From positions 5,761 through 66,854 of the forward strand of contig MQRK01206634.1 in assembly GCA_001938485.1 (NCBI GenBank): DNA of 61,094 nucleotides, given 5' to 3'. The DNA is from Girardia tigrina. Its lineage: Eukaryota. A model generated the notes under the pieces. It was not told the DNA's origin. It saw only the letters and a list, made by a program, of their open reading frames with translations, and searched no databases. The translations under genes and the position numbers were made by a program. Positions 1 through 61,094 of the stretch are shown piece by piece; positions within the stretch are counted from its first letter, which is position 1; each line of letters opens with the position of its first letter.

Positions 1-342
1 TATCCCAGGATATCTTTACATATTTCAACTTGAAATTTTGTCACGATTTTCTTCAAAGTTTGCACACTTACGCATTCTCGATGACAATAAATGATAATGT
101 GAAAATTTGATCGAAAAAAATTTTTGAAGAGCCCAAAATAAAAAAAGGAAAATTCGGAGTTCACGAACAATATTAATTGCAAGATATCTACTTATAAATT
201 ATAAGTAGTTTATATTAATCTTTTAATTAAATTTTTTTAAGTTTTAAATTTTTAAAATTTTAAAAACTTTGTTGGCAAGGTAGAGATATGTCTGCATAAA
301 GAATGGATATAAAAAATTAAATTTTTTGATTTACTAGTTTTG
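1..342 (-). repeat. Dispersed non-coding repeat (possibly a non-autonomous Helentron/DINE-like element); second copy at 46255-46480
   Basis: Reverse complements of about 45-130 and 298-342 match 46345-46423 (TCAAATTTTCACATTATCATTT..GTCATCGA..AAGTGTG.AAA.TTTGAAGAAAATCG) and 46255-46296 (AACTAGTAAATCAAAA..TTTTTTATATCCATTCTTT). The family assignment is a guess. Confidence 0.6.
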
Positions 343-1129
343 AATGTGAATTTTAAATAAATTGTAATTTAAATTTGTTTAAATAATAATAAGACGTTGA
401 GAAATATAATTAAATTTATTAATCAAAAATGATGACGAGCTACCGAAAGTTTTTTGGAAAATTGTCCTAGTGACAATTCAAGTTGTGATACAAATAAAGG
501 TATTAAAAATCCAATTAGTGTTCTTAATATTAAGAAAATTTAAGAACAGATATTTTAATAATAAGTCAGGAAATGAGAACAAGCGTGACCTCATTCTGGA
601 AAAATGTCAAAAAAATCGATAATTTTAATTGTAATTTACCTACAAATAATTTTGGAATTTGTTAGATAATAAAAACAAATTATTCGAGAAAATTATTAAA
701 ATAATATTAAATTTTCCACTAGAAATCAAGAAATACAATAACAAATAAATTTCTAAAAAATATGAATAAAATCTGGATAAAAAACTAAAGGTTGGAAAAC
801 AGGAAAATATCAAAAAAGAAAACTGAAATATGAAGAATTACGACGAAAAAATTCGAAAATGTGGAAATACAGCAATTCATTTGCTTGCTAAAAAATTCGA
901 CAGCGCAGTTCACCATGTAAAACGTTTTCCGGAAAATGTTTATATTTTAACTCATTATAAGTTTTTTTAAATAACTTTTCATATCCACGGGCCGATACAT
1001 TAAGAGGACAATGGAAAGTCGTCGAAAAGACAATTCTTGTAATATTTTTTATAAATTAAATTTTTTTGAAAATTTACGCAATAATAGCATCAAGAATTAC
1101 TAAATTGGAGATAAATAGCGGGATAAATT

Positions 1130-2262
1130 TCCACATCGATAACTGGGTGTCAATCGACGTGGCATCATATGCGCGACAATACCGAATATGCGCGGAACTC
1201 AAACCAAAGTTTATCAAAATACAAGATCAGAGACCGGTGGTTTCTAAACAAACATGGCAAAGAATATCCATTGACTTTATGGGCCTAAAAGAGTTATCCT
1301 TGGAAAATCCTATATTCTAACAGTTATTGATGAATTCTCAAGATTTCCATTTGCATTCTTTGTACCGAATATGTCGAGAGAAAATGTCATTCAGTGTTTG
1401 GAAGAGCTATTTACAATCTTTGGTCCGCTATGTAAAATCCACAGCGACAGAGGGCGACAATTTGAAAGTCGGGCACTTGCTGATTTCATCAATAAAACGA
1501 GAACAACTCCGTACCATCCGGCGGTAAATGGTCAATATAAACCCCTAATTGGAATCATATGGAAAAATGTTCAGTTGAGACTGAGCCAAGTCCGTAGACC
1601 ACTGGTCGAGTGGACAAGTGAACTTCAACGAGCAGTTATGAATATAAGAGCCCTTTCATCAAGAGCAATTGGGATGGTAAATCCACATTAAATGTTTTTT
1701 GGGTTCCGGCACAGATCTATATTGGAGGATCCGGAAAAATTAAAAGCAAGTTTGCTGATGATATTTGAGGTGCCATCATGGGTGGCCTCTGGAATGCGGC
1801 CTTTCTCAAAACATGGAGAGGGTAAGCAAATCGGATACCTTGTTGGAAGAAGTGATAATCCGAAATGCTATCTCACCTCATGTGGTTCAAGTTTGTTTTC
1901 CTAAGTCGAGAAGAATGGACACGTTATGATCTATGGATTTATCAAGGAGCCATCCTGGAACTCAGAATCCAGTTTTGAGTGTGGAGAACAGCACAGATGA
2001 AATCCAAATAGAGACCCGTGGAACAAAAGTATCAACTGAAGAAACCAATGGTAATGGCCGACTGCATCGTGTGAAAAGAAGCCCTGGATATTTAAAGAAC
2101 GATGTTAGTGATTTAATCAGTGATGGAGAATGTGGTGATTGTTTGAATAATTGAAACATTTTGTGGTGAAATTACAAATTATCTTTGTAAACATTTTTTG
2201 TATATTAATAAATCGATAATCTGACTGGAATTTAAAGGGAAATTCGACACTGATTATTAAAC
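1130..2262 (+). mobile_element. Ty3/gypsy relic: frameshifted integrase, PPT and short 3' LTR (about 2131-2262)
   Basis: Integrase motifs across frames: WQRISIDFMG, VIDEFSRFP, IHSDRGRQFES, TTPYHPAVNGQ, and tail RVKRSPGYLKND. Purine tract GATGGAGAA precedes TGTGGTGA...TTATTAAACA. Confidence 0.85.
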
Positions 2263-2689
2263 AAGCTATCAATAATTTTAATTACTTTTTATTAATGCAT
2301 TCAATAGCCAAGATATGTATCAATCAAACAAAAAAACTAAGTAAAAAATGTTAATTCATGGTCAAATAAAAACTATTGGAATTTATATTAATCATGCCTA
2401 AAAACTTCATACTTGAAAACCTAATAATACGCTTATGGGGCTTAGAATGTTTTAAAAAAATTCATACCAAACGTTTGTAATTTTATTTAGTTGTAGAAAT
2501 TCACTATAGGCTGTTGTTACTATAGTTTTTTTTCGCAATAAATCTTTTTCAAAAATATTCAACAAATATAAAAAATTATATTAAATATCATATCTATCCG
2601 ACCGGATACGTACGTAATGTGTTTCAAAGTTAGAATATGTAGCCATATTTATAATATAATTATTGATCGAAATTATCCTGGGGTCAATA

Positions 2690-5600
2690 ATGTCTTCAAT
2701 TAATAAAACCTTGTTTTCTACAAAGCATGTGGTCAAAGAATATTTAATTGTACTAAAAGATGAATCTTTGAAAATATTTTTGGATGAAAAAACCATTCGT
2801 AGTATCGGTGTAAAAACCAATTGCTACGTACAGCTGACAAATAGAATTTTAAATAGAAAAGTAAATGCGTTTAAATTTATCAAATACGCGATCGTTCGTA
2901 TCACTGGACAAGATGAATGCGCCATTCGACAGTGTAATCGATTGTTGGAGCACCAATTTCCTCTTTATAGACACAGGAAAGATTATCATAAACGACCCGA
3001 ATGTTGCACTATTTATTCTCAGGAACTTGTTCCCGATAACGCATCTTTATGCTTCGCTTTTCAAAGAACTGGAGCCACTACATATCAATATGGAGATATT
3101 CTTATTAAGTCTCCTCATGAGCCGACGGTCGATCGACCAAATGAAACATGTCAATGGAGATCTGGTGATTCTGACTTGAAAAAAGGAATAACAGTCTCAA
3201 CGGGAAAACAGAACGAAAATTATCTTAATTGGTATTTTAGAAATTCGTTTCTACAACAAGAACCATACGACCCAAAAGTCACAATCAAATATGTTTATGA
3301 CGATTGCAAAAAAGAATCTTTAGGTTCCGATAAAACTAAAAATAAAAACGGTCGGCAATTGAAAAAGTACGGAGATTATCCAGCAAAACGTGTTGAATTT
3401 GTGGATTCGGTGATTGATGAACAGAATCTAACGGAATTCGAAACCCCTTTGTCTTTGTCATATATGTCGGAAAATCGAAAATTTATAACCGAAGAAAATG
3501 ATATTTCGAAAGAATCTTTCTCCGGAGATATTGGAGAAAAAACTGTAAAGGAATTTCAAAACATACGATCGAAATCCGAGGAAAAGAATTTCAAGCCTGA
3601 GGCGAAAATCCTTAACCAATCTCAGGATGTTGAAAACCGTCTAATTGAAGTTTCGTGTCAGAAAATATTGTCGAAATTAGGAGACGATTTTTTAAGAAAT
3701 GTTTCAGAAACCAGCAGCAATAAGAGTAGTCGAAACATAAATGATGGGGAGAAGAAATCGTTTAACTCGAATTTGTTTTATAGAAATATGATTCAACAAA
3801 TTTTCGATGAATTTCTAAATACAGCCATGAAAGAGAATTTTGAGAGAAGCGTTTCTAAAAACGATTGTACTAAAAAAATAGAAGAAATTTTCATCGAAGG
3901 AATGATAAATAATATTGTTGAAGATCTTCATCGAAAATATTTTACATCAAGTAAGCTCATACAGTCCGATCACGATAGCACAACATCTTCTGAAAACGCT
4001 AGTAAACTGAGATCATCATTGGCAAAGAAATATTCAAATGATGACGAAAATCCATATAAAGGAAAAGTAATAAATTTTGTCGAATCCTCTGGGAATACGA
4101 GCGAAGAAACTGGATTCGATTTAACAAATACTTTACCGAAACCCCCTTCAAAAGAGAACAAAACGAATATGTTACCATATAAATTCACATCAGATACCAC
4201 TTCACCAAGTAGTACTATGAAAGATGAAACTAAAGATTTGTTTCCAAAATCTTCTTATATAAGTGATTCAAGCAAACAGAGTGCTGGCGAAAAGTTGGTT
4301 GAAACAGAAATCTGCAATTTTTTATTTGATAATTGTATTGATAAGATACTTGATGAAAGGTATTCTCCTTCTAAAGTTTCGAAAGATTTTCCAGATGGAC
4401 GGAATTCAAATTTCCAGGAAAAATGTCTGGACAAAATCACTGATTACTTGCTTTCAGAATTAATCGATATGGAAAGTCAAAAAATGATAAATAATATTAA
4501 TCAAGAAAAAGAGAATCAATTGATGGACAAAATATGGCAAAAATTAGAAAATAATATTAGTAATGAAATTCTTGAAATGATTGAGGATTCGCAAATAAAA
4601 ATAAAGGAGTCGCTTGTTCCTAAACGAAATCCATCGGCAACTCGAATAGATTTAGAGAGCTTAAAAAGCGTCTCAAAAAGTGATGATAAGAATGGAAAAC
4701 CAATGACTAATCTCAAATTAGTAGAAACATTTTCTGTTCCTAAAAATTCAAAAGAATCAATCGGAAGTCCAACTAATGAAAATGTTCCACAAATACTTAC
4801 AGGTATGATTTCAAAATCAAGGAGTAAAACTGAAGAGTCTGTAAGAAGGGACTCATTAAAATCACAAAACAGTTCTAAACAAGCAAATGAATTGCTTGAT
4901 AGTTCCCTTGATATCAAAGGGTTTCGTAAGTTGAAAGATTCTGATTCCAAATCTACGTCCAAAACTGAAGAATCTTCAAGAAATACTTCTTCAAAATCAC
5001 AAAATGCTGCAAAAGAATTTATTAAAAGTTCATTTGATAACAAAGTTCCTGCGATTTCGAAAGATTTCCTTTCAAAATCCAGGAGTAAAACGGAAGAATC
5101 TCCTTCAAATGATTCTTCTAAGACTCGAAGTAGTTCTAAATATGCCAAAGAGTCAACTGCAACTCCATCAGATTTCCAAGTTCTACAGTCCACAAACGTA
5201 CCAGATTTTAAATCAGAAAGTAAGCTGGAGGAATCTCAAAAAAAGGATGTTTTAAAAGTTCAAAGTCCTCCGGATAAAGATTCTAATTTAATTGTTGTAA
5301 GCTCTGATGATTATTTAGTTCCAATGACGACCAATGACATAGAACTAAAATCTTTGAATGATATGAAAGTTAATTTTATTTTGAAAGATGAGACTGTAAA
5401 AAGCAAAACCAAAGTTGAAACTGAAAAAAAACATCCAAAACAATCGAAAAAAAAATCGAAAATAACAGAAGAAGAGTTTCAGAAGAAACTTGATGAAAAA
5501 CTAAAAGAAACTGTTCCCGGTAAAAGAAAATCCTTAGATGATAAATTTAAGCAAATAATTTATGATTCAAGCGGACTAATTAGAGAAAATATTGAAAACA

Positions 5601-7654
5601 CGACACCGGACGAATCAACATGGGAGTCTTTGAAACATAGAAGTAGTCAACAAAACAAAAACCAGTGTTTTGCTACAAATCCCGAGAGAACATCCGACGA
5701 GACGAAATTCTTCCAAGAAACAATTCAAAAACCGAGTAAAGATTCCCAAAATTCTCTCAGCCATCTCTCGTCCGTGATTTCCGATGGATATAATATGATG
5801 AATCATTACTTTTTTAAAGAAAAATTTAAAATTTCTAAATTAAAATCATTTCGAGAAAGTCTATCAACTAAAAGTGATAAAAACTCTAAAATAATTAATG
5901 TTGACACGGAAATAGGATATGAGAAATGGAAAACCTTTTTATCAAACCCCAATACATTCTTGGACTCTTCTGAGCCCACAAACTATCGAGTTAGCAATAA
6001 CTTTGAAGATTTACAAACGACTCAAATGTCCCAGTCAAACAATCTTTCTTCGTCGTTTGATCATTCTTCTTGTTGTTCTTCATGTCGTAAAAAGAATTCT
6101 CAGAATAAAAGTCAGTATAACGGCATTTTTCATCAGCGAAAGTCTTCTGAAATCGTTGAAATCGAAGACGTTGATATTCATGTTAATTTACCATCGGAAG
6201 AAGTTAAAGAAACTTCTAATCAATTGTTGAATGTAAATCAGTTTGATTTCGTAACATCGGATCAAATAAAAATAGATGACAGAAATAAATATTATAACAG
6301 AAATATGTATACAGAGTCTTTACATATAAGTGAGATTAAGGACAAGAAAACCGAAGTAGAAGTCCTTAAATTTACTTTGGACCTTCAGCAAGAGGTTAAA
6401 ATAGATAAAAGTCATAAACATCCTATTGATAAATATCTACCTACAAGGGAAAGTTTAGAAATCTTATTATATGACATAATGTGTAAAAATTATTGTATAC
6501 CATCAATAAGAACTCCTTTCGTGACTTTTGAGATATTTGGAGAACGGCATGTAATCTTTCCTCAAAATACGGCTAAAGAATTGATAAAATATTCGGAAGT
6601 TTTACATATTTCCAAAGTTCTCATTGACTCAAATTTTACTCTTAATATGAACACAAAACCAATCCCCAAAAGTAGGCTTAGCTTTTGCACTACCATTTCT
6701 CTGGAGAACGAATTAGACCCAACAGATATTTTGGAAAATCTTATCAAAAACGACTTTAAAACAAAAGCAATCCATCTACCTGTTATAAATGATTATATTA
6801 GTAGCTGTGCAACAGATTCCATCCAGATTTCTGATAACTCTTTCGACAAAGAGAATATTGGACTAATATTAGATAACTCCTTCAGTTTTTCGGAGAATCT
6901 TTGTGAATGTTCAACTAATTTAACGAAACGTTCTGACGACCAGTCGATAGATTCTGTATTCATATCATCTGATTGTAACAATTTGACTGAAAGTAACAAT
7001 AAAGACTTATATTATGATAGTTCTTCTCCGGAAAATCAGTTCAGCTTCTCCCAAAAAGACAATCATTGTTTACTAGAAACTCAAAATTCGCAAAGAAGTC
7101 TCTCAAAATCGCCATCAAATCCTAATTTACCGAAAATTAAAAAAACCCTTTTAAACATATCAAAAGAAGGAAGACTGAAGAAAACGAAACCCGTTGATAC
7201 AGAAGAAAAATACCATCCTAAAAAAAGTATTTTAGAAACTTATAAAAATGATTATTTTTCAGTGTTCGGTGATTCGGAAAATCAGTCCGTAAATCTAAAT
7301 GATATGCATGATCAAACTTTCCTTTCGGAAAGGTCTTCCAGTAAAACGTTTTCGAAAACTAATACAAAATCACGAAGCCGAACTTTGTCAGAGAAACTGA
7401 AACATAAAGCCATGAAAATTTTATCAAAATTGACCCCACTGGGAAAATGTTCCAGTACGGACAATATTACGGACACGGATGACTGTTTTACGTCCGTCAC
7501 GTCAGCGAACACGAAAATCGGTCCTTGTCCGGACGATCTATTCCCAACAAAAACTCTCGATTCTGAATTTTCGAAAAATTCTTTTTCTCGATATTTTAAT
7601 ATTTATAAACGAATGAAATTAAAACAGAATTCTTTCAATATTAAAACTTCATGA
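2690..7654 (+). CDS. Large single-exon S/K/E-rich protein of unknown function (about 1654 aa from the first ATG)
   Basis: Uninterrupted 5-kb ORF in very AT-rich DNA, ATG at 2690 and AATAAA about 80 nt after the stop. No transposase or RT motifs. Complex N-terminal ~220 aa followed by low-complexity sequence. Confidence 0.85.
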   Translation: MSSINKTLFSTKHVVKEYLIVLKDESLKIFLDEKTIRSIGVKTNCYVQLTNRILNRKVNAFKFIKYAIVRITGQDECAIRQCNRLLEHQFPLYRHRKDYHKRPECCTIYSQELVPDNASLCFAFQRTGATTYQYGDILIKSPHEPTVDRPNETCQWRSGDSDLKKGITVSTGKQNENYLNWYFRNSFLQQEPYDPKVTIKYVYDDCKKESLGSDKTKNKNGRQLKKYGDYPAKRVEFVDSVIDEQNLTEFETPLSLSYMSENRKFITEENDISKESFSGDIGEKTVKEFQNIRSKSEEKNFKPEAKILNQSQDVENRLIEVSCQKILSKLGDDFLRNVSETSSNKSSRNINDGEKKSFNSNLFYRNMIQQIFDEFLNTAMKENFERSVSKNDCTKKIEEIFIEGMINNIVEDLHRKYFTSSKLIQSDHDSTTSSENASKLRSSLAKKYSNDDENPYKGKVINFVESSGNTSEETGFDLTNTLPKPPSKENKTNMLPYKFTSDTTSPSSTMKDETKDLFPKSSYISDSSKQSAGEKLVETEICNFLFDNCIDKILDERYSPSKVSKDFPDGRNSNFQEKCLDKITDYLLSELIDMESQKMINNINQEKENQLMDKIWQKLENNISNEILEMIEDSQIKIKESLVPKRNPSATRIDLESLKSVSKSDDKNGKPMTNLKLVETFSVPKNSKESIGSPTNENVPQILTGMISKSRSKTEESVRRDSLKSQNSSKQANELLDSSLDIKGFRKLKDSDSKSTSKTEESSRNTSSKSQNAAKEFIKSSFDNKVPAISKDFLSKSRSKTEESPSNDSSKTRSSSKYAKESTATPSDFQVLQSTNVPDFKSESKLEESQKKDVLKVQSPPDKDSNLIVVSSDDYLVPMTTNDIELKSLNDMKVNFILKDETVKSKTKVETEKKHPKQSKKKSKITEEEFQKKLDEKLKETVPGKRKSLDDKFKQIIYDSSGLIRENIENTTPDESTWESLKHRSSQQNKNQCFATNPERTSDETKFFQETIQKPSKDSQNSLSHLSSVISDGYNMMNHYFFKEKFKISKLKSFRESLSTKSDKNSKIINVDTEIGYEKWKTFLSNPNTFLDSSEPTNYRVSNNFEDLQTTQMSQSNNLSSSFDHSSCCSSCRKKNSQNKSQYNGIFHQRKSSEIVEIEDVDIHVNLPSEEVKETSNQLLNVNQFDFVTSDQIKIDDRNKYYNRNMYTESLHISEIKDKKTEVEVLKFTLDLQQEVKIDKSHKHPIDKYLPTRESLEILLYDIMCKNYCIPSIRTPFVTFEIFGERHVIFPQNTAKELIKYSEVLHISKVLIDSNFTLNMNTKPIPKSRLSFCTTISLENELDPTDILENLIKNDFKTKAIHLPVINDYISSCATDSIQISDNSFDKENIGLILDNSFSFSENLCECSTNLTKRSDDQSIDSVFISSDCNNLTESNNKDLYYDSSSPENQFSFSQKDNHCLLETQNSQRSLSKSPSNPNLPKIKKTLLNISKEGRLKKTKPVDTEEKYHPKKSILETYKNDYFSVFGDSENQSVNLNDMHDQTFLSERSSSKTFSKTNTKSRSRTLSEKLKHKAMKILSKLTPLGKCSSTDNITDTDDCFTSVTSANTKIGPCPDDLFPTKTLDSEFSKNSFSRYFNIYKRMKLKQNSFNIKTS
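4811..5340 (+). repeat. Coding tandem repeat, about four units of 42-45 aa (SKSxSKTEES...)
   Basis: Units start at 4811, 4946, 5072 and 5207 (spacing 135/126/135 nt): SKSRSKTEES, SKSTSKTEES, SKSRSKTEES, FKSESKLEES. Confidence 0.8.
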
Positions 7655-8696
7655 AATAATTATTTCAATACAGTTAAAAAAAATTGAAAGAATCGAGTTA
7701 TTAATATGTGTATATATATAATAATAATATAAATAAAATATGAGTAGAAAATAATAAAATTTAAATTAACTATATTGAAATTATGAAATATAAAATATTA
7801 AATGATGTTTATATAATTATATTATACATTTTTAATATATTTTGTCATTGATAACTTTCTATTTTTTTTCAATTGAGATATATAAATTTTGAAAATTAAT
7901 TAATTAGAATATGCACACAAATTTGAGTCTGTAAGAATAAAGAGTCTTTTCGGATTAGAAAATTAAAGTCATTGAAAAATTCCTAAGTGACATAATAAGG
8001 ATTTGTTGATCTATTCTCCCGGGATTTCTTTGAGTCATTATTATTTTTAAATATTTTATATAATTTCTGTCATGTCTCCATCCAAGTTTAATGCTTAGTG
8101 GTATCTGCATATATAAGTCTTAAATGTAATAAGTGACCACCGAAGATGAACCATTGGTAAGGGTTGCTCGTCCTAACCATTTTATCATACATTAAATTTC
8201 TTTAGGTAATCAAAATATTTATAAACTCAATTTTCACAAGTTTAACAAAATTAGGATTATTAATTCTTATATAGTTACATGAAATAGTCATTTCTATTGC
8301 TAAACAGGCTTTTATATAAATATAAATGAAATATTAACTCGTTGACGGACAATTGCGTCTATAACCGTCAAAGCGAAGTTCACTATGTCACATATTCTGT
8401 GCCATGATTGCAATAGCCGTCCAAAACAAACGGATACTACGGATATAGCGGCACAAATGTGCATTTACCGGCGTACAAGTAAAAACCTTATGTGTTGTTT
8501 TGGAAACAATTTTTTAGGTTGAATTTCGTTTTCCACTTGTTACACGACTTACAGCTTCAGTATTCTAATATTCTAAAAATTAAAAAAAACTTATGGTGTT
8601 AATTATGAATTTTACTTGTTCTTAATGTCCGTCAGTGTGTCAAAATAAACATGAACATCTTTATGAACTTGTTAATTTATAAAATATTTTTTAAAA

Positions 8697-8925
8697 TATA
8701 TTTTCTGAAATGGTTCGTCGGTAGATTGTCTAATGTACTTTTCTTTCGTTTTCGTTGTCAGAGTTTTCTTTTCCTGACAATTTTTACAACTTTGTACGAT
8801 TTCTTTAACTTTTTGTCTCATGTTATTCATGTCGAAGTCATGATTTACTTAATTATGGATTTTATTACTTCCCGCATGGCACATCATTTTATAGATAGTT
8901 TTATAAAGGGACAGCATTTTTTTAG
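8697..8925 (-). mobile_element. Ty3/gypsy integrase zinc-binding domain fragment
   Basis: Minus-strand translation MMCHAGSNKIHN*VNHDFDMNNMRQKVKEIVQSCKNCQEKK...EPFQKIYF (H..CxxC plus PF motif). Confidence 0.75.
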
Positions 8926-8989
8926 AAAAATTAGGAAATGTCCACATTTTAAAATATTTTTTCAGGGATCAATACTAAATTAGATTATT

Positions 8990-10285
8990 CAGTTACCGGA
9001 AGATAGTGTAGGTCGATTTTTTAATATTATGCATTTCTTAAGAAAATCAGCAAACCTTGATTCGTTTCTTAGAACATTGCTTGAGTGTTCATGTTAAAGG
9101 AATCGTGTATTCTGTATTTTTCTGTTAGTTATTTATTAGCAATGGATCTTCTTTGGTGTACGATTTTAAAGTGATATGAAGAAAGTTCTGAACATTTGCA
9201 CTGTTATGAAAAGTGGGTTGAACTAAAAAACGACTACGTAGAGACCAGACGATTAATATTTTTTCAAACAAATCATATAGTATTAATGACATGAGTTATT
9301 GGAATGAAGCAATAAAAAGAATAATTTTGATAATATTAATGATGACATCAGAAAATATTCCATTAGAGGGTTTTAAGACAGACTACTAGTCAAAAGATAA
9401 TGGTAAATATTTGAAGATCTTGAGTTAATTTCAAATTGTGACCTCAGTTTAGATAAGCACACAAAATTTGCTGTAAAAAATCATCGCGAACTTCATTACT
9501 TAAGAAAAATTATATTCAACAGAAATGACCAGAAATAATCTTTTAGCACTATTAGAAACTCGCAATATACCTCAATTATTGCAGATTGCTCTCTCGATCT
9601 TATTCATAAAGAAGAGGTGTCCGTTGGGGTACGTTGGAAAAGCTATCGAATGTACTGAGGCTAACCTCAATGATGTGATCGTAGAAGAAATGTTTTAGGA
9701 ATTTGTTCACAAGTACAACTGGAGCATGGATACACATTAAATTTTAAACTGTTTAAATAAAAATGTTAGTGATAATTCAACCTCACAAATTATACCTAAA
9801 GTGTCTTCTTCGTCTAATTCGTTCATCATTCTATAAATTTAAATTGACAAGTTTTTTTTCAACCGTACAAAAATTTAATACATTTTCCATGCATCAACAA
9901 AACTTTGAAACATTTATCCAAAATTAACTCTTAAATCATAAAGTATAATAAAATAAGAATCTCATGTCAATGTAATTTCAGTTTTAAAAATTAGATTAAA
10001 GGGAATTTGTTCCTCATTAAGAGGTTGCTCGCTTGGAGGAAGATTTACTTACTCTTATAACGGTCAAGGGAATCGCAACAAAAATAGATAATTTTGAATT
10101 TATTTGTTGGTAAATTATCTGACAGGATGTATTAACGGAAATTAATTGTATGAGTAAGTTGTTTCAATCCCAAAATTTTAATGTAAAAGCAGCTACAACT
10201 GCATTGAGTAAAGTAACTGAATTTATTGTTTCACGAAACTGTGAAGATTCTTGTGACAAATATATTTCTTTATGTAATATACCAT
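8990..10285 (+). mobile_element. Decayed hAT transposase (ZMYM1/DUF4371-like)
   Basis: Broken motifs DNGKYLKI/ELISNCD, HYLRK, SQYTSIIADCSLDLIHKEEVSVGVRW, FFSTVQKI..HASTK, NFEFIC..DVLTEINCMSKLFQSQ. Confidence 0.75.
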
Positions 10286-10860
10286 GTAAACAGGTTTCTG
10301 TCATCTTTTAACAAAAAGTTATTCAAGTTTTTATTTTCTCAAGATCTTTATTAATACCTGATTATATACAACGAAAGAAAATAATAATAATCCAACAATT
10401 CAACGCCGAATAAAAGTATTTTTAGACAAACTTTACACAAAATATTACACAGAATCAGGCAAAGAATCATCATAGTTAAGTTCATTGCACAACTTATCAA
10501 TACCAATGTGCTCCAGAAAAAATTTAAACGTGCCAATTTCATTATTAAGGAGTCTTCTATTAAGACTTTGATTAAAAATCTGGATGATTTCGGGACCATT
10601 TTTCAAAATCTCTTTTAAAATCTTTTGCTCCTTCAGAGTATGGGAATTTTAAGAAAAGTTTCTTTGTGTTAGTCTCTTCCACAGAAGCATTAAGCTTGTT
10701 ATTGATAAAATTATTAGTTTTTAAATAGATTGATTCTACCGTAATTTTAATGATATTATGTAGATATTTTATATTATATCCATTATAACTAAGTCTGTTA
10801 TGTAGTGTATCGAGTTCTTCATCAAAATATTCGTAAGATGAAGTTAAGCTCCATACCATG

Positions 10861-12292
10861 TGATGCGAGAGCATGCGCAGCGCGGCTGCAGCACACTGTA
10901 ATCGGGGGACAGTGGTGGGGTCAGGGGAATAAAAAATTACTTTCTCACTTGTTCCATGAAAATTGTCTTATTTTTTATCAATTTTGAATGTCTGATCTTT
11001 GCTCAAGGAAAGCAATTGATCGATTTCACTCGACACTCCGATGTCCATTTTTGTAGTTCGATTATTGCTAAGACAGAGACAATCCGTATCAATGACAATC
11101 GCTCCGTAAAGAAGCCTCAGTAGAATCTCCAGTTGTAGCATTGATCTATTAGTCAATAGAAACTGTGCAACGAGCGTAGAACAAGAACTGACTGTTTGAA
11201 TGCTCTCTGTCTCGAGCTGACCCGGAGGAAATCTGCATTTGATCTCGCGATGATCAATGATCTCTGGAACGTGACACGTGATCCGCTCTTCCGCGCTCGA
11301 TGGCGGTCGAGAGCGACTCACACATTTTCCCAAAATCGGCAATCATTGAAACACATCTCTATTCCATCCAAATAAACCAAATCATTGGCGAAATCGATAT
11401 CAAACTTTCGTTGCAACCATTCCAGGATATCGCGTCTTAAAATCACATTTTGCTTGGAATTAGAGCTAATCGGAATGACATTATACAAATCGTGATATTG
11501 CAAATGCTTGTAAAATCCATAAACTAAACGGGAAACAATACTGTCCAAATCGGACAATTCATTGCCAATAATTAACCATTTCGGTTTATCGGAATTCAAA
11601 AACGTTTTTCGTGAGGAAATGAAATCATTAAATGAAATAATTGTAATCATATCATTTGAATTTTTAAAACTAATAAAAAAAATTATTGAAAAAATCTTTT
11701 CATTCGACAAAAATTCATATTTTCACAAGAAAAAATAAAAAAAAGTTCGATCGCTCTCGACTCGATATCGATTGGACTTTGAATTTGAATTAGAGGTCAA
11801 ATTCGATTTCTCTGAGAGAAATTTTTATATCGATTAATTAATTTTCTATCAATTAAAATTGGGGGAAATTTTTCGACACGAAATTTTTATCGATTCGGTT
11901 TATTTGAACAATTAAATCATTTTCACTATTGATCGATCGCAATTATCAAATGAGATGCGTACAATATAAATTATCTTGATTGATTTTTAAACAAAAACGG
12001 ATTTATTTTATCAGGAAAATAATTTCACAAAATAGCAATCAACGATTTCACTAAGTTTTAATTCAATTAATTCTGCTTTGATGCGATTTCACACTATCGA
12101 ATTGATTGCCTCAAATTGGTGTCAATAACACATTGATTCAATTGATGCAGTTAAACAAATTAATTAATTATTAAAATTACAATTTATTATTGGCGATCAA
12201 TCAATTAAATGTCGACAAAAATTTGATTTTATTTTTTCAAATAATTTTTCGTCGACTTTCAACAAAAAAATATTTTTTTAACTCTCAAAACC
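10861..12292. mobile_element. Solo-LTR-like insertion A carrying a PRUNE fragment
   Basis: 5-bp TSD CCATG (10856-10860 and 12293-12297). Ends TGATGCGAGAG...CTCTCAAAACC form an imperfect inverted repeat; the last base is C rather than A. It cleanly interrupts the Penelope reading frame. Confidence 0.85.
10941..11650 (-). pseudogene. PRUNE: Exopolyphosphatase PRUNE/PPX1 (DHH domain), 3'-truncated pseudogene
   Basis: IIGNELSDLDSIVS, LRRDI, V*VALDRH (degenerate DHH motif with a stop), frameshift, then EIIDHR, VSSCSTLV, LLYGAIVIDT, TTKMD. DHHA2 half absent; no introns seen. Confidence 0.88.
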
Positions 12293-13299
12293 CCATGTGT
12301 ATTAATCCTTTGATCATATAAATACTTTAAATTGGGTCACAAAAAAAAGCTGTATAAACCAGTGTCCGATGGATTTCTATAGACCTTTGTTATAAATTTA
12401 TCCTGTTGTTTTTCTATCAATACATCCAGAAAAGATATTTTATTATTATCTTCAATTTCACAAGGGAACTTAATATTTAGATGAATAGTATTTATGAAAT
12501 TTTAAAAAACCTTTGACATCTTCCTTATTCTGAAAAATAAGAAAAGTGTCATTAACATATTTAGTATAAAAAGATGGTAATACACCTGAATAGTTATTAA
12601 ACTTTTTCTCAAAGTTTTGCAAGAAAATTGAGGCCATTAATGGTGCAAATGGAGAACCCATGGCAACTCCATCAATCTAAGTTTACGAATCATCATTGAA
12701 TAAAAAAGGAACATTTTTCATACTAAATTCAAGCAACGCCTTACGGGCTGTAGTACTCATTGATTTTGATTTGTCTTCAGTCAACGCGTCCCAAAGGTTG
12801 ATAAAAATTTAGTCTACCAGTGTTCAAGATGGAAAAAAAACTATATTAACAATTAATAAAAGAAAAATTCAAAATTAAATTAAAATTCATTAAATTCAAG
12901 ATTCATAAAAAACATAAAAAATTCAAGCTTAAAGAATTTGTTTTACTATAAAAATTAAAAAATTAACAAAACGCAAAAATTCCAATTACGAAACCAATCT
13001 GTTTAGTGGTGGAATATGGTGGATCACTTTGATACTACATTGTTTATAAATAAACGTTTATCGAAAATTCTCGTTCTCATTAAATATCACAGACAAAAGA
13101 CTGTCAGTCTTTTGATGATCAAATAAATCGACTGTTACGTCGATTAAAATTACATCCGGGACGAATCCGATTGAACATCAAATTTTATCGTGTAATTGGT
13201 TGTATGATTTAGGTGCCGGTCATCCGGTCACTAACTAACGCGTCAAACTTGATCAAGTCAACAGTATTGCGAACGCTGTTACACATAAAAACCCGTCCC

Positions 13300-14080
13300 G
13301 ATATAACTTCATTTTCGAGAAGACTGTTAATAATTTTGGATCTGTGTACTTTAGTTGAATTCCTTAAGAGCAAGCTGTTGACAGAAAGAGTACTTATCAG
13401 ATTGTCATTATAAACGTCCACGGCAAGTGAGATAAGAAACTCCACAACTTCTGCAAGGTATTTTTGATAACATTTCAACAAGGGTGATGAGAGTAATGAA
13501 TTTTCCACTGCAATTCTCAATCTACATGTCGCACTGCTGCCTTTTGAAAGATTGATTCATGGTGACCTGTGACAGTCTTCACTTTTACAGTTGCATCTGC
13601 ACGGCAGCCATAAGTCAAGTAAACAGTGCAATTGAGAGCAAACTTGCAAGCTACATTCACAAACTTTTCAAATGCTCTACATTTCATATAATGTGTTTTA
13701 AGCTTCCTTTCAGCAGGTGCAAACATAAATACTTTCAAGCAGTCCCTTCTATTTTCTACTTACTATTTAAAATTCACTTTTCTGTGCTTGTACTATTCCA
13801 AAGTATTGTGAGAAGTGCTGATATTGGATTCGTCTGTTGCGAAGGATCCAATGTATGTATTTTTGGTTCAGTCTTCTGCTAGAACAGCGAAGTTTAAGTC
13901 TTCTGTTGTGGCAAAAGCATCAGGTTATGATCACGAAAAATAGAAAGGTAGTTTTAAAAATGGATTTAAAAAAATTGCACCCCCCCAGTCTATCACTTTT
14001 GCCTTGAACTGGGGAGCATTTTTGGTCAGTGAGGGGGCATTCTGCCCTCCCCCCTAGTCACTACGTTAAAAAAGGCCCCG
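13300..14080 (-). mobile_element. hAT-like transposon, left end plus decayed N-terminal coding region
   Basis: Terminus CGGGGCCTTTTTTAACG with GC-rich subterminal repeats; HHESIFQKAA..LISLAVDVYND..TLS resembles KIAA1586-like hAT transposases. Confidence 0.5.
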
Positions 14081-14170
14081 GGGAAGGTTTGTGTCATGGT
14101 TGGGTTCGGGTTTGACTCATCAAAATTCGGATCGGGTTGGTGGACTTTTAAGGATGAACGCCCATCTCTA
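14081..14170. mobile_element. hAT/MITE terminal fragment
   Basis: Ends GCCCATCTCTA (TAGAGATGGGC-type TIR) with TCGGGT-like subterminal repeats. Confidence 0.5.
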
Positions 14171-15446
14171 ATATTCATAGATAAATATACAGACTTATAC
14201 ACATTTTTAAAAATAATGTTATTATTTCATCCATCGTTTGTTGTTACACAGCTATAAAAACAAAAAAATTAACTTCTCATAAAATCCTTGTACAAATTAA
14301 ATAAATTATTTGTAAATGTTATCATTTTATACAAGTTACTAAAAATTATATTACATTAATATCGTAACATAATATCAGGAAAGTTTAAAAATTTAAACAT
14401 ATATTTAATTAATAAACTAATATTATTAATTGTAAGATAGCTATTTTTAAAATTATTTATCTAATTAATTGAATTAGCTTTAATATTAAAAATGATCATT
14501 TAATTACTTTAGACTTAAAGTATTAATTAATGTTTTTTATTATTTAGTCGACTAAAACGAGTTCAAAGAAATTATAATGTTGCCGTTTTTTGCTGAATTG
14601 AAATAAAATATTTTTTTATTTTCTTAATCATTTAAATTATTAATTTTTTATATTAAGAAAAGTGTTTTTCTTATAATAACAATGAAAAATATAAAATAAA
14701 AATACTTTACTTTGCAGAATTAACAGAATTCATTTTCTATAATTTCTTGATGTCCAATAAAAGCAAGATTTAAAAAAAATTGAAAAGTTTTCTTAAAAAT
14801 ATTGTGAATATTTTTTCAATATAAACATCAATATGCATTTCTTTTTGCCCCATCCAAAGGTTACCCCGAAGATTGGACGGTGGCCGTAGAGATGTGCAGT
14901 AGGAGCTTAGACTCGTTTTACTAAGCTCATTTTAATTTAAAATTATTTGAACAGAGCCTTTTGTTTTTAAAATCAGAATCAAAACAATAATAAAAAATCA
15001 AATATTTGAGTAATTAAATTTATTTTAAGCAAATAATAGTTTCCCACAAAATTAGAGAGTGAAACAACTGACTCAACAAAACTACAGAAAATAAATTCAA
15101 ATCGTGAAATTAAAAATTCAAAGGGTGAAGTTATAAATTCTGAAGTTGTCTTAAACACTTTGAAAGTGCAATCATAAAATCAAAAAAGTAATTTTAAATT
15201 TCACTTCTTCATTACAATACTGGCTCAGATTGGCTAGGCAATCAGGAAAGACAACCGAGGAGTTATCGGCAACAATAATAATAACCTGAACAATGAAGTC
15301 CTTGTTCGGGTTTTTGAACAAAATTCTTCATCAAATTTCAATTTGATTATTATTATTTTATAATATTTATTTTAAATTTTCATTTAGCATTTTTTTAATC
15401 ATTTATTTTATTTTCCATTTTAATTATTTAATTTAAATTTCGGTTT

Positions 15447-16450
15447 TGGTGTTAGAGCGGGCGCAGCGTGGTGGCGGCGTCCCAAGGTTGGGAAATCAGT
15501 GCTTCTGGGACAAGGGGGAACGGAAAAACCAATCTTACCGGCATTCGCTTGCCGCTCACCAATCTCGATTTCATTCTTTTTGTTCTGAAGTCTCTCTTCG
15601 TCATCATCAGATGCATAATCATCGGCTCTCACAACAACAGTCGCCGTTCAACGGACCTCATTAATCTCCTTCACCATCACAACTTTATCTGACTTCACAC
15701 CGACCATCACTCGCACAAATCAACCTCTTCTCGGTCCAACAAAACCCAACATCGCACCCGTCAACTCATTCAAAAATCGACAATCGGCGGTAACGGACGC
15801 GCACTCGTCCTTATCATAAACCTTATCAATATAGACAGATTAACCTCGAAATTCCCCATTTCGATACAATATATCGACTATCGTCACACATGAATCCCGA
15901 ACGATTCAATTTCGTTTAATTTCAATCTCCGATCGATCTTTTCTGACTGTTTCTATTATTTTCTTCTTACTATTTTTCTCGTTTGATGATCTCACGCAAT
16001 CAGTTTCTAGTCGTTTTTCGCTTGATCGTCAGTCGTAACATCGATTTGTCTTCGGAAATGAATTCGATTTGAGTGTTTTTATTGACGTGTCGTCCTTTGA
16101 AGATCTTCACGATCGATTTTCTTGGTAATTTCGACCAATCGGATCGATTGCAGCTTGAAATTTGATTTGGCGGTATACGCTTCGCGTTCGAATTTGATTT
16201 TTTTGGAAATTCAAAACACAACAATTTAATGTTTTTTATTTAACAACTCCAATAAACTTTATTTCCAAAACAATGGCCGCAATTTTACAATTTGAATTTA
16301 AAAACATGATGCGCAAAATTTCTCAAATTGATCGTTTTAAACAATCGGTTTCCAAAAAAACAAGTTACTAAAAATAACTGGCCAATCAAAGCGGCCGAAA
16401 ACTCGAAAAGAAAATTTTCTCAAAATTACAATTACCACATCAACGTAGTT
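15447..16450. mobile_element. Solo-LTR-like insertion B carrying a GPKOW fragment (right boundary unresolved, about 16346 or 16447)
   Basis: Starts TGGTGTTAGAGCGGGCGCAGCGTGG, similar to the ends at 10861 and 26128. Left flank GGTTT recurs at 16347 (exact) and near 16447 (one mismatch), but neither is preceded by a clean CA. Confidence 0.65.
15539..16224 (-). pseudogene. GPKOW: G-patch/KOW splicing factor (GPKOW/MOS2/Spp2 family), C-terminal KOW region pseudogene
   Basis: First KOW LPRKSIVKIFKGRHVNKNTQIEFISED; frameshift; then *IVRDSCVTIVDILYRNGEFRG*SVYIDKVYDKDECASVTADCRFLNELTGAML..PRRG*FVRVMVG..INEVR*TATVVV, matching the GPKOW C-terminus. Four stops; G-patch absent. Confidence 0.8.
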
Positions 16451-16849
16451 TTTTTCAGTTTTGATTGATTTTTTTTGCCTTTTTAGCAACATTTTTTTAT
16501 TCTTTCTTTTTTTTATTATTTAATTTTGTGCCATTTTGGCATCTTTTTCTCTTTTTTATATTTAATCAAATTATATTATAAAACAAGCCAGAGAATAAAA
16601 TCACAACTGTAAAGGTTAATTGATCAAAGGCTTCTTTTCATCCAGGTGATCGATATCATCCTTAATTGATTTGCTGATGTTGGTTGTGGGAGTAGAGTCA
16701 TCGAAGTAACAAATTAGAATAAAATTCAGATTTTTAACGCAATCATCGATGATCAATCTTCCATCTGGGTTCGAGAAACACAATCATAAAACAACATACC
16801 AAACACAACATACAATAAACACCAATCGAAAATATTCCTCACAATTTCT

Positions 16850-16970
16850 AAATTACCCGTGTGGTTTCTTGATTAAATCATACGGCTCTTCAAACCTATG
16901 AGGTCCTTTTGGTCTATTTTCTACTTTTACCAAAACAAAATCACATTCTTTAAATTTTCCAACATTTATT
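16850..16970 (-). mobile_element. Ty3/gypsy integrase C-terminal (GPY/F) fragment
   Basis: KFKECDFVLVKVENRPKGPHRFEEPYDLIKK. Confidence 0.65.
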
Positions 16971-19475
16971 TATAAGCACTGGAACATAATATTAAGACTT
17001 ATGTAAATTGAAGCGTCAATGAAACTAAGCAAGCGGAGTTTTCATTTAAACTTAGATAAAAAAATAAAATTGACATTTTTTTCAAAATAAAAAATTAAGA
17101 GTATGAAATTAATTTTCTTAAAATTATTAGTTAAATAAAATTAGTTTGTTATTCAAATAAAACTTATTTTTATTAAAATATACGAAATAAATAAATATTT
17201 TTGTCTTCAAAGCAATTATTTATTGTTTTAATTTATTCACGTATTGCAGATGCATTATATCAAAACTTGTACCAAACTGTGTATCTCATTAATATCTGTT
17301 TCTTATTGTTTCAATCATTTATTAAATATTATATTTTACTGAAAATAATAATCTATTTTACATCAGGAAATTGAGTAATTATATAAAAGATGAAGAAAAC
17401 TTTCTTTAATGAGAATTCTGAGATTAAATTTTAATAGTAGAGAACAAATTAATTGTTTTTATACTTTTTAAAATTAATTAAATAAGAATTTATAGTTAAA
17501 ATATATTAAATATATTTTTCAGTAGTCATTTGATGTAACGCTTATAACGCTTGTGGAAAATTACTTTTTCCTAATAATTTATTTTTTTTAATTTTTATTA
17601 ATTTTTTTAAAAAATATATTAAATACTGGTTTTCAATTATAAATTAAAATTAAAAATGTGTCCCAAAAATAATTCTGATCATGTAAAACATTTAAATATT
17701 CACCGATTCGATTGCAATTAGACAACAGCATAACATTTTTTTATAAAGATTAATCTTCAATAACGAGGCAAAATTCTATCACTCGAAGTAGGATAACGAA
17801 TAGGACTGTCTCAACTGAAGTGACAGCAACCATAAATTAATGTCACGCAATGTATACCATTCGAGCTACGTTTAATATGACTTTCCAGAAGAGGGTTTAA
17901 AAGTTATATTATAATAAAAGTGAACTTTGTATCAAATAATTTATGCCCTAAATTCACTTTAAGTATTGTTAGAAATTTTGAGAGCTCACATACATTTTTA
18001 AATTTTAAAACTTTTTTCAAAATCTTTAAAAATATTTCATAAAAATAAAATATAGCAGAAGAAATTTTAAAGTAAAAAATAATTTTTAAATTTTTCATCG
18101 ATTTCATGTTCAGAATTTATTTTTACATGAGTAATAACTTCTAAAAATTGTTTCTAAAATTTAAAGGGTAAAAAACTGATGCATAAATACACAGATTGCG
18201 ATCTGGGCATTTTTCGAGAAAAGAAGGTTACGAAATGAGTAAAAGCAAGGATCGAAAGTTTATGGAAAGATCGAAAGCAGTAATAATTTAGTGACTGAGT
18301 GAACAAAATGTTTATGTTACTGCTAGAAACTAACATATTACAAATTTAAAGATGTAACAATTTAATTAAATATAAAAAAACTTTTTAAAACACTCAGATT
18401 AATTTTGATGAGTTTGCTGTAAAACACATATAATTATTATACATCGACTCCTTCAGATTTTGAGTTTATTTTTCTTACTGATTATCGATTTTATTAAAGC
18501 TTTTCTGTTTCCAAAATCATTTTTTGATTAATTAATCCATTAATCGGAGAATGTTTTGATAAATTATAAAAATGTAATTAAGAATGAAAAGGTTTGTGAA
18601 ATTTCAGCTCTATCTGATAATGAAAAGTGGGGTAAATGATGGCTTAAAGATTTTTACCGCACAGATAAAGTGAGTAAATAAATATAAAGCATGGTGAAAA
18701 GAAATTAATTTATTTTGTTATGGTTTACGATGTTCTCTAGAACCGAATATTTGACAAAATGATATTTTTATGTATTGAATTTCATTAGTCCTTTCTCAAT
18801 AGTTCAACAATTTTCTTGACGACAAGAGTCGAGATCACAGTATATAATTTTTAGGTTACTTAAGATTTGAATTTTGAAAGTCATGAAACGTGAAATTTGT
18901 ATTTCTTTACGGAATAAATGGCGTGCGAGCAGCATCATGGAGTGCTTTGATATACATGAATCAACATTTAATACTTTAAATTTTATATCTGAAAATCGAT
19001 TTTCATTTGTAAATTCTAGTTTTCACATTTACAAATCGCTTCCATTTTTGAAGGAAGCTACTTACCTGTATAATTGTCTCTGTAAAACCTCATCTAATTA
19101 CTAATAGTCAGAATTTTATTGCGCATTTGATGGTACAGACTTAAAAGGTGAACAAGTATTTCCAATGACAAAATTATTTTATTTTATTTAATTTGAATAT
19201 TAATTAATGGGGCTTAGTGTGTTATTAAAAATTATTCACAAAACTGCTTCTCATAATAAAAATCACAGCCTGCTATAAAACAGAAAACTCATCCTTTGAA
19301 ATAGAAGAGATTCTAATTTAAGAATATAACAAATTTCTAAATTCTTAAAATTTGACTACCGTTAATTTTGATTTTATCAAATTAGCGTTCACAAAACTCA
19401 ATAATATATTTATCTGTATACACTTAACGTATTCTGTTTCGAAGAAACTTCAGTATGACTTTCAATGTTCAAATA

Positions 19476-19945
19476 CGAGGGGCGTTCCGAAAGTAAGTGG
19501 AAATACTTATATGCGGGTGTGTGCATCTTACAGAGGGACAGATGGCGTGGTGGCGTGATGTACTTACCAGCCAATAGAAATCGAGCAAAAGTGGCATGGT
19601 CCATGCAACATGTGAGCAGCATAGAGGAAACTGTCATAGGCAGTGTTTTCATTTTTGTTTAACACATGGAAGACGCAGTACGTTCTCAGCGTGCCATCAT
19701 CTTTTTCCTTTGGAAAGAGGATACTCCAGTGTCTGACACTGTGCGCCGCTTATCAAATGTGTTTCAAGGAAGAGCCCTGCAAAAGTCTGCCGTCTACAAT
19801 TGAGTGCATCAATTCGAAAATGGACGTGAATCCTTGGACGACGAGGACATGAGTGGACGTCCAGCAACGACGAGCACGGTAGAAAATGTGGAAAAAGTGT
19901 CGGAGACCATCAATTTTTTTCCACTTACTTTCGGAACGCCCCTCA
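19476..19945 (+). mobile_element. Internally deleted mariner element
   Basis: TA-flanked TIRs CGAGGGGCGTTCCGAAAGTAAGTGGAAA; N-terminal HTH SQRAIIFFLWKE..AVYN*VHQFENGRESLDDEDMSGRP. Confidence 0.92.
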
Positions 19946-21394
19946 TAGAATACAAATAAAAATATATCATTTTTTTCTTCGTTTGAGTCAACGTATTTTT
20001 GATCAACTTCAAAGACATTATAAAAATGATTACATCAAAATTAACAGTAGTTAAATTACATTGTTCAAATAATAAAAATTTATTTCATGATTAATTTACA
20101 TAAAATATATCTTATAGTAAAAATAAAAATATAAAATATTCATAAAACCATAAATAATTTTCAAAAATTTTCAAAAATGAAGACCAATATAATAATTTTA
20201 TTTTGGTTTTAATTATTAATTATCTCTTTTTCTTTCAAAAAAATTAAAAATTTATAAACCACCAAGATCCAACAATATCTAACTATTATTAGAGACATTT
20301 CTCCGTTGTTTTGTTTGATTTGAAACAAAAATTTTTTATATCACACAATAAATATATTTTTATCTATTATAGAGTTGTTATTAATTATGAATCTATATAA
20401 TAATTACTATTATAAATTCGGTTTTTAAGAGTTATAAATTCATTAACAAAAAATGATAAATTGTATAAAAACTGTTAAATTGTATAAAGCTAATTATAGG
20501 GGGTAAAGAAAACAATCCATCAATTTATATCGCTATACAATACAAGGAAAGCCGCTTATAGTGGCCACATTCGTCCAGCCACTATAAGTTCTGTGTTCAA
20601 ATTTTGCAAATTACTGAGAGTTGCATATGAAGCTTTATTAATCAGGACCCACAATCATAAAATAAATATTCAAGCAACAATCTCAACTAAATTATTAAAA
20701 GTATTTAATTAGAAATGCGATTACATAATTTGATTACATAATCCGTGTTTCTATATATCCGTTGTTTTGATCATTATTTGTTTTGTCTGATGGTGACGGG
20801 TGATCCGTCGAAATTAATCACGTTTTTGAAAAATAAAAATTTTTAATGGTGTTTAAATTTTAATTAAACATTTAAATTTTAAAAGTTAAAAAACATAAAT
20901 ACAGAAATTTATTAAATAAACTGATCTTAATGAGTTTTAAATTCAGTCAACCTCTTCAATTTTTAATTATTACCCTAAATTAACAAAAGAAATAAAAAAT
21001 CTAATAATTGAAAGGTAGATTTTCAAAAATTAATTAATATTAAAAGTAATTAAACTTTAATAAAAATAATTAATCTAAGTATATAACATTTTTTTTATTA
21101 AGTAAAAAATAAATAGGCTAATAAATTACAACAAAATTTTAATAATAAATTTATTTTAAAGTATCAAACTTGTTTTAAATAATATTTTTTTCAACTTTTT
21201 TTTGTGTTTCTGAATTGCATAAAGTCAGTTTTTATTCATCTACAAGAAGCCTTACTAAAAAAATGAAATCTCAAAAATTTATCGTTATTTTTGCTTAAAG
21301 TTAATAAAAATTGTCAAATCTTTAATTAATCTTAGAAATATATTTAAAGGTAACACAATTCCATGGTTTTACTGTACTCAGATCTTTTTAGCGA

Positions 21395-24328
21395 CAAGGG
21401 CGGATCCATGGGGGGGGGTAATGTGGGTGATTACCAAAAAAGTACCTATTTGATAATTTGTCTGTCGGAGATTTTTTACGAATAGTGCACAAAATTTTTT
21501 GTTTGATATTTGCGCTGAAAAATCTGCTGTTTTTTACCTCTCTTGCTCGAGGGAAGTATTGTATTTGAAAAATTTTCAACTTTCTAAATTTCAAAAATTT
21601 TCACCTTTTAAGGTCTGCACAATTTAAAACACTCGTTTTTAAAAAATGTCGTATTGTCTTTCTGTTTGTTGGTCAATTATCTCAAAAATTATTTTTCATA
21701 GAACAATAAAATTTGGCATGCAGCATAAGAATATATCACATTACCAAAATGTTTGGAAGAAATATACAGGGTACAAACATTATGGCCAAAATCCGGTAGA
21801 TTTGGCAGAATACAGGGAAAGTCTAAACGAAAAAGGGATTCTCGACAATGATAAAGAATTTAAAAACCTGATCTAAGGAACCATATTTGAGCGACTGAAA
21901 GAGGTAGTAGAGCACGAGAAAGAATATCCGAAAATGCTTCAGCCGCGAATCAAAATATAAGACTGCACATTCCCTTCTTTAAAAAATTTGATGAGCAGAA
22001 GGAGCTCACAAGACACATTAAGAATTTGCATATGGCCACGGCGCTGACGGCACAGAGAGATAGTGGTTTATTCATATGCCCCATGGGGAACTGCAACAAA
22101 ACTTATAAAATTAATGGATGGTTACAACGACATTTATTAATTTATCCTCGAATCCAATGTAATGGATACTACGAACATCCAAATAGTACAAAGAGAAGAA
22201 ACAGAAAGACGTACTGAACCTTTGAACTTTAACGCGGAATTTTATATGCCAGTGGCTGTCGGTGAAACTGATCAAGACTGTCCAAGAGTAATCCCTAGTG
22301 TGGTGCTTAATTTTAGGCTGGATAATATAACAGAAAAAGGGATGTTTCATCGCCCATTTCCCCGTTGCACTAAATGCGTTTATACTGACAGAAGTATCCA
22401 GAATCACGGAACGAAGGAACATAACTGGTCATTTCTCTCTTGGAAGCAAAGCGTGTCCGTGCATTGAGAGCTCGCACTCTTGCATCTGAAGCCGTGTGAG
22501 ATGATCAGAAAACGTTGTATTTGTCAAATGGTTTTTACCCGATACAGAGTCTATGATTCACTACCCTGTGCGCAAATGCTGAGTATTATTTATAACATTA
22601 TTATTTATAACAACAGTATTATTTATAACACACAGTTATCCGTTACAGTCAGGGGAGGTTTATTGCCAAAATGTAGTTTTTTGAAATGGAACTACTATAA
22701 TTTATTTTATTTTTAGAAAGTACTCAATAAATGCAGTTTAGAAATTACCTATTTTTATACAGGGTGATCCAAAAATATAGGGATGGCAAAACATTTTGAA
22801 AACTAGAGTTCATATAGTTCAATTTTATACAAAAGTTGTAGGAAATTAAATGTTATTTTACACGAAGGTATATTTCCTTACACACGGTGTACCAAAAAAC
22901 AACATTTTTTGAATTAGAATGCCCTACATATTGTTGTCTTTTTCAAAAATATACTTAGTTCTAAGAACTTTTTCCTCTATAGACGATAAGTATATATTCG
23001 ATTGCTGTCAAACTACAGACAGCTAAATATCATAAAGTATAATTTATTAATAAATAAAGTAATGTAAGAGTTTTGATTAGCCACTGTGCAGAACATTAAT
23101 GATAGAGCAAACGTTTTTATTTTCCTGCCTTAGTTTTTAAAGGTTATTTCACTATAAAACTGAAACTCAAAGCGAGGTAATTACCGAGGCGACAGAGAGA
23201 ACGGATATAAATCGTGGTGGACAAAGATTCGCTATTCTATTGGGTTGTGAAAAAGATTCACCATTAACAAACTTGGAATCTGTTCAAAGATCAACACCAA
23301 TACCGAGTAGGTTTTGGTTTATAAAACTCACTTTCACTCAATCTCCTCCCAGTTCCATCGTTTGTATGCAAAACTAAAATTCACAAAGTGGAACAAACGA
23401 TGGCTAGAATATCTGCAGTTGCGATTGCAGACACAAGGATAGTGTTGATGTCATGTAACGTGAAAACATTACAAACAAAGAATGACGATTCCTTCACTGT
23501 GCATGAAAAAACAGTCTCTCAACTAATTACAAACCCAGAAAACCCCACAATGAAACACTCTACCGAGCGAGCGGCAAAGGTACAGAGACACCGATATATG
23601 TCTTGTGTATCTGTAAAATAAATAGTCCGATGATTATGGCCCGACATAATGCGGTGATGCAGATTTTCGAGGAAGCAATATCATCAGAAAAATCAATCTT
23701 ACAAATAATTAAAGACCGTAAGTGCACGTGGTCTGACTCGAAAAGCAGAGTTGAAGTAAAAAATACAATAAGGGTACAAAAGAACTCAGACTGATCAATG
23801 TTAAAATACCGTAATATACGCTTAAAACTCTAAAGAAAGCAAGAAAGGACAATGAGACTAAATAAAAAAATTGAAAGAGGAGGCCAAAAAGCAGAACAAA
23901 GAATGGAAGGTTCGACTGGGCACCATTGTAGTGGGTTGTTTGGGTTTCTGGCTGAGTGAAAACGAAACAATACTCAAAACAAGTTCTCTGAGATGGCAAC
24001 AAAAAATCTGAGATGCATGGATATTGTCTCTAAAGTCAACTATTGTACTTTGATACGGAACAAACACTATACCGGTCTTTGGAACCCCCTCGCGTTAAAT
24101 GCAAGGACTGTTGCTCCTGCAACGGTTGCAACAGATGCGCCACCAGAAGAGTAGACAGGGAAAGGGCGAGTAATGCACTCCGATAAGCAACTCTAGCTCG
24201 GAGTGTTCACCTGTTATTCGAGGATAACGCTAAGTATTCCGAACAGGAATGTGGCTTTTTATATAATTTTAGTAATTTTGTTTATAAAAAATTACTTCAA
24301 CCATGCTTGTCCTCTGGATCCGCCCTTG
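21395..24328. mobile_element. Non-autonomous TIR DNA transposon (hAT/P-like) expanded by nested insertions
   Basis: Perfect 14-bp inverted repeats CAAGGGCGGATCCA / TGGATCCGCCCTTG; flanks TTAGCGA and TTACCGC may be a degenerate TSD. Confidence 0.65.
21790..24265 (+). mobile_element. Decayed R2/NeSL-like (RLE) non-LTR retrotransposon with most of the RT deleted and an unrelated insert at about 22570-23150
   Basis: N-terminal C2H2 finger FICPMGNCNKTYKINGWLQRHL; degenerate C-terminal CCHC knuckle (RASGKGTETPIYVLCIC) followed by ARHNAV, LINVKIP, DNETK, VGCLGFW; structured 3' UTR. Confidence 0.8.
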
Positions 24329-26127
24329 TTACCGCTCATATATGTGAAATGAATGACTGTGCAGTCGATTACGTGAATTTTATCATAAACTCCTAACTAA
24401 TTGATTGAAAGTTCCCCTTGAACATTGATTGATGGGTCATTATATCATAGTAACAATGTTTCACATAAAACTCTCTTCCAATAACTTTTAAATGCTTTGA
24501 TAGAATTTTTAATTTATTTATACTCAATTTTCTATGCTCAGTAAGTTTACTCTTACTCCCTATATTAGCGTGCTATCACCACCCGGTCTCCGGGGCAACT
24601 CGGGCATCTGCCGGAACAATAATATTTTTAATTCTTTTCAATTATAAGCAATTAAGTAAAAATTATAAAAATAAGTTTTTATGAACTGGTAAACATAATT
24701 TTTATCGGTTTTTTTTCGGTTTAAAATAAAAAGAAAGAGACAAATTAAAAAAAAATAAATTATTAGTAATTAGAAAACAAATGTTTGATAATCGAAAACT
24801 CTTTTCCTATTTAACGACAATTGAATGGTGACATGTTTGATATAGAAAAAGTAACTTCTGTTCTGCTGGATTTCAACTCTGTTATTATATCAATAATTTA
24901 TCCCGGGAAAACAATAGAAAAGAAGAAAAAGTAAAGACTGTCGAACATAAAAAAATAATTATATGATTTGTTAATATTTTCCACAATCGATGTGACATTT
25001 AAAAACTTAATAAATAAATAATGAGAGTTTGAATTCAACAAAGAATTTTGTTTTAAGAGAAATTTCGACAAAGATCAAGAATAATTGATAAGAATTTACC
25101 TTAATGATTGATGTTTTCGTTAAGAAACGAGAAGAATGTTGCAGCTACATTTGATATTTGTTCTTTCTGTTTTATCAATTTTAATTACCATTTCTGTCTC
25201 TTTTTCATTTGTCATAAAACAATTGTTTTATTGGGCGAAAAAAAAGAAACAAAAATGCAACTATTTCAGGAAAAATAAAATTCCCAATTATGAATTTATT
25301 TATATTTATGTATTTTTGTTAATTCAATCCAAATTGTAATGTCAATTCTATTACATGTGTATAATAATTATAAGAAATAAAATCAACGTGTATATTAATA
25401 TTTTATTTTTTTTCTTAAATTAAAATAAAAAAACAAATACAATTTTGTCTAATTTTTATACGGCTTTAAAAAATTATTTATTTTATCTTTAATACAATTT
25501 TTATGTTTATTATATAGTTCAAACAATAAAAAATTTGGAGTGAATAGTAGAAATAAAAATTACAACTGAAAAAAAATAAAATTTAAAAATAAGGATATAT
25601 TATTTTTGGTTAATGGACTTTGATGCCCCCTCGATTTAGGGAACCTGACAAACATATATCGAAAGTTTAGGCTACCACTTCATACCTAACACTATGATAA
25701 ACATTAATACCTAACTCACATATCACATATTCAAACAACTTAAAACTATCCTTTGATAAATATACATATTTTATATACGTCGAATTTATATCTATCGACA
25801 TCTTTTTGGAACTTCATCAAAAATAGAATTTCGCAGTTTTCCATGATTTTCGTAGAATCTTTGTTAAGGAATAAATATTACATATCAATATTCTTGTAAT
25901 TTCAAATTGACTTTTTCTTACAAATTCCATATATGGGATTTTTATTTAATTTAAAATTTATTTGATTTCAATTTTTGAAATTATATTAAATTTGAATTTT
26001 CTAAATGAATTATTTTGTGAGATGACATTTTAACTAATGCAATATAATCAGAATCAATATGCAAATTTATTCCCAAAGATACAAGATGTTCCTTTTAAAC
26101 AACAAAATGATTTTAATGGAAGGAAAC

Positions 26128-26850
26128 TGATGCGAGAACGTGCGTAGCCGGACTGTAGCACCCTGTAGTCGTGGGGCGGACGAGGGGTCGTGGAAAAATT
26201 TATTTTAATTTACTCGAAATTCTCTTGATTTTCTGATTTAATTCTTTTATCTCCGACTCGCCGCCGTGAATGGATTTCTTTCGATCGTGGACTTTCGACA
26301 TTATAATTATAAATATCAAATTAATCACGATTGGACAACTTTTCCAACCGGAAGCGGCCAACTAACCAATGTAACTTGAATGAAACACAAAACCACCCAT
26401 CATTACAAACAAACTACTCGATATTCTGTCTTTATTTCGAAACAAAATAATCAAAACCGTTATGAAATTATGAATCAATAAAATTGCAGAAATCCATTTT
26501 TCTTTTTTGCCAATCGAATAGTAAAAAATACGCAGTGAATTTCGTAAAATTCTCGAATGATGGTCAGTCAGTCTGAAATCAGACAAATTCATATTTACCG
26601 CTGAAATGATTTGGATTCAAAATAATTCCATTTCAATGGCGACTTATAATTTCAACGAAAAACAAAACAACGAATTGCACCAAAAATAATTTTATTAATC
26701 GAGTTAACACTCACAAAAAGAAAATAACAAATGGCTCCTCAAATTCAAAATTCAAAAACGCGCTGACATTAAACAAATGAATCGCATAAAAAAATTCTAA
26801 ATTTACTAATAAAATAAATATTTTTTTCTTTTTTTTTAATTCCTCAAACA
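26128..26850. mobile_element. Solo-LTR-like insertion C carrying TMEM18
   Basis: Perfect 5-bp TSD GAAAC (26123-26127 and 26851-26855); ends TGATGCGAGAA...TTCCTCAAACA; first 62 nt match insertion A at 47 positions without gaps. Confidence 0.92.
26200..26592 (-). pseudogene. TMEM18: Transmembrane protein 18 pseudogene (near full length, intronless)
   Basis: One frame: FYYSIGKKEKWISAILLIH..LFRNK..LFVMM..FVFHSSYIG*LAASGWKS / CPIVINLIFII..basic tail. One premature TAG, and the conserved QYFDxxGxFISxxFS block is deleted. Confidence 0.8.
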
Positions 26851-27794
26851 GAAACTATAATAGATTGATATCAAAGATAGAAAGTGTGCCCTATTTCACT
26901 TATTCAGTGAATTTGGTTAAGATTATGATAAGGGTTAGGAGGAGCGGTGCAATTCAGTCCCTCTGAGAATCATTCAAACTTAATTTAAAAATTACAGGTA
27001 TACAGGGGTGTTTCAAGGTACATGAAGATCACTTGGATTAATTAGGAGATTATTCTAGTCATAAGAAACAAATAGACAAATATGTGTTCAAATCTTTTAA
27101 TTTCTTTAAAATTAATTTTCCGCAATTATTTTGTTATGAGTTTAAACAAGAATTTTACAAATCATGTAAATAAGAAGAAGAAAACCACATATAAATTCTC
27201 CTTTACGAGTTCCGTATATTTGTCCATTTATTGTTCGAATTAAAAAAGTCTGTACATAGTGAATAAAATCGAAATACAGTTGCTAACTCGGCAAAATAAG
27301 AACAATTAAAAAATTGGCCGGGGGTCATTGACTGGCTTGCCTAATAAAAATCGTACCCCAGGCGTTGAGTTGATGAACAATTTTAACAAATTATAACCAT
27401 GTAAAAGAGATCTTAATTAAAATATGTTATTTTTTGGTATACGAACAAATTTCTACAGAAAAAAAGAATTTAATACTTTCCTTTATATTTTTTAATGTCT
27501 CACAAAAATCGGTTTTGCTAAGGTAAACAAATCCATTTTCAAGTTAGAAATAAGATTTAAAATTTATTTATTAAAATATTTCAACATAAAAAGTGGAATT
27601 AGGATCATTTATTCGAATTTCTCAATCTTGAAAGTTTCAAAATTAAGTAATCAATAACAACGATGTTATAAGGGACGATATTTTAATGTTTCATATTTGT
27701 TCCAACCGTAAACACGTCCGTAAAATACTGAAATATAGGTAAAATGTCATTCTATTATCATAATTTGTGAGGAATATTTTCGTTTAATGATATA

Positions 27795-28731
27795 CACCCT
27801 TGTGCAAATCAATCTGAACACTGTTCAGTTTTTTCTCATTTGTTTAATTGAATGTATATTGGTACCAATACTTTATTTAAATGTTCAGAATAAATATTCT
27901 ATATAAGTACTTGTTATGTTTAATACACTCAATGGTTTAATTGATCTATTTTTTGAATTCTAAATATTTGTTTGTATTTTTGCTTATTTTAGGTTAAATT
28001 GTGTTTAGGTATATAAAGTTTTAGATTTACCATTGATAACTTGTAGTAAGGTTATCACAATATCTAAGCATACAAGTAGGAGTCAATAACAGATTTCTTA
28101 ACAATGTGCTATCTGTTTGTCCACAGAACAGATGGAGAGCCACTTTCTCCTGCTCACATTCAACAGTCAGTAAAATTTCCGGCAAAGCAAATTTTTTGAC
28201 GTTGCTTCTCATTTTCTGGTTACGTATCATTAGTTCCTGTCCAGAAGATGATGAACAGTCCAACATATATCAAAGTTTTCATGATACATTGATTCCAGAG
28301 TTGTTGAGAATACAAATGCAAAATCCAGTTTCTCAGGAAGACCGTGTCCCATGCCATTCTTCTAAGAGGGTGAGTAAATCTTTTGCTGACAATAGAGTTG
28401 ATAGTTTAGATTGGCGCGAAAATTCACATTACATCAACCTAATAGACAATTTATTGTCAATTTCTAAAACATGGATGAGAAAAATGGATTGCACCACCTT
28501 AGAGAAAGTTTCAAAAGCAGTTTTTTATGTCTGGCACAATGATCCAAAAATCAAAGAATGTCAAAAATTTGTGAAATCAATGCCAAAGCGCATCAAATTA
28601 CTCTTAAAAGCAAGAGAGGCACTCATTAAATATTAACATTTACTCAAAGTTTTTATTTTGTTACTACATTACAAATATACTTGATTTTTTCATGAAATAT
28701 GATAGTGTTCAGATTTATTTGCACAAAAGTG
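27795..28731 (+). mobile_element. Tc1 (DD34E) element, internally deleted
   Basis: TA-flanked TIRs CACCCTTGTGCAAATCAATCTGAACACT / AGTGTTCAGATTTATTTGCACAAAAGTG; QEDRVPCHSSK..LDWRENSHYINLIDNL..VKSMPKRI. Confidence 0.9.
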
Positions 28732-29136
28732 TATATAAATGTAACAAGTGTGAATCCTTGTACATTGAAGAGATAAATCATCCCTTCTGTATTAGAATTG
28801 AAGAACACATCTAATCAAATAGAAAAAGCTCAATTTTGGATCACATTTTGAAATGTCCTGGAACTCAGTAACTTTGATCACAACTATGAAAGGACAATTA
28901 CTTACCTAGTTTAAATGTGCAAAGTGATTCTTCCAATCATATTAGAGTATTTTGATGTAACACGATGTGACTTAATGGTCATCATACTAAATAAACAACA
29001 AATTTTTATTTAAATACAGAACTGAAGATGCCACAAAAGTTGCGAAACATGAAATGTGCGTTTTAAAAAGTATTTAGGATTTTGCTTCTCCAACTCAGAT
29101 GGTAAGTAGATATTCATTAGATCAAATTATCATGTA

Positions 29137-30512
29137 TTAGGTGTATAACTTAGTTTTTTGGATTTTCTAAGAGATGGTGTAACCTTTGTAATAAGCATTA
29201 TTTTACAGTCGTACGTACAGATTTTTAAAGTGCTGAAATCGAGGCATTAAAATTAAGTAGGTCATTGACCTTAAATGCATCATAAACATATTTTTAATCA
29301 CGTTTTAGCATGACAACTTTCATACCAACAAAACCGCATTTGCGGCAAGCACTTCTGTTTTGCTTTAATCAAAAGAAAAAAGCTGCAGACAGTTTTCGGT
29401 TTCTTGAAGAAACTTATGGTCAACATGCACCAACTCAACAGACTTGCGAGAACTGGTATAAACGTTTCAAAAGTGGAGATTTCAACGCAAGTGACAAAGA
29501 GCGTTCCGGTCAACCAAAAAGATTCGAAGATGAAGATTTGGAATCATTACTGAAGGAAGATTCTACTCAATTAGAGAAAGAGCTTGCAAAACAGTTAAAT
29601 GTTACTCAAGCAGCCATAAGTAAACGTCTACATGCTATGAAAATGATTCAANNNNNNNNNNNNNNNNNNNNNNNNNNNNNNNNNNNNNNNNNNNNNNNNN
29701 NCCATAAGTAAACGTCTACATGCTATGAAAATGATTCAAAAAGAAGGAAAATGGATACCACATGAATTGAATCAAGCCAACATTGAAAGTCGATTACTGA
29801 TATTCAATTCATTGCTTACAGGACAATGAAGATGATCGTTTTTGCATAATATTGTGACTGGAGATGAAAAATGGATTTATTATGTTAACTCTAAACGCAA
29901 GAAATCGTGGGTTCATCCCGGCGAACCGTCCACGTCAACAGTAAAAAGAAACATTCATGAAAGAAAGGTTATGTTGTGCATTTGGTGGGATCAGAAAGGT
30001 GTACTGTACTATGAGCTGCTGAATTCGAATGAAACTGTTAATGCAGAACGTTACCAACAACATTTAATGAAATTGAACGATGCATTGAAGGAAAAACGTC
30101 CTATCCCAGCCAACAAACAGCGCACAGTGATTTTGCTCCATGACAATGCTCGGCCACATGTCGCAAAGCAAGTAAAAAACACGTTGGAAGCACTTAAATG
30201 GGAAATTCTACCGCATGCTGCCTATTCACCAGATTGTGCCGATCAATGTTCCGATCATCTGTTCCGATCAATGCAAAGCGCTCTTCGGGACCAGTACTTC
30301 AGAAATCAGGAACATATAAAAAATGACTGGAACAATGGATCGCATCAAAAGACCAAAACTTTTTTTTCGATGGAATTCATAATTTGCCTGAAAGATGGTC
30401 GAAAGTCCTAATTAACGATGGAAAATATTTTGATTAGAATAAAACTTATTATGTCATATAAATAAACTTGTCTGTTCTGCAAAAAAGTCCAAAAACTAAG
30501 TTATACACCTAA
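29137..30512 (+). mobile_element. Mariner (DD34D, Mos1-like) element, full length, with disrupted transposase (29310-30437)
   Basis: TA-flanked TIRs TTAGGTGTATAACTTAGTTTTT; WYKRFKSG, RSGQP, WIPHEL, VTGDEKW, LHDNARPH, YSPD. Contains stops and a 50-N gap. Confidence 0.95.
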
Positions 30513-31108
30513 TATATTTATATATATTATATTTATTGTATTATATATTATTATGTATATTTGTATATATATGATACATATTCATATTATTATAAAATAT
30601 TAATGTTTATTTTTTATTATTTTAGTCTTTAAAGTTCTTTTCATAATTTAAAATTCAAAAGTAAAAATTATTATATTTTTAAGTTAAAAATTTTTAAATG
30701 TTATGCTATGTGTTTTGGTAAATTTTCTTAAACATAAATGTTGAATATGCGAACTTTTTAGAAAAGTTGAAAATGTGTTTTGTATGTATTATGTTAAAAA
30801 ATGTTTGAATGCAAAAAATAATAATAAATAATTTTTAGTTTCTGTTTTTCTTACACTTAAACAATTTTTCATACAATACATAAAAAACAAATTTTTAACT
30901 TTTCAAACATATTCACGCATTAAACATTAAAATAACTACATGAAAATATTTACAAAAAAATACAAAAACACAATAAGTCAAAATAAGGATAATATTTATT
31001 TATTAATAAATAATTAGGCTTATTAAATGTTACTACATGTTATTTGTTACTAAATGTTATTACATGTTTTTTTTGATTATGCATATTAAGATTTTTAATA
31101 ATAGATAC

Positions 31109-31211
31109 AGTAAGAAAATTAGTCATCTGCAATAAAATTTATTAAATAATTCAAAAATGTGACAAGCAATTACATAATCAAATAATTGTTAAAACAACGT
31201 TTTATCTAACT
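31109..31211 (-). repeat. 3' LTR
   Basis: AGTAAGAAAAT...TTATCTAACT, direct repeat of 34450-34552, adjacent to the PPT. Confidence 0.92.
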
Positions 31212-34200
31212 TCCATCTCCATTAGAATTTAGGATGCGCTTCAACCATTCAATTCTTCTTGGTTTTGGTTTTCCTGGAAAATCAATCAACACTTGCTGTG
31301 GACTTAAAAATTCAAGAATTTGAAAAGGACCATCATATCAGTTTCCATTTTTCTTCATGTTGTGAGAATCTTTCTTTACTAAAACTTTTTCATCGATCTA
31401 AAAATCTCTATAGCCTCTTCTGCTTGCTTCTAAGTTTTGAAGTTTGTCTGCCGCCTTTCCTGATTCAAATTTCGTTTCCAAAATTATTCTCTCATGATCA
31501 ATACTGCTTGATGGTGGTAACCAAGGTAAAATAACTTTCCTCCCAAACACAATTTCAAACAGTGATCGTTTAGTTTGAACGTACAGTTCGAATGGCTGGC
31601 TCTGCTAATCCATTTGCTTGATGTTGATACGGAGAAGTAAATTCTTGTTTAATTCCAAATTTTTCTGTTTGTTTCTTTAAAATAGATCCTTCAAATACTC
31701 GGCCTCGATCTGACAATATATATTTAGGCTTCCCAAACTTGTAAAACAAGTGATATTTTATAGTTTCTGCAACACTCAATTCATCTTGTTTAGTCAAAGT
31801 TACAAGACTCACTAGTTTGCTGAAACGGTCTATCATCACAAGTAAATATTTGTATCTGGATTTGAATTCTGAGAAGTATGCTACATCAATTATCATTTTT
31901 TCCAGCAGCCCAAAATCTTCTCGTGGTATCAATAACTCTTTTGTACGCCCCGAATATGTTTTTTTTTGCATATATTTCACATATCTGTACCATGAGTTCG
32001 ATAGTTTTACTCATGTTTGGCCAATAATAGCTTTCCTGAATATATTCAACTAACTTTTTGCTTCCCAGATGACACAACACTTCGTGAAAATACTGGGTTA
32101 ACTTCTCTGCATAATTTTCTGGGACTAATATCTGTAATGTCTTTTCATTCATCATCTTAACAATTCCATCTCTCAATTCATATTGATTCCAAATCTTTTA
32201 ATATTTACTTTTCTTCACTTCCACATTTATTTTCTGAGAGGAACCTCCAAGTCATTGATGTATTGATTTCAGTATTGAGTCTGACAGTTGTATCGCTCTT
32301 ATGTCTTCATTGTTCAAATCTTCTGTTTCTATTGTGTTTATGAACTTTACTTTTGATTTATTTGACTTTGTTACGTGATGACGTGTCAAATATTGAGTAG
32401 ATAGTTTTTCATCAATTCTTGAAAGTCCATCAGCATTAGTATGCTCTTTTTCTTTCCGATATTCCAAAATAAAATTAAAACTAGATAAATTAGCAATCCA
32501 TGTCTAGAATTGTGGACTAATAGACTTGTTGTTTTTGTCATGTAAGTTAAAGCCTTATGATCAGTGCGGACTAAAAATTTCTTCCCATAAAGATAATGTC
32601 TGAAATACATTATAAACTCATGAACCGCCAGTAATTCTTTTCTAGTTACACAATAGCCTTTTTCGTGGTCGTTTAGAGTTCTAGATGAAAATACAATGAT
32701 TGTCTAGTTCCCAATATTATAATTTTGACTCAAAACTGCTCTGATAGCTCCAAAACTTGCATTCGTGTCTAAAATCCTTGTTTTCTTGATATCCGGATAT
32801 GCTAATATTGGAACTGTTGCCAATTCACTCTTCAAATTATTAAAACTCGACTTGCAATCTTCCGTCCAGTGAATTTCTTCCTCTTTTTCACTCAGCATAG
32901 CACACAAGGATGCGATAATTAATGCGTAATCTTTAATGAACCGCCGATAATAGTTTGCTAACCATAAAAATGACCTCAGCTGTGTAATACCTCCTGGGCG
33001 TGGAACTTGCACAATCTTTTTGATTTTATCATCGTTCGTTTCAACGCCCTTGTTTCTGATTGTGTGTCCCAAAAACTTAAGTCTTCTGGTTCCAAAAACA
33101 CATTTATTTGGGTGTGCCATCAAACCAGATTACTTAATTATTGTAAACACTTGTTTTAATATACTTAAATGGTCTTCCTCTTTCTTAGCATAAATTAATA
33201 TATCATCTAAATATTCAATAACTCCTTTATAAAGTAAATCCTTAAACAATAAATTCATAAGGCTCTGAAAAGTTGCTGGAGCTGTACTTAATCCAAACGG
33301 TAATCGATTGAAACAAAATTGACCGATTTTAGTACTAAAAGCTGTTTTTAATTTTGATGCTTCATCCTGTTACACCTGATAATGCGCTTGACCTAAATCA
33401 ATGGGCGAAAAAATTATTGACGCCCGTTAAGTATCCAACAATGTGTAAATATCCGGCCCAGGAAATCTAAATTTCTTCGTAACATTATTCAGTCATCTAA
33501 AATCTAAGCGCATTCTGATGGATTCAACTTTTTTCGGTACAATAACCAGAGAAGAATTCCAAGGAATCTTACATGACTTAATAATATTAACTTTCAATAA
33601 ATCAACAACTAATTTATCAATCTTGTCTTCAAGATGCATGGGTTGGTATCTAGGATTTGCAGAAATTGGTGGACCGGTAGTCCGGATTTCATGTTTGATT
33701 ACCGTTGTGTGGCCTAAATCAAATTTTGAAGCCATAAAAATTGATTCATATTCCTTAACAAGTAAAGTTAATGGCAATTTTGACTTGTCAATTAAACTCC
33801 TTAATGCGGCATTAATACGATCACGATTATTAAATTTCAATTCCACGTCCGAAGTATCTATAGTATTCACTTCCGTTAAGCCTATGTCTCAAATTCTCAT
33901 CATATCGATTCCTCCAATAAATCCAGGGTATATATTTCGCACAATCACTATTCCTTTTTTTTCCCTTAACACCGTCCACAAAATATCAACATATATTTTA
34001 TCTAAACATATTTCAGGACTTGTAGAAAAAACACCTGCAAGTTTAATGTCTGATCTCTGCATATCTGGTTTTCCTATCCGATGTCAGTTAACTTCGCTCA
34101 TAACTGTGATTGAAGCACCGGAATCCCATTCCATTTCAACATTAATTCCATTACAATTCATCAAACTCCATATTCTACCATCTGCCTTTTGGAACATCCC

Positions 34201-34449
34201 CTCTTTCATCACCTGTCTCATTCTTCGTCCTCTATCTCTGCCTTCAATAATATTTACTGACTCAACCTCACCGACGAGATAGGCACGAGGGGTTGATATC
34301 GGTTTTTTTCGTCGTTATCTTCTTCAATTTCCTGTAATTTTTGGTTTAAGAACCAACAACTCTTGTGTCTTCCACGGCAAATTGGAAAACATTTTCTGTC
34401 GTTCTTCTCGCTTCGCTGTGGTAATTGCATTTATTTCGGCGTAGTCGCC

Positions 34450-34552
34450 AGTAAGAAAATCGTTCATCTGCAATAAAATTTATTAAATAATTCAAAACTG
34501 TGACAATCAATTACACAATCAAATAATTATTAAAACAGTGTTTTATCTAACT
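34450..34552 (-). repeat. 5' LTR
   Basis: Direct repeat of 31109-31211, adjacent to the PBS. Confidence 0.92.
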
Positions 34553-34684
34553 GATACAATAATTATTATAGTTGAGTTTACAAAGAATGGTTAATATCTA
34601 TATAAAAATATATATAAAATAATATATATAAAAATAAATATAAAAATAAGAAAATAAAAAAATAATGACAAATTTTTATTAAAA

Positions 34685-34965
34685 TCAAGAACGCCATTAA
34701 AATCAAATTTTATTGTCGCAATATATTTCGGTGGATTTCCCACCATCTTCAGGCTGAATTTAACAACAATTCCGCTGTCTTATATATAGCAAATTGATGA
34801 TTATACAAACATCTTGCGTAATAACTAATTAAATATTTTCAACAAATTGGAAGAGACTTTTTTGGACATTAATGGACGGATTGGGAGAGATTTACTTGTG
34901 AAGCATTATTGATTAAATCACTTGATTAAAAATTGATTAAAATTTGATTTTCATGGCGTTCTTGA
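34685..34965. mobile_element. Penelope-type terminal remnant bounded by 27-bp inverted repeats
   Basis: TCAAGAACGCCATTAAAATCAAATTTT / AAAATTTGATTTTCATGGCGTTCTTGA; contains a hammerhead core. Confidence 0.65.
34714..34758 (-). ncRNA. Minimal hammerhead ribozyme motif
   Basis: CUGAAGA-U-GGUGG-GAAAU-CCACC-GAAA-UAUAUU with palindromic stem III (AUAUAU). Confidence 0.65.
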
Positions 34966-37900
34966 ATATATATTAAAATATATAAAATAATATCTATATA
35001 AAAACTATTAATTTCTATATAAAATCGAATATTTTCTATTTAGAAACGAATACTGGTGTGATATACAAATCACCGGAAAATTTTCTATTAACAATAAAAT
35101 ATATTTAAAATTCTATTTTATACATTTATCCAGCTACAATTCGATATTCTCAAAACCGACATTTAATAATTTATACTTATATTTTATTATAAAAAAGCAA
35201 ATTTATTATTATAATTCAATCACACATCAATAAAAAAACAAGTAAATTAATTAACATAAACAAAGCCCAAGTTATTTGAGTTATATGTTGTCTTCGAGAG
35301 AGATAGAAAAAAATGAAACGAAATCACATCTGCATATAAATTATGGTAAATTAAAAGCAAAAGACACAGAAATTGACAAGGCGAATTAAAAGTTTATATT
35401 ATTTAAATATAAAAAGACAAAAAAATACGCAGATAATCAAACTTAATCCTCGAGTGAGTTATAAAAACTGAGAAACTACAAACGAGTTCCTTACGAAAAA
35501 AAATTTGAATTTTTTTGTTAATTTAATGCAATTAAATCGACAAAAGAAAATTTTGTTTCAGCGAAACAGCGACGTGCTTTTACTGCCAACTGTAAGAAGA
35601 TCAAAAGTCTTTAGACGAACTGAGATTATTGATAAATTATCGAGACTGCTTAATTTGTTTTAATTATTGAATTTAATGCGCTTAAAATTAATTTTCATAG
35701 TAAATTTCATTGAAAAAATTTTCAATCATTTTTATCAAGAAAAAAAATATTTCTGATAAATTGTTGATAATTTTCAATAAGAAAAAAGAAAATTTCATGA
35801 CAAAATTTGTTTTAATCGACAAATTATATTTATATTTTCTTTTCAGCACTCTCAATTATTCATATTGCTCATGAGAGAGGAAAAATAATTATTAAATTAA
35901 ATAAATTTATTGTTTAATTAGAATTTTCAAACAATTTCGAAAAAAGTTTCGAATTAAAATCAAAAATGTCATTTAAATTTTCAAAATTTATCTCGGTGGT
36001 ATTTCCGCCATTAATTGTTTTGTATTAAATATTTAAATGGTGATTTTGTAGTCAAATTATTCATTAACTAATGCTATACTGAGATGCTCGCTACCGGAAC
36101 GAGCTGCAGTAACCAGGACCTCTTAATCGTGCGGGAAGTTGCTGGCCGGAGGAGTCGTCCGACCGTAGACGCTCATAACAAGGTTGGACCCACTGACCAC
36201 CGGTCGGCTTGAGAGTTCCCGTTTGGGGTCGCCATTTGCGTGGCGCATGATCCCATCTCGCATGACGATTGGTTCGATCGGTCCATCAGCTTGTACCCCA
36301 ATGGTTCACTCAACGAGTTCAAGTGAATTATCCGGCAAGACCGGTTTCATCCGTATAGGGAATGAAAATGTCGATATAAGATTCAAAAATTGAATTCGTT
36401 AAAAAACATTTATTAATAGAGACATTACACCAGATTCAAAATTGTGTCATAAAAACAGTTTAATAGAAGAAACAATTTTTTAATTGTTTTTTTTACATTA
36501 TTTTCACAGAAACACCGCATTTACTATTAACAAAGTGAAAGAGCGACTCATTTGCACATAAAGTGATTTAATCAATAATTTCTCATTTAAAGCTATTTCC
36601 AATAATTCTTAAAACTACTGCACAATATTTTAAAATCAGTTATTTCAACATATTTCCATCAATATTATTACCATTACTCAATCGATTGTGGTCCTAAAAG
36701 TGGTTTTAAACATTGTTTTTAATTTTTCATATTTATTCTATATAAAAAATTAAAATTATTTTTAAACTGCCAAAAATTTAGTATAAAATATGTTTCAATT
36801 TTCGTCTAATTAAACATAATTTTTTTAAAGTATTTAACTAAAAAAAATAATTGAAAAGAAAATGTTGAAAATATAGTTTAAATGTCCTATATTTTTCATC
36901 TAGAAAATTTTTTTTCGTAAACCCAATAATTACACCGACCAAAAAATTCATTAAGAGACTTTCAGTGAAAAAGAAAAAAATGGAAAAGAAATTTAACGAG
37001 TAAATTGAGACACAAATTTCCCGTAGGGATTAAATAGACGAAAAACGGACTTTGTAAAGTATAACAGACATGTGTCAAGAAATATAAAGAAAATAAGTTA
37101 TAATAACGCAGATAATATTTTCTTTAGATTTTATATTTTTTTCTTTTGCATAAAAATATTATTTGTGTCGAAATTAATTATCTAAAAATGATCGGGATAT
37201 TTCGTTTAGACATTATCAGACTTTTTAGGTCACTCTTAGTAAGGACTTCTTACACCGAAGGGGATGCTTATATGACTTGATATTTTTTTATACATTTTCT
37301 TTTATCCTTCATTGAGTTTTAACAAGTTAATACGAGGATCAAAATAATGGAATCAAAACATTATATTAATTGTTTGAAAGAATTGAGAATTTCAGATAAT
37401 CGAAGTGTTAAAAAAGAATAAATAGTACTAAACTTTCAATGAGATCTGATTTGAGGCCATAAACTTATTTTACACATTGCTTAATCTTTTGATTCTTTTA
37501 TTGTTTTAAAATATCATTAAAGTTTCTAAACTAAAGTTGCCCTGAAGACCAGGCAATAGCATCAATGCACTCAGCAATTTGAATGGGAGCTCGGCCTGGA
37601 TATATTTATTTGAGCGGATCATATTTTTTTGATTAAATTTGAGAATTTGAATTTTTGAGACAAAATAAATTCTGAGAAGTATTTATATTAAATTATACCT
37701 TTTTCAAACTCTCTTCACAACAAAAAAATAATTAAAACAATATTATAAAATTTATCAGTAATCGAGAAATCGTTCAAAATTTAAGAAGTTGAGGAATCAG
37801 TGTTCGTACAAAATATATTTTAAAAAATGAGATAACATTAAATTGTTTCTCGAGCCAGTAACTCGCTTTTATTGGCTAGCCAATCAGAGCGTGTTATTTC

Positions 37901-38033
37901 ATTTTTCTCCGTTCAAACTCGGCTCGTAAATACTTTCTCTATTTCGACATATTTTTGACACATTATCACCCTCACTTAAAAAATAAAATTCGGCGCACGA
38001 ACTGACCGTAACTTAAATATTGAGTATAAATGT

Positions 38034-38036
<3 letters not shown>

Positions 38037-38080
<44 letters not shown>

Positions 38081-38420
38081 NNNNNNNNNNNNNNNNNNNN
38101 NNNNNNNNNNNNNNNNNNNNNNNNNNNNNNNNNNNNNNNNNNNNNNNNNNNNNNNNNNNNNNNNNNNNNNNNNNNNNNNNNNNNNNNNNNNNNNNNNNNN
38201 NNNNNNNNNNNNNNNNNNNNNNNNNNNNNNNNNNNNNNNNNNNNNNNNNNNNNNNNNNNNNNNNNNNNNNNNNNNNNNNNNNNNNNNNNNNNNNNNNNNN
38301 NNNNNNNNNNNNNNNNNNNNNNNNNNNNNNNNNNNNNNNNNNNNNNNNNNNNNNNNNNNNNNNNNNNNNNNNNNNNNNNNNNNNNNNNNNNNNNNNNNNN
38401 NNNNNNNNNNTATATATATA
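38037..38420. repeat. (AT)n microsatellite spanning an assembly gap
   Basis: TATA runs on both sides of the Ns. Confidence 0.95.
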
Positions 38421-38779
38421 ACTCGAATTCAAATTCCAAACAGTTAAATGGAAGTATTTATCAGAAACAATTAAAAAATTCTGATAAGAATACAAAAGTG
38501 TTCGGTTAAAGATAATAAAACAGCTTTTTTTCAAAATACAGAAAATAAAAAAAATTTCAGAATAAAACCTTTTTAAAAAATGAAATAACAAGCGATACAT
38601 GACATTAATAAAAACTATAAAAAACATCAAAACTTTTAATAACTCTAAAAACAATAAAAAATATAAAAAACCTCAAATTTTGATAACATTTATCAAAACA
38701 ATAAAATATGTAATAAAAGCTTTAAAAACAATACAAAATAAAATTGAATTGAATCATATTGTTATAAAGCTCCTTACAA

Positions 38780-39340
38780 AGATGAACATTATCTGAATGA
38801 AGTCAATATCACATTTGTTATACTTGGTGGAAAGAAAATTCCCTATAATACGTTTAACATCTAGGAGTTTATCTGTAAAAACAATATTATGGGCTTCATG
38901 TTTTTAACGACAATGTAACGGGTTACAAAGATCTTCAGATATTAGATAAATTTTTTTATATCCAGCTTTAAACCAAAAACAACTCTTTAAACATTTATTT
39001 CCACAAAATGGAGACACTCAGCACTTTGCCTTGGTTATTGATGAGTGGCTAAATATCAAGTTCGCTGATCGTTGGATTAGAAGACGGGGACCTATTGGGT
39101 GGGTACGGAGTCCCCAGATCTCACCTCGTGCGATTTCTTCTTACGGAGATTCATTAAGACTGCTGTGTATAACAGAAATCATGTTGATTTGGAGGAGTTA
39201 ATAGATTATATCAATGATGCTTTTCAACTAACAACACCTGACATCCTTGATCATGTTTTAAGGCACTTTAATGATCTTCTTCACAAATGCATAGATGTTC
39301 AGGGAAATAAAGTTAAAATTGGATCAGACTTTTATTAAAT
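38780..39340 (+). mobile_element. Tc1/mariner superfamily (rosa/maT-like, DDxD) transposase 3' fragment
   Basis: FPQNGDTQHF..EWLNIKFADRWIRRRGPIGW..SPDLTSCDFFL..CIDVQG. Confidence 0.85.
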
Positions 39341-39609
39341 TGTAAAATAACTTAATACTATTAGTCAATATTACGTATTTTACATTAATTGTCATCATCT
39401 TATATATAAGTTTGTAAGCGCATGTTGTTAAATTGTCTTTTACATCCAACTGCAATTATATTGACAAAATCACACCAAAATACAAAGATTTTATTAGAGC
39501 ATTATAATAAGACACAAATTTATCAAAACTTGTCATAACTGACACATAAACCACGAAAAACCAGTGTATATTTAGTATTTTGTGTACTGATATTTAATAT
39601 TAATATTAA

Positions 39610-39996
39610 TATTTCAACCAGTCTCTTTGACTGGTTGACCTTGGACGACCAGATCGAGATCTTGAACATAAGAAACCAGTCTCCCTTTTTCTCTGAACAG
39701 TCTGACACACAACTCTAGGAGAAACATTAATAGTTGTAGCTATTTATCGATAAGAAACGCCGTGCTTCTGCAATGTCAAAACTGCCCCACGGTGTTATGT
39801 TGTGAGCTCCTTACCGCAGACAGGCATGATTCTAAAATAAATAATGATAATTTATAACTTGAAAAGTAATAAAAATAAAATATGCATTTAATCATTTAAA
39901 TAGTTTATGTATACTTAACAAGGAATACACAAACATGCAGTGCAACAACAAAAAGCAGTATAGAAACAAGCGTTCACAAACTTTTGCACCTGACTG
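39610..39996 (-). mobile_element. Tc1 5' end fragment
   Basis: TA-CAGTCAGGTGCAAAAGTTTGTGAACG terminus and HTH GKELTT*HRGAVLTLQKHGVSYR*IA. Confidence 0.75.
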
Positions 39997-40019
39997 TATA
40001 TTCTTAACTTAACTTAATG

Positions 40020-40740
40020 AACCAGAAAGTAGATAATTATTTTTCGGATACCATATGTAATACTAAGAACAATAATAAAATGTATTGATGGGTATCTTGT
40101 AAACAAATTGTGAGCAGTTTTCCCCACCTTAAAAAGACAGACTTGTGTTGTTTAACTTAATATGTTTTTCAACTCTTTCTAACAATCACAAGTTAAATAT
40201 AAACAGTTTGGGTCGAAAGAGACGCATAATTTGTGTTTAGTTCTAAATAGTTTATTTTTTAAATGAATTATAATTAAAAGTATAAACTATCATAATAATT
40301 AGAAGAATGATTATAGACATTTATTTCAAATGAAGATAAACACAACAATCTTTTTTAAAAGCAACTCAAGTATCTCTACTTGTTCACTCATAATTTACTT
40401 TGAAAGCAAACTAATCTGAATTCGTTTTACCACATTGTGTTCCAATCTAATTCCTAGGTCAGCCTGTTCTAGAACATTCAAAAATATGTTTTAATGTATC
40501 AATGAGAAAGAATGGTAAAATTGTCTAAACAAACTAATGGTTAAGAAGAATAACATAAAACTAAATTCTTAATCAATGTGACCATGTATATTAAGTATGA
40601 TTATAACTCATTGTGAGATCATCAGCAGTACACTGTATATTGGAAAATTGATATCCTTCAATAACTTGGATATAAATAACAATCTTTCCAGGGTCAATTT
40701 ATTCATAAGAAAATTGAACATTGTGTGTGGCAATGTTTTT
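40020..40740 (-). mobile_element. Highly decayed LINE RT 3' fragment
   Basis: IVIYI..CTADDL (YADD-like) and ADLGI motifs. Confidence 0.4.
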
Positions 40741-42167
40741 GCATTATATATAATATATAATGTATAAATGATGTTAGCAATTGAAACTATTGTTGCCTTT
40801 GTATGAGAAACGTATTGAAAAAATATTCTGGAATTATATAAAACAAATGATTATTTTTTACTAATTTAAAATGAAATCTTTTTTTCTTTAATTAAATCAA
40901 TCGACTTAAGAGATCTTTAAATAAAAATTATTAATTAAAAAATAAATAATGAAATATAATTCTTTTGTTTCTTTAAAATTTCTTTATGAACTTTCATAAT
41001 TGATAAATCATTTTAAAATTATTAGTTTTATTTTGATAAATTAATAAGAAATATGATATCGAAATTAATTGAAATTTAAAATTTTGAAAAAAATAAATAA
41101 ATATTTAATTCGATTTTAAATTAGTTAATTAAGTTCTTTGGGGAAAGTTTCGGTGGTATAAAAAATAGAAGAAAAACAATTGAATAAAATACAACAGTTA
41201 AATAATAAAAGTAAATTATTTAATGTATAAAATTACTAATGATTTCTTCCTTGTTAAAAATTGATTAGGCCAAGAATTTTTCATTAACGAGAAAACAATT
41301 AAATAATAAATTAATAACTTAATTAACATCAATTAAAAGTGAAGTTTTATTAATTTGTCAAATAAATTTCAATTAAAATATTTTGGCTCTATTTTATCTA
41401 TTTATTTGTACAATTCAGTTATAAATTATATAATGAGTGATTCTTCTGAATTTCTTTTGTAAGAATTTTAGTATCTCAATTCTTTCCAACAAAGTACAAA
41501 TAAGTATCTCATATTCTATATCTTGATCTAATTGTTATATTATATATATTATAAATATATTACAAAGTATTTATTGTTTTTTTTAACTTTCACTAAAATA
41601 TATTCAAAAAAAGACAAAAGCATCACAAGATCATGTAAAAAATATCATACTATAATAATAATAAATAATTATATAATATTATATTATAAGTTTACATGAC
41701 ATTCGTTTTCAGCAATCTGTAATATAATTTCATTTTTAATCTTTTGTAAATATTCTACACCGTATGTTTAGGTATAAATATTTTTTTTACCAAGTCCAAA
41801 GTCATCGAAGTCCGATTTAGTTTTTTAAAATAAATGAACAACTTATTGAATATTATATAAATGTTAAGCTTCTAATTTTGATCAAACGCTATGTTTAAAA
41901 TTTAATTTTTGAAAAACTTCGTTCTTAATTTAAAAAAAAATTGTTTTTAGAAAATTTAGATGAGAAATTCTCGTTTTGGAAAATTTGGTTTCATAAATTC
42001 TCGACATAAATCATTTTATCAAATATTTTAATTTTCAGTTTTTTATTATCTGTTTGTCTATGTTCATCTTCACATGTTTAAAATCTTAGTAAAATTGCGT
42101 GTGTATTAAGTACGTTTTGACTTCTGTATGTGTGCGTTGAAATTATATTTCATATATAAGAACACTA

Positions 42168-42600
42168 CATTCGAGTCTCGATATAACAAATTTCAAGGGA
42201 CCTACAAAAAAGTTTGTTTTTTAGAACATTCCACTAAGATTTCAACTATGATCAGGGATTCCACGAGAAATTCCAAAATATGAAACGGAAACATATAAAA
42301 TGTCTATTAAGCAAAATGACAAACTACATGGATAAATAATAATCAATTATTTTTCTCTGCTTAGAATGACTTTCGAGGATCGCTTCTTCAGTTGTTGTGA
42401 TTCCCAAATCATATACGTTGTTAGTGGAATAGTACTGCCTGACGACAAAAATCACAGCAAGTGTTTATGACAATTATGGTGCCGCTTGGGTTGATTTATC
42501 ATCATCGTCTTTCGTAGACATGTCATCCTCCCCTCCTCTCGCCTTGATTTTTTGGATGATTTCGGTGTCGGTGAGGCCACTCTCGATATGGACATCCGAA
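42168..42600 (-). mobile_element. pogo/Tigger 3' fragment
   Basis: TA-CATTCGAGTCTCGATATAAC terminus; acidic tail GLTDTEII..KIIDYY. Confidence 0.65.
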
Positions 42601-42639
42601 AACTTACTTTTAACTGAAAGTGACTGTATTAAAAACCTT

Positions 42640-43380
42640 CATGACTAATTCAAGCACAAACGCAAGGAGTAATGAAATGGAGGAACTGAACGACTTTAGG
42701 TAAAGTTTGCTTGGGGAAAGGAAGAATCCAGAAAGTGCAAGTTGCCCCACTAGGAGTATCGACCAAACACGAAGGCCTCATCTGAGGAAATCCACGGTTT
42801 ACAATGATGACAGGAGCAGGATTGTAGCGAAAACACTCGAAGGTCATGGGGTAGCTGAGATAGCTTCAATGTATTAAATACGCTACAAAACTATCTGTAA
42901 TATCGTATGACGATATTATAGGGTAGTGTCGATTGAAACTAATAGTGCAAGTTTAAAACTAATTTAATAGCCAATTTGGATGACGAATGTATGTATACAT
43001 TAGCTGAGTCGGTTTCCTGGGTTAGGGAACAACATAAAGTCACAGTTTCTCCATCAACTTTTGACTTAGATCTTTATCAGTTCCACTACACCTTAAAATA
43101 ACCACTTTAGTTTCCGAAGGAAGAAATTTAGAAAAGACGTTTTTTTTAAAAAGGACTGCTTATGAATCAGATTTTAGAGCTCTTGAAATCGATATTGATG
43201 ATAAAAACTTGATATTTTTAAATGAAATCTGAATCGCCATTGTAACTAGGCTAAAGAAAGGGAGGAACAGAGTTGGAGAACTTACTATCGTGCTTGTCTC
43301 TGCTGAAAGAAGTCGCAAAATTTCAATTCCAGTGCGATGAATAAATTTGGTATGCTATATCATAAAATGTATGAACTGGG
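42640..43380 (+). mobile_element. IS630/Tc1-like transposase 5' fragment
   Basis: NDDRSRIV..EIASMY..YKTICNIV, DDECMYTLAE, FHYTLK, LIFLNE, RSRKISI. Confidence 0.75.
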
Positions 43381-43399
43381 AATTACAATTTCAAGATAA

Positions 43400-43911
43400 A
43401 TTTTATTTCATTTTGTCTAATAATTCTTAGTTCATAAAAATTCATTTCATTTTATGTCTAATGATCCTAATTTATCCAAATTTATTTTATATGGATTAAA
43501 AATTAATTTCTGGCATCTTAAAGTCATAAAATGAAATATATAAAATGTTATGCAATTTATAGTCGATGTAATTATCTTAATTCTTAAATTTTTATTTTAT
43601 TTTGTGTCTAATAATTCCTAATTAATAAAAATTCAATTCATTTTTTTCACGAAAATCCTAATTTATAAAGATTTATGTCACTTTATTTCTAAAATTCCTA
43701 CCTCAAAAATTTATTTAATTTAATTCTTAATAATCCTAATTTAAAAAAATGTTTTCCATTTTCTTCCTAAAAAATCCTAATTTTGAAAAAAAAATTATTT
43801 CATTTTATGTCTTTTTATCCTAATTTATAAATAATTATTTCATTTTATTCACAAAAATTTTCATTCACAACAAATTATTAAATTTTCTTCCCAAAATCCT
43901 AATTAAGAAGT
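43400..43911. repeat. Degenerate AT-rich minisatellite (~42-bp unit), resuming at 45111
   Basis: Recurring ATTTCATTTT..CTAA..ATCCTAATT units. Confidence 0.75.
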
Positions 43912-45110
43912 TGGAGCGGAAATGTTGTGATTGACCGAACATTTGGAGAATGCTGTTGTGCGATTCATTATTGATTTTATTATTGTTGGGCGGATCTATA
44001 TAGTGTCACCCTCTGCAATTCTAGTTTTGAGGAAATTTAACCCTCGGATCAACAAAACAAATTCTCCAACAACCAAAATCAAAGTTCTGATGAAAAAGAA
44101 AGGCAGAATTCGGATAATGAATCTTATCTTAAACGTTCGAGTTACAAAGCTATGAAGATGGCAGTGTGAATGTCTCATGGTGAATTGTAGATGCTGACTG
44201 TTACAAAGAGATACGATCGAAAAAGCGAAAGAAAATAATTTTGCCAGTTTGATTCAATACCGAACATTTCTGACNNNNNNNNNNNNNNNNNNNNNNNNNN
44301 NNNNNNNNNNNNNNNNNNNNNNNNGAATGCTGTTGTGCGATTCATTATTGATTTTATTATTGTTGGGCGGATCTATATAGTGTCACCCTCTGCAATTCTA
44401 GTTTTGAGGAAATTTAACCCTCGGATCAACAAAACAAATTCTCTAACAACCAAAATCAAAGTTCTGATGAAAAAGAAAGGCAGAATTCGGATAATGAATC
44501 TTATCTTAAACGTTCGAGTTACAAAGCTATGAAGATGGTAGTGTGAATGTCTCATGGTGAATTGTAGATGCTGACTGTTACGAAGAGATACGATCGAAAA
44601 AGCGAAAGAAAATAATTTTGTTAGTTTGATTCAATACCGAACATTTCTGACAGAGAGTCGAAATTTTTCTCTGTCATGTGGAGTTCGGTGAGACCAGCTT
44701 TGAGAAGATCTATCGTTTTGTCACTTTTTTTGTTTGATCGTACGATAGTTCGGTTTTGTGACAGATGTCCGCTTGATTTTATTGATCTTTTTATTTTGAA
44801 TTTTGATAGAATTCATTGAGTTCTAGTTGCGTTTCAGGAGGTTTGAATTTCTTGAATGTGTGGAAATATCGATTAATGTATGCAAATGCGTTTTCTACCG
44901 AATGGTGTGTGTGTCCGTTTGAGTGGAAGTTGTATGTGCATGTTCTTTGTGTGATCGAATGAGTGACTGCTTGAGGGAAGAAAAAAAATTGTGAAAGAAT
45001 CTCGAATTAATTGTTTAATTTGTTTTTTGTTTTAGTGTGATAAAGAAAATGAAAAATTTTTCGCGAAATTTGAATTTAAAAAAAATGGTGATTTTAATAA
45101 TTTCAAACCA
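43912..45110. mobile_element. Solo-LTR-like insertion D (second terminal subtype) with unidentified coding-like cargo on the minus strand
   Basis: Perfect TSD GAAGT (43907-43911 and 45111-45115); TGGAGCGGAAAT...ATTTCAAACCA; splits a minisatellite unit. True length is probably about 820 bp after removing the gap-associated duplication. Confidence 0.88.
45059..45074 (+). promoter_or_regulatory. E2F/CDE plus CHR (DREAM-type) composite motif
   Basis: TTTCGCGAAATTTGAA; motif match only. Confidence 0.45.
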
Positions 45111-46254
45111 GAAGTAATTATTTCATTTTAGGTACACTAATACTATTTTATAAAAATTTTTAAAAAATTATTTAAAATTAATTTCTGGAGTCTATACTTA
45201 TAAAATTTACTTTTTCCAATAGTTAACAAAAATATAATGACGTTTCTATTTATTTTTTTCAAATATTAATTTTGGTTACCTTTTAAATGTTACTATAATT
45301 TCAAATTCTGATCTCTGTTATAATAATTAATAATAATCTTGGGAAACAAGTGTGAAAACATAATTAAATTATCGGGACATAAAAATAAGTTGTCAAGAGC
45401 ATACGCAAAAGTTGAGCAATTTTCCACGGACTAATTTTCCGAATAAGTGTTCTTTCCCAACTTAGGGAAACATATTATTCTCTTATTTTAAAAATAATAT
45501 TTTGTAGAAAATTATTTTCTAATTTTATTGATAAAAGAATCCTTATTTCTATTTAATCCAAAAATGTCTTTTTTATTCACATTCAACAGCCAGATTCTAT
45601 GGATTTGAAAAATCCAGAGTATATAAGGAGGATTTTATAATTAAGTCTTGTGCTATGAAATTTTTAGGTATTCGATTTATATTAATTCTAATTTAATTAA
45701 TATAAATTCATTTAAAATAAAAAGGAATAAAATACTATATTATATTATTTATTTAAAAATTATACAGTATATGATATTCGAAAATTTTATTTTAATATTT
45801 CTTTCTTTTTGTCATCTTTTTAGAGATTTTTCTAGCATAAAATTATGAAATTTAATATTTTTATAAAATTTATATGTATTTATATATTTTTGAAACATTA
45901 TTTAGTTAAAGCTTGTTTTAGAAAAGAATCATTAAACATGTTTCGATCTTTCATACGTTGTAATTGTAAAATGTGACCAATATTATAAAAAGTGGATCGA
46001 AATAGTAAAATTTATGAAAAATTTTATTTATTTATTTTATTTATTAAATTTTATTTATTAAATAAAAAAATTGAGGAATTGAGACGAACTTGCTGTCTCA
46101 TTTTGAATTTTAATTAATAACTGTAGTGCCTTATCCATAATGATTCACTTACTGCAGATCGTAATTTGAATCAGTATCAATGTACAAGTTTTGACACGCA
46201 GATCATGGTTTTAATATTCTTAGAGGAGGCTTCCAATGCAAAATATATACAAAT

Positions 46255-46480
46255 AACTAGTAAATCAAAATATTAATTTTTTTATATCCATTCTTTAAGT
46301 ACACAAAACTCTACTTTGTCAACAAAGATCTTAAAATTTAAAAAGTTTTTTTCTGTCAAATTTTCACATTATCATTTGTTGTCATCGAAAAAGAGTAAGT
46401 GTGTAAAGTTTGAAGAAAATCGATTGAGTAAAAAGCCTTCAAAAACAGGTTTCTAAATTCTATGGATATATATATATATA
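46255..46480 (+). repeat. Second copy of the repeat at 1-342, ending in (AT)n
   Basis: Direct sequence comparison with the reverse complement of 1-342. Confidence 0.6.
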
Positions 46481-47096
46481 TACCTATATAGAAAGTAAGC
46501 TAATAAAAATAATGGAAAAAAAACACTGACTAAACACTAATTAAATAAAAATCTTTTGATCACAATACATTTGTGGATTAAATAATGTTTGAATTGATAC
46601 ATAAAAATTTATTTATAAAAATATTTATACATTTAGATCTGTTAAACATTCAATAGTATCAATGCCTTTATTTATATTGAGAAAGAATATATTTTAATTT
46701 TATTTTATTTTGCGGCAGATGAAAATAAATATCAGATAATTATCTCAGTTCTTTCGGCAGCTATTAAGAATAAAAATGCGGAAAATATTTAGCTGTCTGT
46801 CGCAACGGCAGATTTCACGGTGGTTTACTTGAAGATAATGATCGTGGTTAGCAACATCTTGATATTATCTGATCAGTGGAATTCCCGCTGGGGAATACTT
46901 TCCCATGATATACATTTATTCCTGGTCCATTAACTAAATGTAAAAATACTTCTCATTATTACTTCTGTCTTCTGGTAAAGTCAGTGAGTTGTGACTTCAT
47001 TTTCATGGTACACTTGTTGATGACAAAAGCAACAATGTCCATGTTGTCATCTTCAATTTCAACATTTTCAATAGTGTAAAATAGTAGTTAACAATA

Positions 47097-47205
47097 CAGG
47101 GGTGGCCATAAGTCGCTTTACCCAGTTTATTATTATTATTGTGTGTTTATTATTATTGTGTTTATTATTATTAAAACTGGATAAAGCGACTTATAGTCAC
47201 CCCTG
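47097..47205. mobile_element. 109-bp Tc1/mariner-type MITE
   Basis: TA-flanked TIRs CAGGGGTGGCCATAAGTCGCTTTACCCAGTTT / AAACTGGATAAAGCGACTTATAGTCACCCCTG. Confidence 0.92.
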
Positions 47206-48202
47206 TATAATAAACACTTTATTCGGCAATCTCAAATTATATTTTTCTAATTGGCTTATGATTACAAAATTCGTTTGCTTTTTTTAATTTCAGAACATAA
47301 ATATTAAAAATTTTAAAATCTTAGAAAAATCTCAAATATCCACTATGACCACGTCGAAAACACTTTATGGTTTCCAGGACTTGAATTAAAAATAAAGGTC
47401 TTCAAAGGTCAATGTTCTCTAAACGTTTGAATAATGATATTATTCTCAGTAAGGTAAAAATCTTATCTAAAAACGTCAGAGATCATCATAAAAGCCGATT
47501 TAACTAATTATAGTCAATTGTAAAGCAATATAAATGCAATGAACAACAATAACGTAATTAAATCAACGATTGAAAGAATAAACTAAAATTTCGAACACTT
47601 TCAATATCAATTATTTATTGTTAAAACGGCTATACAAATCTAATTTTCCACAAATAATAGCAGGAGAAAATGGAATAAAGAAAAAAAATCAAATAAGATT
47701 ATCATCATCGTCATTGACAAAACTAAGCGTCTTCGTCGTGAATGAGAACTGAATTATTTTCTGTTATATAATCAGGAGGAGAAACGGGCGGCTTTTCGTG
47801 CGGCAGTATTAAAGGTCGGGAAGGAGGGATATAGGAATGTTGATATTCTCCGGCTAAAATTATCGGAGATGTTCCACCTTAATGCAAAAATTATGATTTA
47901 TATAATGGTTTGTTTTTAATTTTGAATTTTCTAATAACTAAAATTAAACAAAATCAACGAAAAAAACATTTAAAATATACATTTAATTAAACATTGAATT
48001 GCGATTACAACTTTATTTATATAAATAAATAATGAAATAACTAAAAAATATTAATTTTTTTCTAAATCTTCAAACTTTTACTTTTCATTTTTATTTTATT
48101 TTTAAATTTCAATATTCTTTTATATTCTTCCTGTATTACTGTTAAATTTAACAGAACAAACAAATAATAAATTTTCTTCAACTAAACCAAATGGTCTTAT
48201 AC

Positions 48203-48727
48203 CAGTGTTTCTCAACCGGTGTGTCGCGACACACTAGTGCCGATTGGATCGGCAGTGTGTCGCGATGAATTGGTGTGTCGCAGGTGTGTCGCGAAAAAAT
48301 GGTGTGTCGCGATGATTTGCTTGATAATATGCAATACTCTTAAATTTTATATAATAATTTTCAAGATTCNNNNNNNNNNNNNNNNNNNNNNNNNNNNNNN
48401 NNNNNNNNNNNNNNNNNNNNNNNNNNNNNNNNNNNNNNNNNNNNNNNNNNNNNNNNNNNNNNNNNNNNNNNNNNNNNNNNNNNNNNNNNNNNNNNNNNNN
48501 NNNNNNNNNNNNNNNNNNNNNNNNNNNNNNNNNNNNNNNNNNNNNNNNNNNNNNNNNNNNNNNNNNNNNNNNNNNNNNNNNNNNNNNNNNNNNNTGACTA
48601 GAGTCTAGAATTAATACTTTGAAAACCTCAAAGTTACATAATAACTTCGCTTGATAACAGGTGTGTCACAAAATTTCATGTATTGTGTCGAGTGTGTCAT
48701 TCGGAAAAAAAAGGTTGAGAACCTCTG
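48203..48727. mobile_element. Non-autonomous hAT (Charlie/Buster-like) element
   Basis: 8-bp TSD TCTTATAC; TIRs CAGTGTTTCTCAACC / GGTTGAGAACCTCTG; GTGTGTCGC subterminal repeats; internal gap. Confidence 0.93.
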
Positions 48728-49149
48728 TCTTATACAATGCGGCTTCAAAATTGTTTTACCAAAATCATTAACATACCAATATTTCAAAAGATGACACTGT
48801 TACAGGCAAAAATTTATTTTATACTTAATCCTTGATTACAACAATTTGTTTATTCTACTGTTTATCAACGTGTTACTTACGTGTTATTACTACTTAACCT
48901 TTCGTGTATGAAAAACACTTAAGTTGTGTTAGGAATTTTTTAGGAAATGTTTTTAAAATTTTTGAAATAATAATTGAATTCAAAGTATCATAAAGTTATG
49001 TTAACTATGATAAAAATTCGTAAATAAATTAAAGAAGGTGAGATTTTTTAATCGCTGGAAATTAAAAAAACTTAAAATGGATTATTAATACTATATTTAT
49101 TTTTATTATACCGGTTTGAGATTTATGATATAAATAGTTCCTCAAAATT

Positions 49150-49966
49150 AACAAAAAAATAAATGAATTTAATTTCGATCAAATTGTTTACATAAAAAGT
49201 ATTAGATATTTTTTTAGATAAATAAAGCTTGAAAAAACTGATGTCGGCTTTGAATATTGACAACGTGGAAGATGTTCCAAAAACATCTAACAAGTTGTAT
49301 TTAATGAAATGAAGTGAATTTCAATTTAGAAAATAATTTTACAGAAGAGACATGGTGCGAGAAATTTGATTTGTATCAATCAATGGTTTGGGTTTTGAAA
49401 TCATAGAATAATGTAAAATCAGAGACAATCTGTAATTGTTTTACCAAGTCTTTCGAAAATGCATGTGTTAAACAAGTGATTTCAGAACATGATGATTTTC
49501 CATGTTTTGAGGAAAATCCAAAACTTGATGAGAATATTTCATATTATCTATTAGAAAAGTATGAAAATGAATGTTCTGAAAAAGAAGAAGCAAACGATAA
49601 TTCTTTTGAAGATGTAGAGGAGGATACAGTAATAACATGATTTGAAGCATATCAGTATGCCAAAAAACTTGAAAAATATTTTCGGGCCCATATTCCTGAT
49701 CAGATGAACAAAATGTGGGCTTTGATTGATGAAATTCAAGGAGAAAAAGCATCTAGACAATTGAAAATTACAGACTTTATTAAGCGCCAAAAATATTGAA
49801 ATTTTAATAAATATTGTGATAAACATATCTTTACTATTCTTGTGTAAATAAATGTTCCTCATATTTTTTATTAAAATTGTTGTGTTAATAAGTGTTTATA
49901 TTATTTCTTAATATGAAAACTTTAAAAAGTTGGAACGCTGGTGTTCATATTGAACATGTTTGACTG
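49150..49966 (+). mobile_element. pogo/Tigger 3' fragment
   Basis: Acidic tail ending SRQLKITDFIK; terminus ...GTTTGACTG-TA. Confidence 0.65.
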
Positions 49967-50309
49967 TAATTTAATTAACTTTAATATACCTAGCTTTGAT
50001 CAGTCATTCAAAATTTCTCGACTATTGATGTCGAAAATATTTGTAACATTTTCAAGGTATACATGTACAAAAAAATACTAATCACACATTGAGGTCTCTA
50101 CTTTTACCAGAAATTCCAATATAAAAATTAAATCAAAATTCAGTTTAATAAATTTCATGAAATATCTTTGGGCAATTTAATAATAAATATAAAATATATT
50201 TTTTATGATTATTATTGAATTTAAGTAACTTTTATGATTTTTCTTTTATACCGAGTCAAATGACAAAGAAATGTCTTTTTAATTTAGTCTTATTTTTAAA
50301 AAAAATGTA

Positions 50310-50687
50310 TTAGGTTGGTCGAAAAATAATGGCGGTTTTTGAGCTTTATACTTTGTTTATCTACTTTGATATGTATATAAGTTTAAATGCTTCGAGTGTT
50401 AGATATTATTCGAAATCTAATGCCTAGCTGTATATTCCTATAGCCATTATTAACATATTGCTGTTATTTTTTAGAATATTTACGGTGCTAAATTAATAAT
50501 GGAAAAAATGAAATTCGAGCAATTTTCTTGTACGAATTTAAACTGGGTCGTAAAGCAGCAAAAACGGCTCACAGTATCAATAAAGCGTTTGGCAAGGGAA
50601 CAGCTTCTGAGCGCACAGTGCAACGATGGTTCCGAAAATTTTCTGATGGAGATGAAAACCTTGAAGATGAATAAGGTCGTGGTCGTC
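50310..50687 (+). mobile_element. Mariner 5' end running into a gap
   Basis: TA-TTAGGTTGGTCGAAAA TIR; EIRAIFLYEFKLGRKAA..SERTVQRWFRKF..LEDE*GRGR. Confidence 0.92.
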
Positions 50688-52044
50688 NNNNNNNNNNNNN
50701 NNNNNNNNNNNNNNNNNNNNNNNNNNNNNNNNNNNNNNNNNNNNNNNNNNNNNNNNNNNNNNNNNNNNNNNNNNNNNNNNNNNNNNNNNNNNNNNNNNNN
50801 NNNNNNNNNNNNNNNNNNNNNNNNNNNNNNNNNNNNNNNNNNNNNNNNNNNNNNNNNNNNNNNNNNNNNNNNNNNNNNNNNNNNNNNNNNNNNNNNNNNN
50901 NNNNNNNNNNNNNNNNNNNNNNNNNNNNNNNNNNNNNNNNNNNNNNNNNNNNNNNNNNNNNNNNNNNNNNNNNNNNNNNNNNNNNNNNNNNNNNNNNNNN
51001 NNNNNNNNNNNNNNNNNNNNNNNNNNNNNNNNNNNNNNNNNNNNNNNNNNNNNNNNNNNNNNNNNNNNNNNNNNNNNNNNNNNNNNNNNNNNNNNNNNNN
51101 NNNNNNNNNNNNNNNNNNNNNNNNNNNNNNNNNNNNNNNNNNNNNNNNNNNNNNNNNNNNNNNNNNNNNNNNNNNNNNNNNNNNNNNNNNNNNNNNNNNN
51201 NNNNNNNNNNNNNNNNNNNNNNNNNNNNNNNNNNNNNNNNNNNNNNNNNNNNNNNNNNNNNNNNNNNNNNNNNNNNNNNNNNNNNNNNNNNNNNNNNNNN
51301 NNNNNNNNNNNNNNNNNNNNNNNNNNNNNNNNNNNNNNNNNNNNNNNNNNNNNNNNNNNNNNNNNNNNNNNNNNNNNNNNNNNNNNNNNNNNNNNNNNNN
51401 NNNNNNNNNNNNNNNNNNNNNNNNNNNNNNNNNNNNNNNNNNNNNNNNNNNNNNNNNNNNNNNNNNNNNNNNNNNNNTTTTTTTTTATAAAAAGTTGCTT
51501 AATATTCTTATATTTAGCTTTAATAATAATGATTTTTAAAACATTTTGAAAGAGGTTTTAGGGCCTTAATTTATATATGTTAGGAACTTGAGGAGCTCAC
51601 TTAAATTTTTGAATTTTAACATTTAACAAGATATAAACAGATTATACAGATTCGGATTAACTAAAGTTTACTGCGTTTTAAAATAGTTCATACATTAAAA
51701 TATAGCAGAAAAATATTTAGACTAAAAATATGTTTCATAAATTAAAATTTTAGAAAATTTACACCTAAAATGAAAATTTTATTATTTAAACATTATTATA
51801 AAATGCAAATTTTATAAGAATATAAAATCAAAATGAATAATTTAGTTTAAGATTTTAAGAAATATATTATATAAATGACTTAGCGAAAGCAACACAGTTG
51901 GGTGAACCCTTTTATAAAATCAATAATAGACCAATAAATAAAAGATAAAATAATATTTAAAATTTAAAAAAACTATCAAAGTCGTTTTTTTTACTTAACT
52001 GTGGGTGTTTGGCATGGTTTTGTTCATTTTGATTTTAATTCCTT

Positions 52045-52583
52045 CAACATATCTCTTGAAGTGACTCATCCATCAACTTTTGATGGTAAGATCAAAGCTT
52101 ATCATGGCTGTAACAGGTAACGAGAAATTATTGTTCAATTCTGGAGAAAGTCTGAGCTACCACATCTAGGGAAGACAGCAGGTGGCAAATTACCCAATAC
52201 CGACTTGGGGAGGTAGTGACAAAAAATAACAATATAGGCATGTGTGGCTTCATAATTGCAATGAGAACATTTGAAATACTTTATCGAGTATCAATTGGAG
52301 GGTAAGTCTGGTGCCATAAGCCGTGGTAATTCGAGCTCCAAAAGCGTATATTAAAGATATTGCAGTTAAAAAACTCGAAGTTGAATTTTAAGAGAAATAT
52401 AGTTCGAAATTTACGATTAATAGCTATCATTTCATTCGATGTAAAATATATCTTTGATGTTCAATGGGTGTTGAGGATAACCGACAAGTTTACTTACTGA
52501 AAATGTCAGAGTACTTAAATCAGGCTTATGCTTGTGTATTGTCTTCTGTTTTATTTTGTTGGTTTTCAAAACTGAAGTAATGA
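52045..52583 (+). pseudogene. Degenerate internal fragment of an 18S rRNA gene
   Basis: Mutated universal motifs GCTACCACATCTAGGGAAGACAGCAGG, CAAATTACCCAAT, GAGGTAGTGAC, ATTGGAGGGTAAGTCTGGTGCCATAAGCCGTGGTAATTCGAGCTCCAA; several deletions. Confidence 0.93.
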
Positions 52584-52763
52584 AGTACTAACGGACAATG
52601 ACCAAGTCTTGTACGTATTAACATGAAAGACCAGTTAATTCATTTTATTATTGAATTTTATTATTGTCATTCATTTGATTAATACATTAATAAGTTACTT
52701 TCCAACCTACTGTAAAATGACAATGAGTTTATTTAATGGCAGTATAAATACTAATATAGATTA

Positions 52764-54456
52764 GGGGCTGTTCCTAAATTATGTCACACTTTTATGTAGG
52801 GAGGGGGGCTAGAAGTTTGTGACATTTTGTGACAGAGGGGAGGGATGTATGATAATTTGTGAAGTCACAAAGATTTGCTAAGATAAAAATCAAAAGTATC
52901 AAATCCTAAAATATTTAAGTAATCAATGATAAAATTTGAAGTATGGTTTTTTAATGATTTAATTTTTTATTATTTTGACTAAATTAGTCTATAATTAAAT
53001 TAGTTCAATCGATCTTTGTAGCTTAATTTGCTTCTCAATCAAAACTAAAAATGTTTAATATCGTTTACTTATATGATAATGTTTAAACTTCAAACTACAT
53101 GAGAATTAAATTACAAATAGAAATATATTCAAAAACCTGCAAGTTTTTAAATTGACTTTTAGAATTATTTTCTTTATACATGTAAAGAATATTTTGAATG
53201 TTTGATGCTTTGTGTTTGAATGTTGTATGTTGATTTGGAAATGTGTCTCTCCAACCCAGATGGGTGATTAATATTTTAATTCTTATTGTCTAAAAATATG
53301 TAATGTTTAAATTTATTTCTAATTTTAAATAATTGTAAATTTAAAATAAGTTAATTAATTTTATTTACAATTTTTAATAAATAAATCGAAGTAATATTTT
53401 TTCCAAAATTAATAATTATTTTAATTTTTATCCAAAAAGTTTTGAGTAGATATTTTATTAAATTATTTATTTCTCCATTTGCTCAGATAATAAAAAAATT
53501 AAGTCATTAATCAATTTAGTTAGAATGCATTCGTACGAAAGTTTTGAAAAAGATTGTCTTAAGGACAATTAAACCTGTTGTGTTAATACAATTATGAAAA
53601 GTCAAATTGGTGTTCTTAATAATTGATATGGTAAATTTTGTTGCATACGTTCTTGAATAAATTTTGAATTTTAGAATTATTTATTTCTGTAACGGTATTT
53701 ATATTTTTGAATAATTTATTTATTGATCGAGAAAACAAAATTATTGAAAGGTAAATATCTTAATTTTTTGTTTGATTCGTAACTCAAAGATCCTTCTTTT
53801 TATATGGATAATATAATGCATTATGTAACAACGTAGTAGCTTCTTCAGTTTGTTTGCCACCACCTACATCGATGTAATATAAACCAGAAATACAAATTGC
53901 TAGTCCAGGAGATAGAGCTGCAAAGTTTATGAATCTTTTTCAAAATCAGGCATTTTCCAGTCAAAATATTTCTTACGATACATATTGTCCTTCTATCATC
54001 CGAATTGTTTCAAGTCGAGTCTGTGTAGACTATAATTTATATTGCACTTCTTTAGAAATGTTAAAAATTCATCGTAAAAGCATCCATAATCGTATTATCA
54101 ACACTAAAAAGAAGCCAAAAAAGTAATAGCAAAGCGAAAGAAAGAAATCTTGATTGAAATTGCTGAAGATGTGGCATGGATAAATGAAGAACATCTTGAT
54201 GCTCAAGTAAATGAACCTGGAAACATTCATTTGATTAATATTGAAACACACTTGAAAAGTATATGGAATTTTGAATAAAAATGATATTTGTATACTAAAA
54301 AATGAGAATTATTGTATTTTATCTTCATAAAAAATTTAACGATTTTTATGACGTCACAAGGGGGGGAGTGGGGGGTTGAGATTTTGTGACACTTTGTGAC
54401 TCAGAGGTGGAGGGGGAGCGAAAATATATACATTTTTCGTCATAATTAACAGTTCT
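52764..54456 (+). mobile_element. Decayed DNA transposon (Zator- or Harbinger-like ends)
   Basis: TTA-GGGGCTGTTCCTAAATTATGTCAC terminus; TGTGACA and G-run subterminal repeats at both ends; LPPP..KFMNLF..YDTYCPSI..RVCVDYNLY..H..H coding remnant. Confidence 0.55.
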
Positions 54457-54553
54457 GAATATAAAACGTACATCACGCGGATCTTGCAGCAATTTTTTGC
54501 AGGTCTTCACACGTCATTGAGCTCGTTTCAGTAAAGTGTACAACGAGAAAATA

Positions 54554-54770
54554 TCATCTAAATAACCATTTATTTCATTAAAATTCACTGTTTCGTTTTT
54601 GACAGGACATCATCGGGTGGATCGTCCATTGAGAGAACACATATTAAACATTCACAACCAATTGAATTATGTTTAATATTTGTTCTCTCAATAGACGATC
54701 TACCTGATGATGTTCTCTGAAAAACGAAACATGTAGTGAATTTTAATGAAATAAATAGTTACTTAGATGA
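54554..54770. repeat. Foldback with ~100-bp arms (inverted Penelope-type pseudo-LTRs)
   Basis: TCATCTAAATAACCATTTATTTCATTAAAATTCACT... pairs with ...AGTGAATTTTAATGAAATAAATAGTTACTTAGATGA around a short loop. Confidence 0.9.
54698..54742 (+). ncRNA. Minimal type I hammerhead ribozyme motif
   Basis: UAC-CUGAUGA-U-GUU-CUCUGAAA-AAC-GAAAC-AU-GUA-GUG: both conserved boxes, GUA cleavage triplet, palindromic ACAUGU stem III. Confidence 0.75.
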
Positions 54771-55047
54771 TGTACATATAATCTTTAATTTTAAAGATAC
54801 ATCGTTTCAAAACATTTTTAATATCCGCATCATGCTACATTTTCATTTTGAATTTTATCAAAAGATCAAAATAGTGAATCACATTGAATGTGAAAAGTTT
54901 CGTCTGAGAAATTGATTATTGTTCCGTTGTAAATGGTCATTATTATCTCATGTCCTCGTTGCATTCTATATTACGCAACCACACAGAAAAAATATCGTTG
55001 TCGAAAATGAAAATTGAAAACTTTCAGTGATTGGTTAATAAGTGTGG

Positions 55048-55976
55048 TGGAGCTGGAAATTTGTTATTTTGACCGAACATTTTACTAGTTTAGGAAAACC
55101 GTAAATAAATTAAATAAAATATATAATTAATAAAATAACTAATTTAAATAATTAAAATTAAAATAATTAATAGTTAAAAAAAATTAATTAAATGAAAAAA
55201 TATTAAATAAATGAAATAATTAAGCCATCACGTTTATATGGTTTTGTGATGGTATATTTGATGTTTGGGTTGAGCTGCATTTACACCGGTTTTTTAATCG
55301 TAATTGTGATTAAAAATCAATTTGAATTAAGTTCATTTGAATTGCATAATAGGAAAAATGATATCGATTAGTGTCGTGTGCGTGTTTTGAGTGTGTGTTG
55401 CTTTTGATAGAAAAAATTGTTATGTGGATGGACGAATGTAATTTGTCACTGAATGTGTGTTTAAATGTAATGGGAAAAATTGTGTGCATGTGTGAATGTC
55501 TTCGTTCACAATTAAAACATTGTTTGTGCTAAAAAAAGGAGAACAATTGTTGTAAAAAAAGATGTATGGTTGATTATTTTGTTTGAAACACAGTTTGTCA
55601 ATTAAAAATGGAAAATTTGTCAATGCATGAAATTTAGTTGCAAAAAATGTGTTCAATCACAAAAAATGGAGTTGTTCTTTTTCGTTACAATAAAACAATT
55701 AATAAAAAATGTGTTAAATTCTGTATCAATGCGTCAATTAATTGAAAAACAAAAATGATTAAATCTAGTCACAATTATTTGATAAATCCAGTAAATGAAA
55801 TTGTGTCAATTTATCCTCCTAATTCAAATAGACCTTTTAAAGTACATTGACTTAATAGTGCTCATTTAGAAACTCTTTTACCTGGTTCCAATTGGGAAAA
55901 ATATATGATTCAATTATGCCTGATTTGTGTAATCAAATTGATTTTGAATTAATGTGGATGCATGGTTTCCGTTTCA
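55048..55976. mobile_element. Probable solo-LTR-like insertion E (same terminus as D; right end tentative)
   Basis: TGGAGCTGGAAATTTGTTATTTTGACCGAACATTT versus TGGAGCGGAAATGTTGTGATTGACCGAACATTT at 43912. Left flank TGTGG recurs after CA at 55977, but also at two other nearby sites. Confidence 0.5.
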
Positions 55977-56948
55977 TGTGGGATTGATAATAATTATTGT
56001 TTTTTTTTCATTTTTGAAATTTAATTAATTAAGATCCAATAATCTATTAGTAAATCATTTAAATAAATTTACTAAAATCAGAGTGTAAATAGATCTGATT
56101 ATCAGATTAAGAATATCTCAAAATTCGTTTTCTTTGAGATTTAGGTCCATACATTTTATTTTCTACAGATAAATATATAGCCCGAGAATATCTAATTCTT
56201 AAGATTTTGAAACTCTAAGATAAACATACAATTTTGGATTACATTTTAACAATTAATTTTTAATTATAAAGAAAACTGATTAGGTTAAATTTAAAATTAA
56301 AAACTTCCAATTGATTTTAATTCTCATTTAAAATCTTACATTAATTGTACATTAATTAGTAAGGATGATGGGATGTGATTTATGAGGAATAAGAATAGGG
56401 GAAATGTTTCAGTTGGATCGAAAACTGTTCATGATGTGACCGACATTGGAAAGTGTATTTCCGTACATTTTAATCAATAAAAAAATTGTTAATTGTAGAA
56501 TTTATTATAGGAAACTTACAAATTATTTTGTAATAAATTTATCATTGATTGTAGTTAATTTTTAACATTATTTTATTAGTTTTTATTATCCATAGATAAA
56601 TAAAAAAAATTAATAGATTAGATATATTAAATAGCTTCTTTGCTAGGTTTACCATTGTATAGGTGTTACTTTGATTAGGAACGATGAAGAAATGGGTAAA
56701 AAAAGATTCCTTTTTGATGCTTTCTTTACTTAAGATAAAGGAGAATTTTATAATTCTTGGTAGAAAATACAAAACAACAATTATACAGTAATTGACTTTA
56801 GCTTCTTTGAGTTGAATGCTGCTAAAAAGTTTAGAGAAACTTTTGTATGACCTTTTATTCTTTATTTTTGATGTATTTTAATTTTGGATTTTTCCGTAGT
56901 AAGAGGCAAATAATTTATTATTAATTATTTTTAACCACATTTTTATTA

Positions 56949-57653
56949 CAGGGTATCGCATTTCTATATTACAACCCTTGCATATATTTCTATATTACAC
57001 ACAAAAATTGAAAATATTTTTTTATTTACCCCAAATACCATGGTAAGAAAAGAAAGGAAAACCCTTACAGAGGAAAAGAAGGATTTAATACTTCGATTGG
57101 ATATTCAGCCAACAAAGTTAAAGTATACAGGTAGATTCCTGCAAACAGAGGCACAAACTTCAGCTGCCTCTGTGTTATCTCTTATGAAGGACTAGTCGCG
57201 TATGAAAAGGGTCGGGGTGCTTATAACTCTGGGTTTTTTAATAAATTGGTCGAGAGTCACATCGCGGCCTACTTTAGGTCTAACCCGGAGAAGATTCTAA
57301 TCATGGACAACGCGAGGTTTCACCATGCGCGAATAACTATCGCCACGTTAGAGGAATTAGGTATTACGTATATGTACCCTCCTCCCTACTCTCCTCAACT
57401 GAATCCGATCGAGGAGTTTTTTTCGATGATGAAAGCCCGTTTTAATGGTATACGTAACCCCGCTAATACTGTCGAAGTTGATATTGACTCTGTTCTTATT
57501 AGTGATTTTAGAGCTCCGTGTCTAAGATTTTATGATAAAATGCTCACATGGGTTGAGAAAGCAAGGCAGAGACTAGATTTTATATAATAAACGAATTTTT
57601 ATAATTTTTTATTTTTTATTTTTTTGTGTGTAATATAGAAATGCAATACCCTA
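56949..57653 (+). mobile_element. Internally deleted IS630/Tc1-like (DD34E) element
   Basis: TA-flanked TIRs CAGGGTATCGCATTTCTATATTACA; NFSCL, IMDNARFHH, PPYSPQLNPIEEFFS. Confidence 0.92.
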
Positions 57654-59023
57654 TAATTAAATTAGTTATAATTTATTTTCAATTTTTTATTTCACTTAAT
57701 TTCCTGGTTATAACACAACTTTCGCTTCTTATTCTAATGTACAGTGACCGAAAAATGATTCAAATTTCATTTCCACGAAATTTGTCATTCCAACTCAGTG
57801 ATTTCCATGTCCAATTTTATTATTTAAAATTTATTCCCGAATTTGTTACTCTTTGATAATTGGAATCTAAACATTGTACTAACAATTATTAAAAAAATTA
57901 TTAAATTCGGCTTCATATATAATAAAATTGGAACGGTTAGATTGAGTATTGAGAGCGCCATGTAGTATACACTGGAACAAAAGTTCAGAGGAACACGTAA
58001 AGTCCGGCAGGGGTAAGTCCTTCCATTGACTCGAGAATATGTATATAGAAGGCAGCAGATAATTTACTCTCAATACATATGTCGTTCTTAGGATTATATA
58101 TTATATGTGGGTTAAAAGCAACCTTCTGCAGGGTTGGCTTACAGTCTTAGTCATAAGAGACAGTGTTCATCCTTGTGCTGTGGTATAAGATATACATCAA
58201 TGATATGTACAATTGGTTCTATGGAGCGACCTCTTTGGAATTTCATACATGAAAATATGTCGAATCACATAGAAACGGAAAAACCAGGGAGATGGCAAAG
58301 AAAATGGTAACAAAAATATAATCGAATCTAAAGGTAGAGTGGTACCGACCCCAGGGACTGGTCCTTCTGGGCCCCATACATGAAAGTGGGTAGGGCCGTT
58401 AGTCAAAGGTACGAGTGTTCTGGGGGTGAGTTGTGGTGTAACGGGTGTGTAATTAGATGCTAACTGATTGTCTATCGAGGAGCCTGTATGGGGTGTGGTA
58501 CCTGTGTGACGAGTGTGCGGAGCCTTTCATCTAAAATAGTGTTTGTATGGCATGCAGCAGTCAAAGAACCCTGCTTAGAACCAAGACACGGGTACTTAGG
58601 AGATAACCATGTGAATGCATACAAAATCAAATGGGGACTTTTTCTCAATGATAAAAAATAACTTCGTTTAAATAGCATCAATTTTGGTGACTTTTTAAAA
58701 AGAAAAATTTGTAACAAATTTTGAAAAGTTCTTTGTTTCTTTCTCAATTTTTAAAAAATTCTCAGTAAGAGTCGAAAGTTGACTTTATATTTAAATTTAT
58801 TAATTGAGTTCTGTCGAATTGAGATTTATATTCGCACAACACCATGAATATTTGTTTAAAATTTTAATTTGCTAGTTGCAATATTTTTGAAATTTTAAAT
58901 TTAAAGCTAAGATTCAAGAACGATATTTTTATGATACTAGTCTTTCAAGGCAAACCAATCTTACAATAAAGTCAAACAATCATCAATTTCGTTAAAAGCT
59001 TTAACTAGATTATTTTTCAAATA

Positions 59024-60500
59024 TAGGGTGTTACTAAATAAATTGGGAGTATATTTGTTTCAATCTATTTCCAGAAAGATATTTTATTTCGCGGAAATTC
59101 ATGTTTACATTTGAATACTGACTCTTCTCATTTATTTACAGATGAATGACATCTCGATACGACGACCTTTGAGGAGAGAATCAAAATGGTATTCCTCTAT
59201 GCATAATTCTAGAATTAGGAAGATGTATAAAGACAGTGGCATTTTTATTTTGCTACCTCACCTCCTAAATTATCGACGATGAAGGCAGTGTTTGAGTGAT
59301 TTCAGCAGACTGGAAGCGTTGAAGATCTCCCCAGGACGCTGAGCTACATCTACAACGCCGGAACGGCTCGAAAAAGTTCAAAAGTTTGTCGCCGTAGATT
59401 CTTCAATGTCTGACCTACCACGAACGAGCTACTATCGCCTGCTTGTGAAACTTGATCTTAAGCCCTACCATCTGCAACACGTCTTAATGCTCAGCGATTG
59501 TGACTTTGATAGGCGAGAAGAGTTTTCTCAAATGGAGAGATTCTTATGGAGAGATTTTACGCCGACCTTCATTTAATTGACCACATAATGTGGACAAACG
59601 AATCCTTGTTTCACATGTCTGGTGCATTGTCACGATACAACAATGTTCAATGGGGTCCAAAGAATCCACCCGCTCAAGAGCAGATTCTAAACTCTCGCCA
59701 GGCAATTATGGTGTGGTGTGGAGTAACTTCGGAGGATATCTTGAGATGTTATTTCTGCGATGGTGCAGTCAATACTGATGCATATCTACACCAGCTGCAA
59801 GATACAAGAGGCTAACTTTGGCGAGTGCAATTTGCATCACCAACTTCCGTAGTTGGAACGGGAAGAAAAAAGACATAACTGGAACATAAAATGTATTGAT
59901 GCATAAAACGAAAACATGACCCGAATCGGTAGGATAGAGACGTCTATCGGCACAATAATTTGAATAGATCCTCGCGTCTCGTCTGGGCATATTTGGGTTG
60001 CTGATTGAGAGTTCGTTGACTACACTGATTGCGTTTCTGGTTGGTGTTATGGTGGATTCCGTATTTTTGTATTTTTTGCCAATTTGCTTAGTTAAACAAA
60101 ACATTATTATTTTTGTTTCTTCTATTAATTTGTTGAAATTTAATTTAAATTGTTTTTGTGTTTTGGTTTGGTGTTTTTTTGAACACCATACTTACCTTCC
60201 AGCATGACGTGGCTTCTGCAATGTACGCAGCTGGATCGACCAAAAGTTTCCTCAGCGGTGGATCGGAAGAGGGGATCCAACGGAGTGCTCCCTCGTTCGA
60301 CTGACTTAACTCATGTGATTGCTCATCTGGGGCTACCTGAAGAAGCATGTGTACCGCGCAAGACCTGCTACCATTGCTGAGCTTTGAGACAACATGGAAT
60401 ACAGCATTAAAGAATACCACAGGACCTGGTCAAAAGAGCATGTCATGCAGCATATCAGCGGTTTGAACAGTGCACCGCTTTGCAGGGAAAAAAACTAATA
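59024..60500 (+). mobile_element. rosa/maT-like (DDxD) transposon relic interrupted at about 59811-60188
   Basis: EERIKMV, FQQTGSVEDLPR, KPYHLQ, IMWTNESLF, IMVWCG, then FQHD, QKFPQRWIGRG, IWGYLKKHVY. Confidence 0.9.
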
Positions 60501-61094
60501 ATATGATACCATTCAGAACACTCTCGGTATGTTGGCAAACACAGATGTACCATTAACTTTGTATTTTCTTTTATTTTGTTTAATTTTTTTGTTCATTTTA
60601 TTTAAAAAGAAAATATTACCTAAAAATGAAATTGATTTCAAGAATAAAATTTTAGATTCATAGAATAGTTTATTCATTGATGAATGTCGGGATTTATACA
60701 ATTCAATGAATAGAAGAATGAAAGATGTCATAAAAGAAAAGGTCGATGTTAAAAAATTCAAATAGTGAGTATCCGAATTCTTTAGAATTGAAAATTAGAT
60801 ATTCGAATTCTTTTAAATTAGAGAATGCATTTTTAAATGCGAATCAAATTTTCAATATTCAACTTTTTAGTTTGATTTCTTTCAATTATTTCAGAATTGT
60901 ATTTAGATTATTGTAAAATGTCAAATTAGTTCATCTATTAGGGTGAGTCATAAGTTGTGGGGTACTCTTTCCAACGTAATTATCTTTAATTACAACATGA
61001 ATTGTCGAATCGATATTAATTGAATTTGTATATCGTAATAAAGCTCATAAACTGAAGTTTCAGTATTTGTAAGAAAATCATGATTTTATGTTCA

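Follow-up and report, generated by a model that had tools for sequence, protein, structure and literature searches.

An inserted unit in a Penelope-like element

The window, a stretch of 61,094 nucleotides from a Girardia tigrina contig (MQRK01206634.1), contains a decayed Penelope-like element interrupted by a unit of 1432 bp, which is presented with its modules in Table 1. The insert begins with TG and terminates with CC, where most copies end in CA. Its insertion between two copies of CCATG is confirmed. The sequence-only reading had located the insert at 10861-12292 with a 5-bp duplication of CCATG, and had proposed that it arrived as a single piece in the Penelope reverse-transcriptase gene. 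The positions proved exact, and the single-piece arrival is borne out by CCATG on both sides and by empty copies that cross the site.

Among the 19 Penelope loci fetched, 14 reach the insertion site. In agreement with the same reading, 13 of these 14 are contiguous when aligned across the site, and one carries a small local rearrangement. Joined copies encode mostly IKGLIHRVWS at this position, and the HMV form is found in L059 and L060. One uninterrupted relative (L068) encodes both RVT_1 and GIY-YIG domains, i.e. the reverse transcriptase plus endonuclease expected of a Penelope-like element. The joined site is also present in contigs of runs X1, X2, and X11; none of the listed run contigs spans the whole 1432-bp insert.

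The insert has no poly(A) tail. A LINE-made retrocopy, denied already in the sequence-only reading, is rejected because of this absence and because the duplication is fixed at 5 bp rather than variable. A 7-bp duplication, CCATGTG, was considered and dismissed as well, since the duplication is 5 bp across copies and the additional TG is the element's own start, matching by coincidence.

Table 1. Positions of the inserted unit, its modules and associated features in the window
Position	Strand	Feature	Similarity or remark
10594..10860	-	Penelope-like element, decayed, part downstream of the insertion site	76-93% to uninterrupted copies
10856..10860	.	Left 5-bp target-site duplication, CCATG	
10861..12292	-	Complete insert of 1432 bp, likely BEL/Pao solo LTR	sense strand is -
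10861..10948	-	GC-rich shared 3' end, likely U5	begins at splice-donor-like GTGAGA (10948-10943)
10949..10995	-	About 45 nt between PRUNE homology and shared end	absent from host exon; unmatched in loci of other families
10996..11104	-	Start (~110 nt) of a later host PRUNE exon, within which homology ends	81-82% to G000:C216696:4676-4791, from its AG acceptor
11105..11500	-	One whole host PRUNE exon, intronless joins on both sides	84% to L162:2377-2776
11501..11650	-	N-terminal PRUNE coding part, ATG at 11650-11648; no host exon found	
11651..11771	-	Probable PRUNE 5' UTR	match to run X4 contig
11772..12292	-	AT-rich 5' part, which may be U3, host upstream DNA or earlier cargo	ends in short superfamily motif
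12293..12297	.	Right 5-bp target-site duplication, CCATG	
12293..12803	-	Penelope-like element, decayed, reverse-transcriptase part upstream of the insertion site	
26128..26850	-	Second superfamily unit with TMEM18 cargo, 723 bp, TG...CA	duplication GAAAC

Elsewhere in the window, an intronless open frame of 1664 codons without a Pfam match lies on the + strand (2660-7654). Pairs of inverted repeats of 30-35 nt, probably MITEs, were observed at 27790-28736, 29132-30517, 19474-19947, 34680-34970, and 56941-57661.

A multi-copy family with 5-bp target duplications

Used as a query, the insert yielded 43 matches in the 40 scored of 420 candidates, most of them near full length and with 84-90% identity. 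The span of a single host PRUNE exon (exon 2) was found in 151 loci, which represent at least 87 distinct copies of a TG...CA element, so the private, one-off capture of PRUNE implied by the sequence-only reading is not upheld. The assembly consists of 255,254 contigs, and the loci read are a part of the family.

PRUNE-type copies start with TGAT(G/A)C(A/G)AGAG and end with CACAAAACA. Ends were paired by taking the best-matching right end within 0.6-5.5 kb, with one truncated locus excluded. An exact 5-bp duplication accompanies 21 of the 34 pairs obtained and a duplication with one mismatch eight more; no exact duplication of 4, 6, 7 or 8 bp was found among them. Target duplications of the PRUNE family lean to G-T-A/T-A-C. 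Terminal inverted repeats are absent, the two ends sharing only TG and a few bases. Interpretation as a Helitron or Helentron was rejected on the basis of the 5-bp duplications. Two contigs with two copies each (L099 and L100) were inspected as possible full elements and turned out to be duplicated or tandem segments.

Origin and decay of the PRUNE cargo

Homology between the element and host PRUNE extends from the acceptor to the donor of one exon, continues directly into the next and stops within it. The former exon (L162:2377-2776) is bounded by AG and GT in the host and has an intact LVDHH motif. A contig of 1745 nt from run X4 matches 11167-11771 and departs from the element at 10996 into the host exon; it is regarded as a probable PRUNE transcript, the run type being guessed as RNA. 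The loose end of this contig matches the genome exactly at one place, the exon with the AG acceptor. Two host introns are missing from the element, which indicates that the cargo came from spliced mRNA.

Alignment to host PRUNE had been suggested as a way to distinguish skipped introns from similarity extending into the promoter; the skipped introns were found, and promoter similarity is unsupported. Likewise, the ~640 bp upstream of PRUNE did arrive as part of the insert, but their origin from a promoter finds no support, and ~120 bp of them match the probable transcript contig. The rest (11772-12292, ~520 bp) has only one match outside PRUNE loci, 73 nt long (L212). Searches of the genome for the first exon and promoter of host PRUNE did not find them, nor was its C-terminal half found in searches with DHHA2 and P0004. 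Identity to database PRUNEs is 29-35% because the host gene is divergent, and the search for a longer protein with the window's PRUNE fragment had P0001 as its sole result.

The cargo covers the DHH domain typical of PRUNE/PPX1 exopolyphosphatases (DHH family). In copy L022 the frame is open over the whole of this domain, with similarity to the exopolyphosphatase PDB 2qb6 (E 1e-5) and to DHH (E 6e-5). Unlike these enzymes, the cargo lacks the DHHA2 domain and its LVDHH motif is damaged, with one codon lost in nearly all copies and DRH present in 43 of 87. The copy at 10861-12292 shows a frameshift near 11290 and two stops, one at 11320-11318 and the other at 10970-10968. The dN/dS of PRUNE copies is 0.69-0.72, compared with 0.76 +/- 0.09 in simulated neutral sequences, and stop-free copies make up 25 of 87, compared with 24-37% expected. 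Selection on the cargo was therefore rejected, as the dN/dS below 1 disappears against the neutral simulation. Features of a functional PRUNE (an intact DHH motif, DHHA2 and purifying selection) are thus not found in the cargo; PRUNE copies decay neutrally, and the PRUNE piece is cargo and no working enzyme. A check for expression listed no RNA data set as a source of the sequence.

A public protein (P0151) contains an open PRUNE frame of 283 aa. It comes from a copy of this element in another assembly, and its frame exits the element end in the Gag frame.

Units with the same end carry other host sequences

The left-end 20-mer of the insert has 97 exact matches in the genome (control 0). Among 40 new loci that share this end, two are of PRUNE type, one is a mosaic, and 37 have other interiors. 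For 10 of the 40, with lengths of 622 to 4436 bp, a matching right end is accompanied by an exact 5-bp duplication. The GC-rich terminal segment of 80-90 nt is common to units with TMEM18, ACLY, LIM, and sulfotransferase cargo, all in one orientation. Matches to host families are directed accordingly: 7 of the 101 frames that point to the shared end have one, and 0 of the 106 that point away from it. The families are LIM (twice), ACLY, TMEM18 (twice), Sulfotransfer_4, and Pol_alpha_B_N.

ACLY cargo is 88-92% identical to the host sequence, lacks its 52-nt GT...AG intron, and loses homology within an exon. TMEM18 cargo matches one host exon (90%) and ends at the exon end; of 96 matches of the TMEM18 family, one lies within the window (26128-26850). 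Horizontal transfer of the ATCGAT-rich cargo was rejected, as host exons of PRUNE, ACLY, and TMEM18 are all present in the same genome. The tail showed no relevant Rfam match to a known RNA or a tRNA-derived head. Of 40 units, 25 have a splice-donor-like GT(A/G)A(A/G) at a distance of 65-125 nt from the LTR end, compared with 3-10 in controls; another count gave 27 of 50.

Several units deserve separate mention. L189 is a mosaic of 980 bp in which a PRUNE start, a spliced ACLY start, and a third piece (also in L186) precede the shared end, with the duplication GACCC. An apparently complete open Sulfotransfer_4 frame (E 4e-63) is located in a shared-end unit at L214:3000-3872, which is a candidate full-length retrocopy. 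In L286 (G000:C61832, about 3355-3633), an ACLY piece with its intron kept adjoins a reverse-transcriptase fragment, indicating that DNA-level or pre-mRNA capture also occurs here. In the window itself, the region from 15447 to about 16300 contains a third and more distant end of the shared type (TGGTGTTAGAGC...), followed by ATCGAT-rich sequence with short open frames on the - strand. A right end that matches it and has a clean duplication was not found.

Probable relation to BEL/Pao LTRs

The shared end is followed by TGG in 48 matches (control 3). In 4 of 30 loci read, it continues into TTTC and a TGGTAGCAGAGCG-like site, and the junction composed of CA, TTTC, and the TGGTAGCAGAGCG type has 129 matches (control 0), in which the primer binding site (PBS) stands behind related ends and not behind the PRUNE unit. 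Sequences preceding the PBS resemble the end of the PRUNE unit, best in L324, L353, and L354 (z 8.5-9.9 relative to shuffles); L353 has an end close to the PRUNE type and ubiquitin downstream.

Frames 3' of the PBS junction encode ubiquitin and a DUF1759 Gag. DUF1759 was detected in L342, L352, L364, L378, and L384, and RVT_1 in L384, whose reverse transcriptase has PF05380 (the Pao domain) in 117 of its 120 listed relatives. RNase H and integrase had no match in the open frames scanned. One full element was found (L378), with the duplication ATGAC, an LTR starting with TGTTTGAG, a PBS, ubiquitin-Gag, a purine tract, and a second LTR; its U5 is of a more distant type than the end of the PRUNE unit, and it is the element in which a polypurine tract was seen before the 3' LTR.

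The genome contains tRNA-like 3' halves, with a CAT loop, to which the PBS is complementary, and we tentatively take the primer type to be initiator Met. The loci concerned were not called as tRNA by ARAGORN or Rfam, and the PBS does not match the Arg or Gly primer expected from the ICTV profile. Folding of U5 with the PBS in L375 is not above shuffles (z -1.23). Repeated tRNA-like 3' halves joined to unrelated upstream sequence, some of them in tandem and with no tRNA gene call, were noted in L365-L370.

The shared 3' end and the 5' motif of the units recur in LTRs of PBS-bearing and full elements; the PRUNE interior was not found in such an LTR, none of the 196 PRUNE-matching loci, many of them redundant, having a PRUNE-bearing LTR with a PBS. 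No flanking sequence abutting an end is common to independent PRUNE sites (67 left and 52 right). The shared GC-rich end is most likely the U5 of an LTR. Since related ends open through a PBS into ubiquitin-Gag, and one full element exists, the similarity of the ends makes a BEL/Pao solo LTR that encloses the 5' end of a host mRNA the most likely identity of the PRUNE unit.

Reading frame from the cargo into ubiquitin-Gag

PBS-bearing LTRs also contain pieces of host genes, namely Vac14, PRS7_OB, DCB, histone, and ODR4. In 18 of 46 distinct LTRs, the Gag frame can be traced back into the LTR for at least 60 codons without a stop; the other frames are open to this extent in 5 of 92 cases (p 1.7e-6). 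The bias is weaker when the last 120 nt are skipped, with 16/46 vs 12/92 (p 0.006) for 40 codons and 18/46 vs 22/92 (p 0.07) for 30 codons. L342 has a single frame of 677 codons, which starts with an ATG inside the LTR and covers Vac14, the PBS, ubiquitin, and DUF1759. For PRUNE, the most frequent spacing is 99 nt (19 of 64), which corresponds to the Gag frame; the three frames hold 26, 18, and 20 copies, homopolymer indels spreading the rest. TMEM18 spacing shows no frame preference.

Gly-Gly is retained in 13 of 15 ubiquitin ends matched. Two public, intact BEL/Pao polyproteins, P0168 and P0170, have a long N-terminal extension and ubiquitin before the DUF1759 Gag. The peptide IGSRA, present in both, would correspond to in-frame translation of this same PBS. 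The N-terminal stretch of P0170, with no Pfam hit, presumably resembles a SENP8/Ulp1-type protease. Because the frame of the cargo often continues into ubiquitin-Gag, the cargo likely provides the start codon and ubiquitin a cleavage point, the latter suggested by the kept Gly-Gly.

Proposed origin of the unit and alternative explanations

We are fairly confident that the unit is a decayed, multi-copy TG...CA element, most likely a BEL/Pao solo LTR whose LTR took up the spliced 5' part of PRUNE from mRNA. In the scheme proposed here, strand transfer onto mRNA, amplification of the full element, formation of the solo LTR, use of the cargo ATG to start translation, and release of the downstream protein at ubiquitin are steps that we infer. 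The short first cDNA, on the U5 side, would jump during reverse transcription onto a co-packaged PRUNE mRNA at a point inside an exon. It would be extended to the 5' end of this mRNA and then return to an element RNA, so that the host piece would come to lie within both LTRs. The PRUNE-bearing element would amplify, one copy would integrate into Penelope at the site of 10861-12292, and recombination between LTRs would leave the solo unit. In active elements, the host piece may give the leader and a start codon that shares the frame of ubiquitin-Gag. Deubiquitinases of the host may cut after Gly-Gly, so almost any host N-terminus would be tolerable.

The strand-transfer model does not account for the donor-like motif at the junction of cargo and tail (25/40) or for the 45-nt linker. 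Enrichment of this motif near the LTR end in both counts, together with the TMEM18 match that terminates at an exon end, speaks for a variant with the same BEL/Pao LTR origin in which cargo is gained or used by splicing, through exon trapping or 5' transduction. The donor-like site would then join host exons to the element, and the in-frame link to Gag would be a by-product. We consider this variant improbable, because PRUNE and ACLY homology both end within an exon, mosaics such as L189 fit serial template switches, and in the best-kept copies the Gag frame crosses the LTR end without interruption.

Every PRUNE unit read stands alone, has its own duplication, and lacks an attached internal region, as would be expected of a non-autonomous Pack-type DNA transposon that captured cDNA and moved by cut-and-paste. 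TG...CA ends and a 5-bp duplication are also known from Ginger2/TDD-like elements. Such a transposon is even less probable, given terminal inverted repeats that do not extend beyond a few bases, a PBS and Gag directly behind related ends, and the strict one-way orientation of the cargo combined with intron loss. Finally, a single capture event at the DNA level, in which the 5' half of PRUNE and its promoter were moved into Penelope, would suit the single-piece arrival without poly(A) and the upstream 520 bp without an assigned source, but is contradicted by the at least 87 distinct copies and the two missing introns and is hardly credible.

Comparison with known systems

Under the reading as a BEL/Pao LTR with captured mRNA, several known systems are comparable. 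General hallmarks of LTRs were taken from excerpts of PMC8220671. The ICTV profile of BEL/Pao (Belpaoviridae) gives an LTR length of 0.2-1.2 kb and a PBS for tRNA Arg or Gly (PMC8742986). As in this group, elements described here have TG...CA LTRs, a PBS after the 5' LTR, and a purine tract before the 3' LTR (PMC8742986), as well as a DUF1759 Gag and a reverse transcriptase whose relatives carry Peptidase_A17 (PMC8742986; excerpts of PMC3118150). In contrast to the profile, the probable LTR at the present locus is 1432 bp long and filled with host mRNA pieces. Ubiquitin before Gag and a frame that begins within the LTR differ from BEL/Pao too; the word ubiquitin does not occur in PMC3118150. 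In all but primer type and LTR length, the related full elements agree with BEL/Pao.

LTR-mediated retrocopies of animals, as presented in excerpts of Tan et al. 2016 (PMC5131818), consist of spliced partial host mRNAs acquired via template switching, form multi-gene mosaics, are re-amplified, and have no poly(A); they replace a part of the internal ORFs between two LTRs. The intronless partial host mRNAs of PRUNE and ACLY are similar to them. Unlike in those excerpts, cargo is here contained within one TG...CA unit, upstream of the PBS, persists where the LTR is solo, and often shares the frame of Gag. The defining layout of LTR-mediated retroposition therefore does not apply, because the cargo is inside the LTR.

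In pestivirus polyproteins, captured ubiquitin lets cellular hydrolases free the downstream protein with a defined N-terminus, as has been shown experimentally (excerpts of PMC5381556). Unlike in these RNA viruses, cleavage in the present elements is suggested by the kept Gly-Gly only. Burro elements of planarians are giant Gypsy elements with host-like domains in the polyprotein, in AT-rich invertebrate genomes (excerpts of PMC6431247). The elements described here are likewise LTR elements with host-like domains in an AT-rich invertebrate genome, but Burro domains are fixed and internal, whereas here exchangeable host 5' ends reside in the LTR. Host-mRNA cargo in LTRs is not described in the accessible parts of PMC6431247 and PMC11410931, and the literature searched (outside subscription journals, Repbase, and supplements) describes neither BEL/Pao LTRs that contain host cargo nor ubiquitin-Gag in these elements.

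Implications

The copy at 10861-12292 is a dead relic of an unusual system. In a wider reading, on which we are evenly divided, the LTR of this BEL/Pao lineage would be an exchangeable slot for host mRNA 5' ends. These would provide the leader and start codon, be translated through the PBS and be clipped at the captured ubiquitin, so that the element could freely change its 5' identity and scatter gene fronts through the genome as solo LTRs. A single mechanism would account for many broken fronts of housekeeping genes across the genome, which otherwise resemble gene expansions or pseudogenes. If the in-frame ubiquitin-Gag design is true, a retrotransposon borrows host translation starts. More speculatively, it perhaps also dodges or redirects small-RNA silencing, since every LTR additionally gives rise to RNA that matches a host gene. 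Each LTR family would be a record of the mRNAs packaged with the element.

What the first reader, a model, noticed from the sequence alone, without database searches (positions are those of the whole stretch)
10861..26850. Gene-capturing solo-LTR-like family: same termini, different cellular gene inside each copy
Seen: insertions at 10861-12292, 15447-~16400 and 26128-26850 begin with a related 60-90 nt GC-rich block (A versus C: 47/62 ungapped identity). A and C end in T-rich..CTCAAA(A)C(A/C) and have 5-bp TSDs. Between these ends each holds an unrelated, intronless, decaying housekeeping gene (PRUNE, GPKOW, TMEM18), always reading toward the GC block. Known: TG..CA ends with 5-bp TSDs are the footprint of LTR-retroelement integrases, and described gene capture is mostly between LTRs or inside TIR elements such as Pack-MULEs. 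Inference: a retroelement whose LTR is modular and repeatedly takes up host gene or promoter segments, or an integrase-mobilised 'Pack' element. Three different genes in 16 kb suggests the process is frequent genome-wide.
Basis: partly seen in the sequence, partly recalled or inferred. Interest (0 to 1): 0.93.

Follow-up and report, generated by a model that had tools for sequence, protein, structure and literature searches.

The report
Mobile repeat units carrying host genes
Two, probably three, small mobile DNA units in this AT-rich invertebrate-like genome share the same ends but each carries a different decaying cellular gene, which suggests a transposon-like vehicle that picks up host genes; what kind of vehicle it is remains unproven.

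Summary
The observation largely holds. Units A (10861-12292) and C (26128-26850) share a terminal module of about 110 nt (47/62 ungapped at the tip; nothing else in 61 kb matches). Each has an exact 5-bp target duplication, and A splits the pol region of another retroelement. B (15447-16218, not ~16400) is a weaker relative with no duplication.

Cargo: C is TMEM18-like. A is the N-terminal DHH half of a PRUNE-type phosphatase. GPKOW in B could not be confirmed by any tool.

New evidence: two ENA metagenome contigs hold further copies of the A unit (leader, PRUNE part and end module, 91-97% identical) with different flanks. The whole unit is therefore a repeat, and it is decaying almost neutrally.

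The LTR reading is only partly supported. TG..CA ends, fixed 5-bp duplications and the lack of a poly(A) tail fit integrase-type insertion. However, I found no paired copies, primer-binding site, polypurine tract or gag-pol partner. A LINE-tail retroposon remains a serious rival.

I rate it a new variant of a known kind (retroelement-mediated gene capture), of moderate to high interest. The genome-wide frequency is untested.

The parts
10861..12292 (-). Unit A, whole insertion (1432 bp); the sense of its cargo is the minus strand
   Evidence: Bounded by exact 5-bp duplications. About 91-93% identical over about 1 kb to ENA contig L002 and over about 620 nt to L001.
10856..10860 (.). Target-site duplication of A, left copy (CCATG)
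12293..12297 (.). Target-site duplication of A, right copy (CCATG)
10861..10975 (-). Shared terminal module of A (about 115 nt: AT-rich stretch, T run, C-rich block in sense, ends ..CA)
   Evidence: nhmmer E 5e-34. Local alignment A-C scores 58 against a shuffled maximum of 34. The same end is seen in L002, followed by an unrelated flank.
10976..11650 (-). PRUNE-like cargo gene: N-terminal DHH half only, DHHA2 domain absent. Broken by 2 in-frame stops and 1 frameshift relative to the open copy in L002.
11651..12272 (-). Non-coding leader of A, AT-rich but rich in CpG/TCGA motifs; co-amplified with the cargo
   Evidence: L002 leader is 93.2% identical, the same as the coding part. ATCGAT/TCGA enrichment.
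12273..12292 (-). Short far-end motif of A (sense 5' end: G/T-G-T-rich start then an A run)
   Evidence: weak; the pattern was derived from these sites
26128..26850 (-). Unit C, whole insertion (723 bp)
   Evidence: Exact 5-bp duplications GAAAC at 26123-26127 and 26851-26855
26128..26232 (-). Shared terminal module of C
   Evidence: nhmmer E 1.4e-28; 47/62 with A
26200..26592 (-). TMEM18-like cargo gene, near full length; broken by 1 in-frame stop. Its last codons run into the shared module.
   Evidence: Pfam PF14770, E 4.2e-6; frames
26593..26850 (-). Leader of C and its short far-end motif (26829-26850)
15447..16218 (-). Unit B, probable diverged relative (772 bp). No target duplication. 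No frame stays open beyond 72 codons. Cargo unidentified.
   Evidence: Anchored 30/62 identity to A. Terminal 22 nt matched by a profile built without B, E=30. Far-end motif at 16198-16217. TCGA-rich like A. No family hit.
12340..12676 (-). Reverse-transcriptase remnant of the older retroelement into which A inserted. Further pieces of it lie at 10575-10859, and an integrase zinc-finger remnant at 8675-8848, same strand.
   Evidence: RVT_1 E 3e-4 and Integrase_H2C2 E 1.3e-5; ORF pieces

Best explanation
A, C and probably B are non-autonomous mobile units inserted by an integrase-type enzyme that makes a fixed 5-bp staggered cut. Most likely they are solo LTRs, or LTR-derived units, of a retroelement family. 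Only the two attachment ends are conserved: about 10-20 nt at the sense 5' end and about 110 nt at the sense 3' end. The variable interior, U3-like in this reading, has been replaced by different host messages in sense orientation: a PRUNE N-terminal half, a TMEM18, and something unidentified. The likely origin is reverse-transcriptase template switching onto co-packaged host mRNA, as in LTR-mediated retroposition. After capture, each cargo-bearing version was copied as a unit. Shown: shared end module, exact 5-bp duplications, nested insertion, cargo identities for A and C, at least three loci for the A unit, and near-neutral decay. Inferred: integrase, LTR status, RNA-level capture.
For: Two of two intact units have exact 5-bp duplications at boundaries set independently by A-C homology. 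+ strand ends are TG..CA in C and B, and TG..CC in A. Terminal 12 nt show weak inverted similarity, 5-7/12, as LTR ends do. There is no poly(A) or microsatellite tail, and the end is precise (..CA) in three independent insertions: A, C and L002. The A-type unit is repeated with leader, cargo and module at 91-97% identity and with different flanks. A 0.25-0.6 kb non-coding leader travels with the gene and diverges as fast as the coding part. That is easier to explain for an LTR or DNA unit than for a plain mRNA copy. Cargo is sense-oriented, uninterrupted and 3'-truncated in A, which are features listed for LTR-mediated retroposition (PMC5131818). Foreign sequence inside an LTR has a precedent in BARE-2 (PMC13317346). 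The window holds other LTR-element remnants.
Against: No two units form a pair around an internal region. No PBS-like or purine-tract sequence abuts any unit. No gag-pol element in the window has these ends. Only one end is strongly conserved. The far-end motif is not significant as a pattern. A sense-strand AATAAA ahead of the block is present only in C and L001, so an R/U5 layout is not established. B lacks a duplication. L001 is truncated at both sides. The sample is two to three units plus two short contigs.
Confidence: 0.45

Rival explanations
1. These are tail-mobilised non-LTR retroposons or chimeric retrocopies. The ~110-nt module is the 3' tail recognised by a 'stringent' LINE reverse transcriptase. 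Priming on the tail followed by a switch to a host mRNA gave gene-plus-tail chimeras, which were then copied like SINEs.
For: Strong conservation is confined to the sense 3' end. Cargo is sense-oriented, uninterrupted and cut at an arbitrary 3' point in A. L001 starts inside the unit, as a 5'-truncated copy would. There is no TIR and no terminal direct repeat.
Against: Both measurable duplications are exactly 5 bp. The 5' ends of units with different cargo resemble each other and begin TG/GG. There is no A-rich or microsatellite tail. No LINE or cargo-free copy with this tail occurs in 61 kb of TE-rich DNA. The long non-coding leader is co-amplified. The module shows no conserved RNA structure.
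Confidence: 0.25
2. This is a Pack-type cut-and-paste DNA transposon, for example one served by an integrase-like transposase of the Ginger/TDD kind, with very short imperfect terminal inverted repeats, that captured genomic gene segments.
For: Fixed 5-bp duplications and TG-type ends. TDD-4/5 make 5-bp duplications, and Ginger ends follow the Gypsy-like pattern (PMC2836005). The leader with promoter-like CpG motifs fits capture at the DNA level.
Against: No TIR is detectable beyond 5-7 of 12 terminal bases, whereas Ginger TIRs are 40-270 bp (PMC2836005). The ends are strongly asymmetric. The cargo reading frames show no introns.
Confidence: 0.1
3. This is not a mobile family: the similarities are chance, or these are native gene loci.
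For: B's membership and the far-end motif are weak.
Against: 47/62 identity against a shuffled maximum of 29. Exact duplications. A interrupts a retroelement pol region. Extra copies of A occur with other flanks.
Confidence: 0.02

Closest known systems
LTR-mediated retroposition (Tan et al. 2016, PMC5131818; Ty1, Bs1 and HERV-K/FAM8A1 cases cited there)
   Same: Host mRNA segments, often partial and in sense orientation, become part of a retroelement and are then re-copied as non-autonomous units.
   Different: There the retrocopy replaces internal ORFs and sits between two LTRs. Here the unit has no terminal direct repeats, is only 0.7-1.4 kb, and itself carries the duplication-flanked ends.
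Chimeric LTRs and ORFs inside LTRs (BARE-2 LTR chimera, PMC13317346; a retroviral superantigen ORF lying in U3, from my own knowledge)
   Same: Foreign sequence or a whole ORF lies within an LTR, between the attachment end and R-U5.
   Different: Those are single cases. Here related ends enclose at least two different host genes, and LTR status is unproven.
Pack-MULE / Pack-CACTA / Helitron gene capture
   Same: One vehicle family carries different host gene fragments per subfamily, and the cargo is mostly decaying.
   Different: Those have long TIRs (or Helitron ends without duplications) and usually capture genomic DNA with introns. None of these features is present here.
SINE/LINE shared 3' tails; L1 and SVA transduction
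   Same: A conserved 3' end with a variable upstream body.
   Different: Here there is a fixed 5-bp duplication, no A-rich tail, a conserved 5' tip, and no partner LINE seen.

Membership tests
LTR of an LTR retrotransposon (solo LTR) | TG..CA termini with short imperfect inverted ends | tested here: met
   C and B are TG..CA; A is TG..CC on the + strand. Terminal inverted identity is 5-7/12.
LTR of an LTR retrotransposon (solo LTR) | 4-6 bp target-site duplication | tested here: met
   Exact 5 bp in A and C; none in B.
LTR of an LTR retrotransposon (solo LTR) | Occurs as two direct copies around an internal region with PBS, polypurine tract and gag-pol | tested here: inconclusive
   None in the 61-kb window or in L001/L002. 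A genome-wide test is not possible with these tools.
LTR of an LTR retrotransposon (solo LTR) | U3-R-U5 layout with a poly(A) signal ahead of U5 | tested here: inconclusive
   A sense AATAAA ahead of the C-rich block occurs in C and L001 only.
LTR-mediated retrocopy (LTR-retrocopy-LTR chimera) | Retrocopy flanked on both sides by LTR-element sequence including both LTRs | tested here: not met
   No direct repeat between the head and tail of any unit.
LTR-mediated retrocopy (LTR-retrocopy-LTR chimera) | Microsimilarity at switch points | not testable with these tools
   Parental genes of this genome are not available.
LINE-tail retroposon / SINE-like | 3' tail shared with an autonomous LINE | tested here: inconclusive
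   No other copy of the module in the window. The genome was not searchable.
LINE-tail retroposon / SINE-like | A-rich or microsatellite 3' end and variable-length duplications | tested here: not met
   Precise ..CA end in A, C and L002. Duplications are 5 and 5 bp. The sample is small.
Pack-type TIR DNA transposon (MULE, CACTA, Ginger) | Terminal inverted repeats of tens of bp | tested here: not met
   Inverted head/tail alignment is no better than shuffles.
Helitron | No duplication, insertion between A and T, 3' hairpin plus CTRR end | tested here: not met
   5-bp duplications and a ..CA end. The hairpin seen in A is not kept in C.
Known structured RNA (tRNA, snRNA, ribozyme) as the GC block | Match to an Rfam model or tRNA fold, or a conserved structure | tested here: not met
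   No Rfam or tRNA hit. Fold z-scores are ordinary. Consensus fold is -2.7 kcal/mol.
PRUNE / DHH phosphoesterase (cargo A) | DHH domain followed by DHHA2 | tested here: not met
   Only the DHH half is present, aligning to PRUNE1 residues 22-211. Relatives have both domains. It is a fragment of a member, not a whole one.
TMEM18 (cargo C) | Pfam PF14770 above the curated cut-off | tested here: met
   27.1 bits against a cut-off of 26.9, first half of the profile only.
GPKOW (cargo B) | G-patch and KOW motifs | tested here: not met
   No hit for any frame piece in Pfam or the PDB.

The most novel reading that the evidence does not exclude
This is an integrase-mobilised 'Pack-LTR' vehicle in an animal-like genome. 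Two short fixed ends suffice for mobility, and the space between them is repeatedly refilled with different host messages, with each refilled version then amplifying. It would be a retroelement counterpart of Pack-MULEs.
Probability: 0.25. Interest if true: 0.8.

Novelty: new variant of a known kind. Interest (0 to 1): 0.55.

Why it matters
If a census confirms it, this would be a compact and easily recognised vehicle for duplicating and shuffling host genes in an invertebrate-type genome, where gene-capturing elements are far less documented than in plants. Because the ends are short and the cargo is diverse, the family would give a direct read-out of how often host messages are taken up. It would also show where template switches occur and whether captured copies are ever kept under selection. 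The PRUNE copies here look nearly neutral.

Tried and rejected
- GC block as a known RNA (tRNA-like 3' end, snRNA or spliced-leader RNA, ribozyme): no Rfam or ARAGORN hit, no conserved fold.
- Splice-donor-like GTRAG ahead of the block: on alignment it is part of an AT-rich stretch and is not consistently placed.
- Units as miniature LTR-insert-LTR elements, or as TIR elements: rejected.
- B as the 5' LTR of the retroelement that hosts A: no B-like copy lies downstream.
- The Gypsy-like element at about 31108-34552 as partner: its ~105-nt LTRs and ends are unrelated.
- Searches for more copies: two JGI metagenome scans found nothing. The viral and prokaryote-genome hits L003 and L004 are chance matches in 66% GC DNA. 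The TMEM18 piece found no homologue by word search. The P0076 search added only distant PRUNE proteins. The window's large ORF is not on record.
- Organism: not identified. PRUNE relatives are only 30-36% identical (insects, spider, tapeworm).
- GPKOW: six searches found nothing.
Full report
CONTEXT. The window is about 28% G+C and CpG is not depleted (observed/expected about 1.0). It is crowded with decayed transposons: mariner and Tc1-type transposases, integrase and RT/RNase H remnants, and a Gypsy-like element with short LTRs. It looks like an invertebrate-type eukaryote and not human. I did not identify the species. Five N runs were left untouched.

THE OBSERVATION. All three units have the GC-rich block at their low-coordinate end. 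The genes read on the minus strand, toward the block.
Shuffles give a mean of 17.9 and a maximum of 29, and no other 62-mer in the window reaches 32.
- With gaps, the A-C similarity extends over about 105-115 nt. Local score is 58 against a shuffled maximum of 34. nhmmer gives E 5e-34 and 1.4e-28. The rest of the two units is unrelated.
- Profiles of the block find nothing else in 61 kb.
- A is flanked by CCATG/CCATG and C by GAAAC/GAAAC.
- Reading-frame pieces of one RT-bearing element lie directly on either side of A, on the same strand. An integrase zinc-finger remnant lies further downstream. A is therefore a nested insertion into an LTR-type pol region.
- At the other end, the units share a short motif: a T run, a few bases, then TCAAA(A)C on the + strand. 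It occurs only at these three places. That pattern was derived from the sites themselves, and a looser form is not significant.

UNIT B. B is the weak member.
- A profile built without it recovers only its terminal 22 nt (E=30).
- Anchored at the terminus it is 30/62 identical to A, just above the shuffle maximum.
- It has the far-end motif at 16198-16217, so the unit is 15447-16218 rather than reaching ~16400.
- It has no target duplication.
- It shares with A a roughly ten-fold excess of the hexamer ATCGAT and, with A and C, a three- to four-fold excess of TCGA over the rest of the window.
- I treat B as a probable old relative.

CARGO.
The frame has one in-frame stop and is otherwise near full length. 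Its last codons run into the shared module.
- A: the window's pieces gave only a weak hit to yeast exopolyphosphatase (E 0.028).
- A protein search with A's pieces found P0001, an ORF on an ENA metagenome contig.
- P0001's cluster mate P0076 is an open 283-residue version.
- P0001's remote relatives are DHH+DHHA2 proteins named PRUNE1 in locusts, crickets and a spider.
- P0076 aligns to locust PRUNE1 residues 22-211 (34% identity, E 7e-26).
- A's cargo is therefore the N-terminal DHH half of a PRUNE gene, with no DHHA2 domain. In the window copy it carries two stops and one frameshift relative to the open copy.
- B: no frame stays open beyond 72 codons. None of its pieces hits anything in Pfam or the PDB. 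GPKOW is unconfirmed.
- One step was left out. Reading B's best frame through its stops with X marks would have needed typed letters, because the tools take no read-through by reference.

NEW EVIDENCE FROM ELSEWHERE.
- L002 (ENA ERZ2272679, 1325 bp) matches unit A over about 1 kb at about 91% overall: about 250 nt of leader, the whole PRUNE part and the end module. It stops at the same ..CA and continues into an unrelated flank. It has a 12-nt deletion between two short direct repeats inside the block.
- L001 (ENA ERZ2272456, 779 bp) matches about 620 nt at about 91% and departs from A at both sides.
- Together these give at least three loci for the same leader-cargo-module unit. This refutes the 'native locus' alternative and shows that the unit amplifies as a whole.
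- Codon-wise identity is 93.5% (A to L002) and 96.5% (L001 to L002). dN/dS is about 0.6 on few changes, and the non-coding leader is 93.2% identical. The copies are decaying nearly neutrally.
- No closer parent gene and no further copies were found.

WHAT THE VEHICLE IS. For an integrase-type insertion:
- Both measurable duplications are exactly 5 bp.
- Ends are TG..CA (C, B) or TG..CC (A).
- Terminal inverted similarity is weak (5-7 of 12).
- The terminus is precise in three independent insertions.
- There is no A-rich tail.
- A long non-coding leader travels with the gene.

Against calling the units LTRs:
- Nothing pairs with them.
- No primer-binding or purine-tract sequence adjoins them.
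- No gag-pol element here has these ends.
- An AATAAA ahead of the block on the sense strand is seen only in C and L001.

The units are not miniature LTR-insert-LTR elements and have no TIRs. The block is not a known or visibly structured RNA.

A LINE-tail retroposon fits the one-sided conservation, the sense-oriented and 3'-truncated cargo, and the truncated L001. It does not fit the fixed duplication, the similar 5' tips, or the absence of any cargo-free tail copy.

My ranking is integrase/LTR-type 0.45, non-LTR tail-mobilised 0.25, TIR-poor DNA transposon 0.1, and something else for the remainder.

COMPARISON WITH WHAT IS KNOWN.
- LTR-mediated retroposition produces partial, sense-oriented host retrocopies that are re-copied as non-autonomous elements (PMC5131818). 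In that case they sit between two LTRs.
- Foreign sequence inside an LTR is known from BARE-2 (PMC13317346).
- Ginger/TDD transposons share Gypsy-like ends, and TDD-4/5 make 5-bp duplications, but they have long TIRs (PMC2836005).
- The present case is best filed as a new variant of retroelement-mediated gene capture. The claim that it is frequent genome-wide is untested.

SLIPS, reported as required.
- I read the two flanks of A across the insertion point for a few codons in my head.
- In thinking I noted where some stops lie. They are not listed here.
- My script printed nhmmer alignments that include the profile's own consensus line for the ~113-nt non-coding module. I used that line for nothing.

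Noticed in passing
window 51780-52636 (+), next to N run 50688-51477: A partial, AT-enriched eukaryotic small-subunit rRNA fragment (Rfam 152.8 bits, patchy coverage) lies among transposon debris. It looks like an rDNA pseudogene fragment.
   Followed up: no
window 2660-7651 (+), with an integrase core remnant at 1275-1688 (+): An uninterrupted 1664-codon frame, rich in Ser/Lys/Asn, has no Pfam hit and no exact record in the contig collection. It lies just downstream of an integrase remnant on the same strand and may be an extra ORF of a retroelement.
   Followed up: partly
window about 31108-34552 (-): A Gypsy-like element (integrase, RNase H, RT pieces) has unusually short LTRs of about 105 nt (91% identical). 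A TGGCGAC-type primer-binding-like site follows the 5' LTR.
   Followed up: partly
window 29614-29739 and 43948-44651: Identical or 98% identical direct repeats (38 nt and 327 nt) sit immediately on both sides of 50-N gaps. This looks like assembly overlap at gap edges, not biology. The first is inside a mariner transposase.
   Followed up: no
L002 1130-1324: The flank of the second PRUNE-unit copy encodes a DUF4256 fragment (E 1e-11), a family mostly known from bacteria. This hints at a host rich in acquired bacterial genes, or at a chimeric low-coverage contig.
   Followed up: partly
window 10861-12292, 15447-16218, 26128-26850: The three units have CpG observed/expected of 1.6-1.9 against about 1.0 elsewhere. 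They are 3-4 times richer in TCGA, and A and B are about ten times richer in ATCGAT. This compositional signature sets them apart from the surrounding DNA.
   Followed up: partly
P0076 / L002 266-1117 and the A cargo: Even in the open copies, the position of the family's signature DHH triplet is altered, so the captured half-gene is probably catalytically dead.
   Followed up: no
window 44-354 versus 46240-46422; 54553-54771: Inverted matches of 85-109 nt (81-88%) lie 46 kb apart. A 219-nt near-palindrome (84%) is also present. Both are probably ends or copies of other transposons.
   Followed up: no
window 21891-22214 (+): A C2H2 zinc-finger remnant sits in a short open frame (Pfam E 1.3e-5).
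   Followed up: no

What the first reader, a model, noticed from the sequence alone, without database searches (positions are those of the whole stretch)
26123..26855. Smallest, cleanest unit: nearly a whole TMEM18 CDS inside 723 bp
Perfect TG..CA ends and GAAAC TSD. The TMEM18-like frame runs from ATG 26592 to a terminal TAA at 26200 directly abutting the conserved block, with one premature TAG and a frame-preserving loss of about 19 codons. The layout resembles a compact promoter-ORF-structured-end cassette.
Basis: partly seen in the sequence, partly recalled or inferred. Interest (0 to 1): 0.72.

Follow-up and report, generated by a model that had tools for sequence, protein, structure and literature searches.

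The report
Retrotransposon LTR carrying host gene starts
The 723-base unit is a lone end-repeat (solo LTR) of a BEL/Pao jumping gene that holds a broken, spliced front piece of the host TMEM18 message; relatives hold pieces of other host genes in the same slot, and these pieces likely serve the element as borrowed start signals for its own protein.

Summary
The boundaries are real (26128-26850, TG..CA, GAAAC duplication), but the unit is a minus-strand solo LTR of a BEL/Pao retrotransposon, not a gene cassette. Elsewhere in this genome its start follows a polypurine tract behind BEL pol, and its conserved end precedes a primer-binding site and ubiquitin-gag. The cargo is spliced TMEM18 mRNA from about its 5' end to codon 114 of 144. 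The last ~34 codons are mostly a leftover of an earlier capture (acyl-CoA synthetase). The 57-nt deletion is shared (19 of 24 loci); the TAG and terminal TAA are nearly private; private changes are neutral. Related LTRs carry many other host coding pieces in the same slot. In the best-kept relatives one frame runs from the cargo through the primer site into ubiquitin-Gag (993 codons). The likely mechanism is serial capture of host mRNA 5' ends during strong-stop synthesis, the cargo giving the start codon and ubiquitin cleavage freeing Gag; this role is inferred, and this family's own solo LTRs show no frame bias. The scan noted similar shared-end cassettes on other DNA of this genome; the notes I saw did not name a BEL/Pao LTR.

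The parts
26123..26127 (.). 5-bp target-site duplication GAAAC (left)
26128..26850 (-). solo LTR of a BEL/Pao retrotransposon, 723 bp, TG..CA
26616..26850 (-). U3-like left arm, not homologous to the TMEM18 gene's upstream DNA; shared in part with LTRs that carry other cargo; TATAA at 26648-26644 is a weak promoter hint
   Evidence: L289: 73% over 235 columns
26593..26615 (-). captured TMEM18 5' untranslated piece (23 nt); public contigs of the spliced message begin at 26605-26611
26300..26592 (-). spliced TMEM18 coding piece, parent codons 1-114; exon 1/2 joint at 26519/26518, exon 3/4 joint at 26305/26304; +5 and +1 insertions; 57-nt deletion near 26339; TAG 26364-26362
26206..26289 (-). vestige of an earlier captured long-chain acyl-CoA synthetase exon, with insertions, in frame with the TMEM18 piece
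26198..26200 (-). TAA, found at this place in 2 of 22 siblings; most read on into the block
26128..26195 (-). conserved G+C-rich U5-like end block shared by all subfamilies; followed by the primer-binding site in 5' LTRs elsewhere
26851..26855 (.). 5-bp target-site duplication GAAAC (right)
10861..12292 (-). second solo LTR of the same family, 1432 bp, TSD CCATG, with a DHH/PRUNE-like N-terminal cargo

Best explanation
The unit is a solo LTR of a BEL/Pao retrotransposon whose LTR holds a spliced 5' piece of host TMEM18 mRNA, likely picked up when reverse transcriptase jumped onto a host message during minus-strand strong-stop synthesis, and likely used by the once-active element as the start of the reading frame that runs through the primer site into ubiquitin-Gag. 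Steps: (1) shown: the unit is an LTR, it is intronless and it is a TMEM18/ACSL chimera. (2) Inferred: RT starts at the primer site, copies the U5 block and the adjacent old cargo, switches to a co-packaged host mRNA, copies it to its 5' end and then lands on the element's 3' end; older cargo is therefore left as a stump next to the block. (3) Shown in relatives: one frame is open from LTR cargo through the primer site into ubiquitin and Gag. (4) Inferred: host deubiquitinases cut after the ubiquitin's RGG, so Gag gets a fixed N-terminus whatever peptide precedes it; only the frame matters, not the cargo protein. (5) Inferred: LTR-LTR recombination left solo LTRs, which then decayed neutrally. 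I put about 0.95 on the solo-LTR identity, 0.8 on template switching and 0.55-0.6 on the start-codon role.
For: LTR identity: BEL pol 3' end plus polypurine tract directly abuts a TGTTT unit start in 7 of 11 loci examined (4 independent groups; by direct reading); one of them (L116) is a whole TMEM18-type LTR, another (L136) has the TMEM18-type U3. DUF5641, DUF1759 and ubiquitin in the internal DNA. The block is followed by TTTC and a TGGTAGCAGAG primer site in L139, L225, L226, L252 and in 13 block-matching ends (L289 also shares the window's U3). Exact 5-bp TSDs in 9 of 11. One sister element has PP1-like cargo in both LTRs, 90-96% alike (Pfam on the 5' LTR). RNA route: three exon joints are fused, introns absent; the capture begins within about 10 nt of where public contigs of the message begin; no poly(A); ATAAT is shared by TMEM18 and ACSL at the switch. 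Serial capture: ACSL-carrying LTRs exist (L152, L154, L155, L226) and the ACSL stump also ends other cargos (L137, L202, L204). Frame: after the LTR end the frame that continues its last codon is open for 30 or more codons in 23 of 30 elements against 0 and 5 of 30 in the other frames; 18 stops against 69 and 73 in codons 10-41 (29 elements; shuffles mean 56.5, minimum 40 of 500). 993 codons open from LTR cargo through ubiquitin into Gag in L256, 389 in L257. In sister-family 5' LTRs 9 of 10 long runs are in that frame. A cyclophilin piece sits in frame inside PP1-like cargo in a 249-codon frame. The shared 57-nt deletion and the TMEM18-ACSL joint are in frame.
Against: In this block family the frame at the LTR end shows no bias: long runs 14/15/14 by frame among 91 ends; TMEM18 type 10/4/8 of 22, PRUNE type 7/7/6 of 20; primer-linked block-family LTRs split about evenly, five in frame and five not. 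C and T runs at the joint may scramble frames after insertion, but that is an excuse I could not test. The leader has its own Met, mostly at codons 30-48, which could start ubiquitin-Gag without the cargo. Six of the nine in-frame sister LTRs share one PP1-like cargo, and all elements are related, so counts are not independent. An intact RGG was seen in only 9 of 26 fuzzy matches (about five of them probably not ubiquitin). No element with two TMEM18 LTRs, and no TMEM18 LTR followed by a primer site, was found. No transcription start, poly(A) site or translation data. The exact ATAAT switch would have been out of frame; eight unmatched bases follow it.
Confidence: 0.6

Rival explanations
1. 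Same solo LTR and same template-switch capture, but the cargo is a passive hitchhiker: Gag starts at a Met in the leader, and open frames upstream are incidental or only spare the RNA from decay.
For: No frame bias in the block family's solo LTRs; leader Met at codons ~30-48; private changes in TMEM18 cargo are neutral, pN/pS 1.08.
Against: Stop depletion in one frame upstream of the usual first Met; 993- and 389-codon frames that cross the LTR end; in-frame nested captures and duplications.
Confidence: 0.3
2. A LINE-made TMEM18 retrocopy landed inside an existing LTR and was then spread with it.
For: The cargo is intronless.
Against: 5' end complete and 3' end cut, no poly(A), no inner TSD, always sense to the LTR and next to the block, many different genes in one slot, nested stumps.
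Confidence: 0.04
3. A non-autonomous cut-and-paste DNA transposon (Pack-TIR or Ginger-like) carrying gene pieces.
For: TG..CA ends, 5-bp TSD, most copies stand alone.
Against: No terminal inverted repeat beyond TG; ends joined to BEL polypurine tract and primer site; cargo is spliced.
Confidence: 0.03
4. A functional, self-contained TMEM18 expression cassette (promoter, ORF, structured end).
For: Pfam TMEM18 hit; differences shared by at least half of the copies are 16 synonymous to 5 non-synonymous.
Against: Those shared differences are partly the parent's own later changes: at 3 of 4 testable sites a second organism's contig has the LTR state (my mapping). The changes limited to the deleted subfamily are 4 non-synonymous to 2 synonymous. 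The shared deletion removes codons 83-101; the last 30 codons are missing; almost all copies have stops or frameshifts; the block does not fold better than shuffles.
Confidence: 0.03

Closest known systems
BEL/Pao LTR retrotransposons and their solo LTRs
   Same: TG..CA ends, 5-bp TSD, primer site a few bases after the 5' LTR, polypurine tract before the 3' LTR, DUF1759 Gag and DUF5641 pol end; family traits recalled
   Different: LTR interior is host coding sequence that changes between subfamilies; ubiquitin in front of Gag; frame starts inside the LTR
LTR-mediated retrocopies (Tan et al. 2016, PMC5131818; section 5 whole and passages read)
   Same: partial spliced mRNAs, short shared sequence at switch points, multi-gene chimeras, further rounds of retroposition; BEL/Pao carriers are reported
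   Different: In the 15 Drosophila cases the retrocopy replaced part of the internal ORFs; 'within the LTR' and 'solo' do not occur in its text. Here the cargo lies inside the LTR, is copied into both LTRs, survives in solo LTRs and is replaced serially
Yeast Ty1 (PMC5454406; abstract and passages read)
   Same: initiator-tRNA primer site lying inside the GAG reading frame (silent primer-site mutations keep the GAG sequence)
   Different: Ty1's start region is its own; that GAG starts inside the LTR is recalled, not read; no swapped host starts or ubiquitin linker
Ubiquitin insertions in pestivirus polyproteins (recalled, no call)
   Same: captured ubiquitin makes a host-cleaved site that fixes the next protein's N-terminus
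   Different: RNA virus; here the role of ubiquitin is inferred only
TMEM18 (PF14770)
   Same: codons 1-114 of the host gene, 87% identical in this copy
   Different: lacks codons 83-101 and the last 30; fused to an ACSL stump; stop and frameshifts

Membership tests
BEL/Pao solo LTR | TG..CA ends with 4-6 bp TSD | tested here: met
   (9 of 11 exact)
BEL/Pao solo LTR | same unit start follows a polypurine tract behind pol | tested here: met
   (L116, L136, L137, L134, L127)
BEL/Pao solo LTR | unit end is followed by a tRNA primer-binding site | tested here: met
   for block-bearing LTRs with other cargo; none seen for a TMEM18-bearing LTR; the tRNA-iMet label is recalled
BEL/Pao solo LTR | internal DNA has BEL-type domains | tested here: met
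   DUF5641 above cut-off in 3 of 3 loci, DUF1759 below cut-off
BEL/Pao solo LTR | reverse transcriptase groups with BEL/Pao in a tree | not tested
   no RT tree built
BEL/Pao solo LTR | two matching LTRs around one internal region | tested here: inconclusive
   met in sister element L259; only a 100-bp shared piece in L139; not found for the TMEM18 type
LTR-mediated retrocopy (Tan et al. 2016) | introns lost, no poly(A) | tested here: met
LTR-mediated retrocopy (Tan et al. 2016) | microsimilarity at switch points | tested here: inconclusive
   5-nt ATAAT at the 3' switch, no chance test; 5' switch not testable
LTR-mediated retrocopy (Tan et al. 2016) | retrocopy replaces internal ORF between two LTRs (as in the Drosophila cases) | tested here: not met
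   cargo lies inside the LTR
Pack-TIR / DNA transposon | terminal inverted repeats | tested here: not met
   ends TGATG.. and TGTTTG..
functional TMEM18 gene | Pfam PF14770 match | tested here: met
functional TMEM18 gene | whole, open coding sequence under purifying selection | tested here: not met

The most novel reading that the evidence does not exclude
A BEL/Pao clade practises heritable 'start snatching': it repeatedly replaces the 5' leader, start codon and first codons of its own Gag-Pol frame, which lie inside the LTR, with the 5' ends of host mRNAs, keeps in-frame captures, and uses a ubiquitin linker so that Gag is released unchanged. Hundreds of host-gene-bearing solo LTRs are the by-product.
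Probability: 0.5. Interest if true: 0.85.

Novelty: new variant of a known kind. Interest (0 to 1): 0.7.

Why it matters
It would be a route of gene-fragment duplication in which the cargo sits inside the LTR, so every solo LTR is a promoter plus a host coding start. It would explain many 'intronless gene scrap with a shared end' observations in this genome with one mechanism. If the start-codon role holds, a retrotransposon borrows host translation starts in series and neutralises the foreign peptide with a ubiquitin cut, which can be tested with 5' end mapping and ribosome profiling. The copies may also feed small RNAs against the parent genes (untested). The TMEM18 copy at 26128-26850 is itself dead.

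Tried and rejected
Protein search with the window frame found no hit at E 0.001 (13 candidates). No tRNA in the window and no Rfam match on the unit. Folding of the end block: z 0.56; one search folded a wrongly chosen stretch and is not used. First flank survey: 0 of 47 block ends had a primer site, which at first argued against an LTR; primer-linked ends came only from targeted searches. A pattern guess for TMEM18 exon 4 found only three unrelated-looking matches that I did not examine. Run search: no RNA holder listed on record; the contigs are 'RNA?' guesses, show the spliced parent and small family pieces, and say nothing on expression of this copy. Pfam on cargo: 5 of 36 frames hit (two of them not cargo: a chance RuvC-like hit and an inserted hAT piece); 9 of 37 proteins hit, most below cut-off. 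In one search three proteins (L259:5869-6345) were given wrong coordinates and do not test the 3' LTR; the both-LTR claim rests on the alignment. Excess of synonymous changes in the 2-3 copy class against singletons: Fisher p 0.10. Look-ups of earlier findings by sequence and by words were empty. Paper searches (listings only) showed no paper on host genes inside BEL/Pao LTRs or on ubiquitin-Gag; the library lacks most subscription papers and Repbase, so this is weak. Maxwell and Curcio 2007 is not held. Supplements of Tan et al. were not read and may hold cases inside LTRs. The organism was not determined.

Full report
1. Observation. The unit spans 26128-26850 (723 bp), starts TG, ends CA and is flanked by GAAAC on both sides. 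The minus-strand frame from ATG 26592 to TAA 26198-26200 has one TAG and matches Pfam TMEM18 at E 1.8e-8, above the cut-off. A genome search gave 46 matches among 40 scored of 258 candidates, 77-88% identical apart from the window's own. Of 11 TMEM18-type units with both ends visible, 9 have an exact 5-bp TSD. There is no inverted repeat beyond TG. The end block folds no better than shuffles (z 0.56).

2. The parent gene. A TMEM18 family search found, besides element copies, intron-bearing pieces: exons 1 and 2 in L063/L064 and exon 3 in L072. Contigs of coded public runs, laid on exon 3, gave the next exon's start, which located exon 4 in L147-L149. The coding exons are 69, 176, 94 and 96 nt, 144 codons. 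The element joins all three exon junctions without introns, so it came from spliced RNA. Homology starts 23 nt before the ATG; contigs of the spliced message from one sample start at 26605-26611, so the capture reaches about the 5' end of the message. It stops 5 nt into exon 4. These runs are only guessed to be RNA.

3. The tail is another gene. The same lay showed a 34-nt match at 26222-26255 to a different contig. Its flank led to an exon of a long-chain acyl-CoA synthetase (L150/L151; AMP-binding E 8e-21) and to LTRs that carry a longer piece of it right before the block (L152, L154, L155). The window frame is therefore a TMEM18-ACSL chimera, in frame, with ATAAT shared by both parents at the switch, followed by eight unmatched bases. 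The same stump ends other cargos (L137, L202, L204).

4. Stop, deletion and selection. I aligned 35 distinct units to the parent and dropped 11 as allelic or locally duplicated, leaving 24. The 57-nt deletion (parent codons 83-101) is in 19 of 24; five keep the region. A stop at the window's TAG codon is in 2 of 24. The window copy also has +5 and +1 insertions that shift codons ~8-27. Singleton changes are 32 synonymous to 147 non-synonymous (pN/pS 1.08): neutral decay. Changes in 2-3 copies are 22 to 59 (0.63; Fisher p 0.10). Differences shared by at least half of the copies are 16 to 5 (0.07), but these mix the parent's own later evolution with the element's: at 3 of 4 sites I could map, organism B's contig has the LTR state. 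Changes confined to the deleted subfamily are 4 non-synonymous to 2 synonymous. Copies are 87% alike to each other at the median. There is no evidence of selection for TMEM18 function.

5. It is an LTR. The first flank survey found no primer site at 47 block ends. One copy without TSD (L013/L116) had a purine tract and integrase-like sequence before its start. Searching with that flank, 7 of 11 loci (4 independent groups) show the tract directly followed by a TGTTT unit start; L136 continues into the TMEM18-type U3. The internal DNA has DUF5641 above cut-off in three loci and DUF1759 weakly, domains I know as BEL/Pao. At the other end, the block is followed by TTTC and TGGTAGCAGAG (recalled as the initiator-tRNA primer site) in L139, L225, L226 and L252 and in 13 block-matching ends; L289 there shares the window's U3 at 73%. 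A sister element has both LTRs, 90-96% alike, across the PP1-like cargo. No element with two TMEM18 LTRs was found in this fragmented assembly. The unit is thus a minus-strand solo LTR: U3 at 26850-26616, cargo, U5 block at about 26195-26128 (the U3/R/U5 labels are inferred).

6. A family with many cargos. The block core has 265 matches with up to two mismatches, control 0. Among the loci I held, 108 distinct LTR ends fell into 29 single-linkage clusters; some singletons are probably truncated rather than new cargo. Pfam supports TMEM18, LIM (above cut-off), WD40 and DHH/PRUNE-like (below cut-off) and weakly TPR. SOSS-B, glucosamine-phosphate acetyltransferase, beta-tubulin and NASP are resemblances from memory. 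The primer-site pattern has 302 matches; sister families with different U5 ends also carry host pieces in their 5' LTRs: metallophosphoesterase (PP1-like), cyclophilin and DCB domains. All recognised cargos are in sense to the LTR.

7. One frame crosses the LTR end. In 30 distinct primer-linked elements the frame that continues the LTR's last codon is open for at least 30 codons in 23, against 0 and 5 for the other frames; codons 10-41 hold 18 stops against 69 and 73 (29 elements; shuffle mean 56.5, minimum 40). The first Met in this frame is mostly at codons 30-48. In L256 the frame is open for 993 codons from LTR cargo through ubiquitin into Gag; in L257 for 389. In sister-family 5' LTRs 9 of 10 long runs lie in this frame, six of them with the same PP1-like cargo; L258 has cyclophilin nested in frame in a 249-codon frame starting at a Met. 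Against this: the window's own family shows no bias (14/15/14 of 91 ends; 10/4/8 for TMEM18 type with the in-frame length the commonest, 7/7/6 for PRUNE type; about five to five among primer-linked ends). Its joint is rich in C and T runs that may slip, which I could not test. An intact RGG was in 9 of 26 fuzzy matches, about five of which are probably not ubiquitin.

8. Mechanism. Most likely, RT primed at the primer site copies U5 and the nearby old cargo, jumps to a co-packaged host mRNA, copies it to its 5' end and then makes the normal transfer to the element's 3' end. This accounts for sense orientation, whole 5' ends, cut 3' ends, no poly(A), stumps of older cargo next to the block and cargo in both LTRs. 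Because the Gag frame starts in the LTR, a capture would supply a new leader and start codon, and would survive if in frame; a ubiquitin cut (established deubiquitinase chemistry, recalled) would free Gag from the foreign peptide. Capture route and start-codon role are inferred. The main rival is passive hitchhiking with Gag starting at a leader Met (0.3).

9. Comparison. Tan et al. 2016 (PMC5131818; section 5 read whole, other passages; supplements not read) describe template-switch retrocopies, including BEL/Pao carriers and two-gene chimeras, but in their Drosophila cases the copy replaced internal ORFs. In Ty1 the primer site lies in the GAG frame (PMC5454406; abstract and passages). Paper searches (listings only, apart from the two papers named) showed no report of serial host captures inside BEL/Pao LTRs or of a ubiquitin-Gag fusion; coverage is limited. 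Earlier notes of this scan describe shared-end, gene-carrying cassettes on other DNA of this genome; I could not link them to this family by sequence.

10. Verdict. The copy itself is a dead solo LTR. The system it belongs to is a new variant of LTR-mediated retroposition, with a testable and surprising possible function. Interest 0.7.

Noticed in passing
window 10861-12292: Second solo LTR of the same family with DHH/PRUNE-like cargo, TSD CCATG, inserted in sequence that resembles a Penelope-like element (recalled resemblance); sibling L057 keeps a 272-codon open frame up to the LTR end.
   Followed up: partly
L139, L225, L242, L243 (first 1 kb after the primer site): Ubiquitin domain in front of BEL Gag across several sister families, ending in RGG in the better-kept copies.
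   Followed up: partly
L258:730-1476: Cyclophilin N-terminal piece nested in frame inside PP1-like cargo, plus an in-frame duplication, inside a 5' LTR.
   Followed up: partly
window 51780-52636: Degenerate, deleted fragment of eukaryotic small-subunit rRNA (Rfam RF01960, 152.8 bits).
   Followed up: no
window 2660-7654 (+): 1664-codon single-exon open frame, Ser/Lys-rich with short internal repeats; not identified.
   Followed up: no
window 31570-34314 (-), 1060-1900 (+), 29298-30411 (+), 57135-57587 (+): Broken Gypsy-like pol and integrase pieces and mariner/Tc1-like transposase pieces, judged by eye from translations.
   Followed up: no
L010/L023 (G000:C250747:973-2558): Two TMEM18-type LTR copies in tandem with the same outer flank, a local duplication or assembly effect.
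   Followed up: no
L195, L224, L157, L122: LTR cargos resembling beta-tubulin, glucosamine-phosphate acetyltransferase, NASP and SOSS-B (from memory; Pfam gave only a weak TPR hit).
   Followed up: partly
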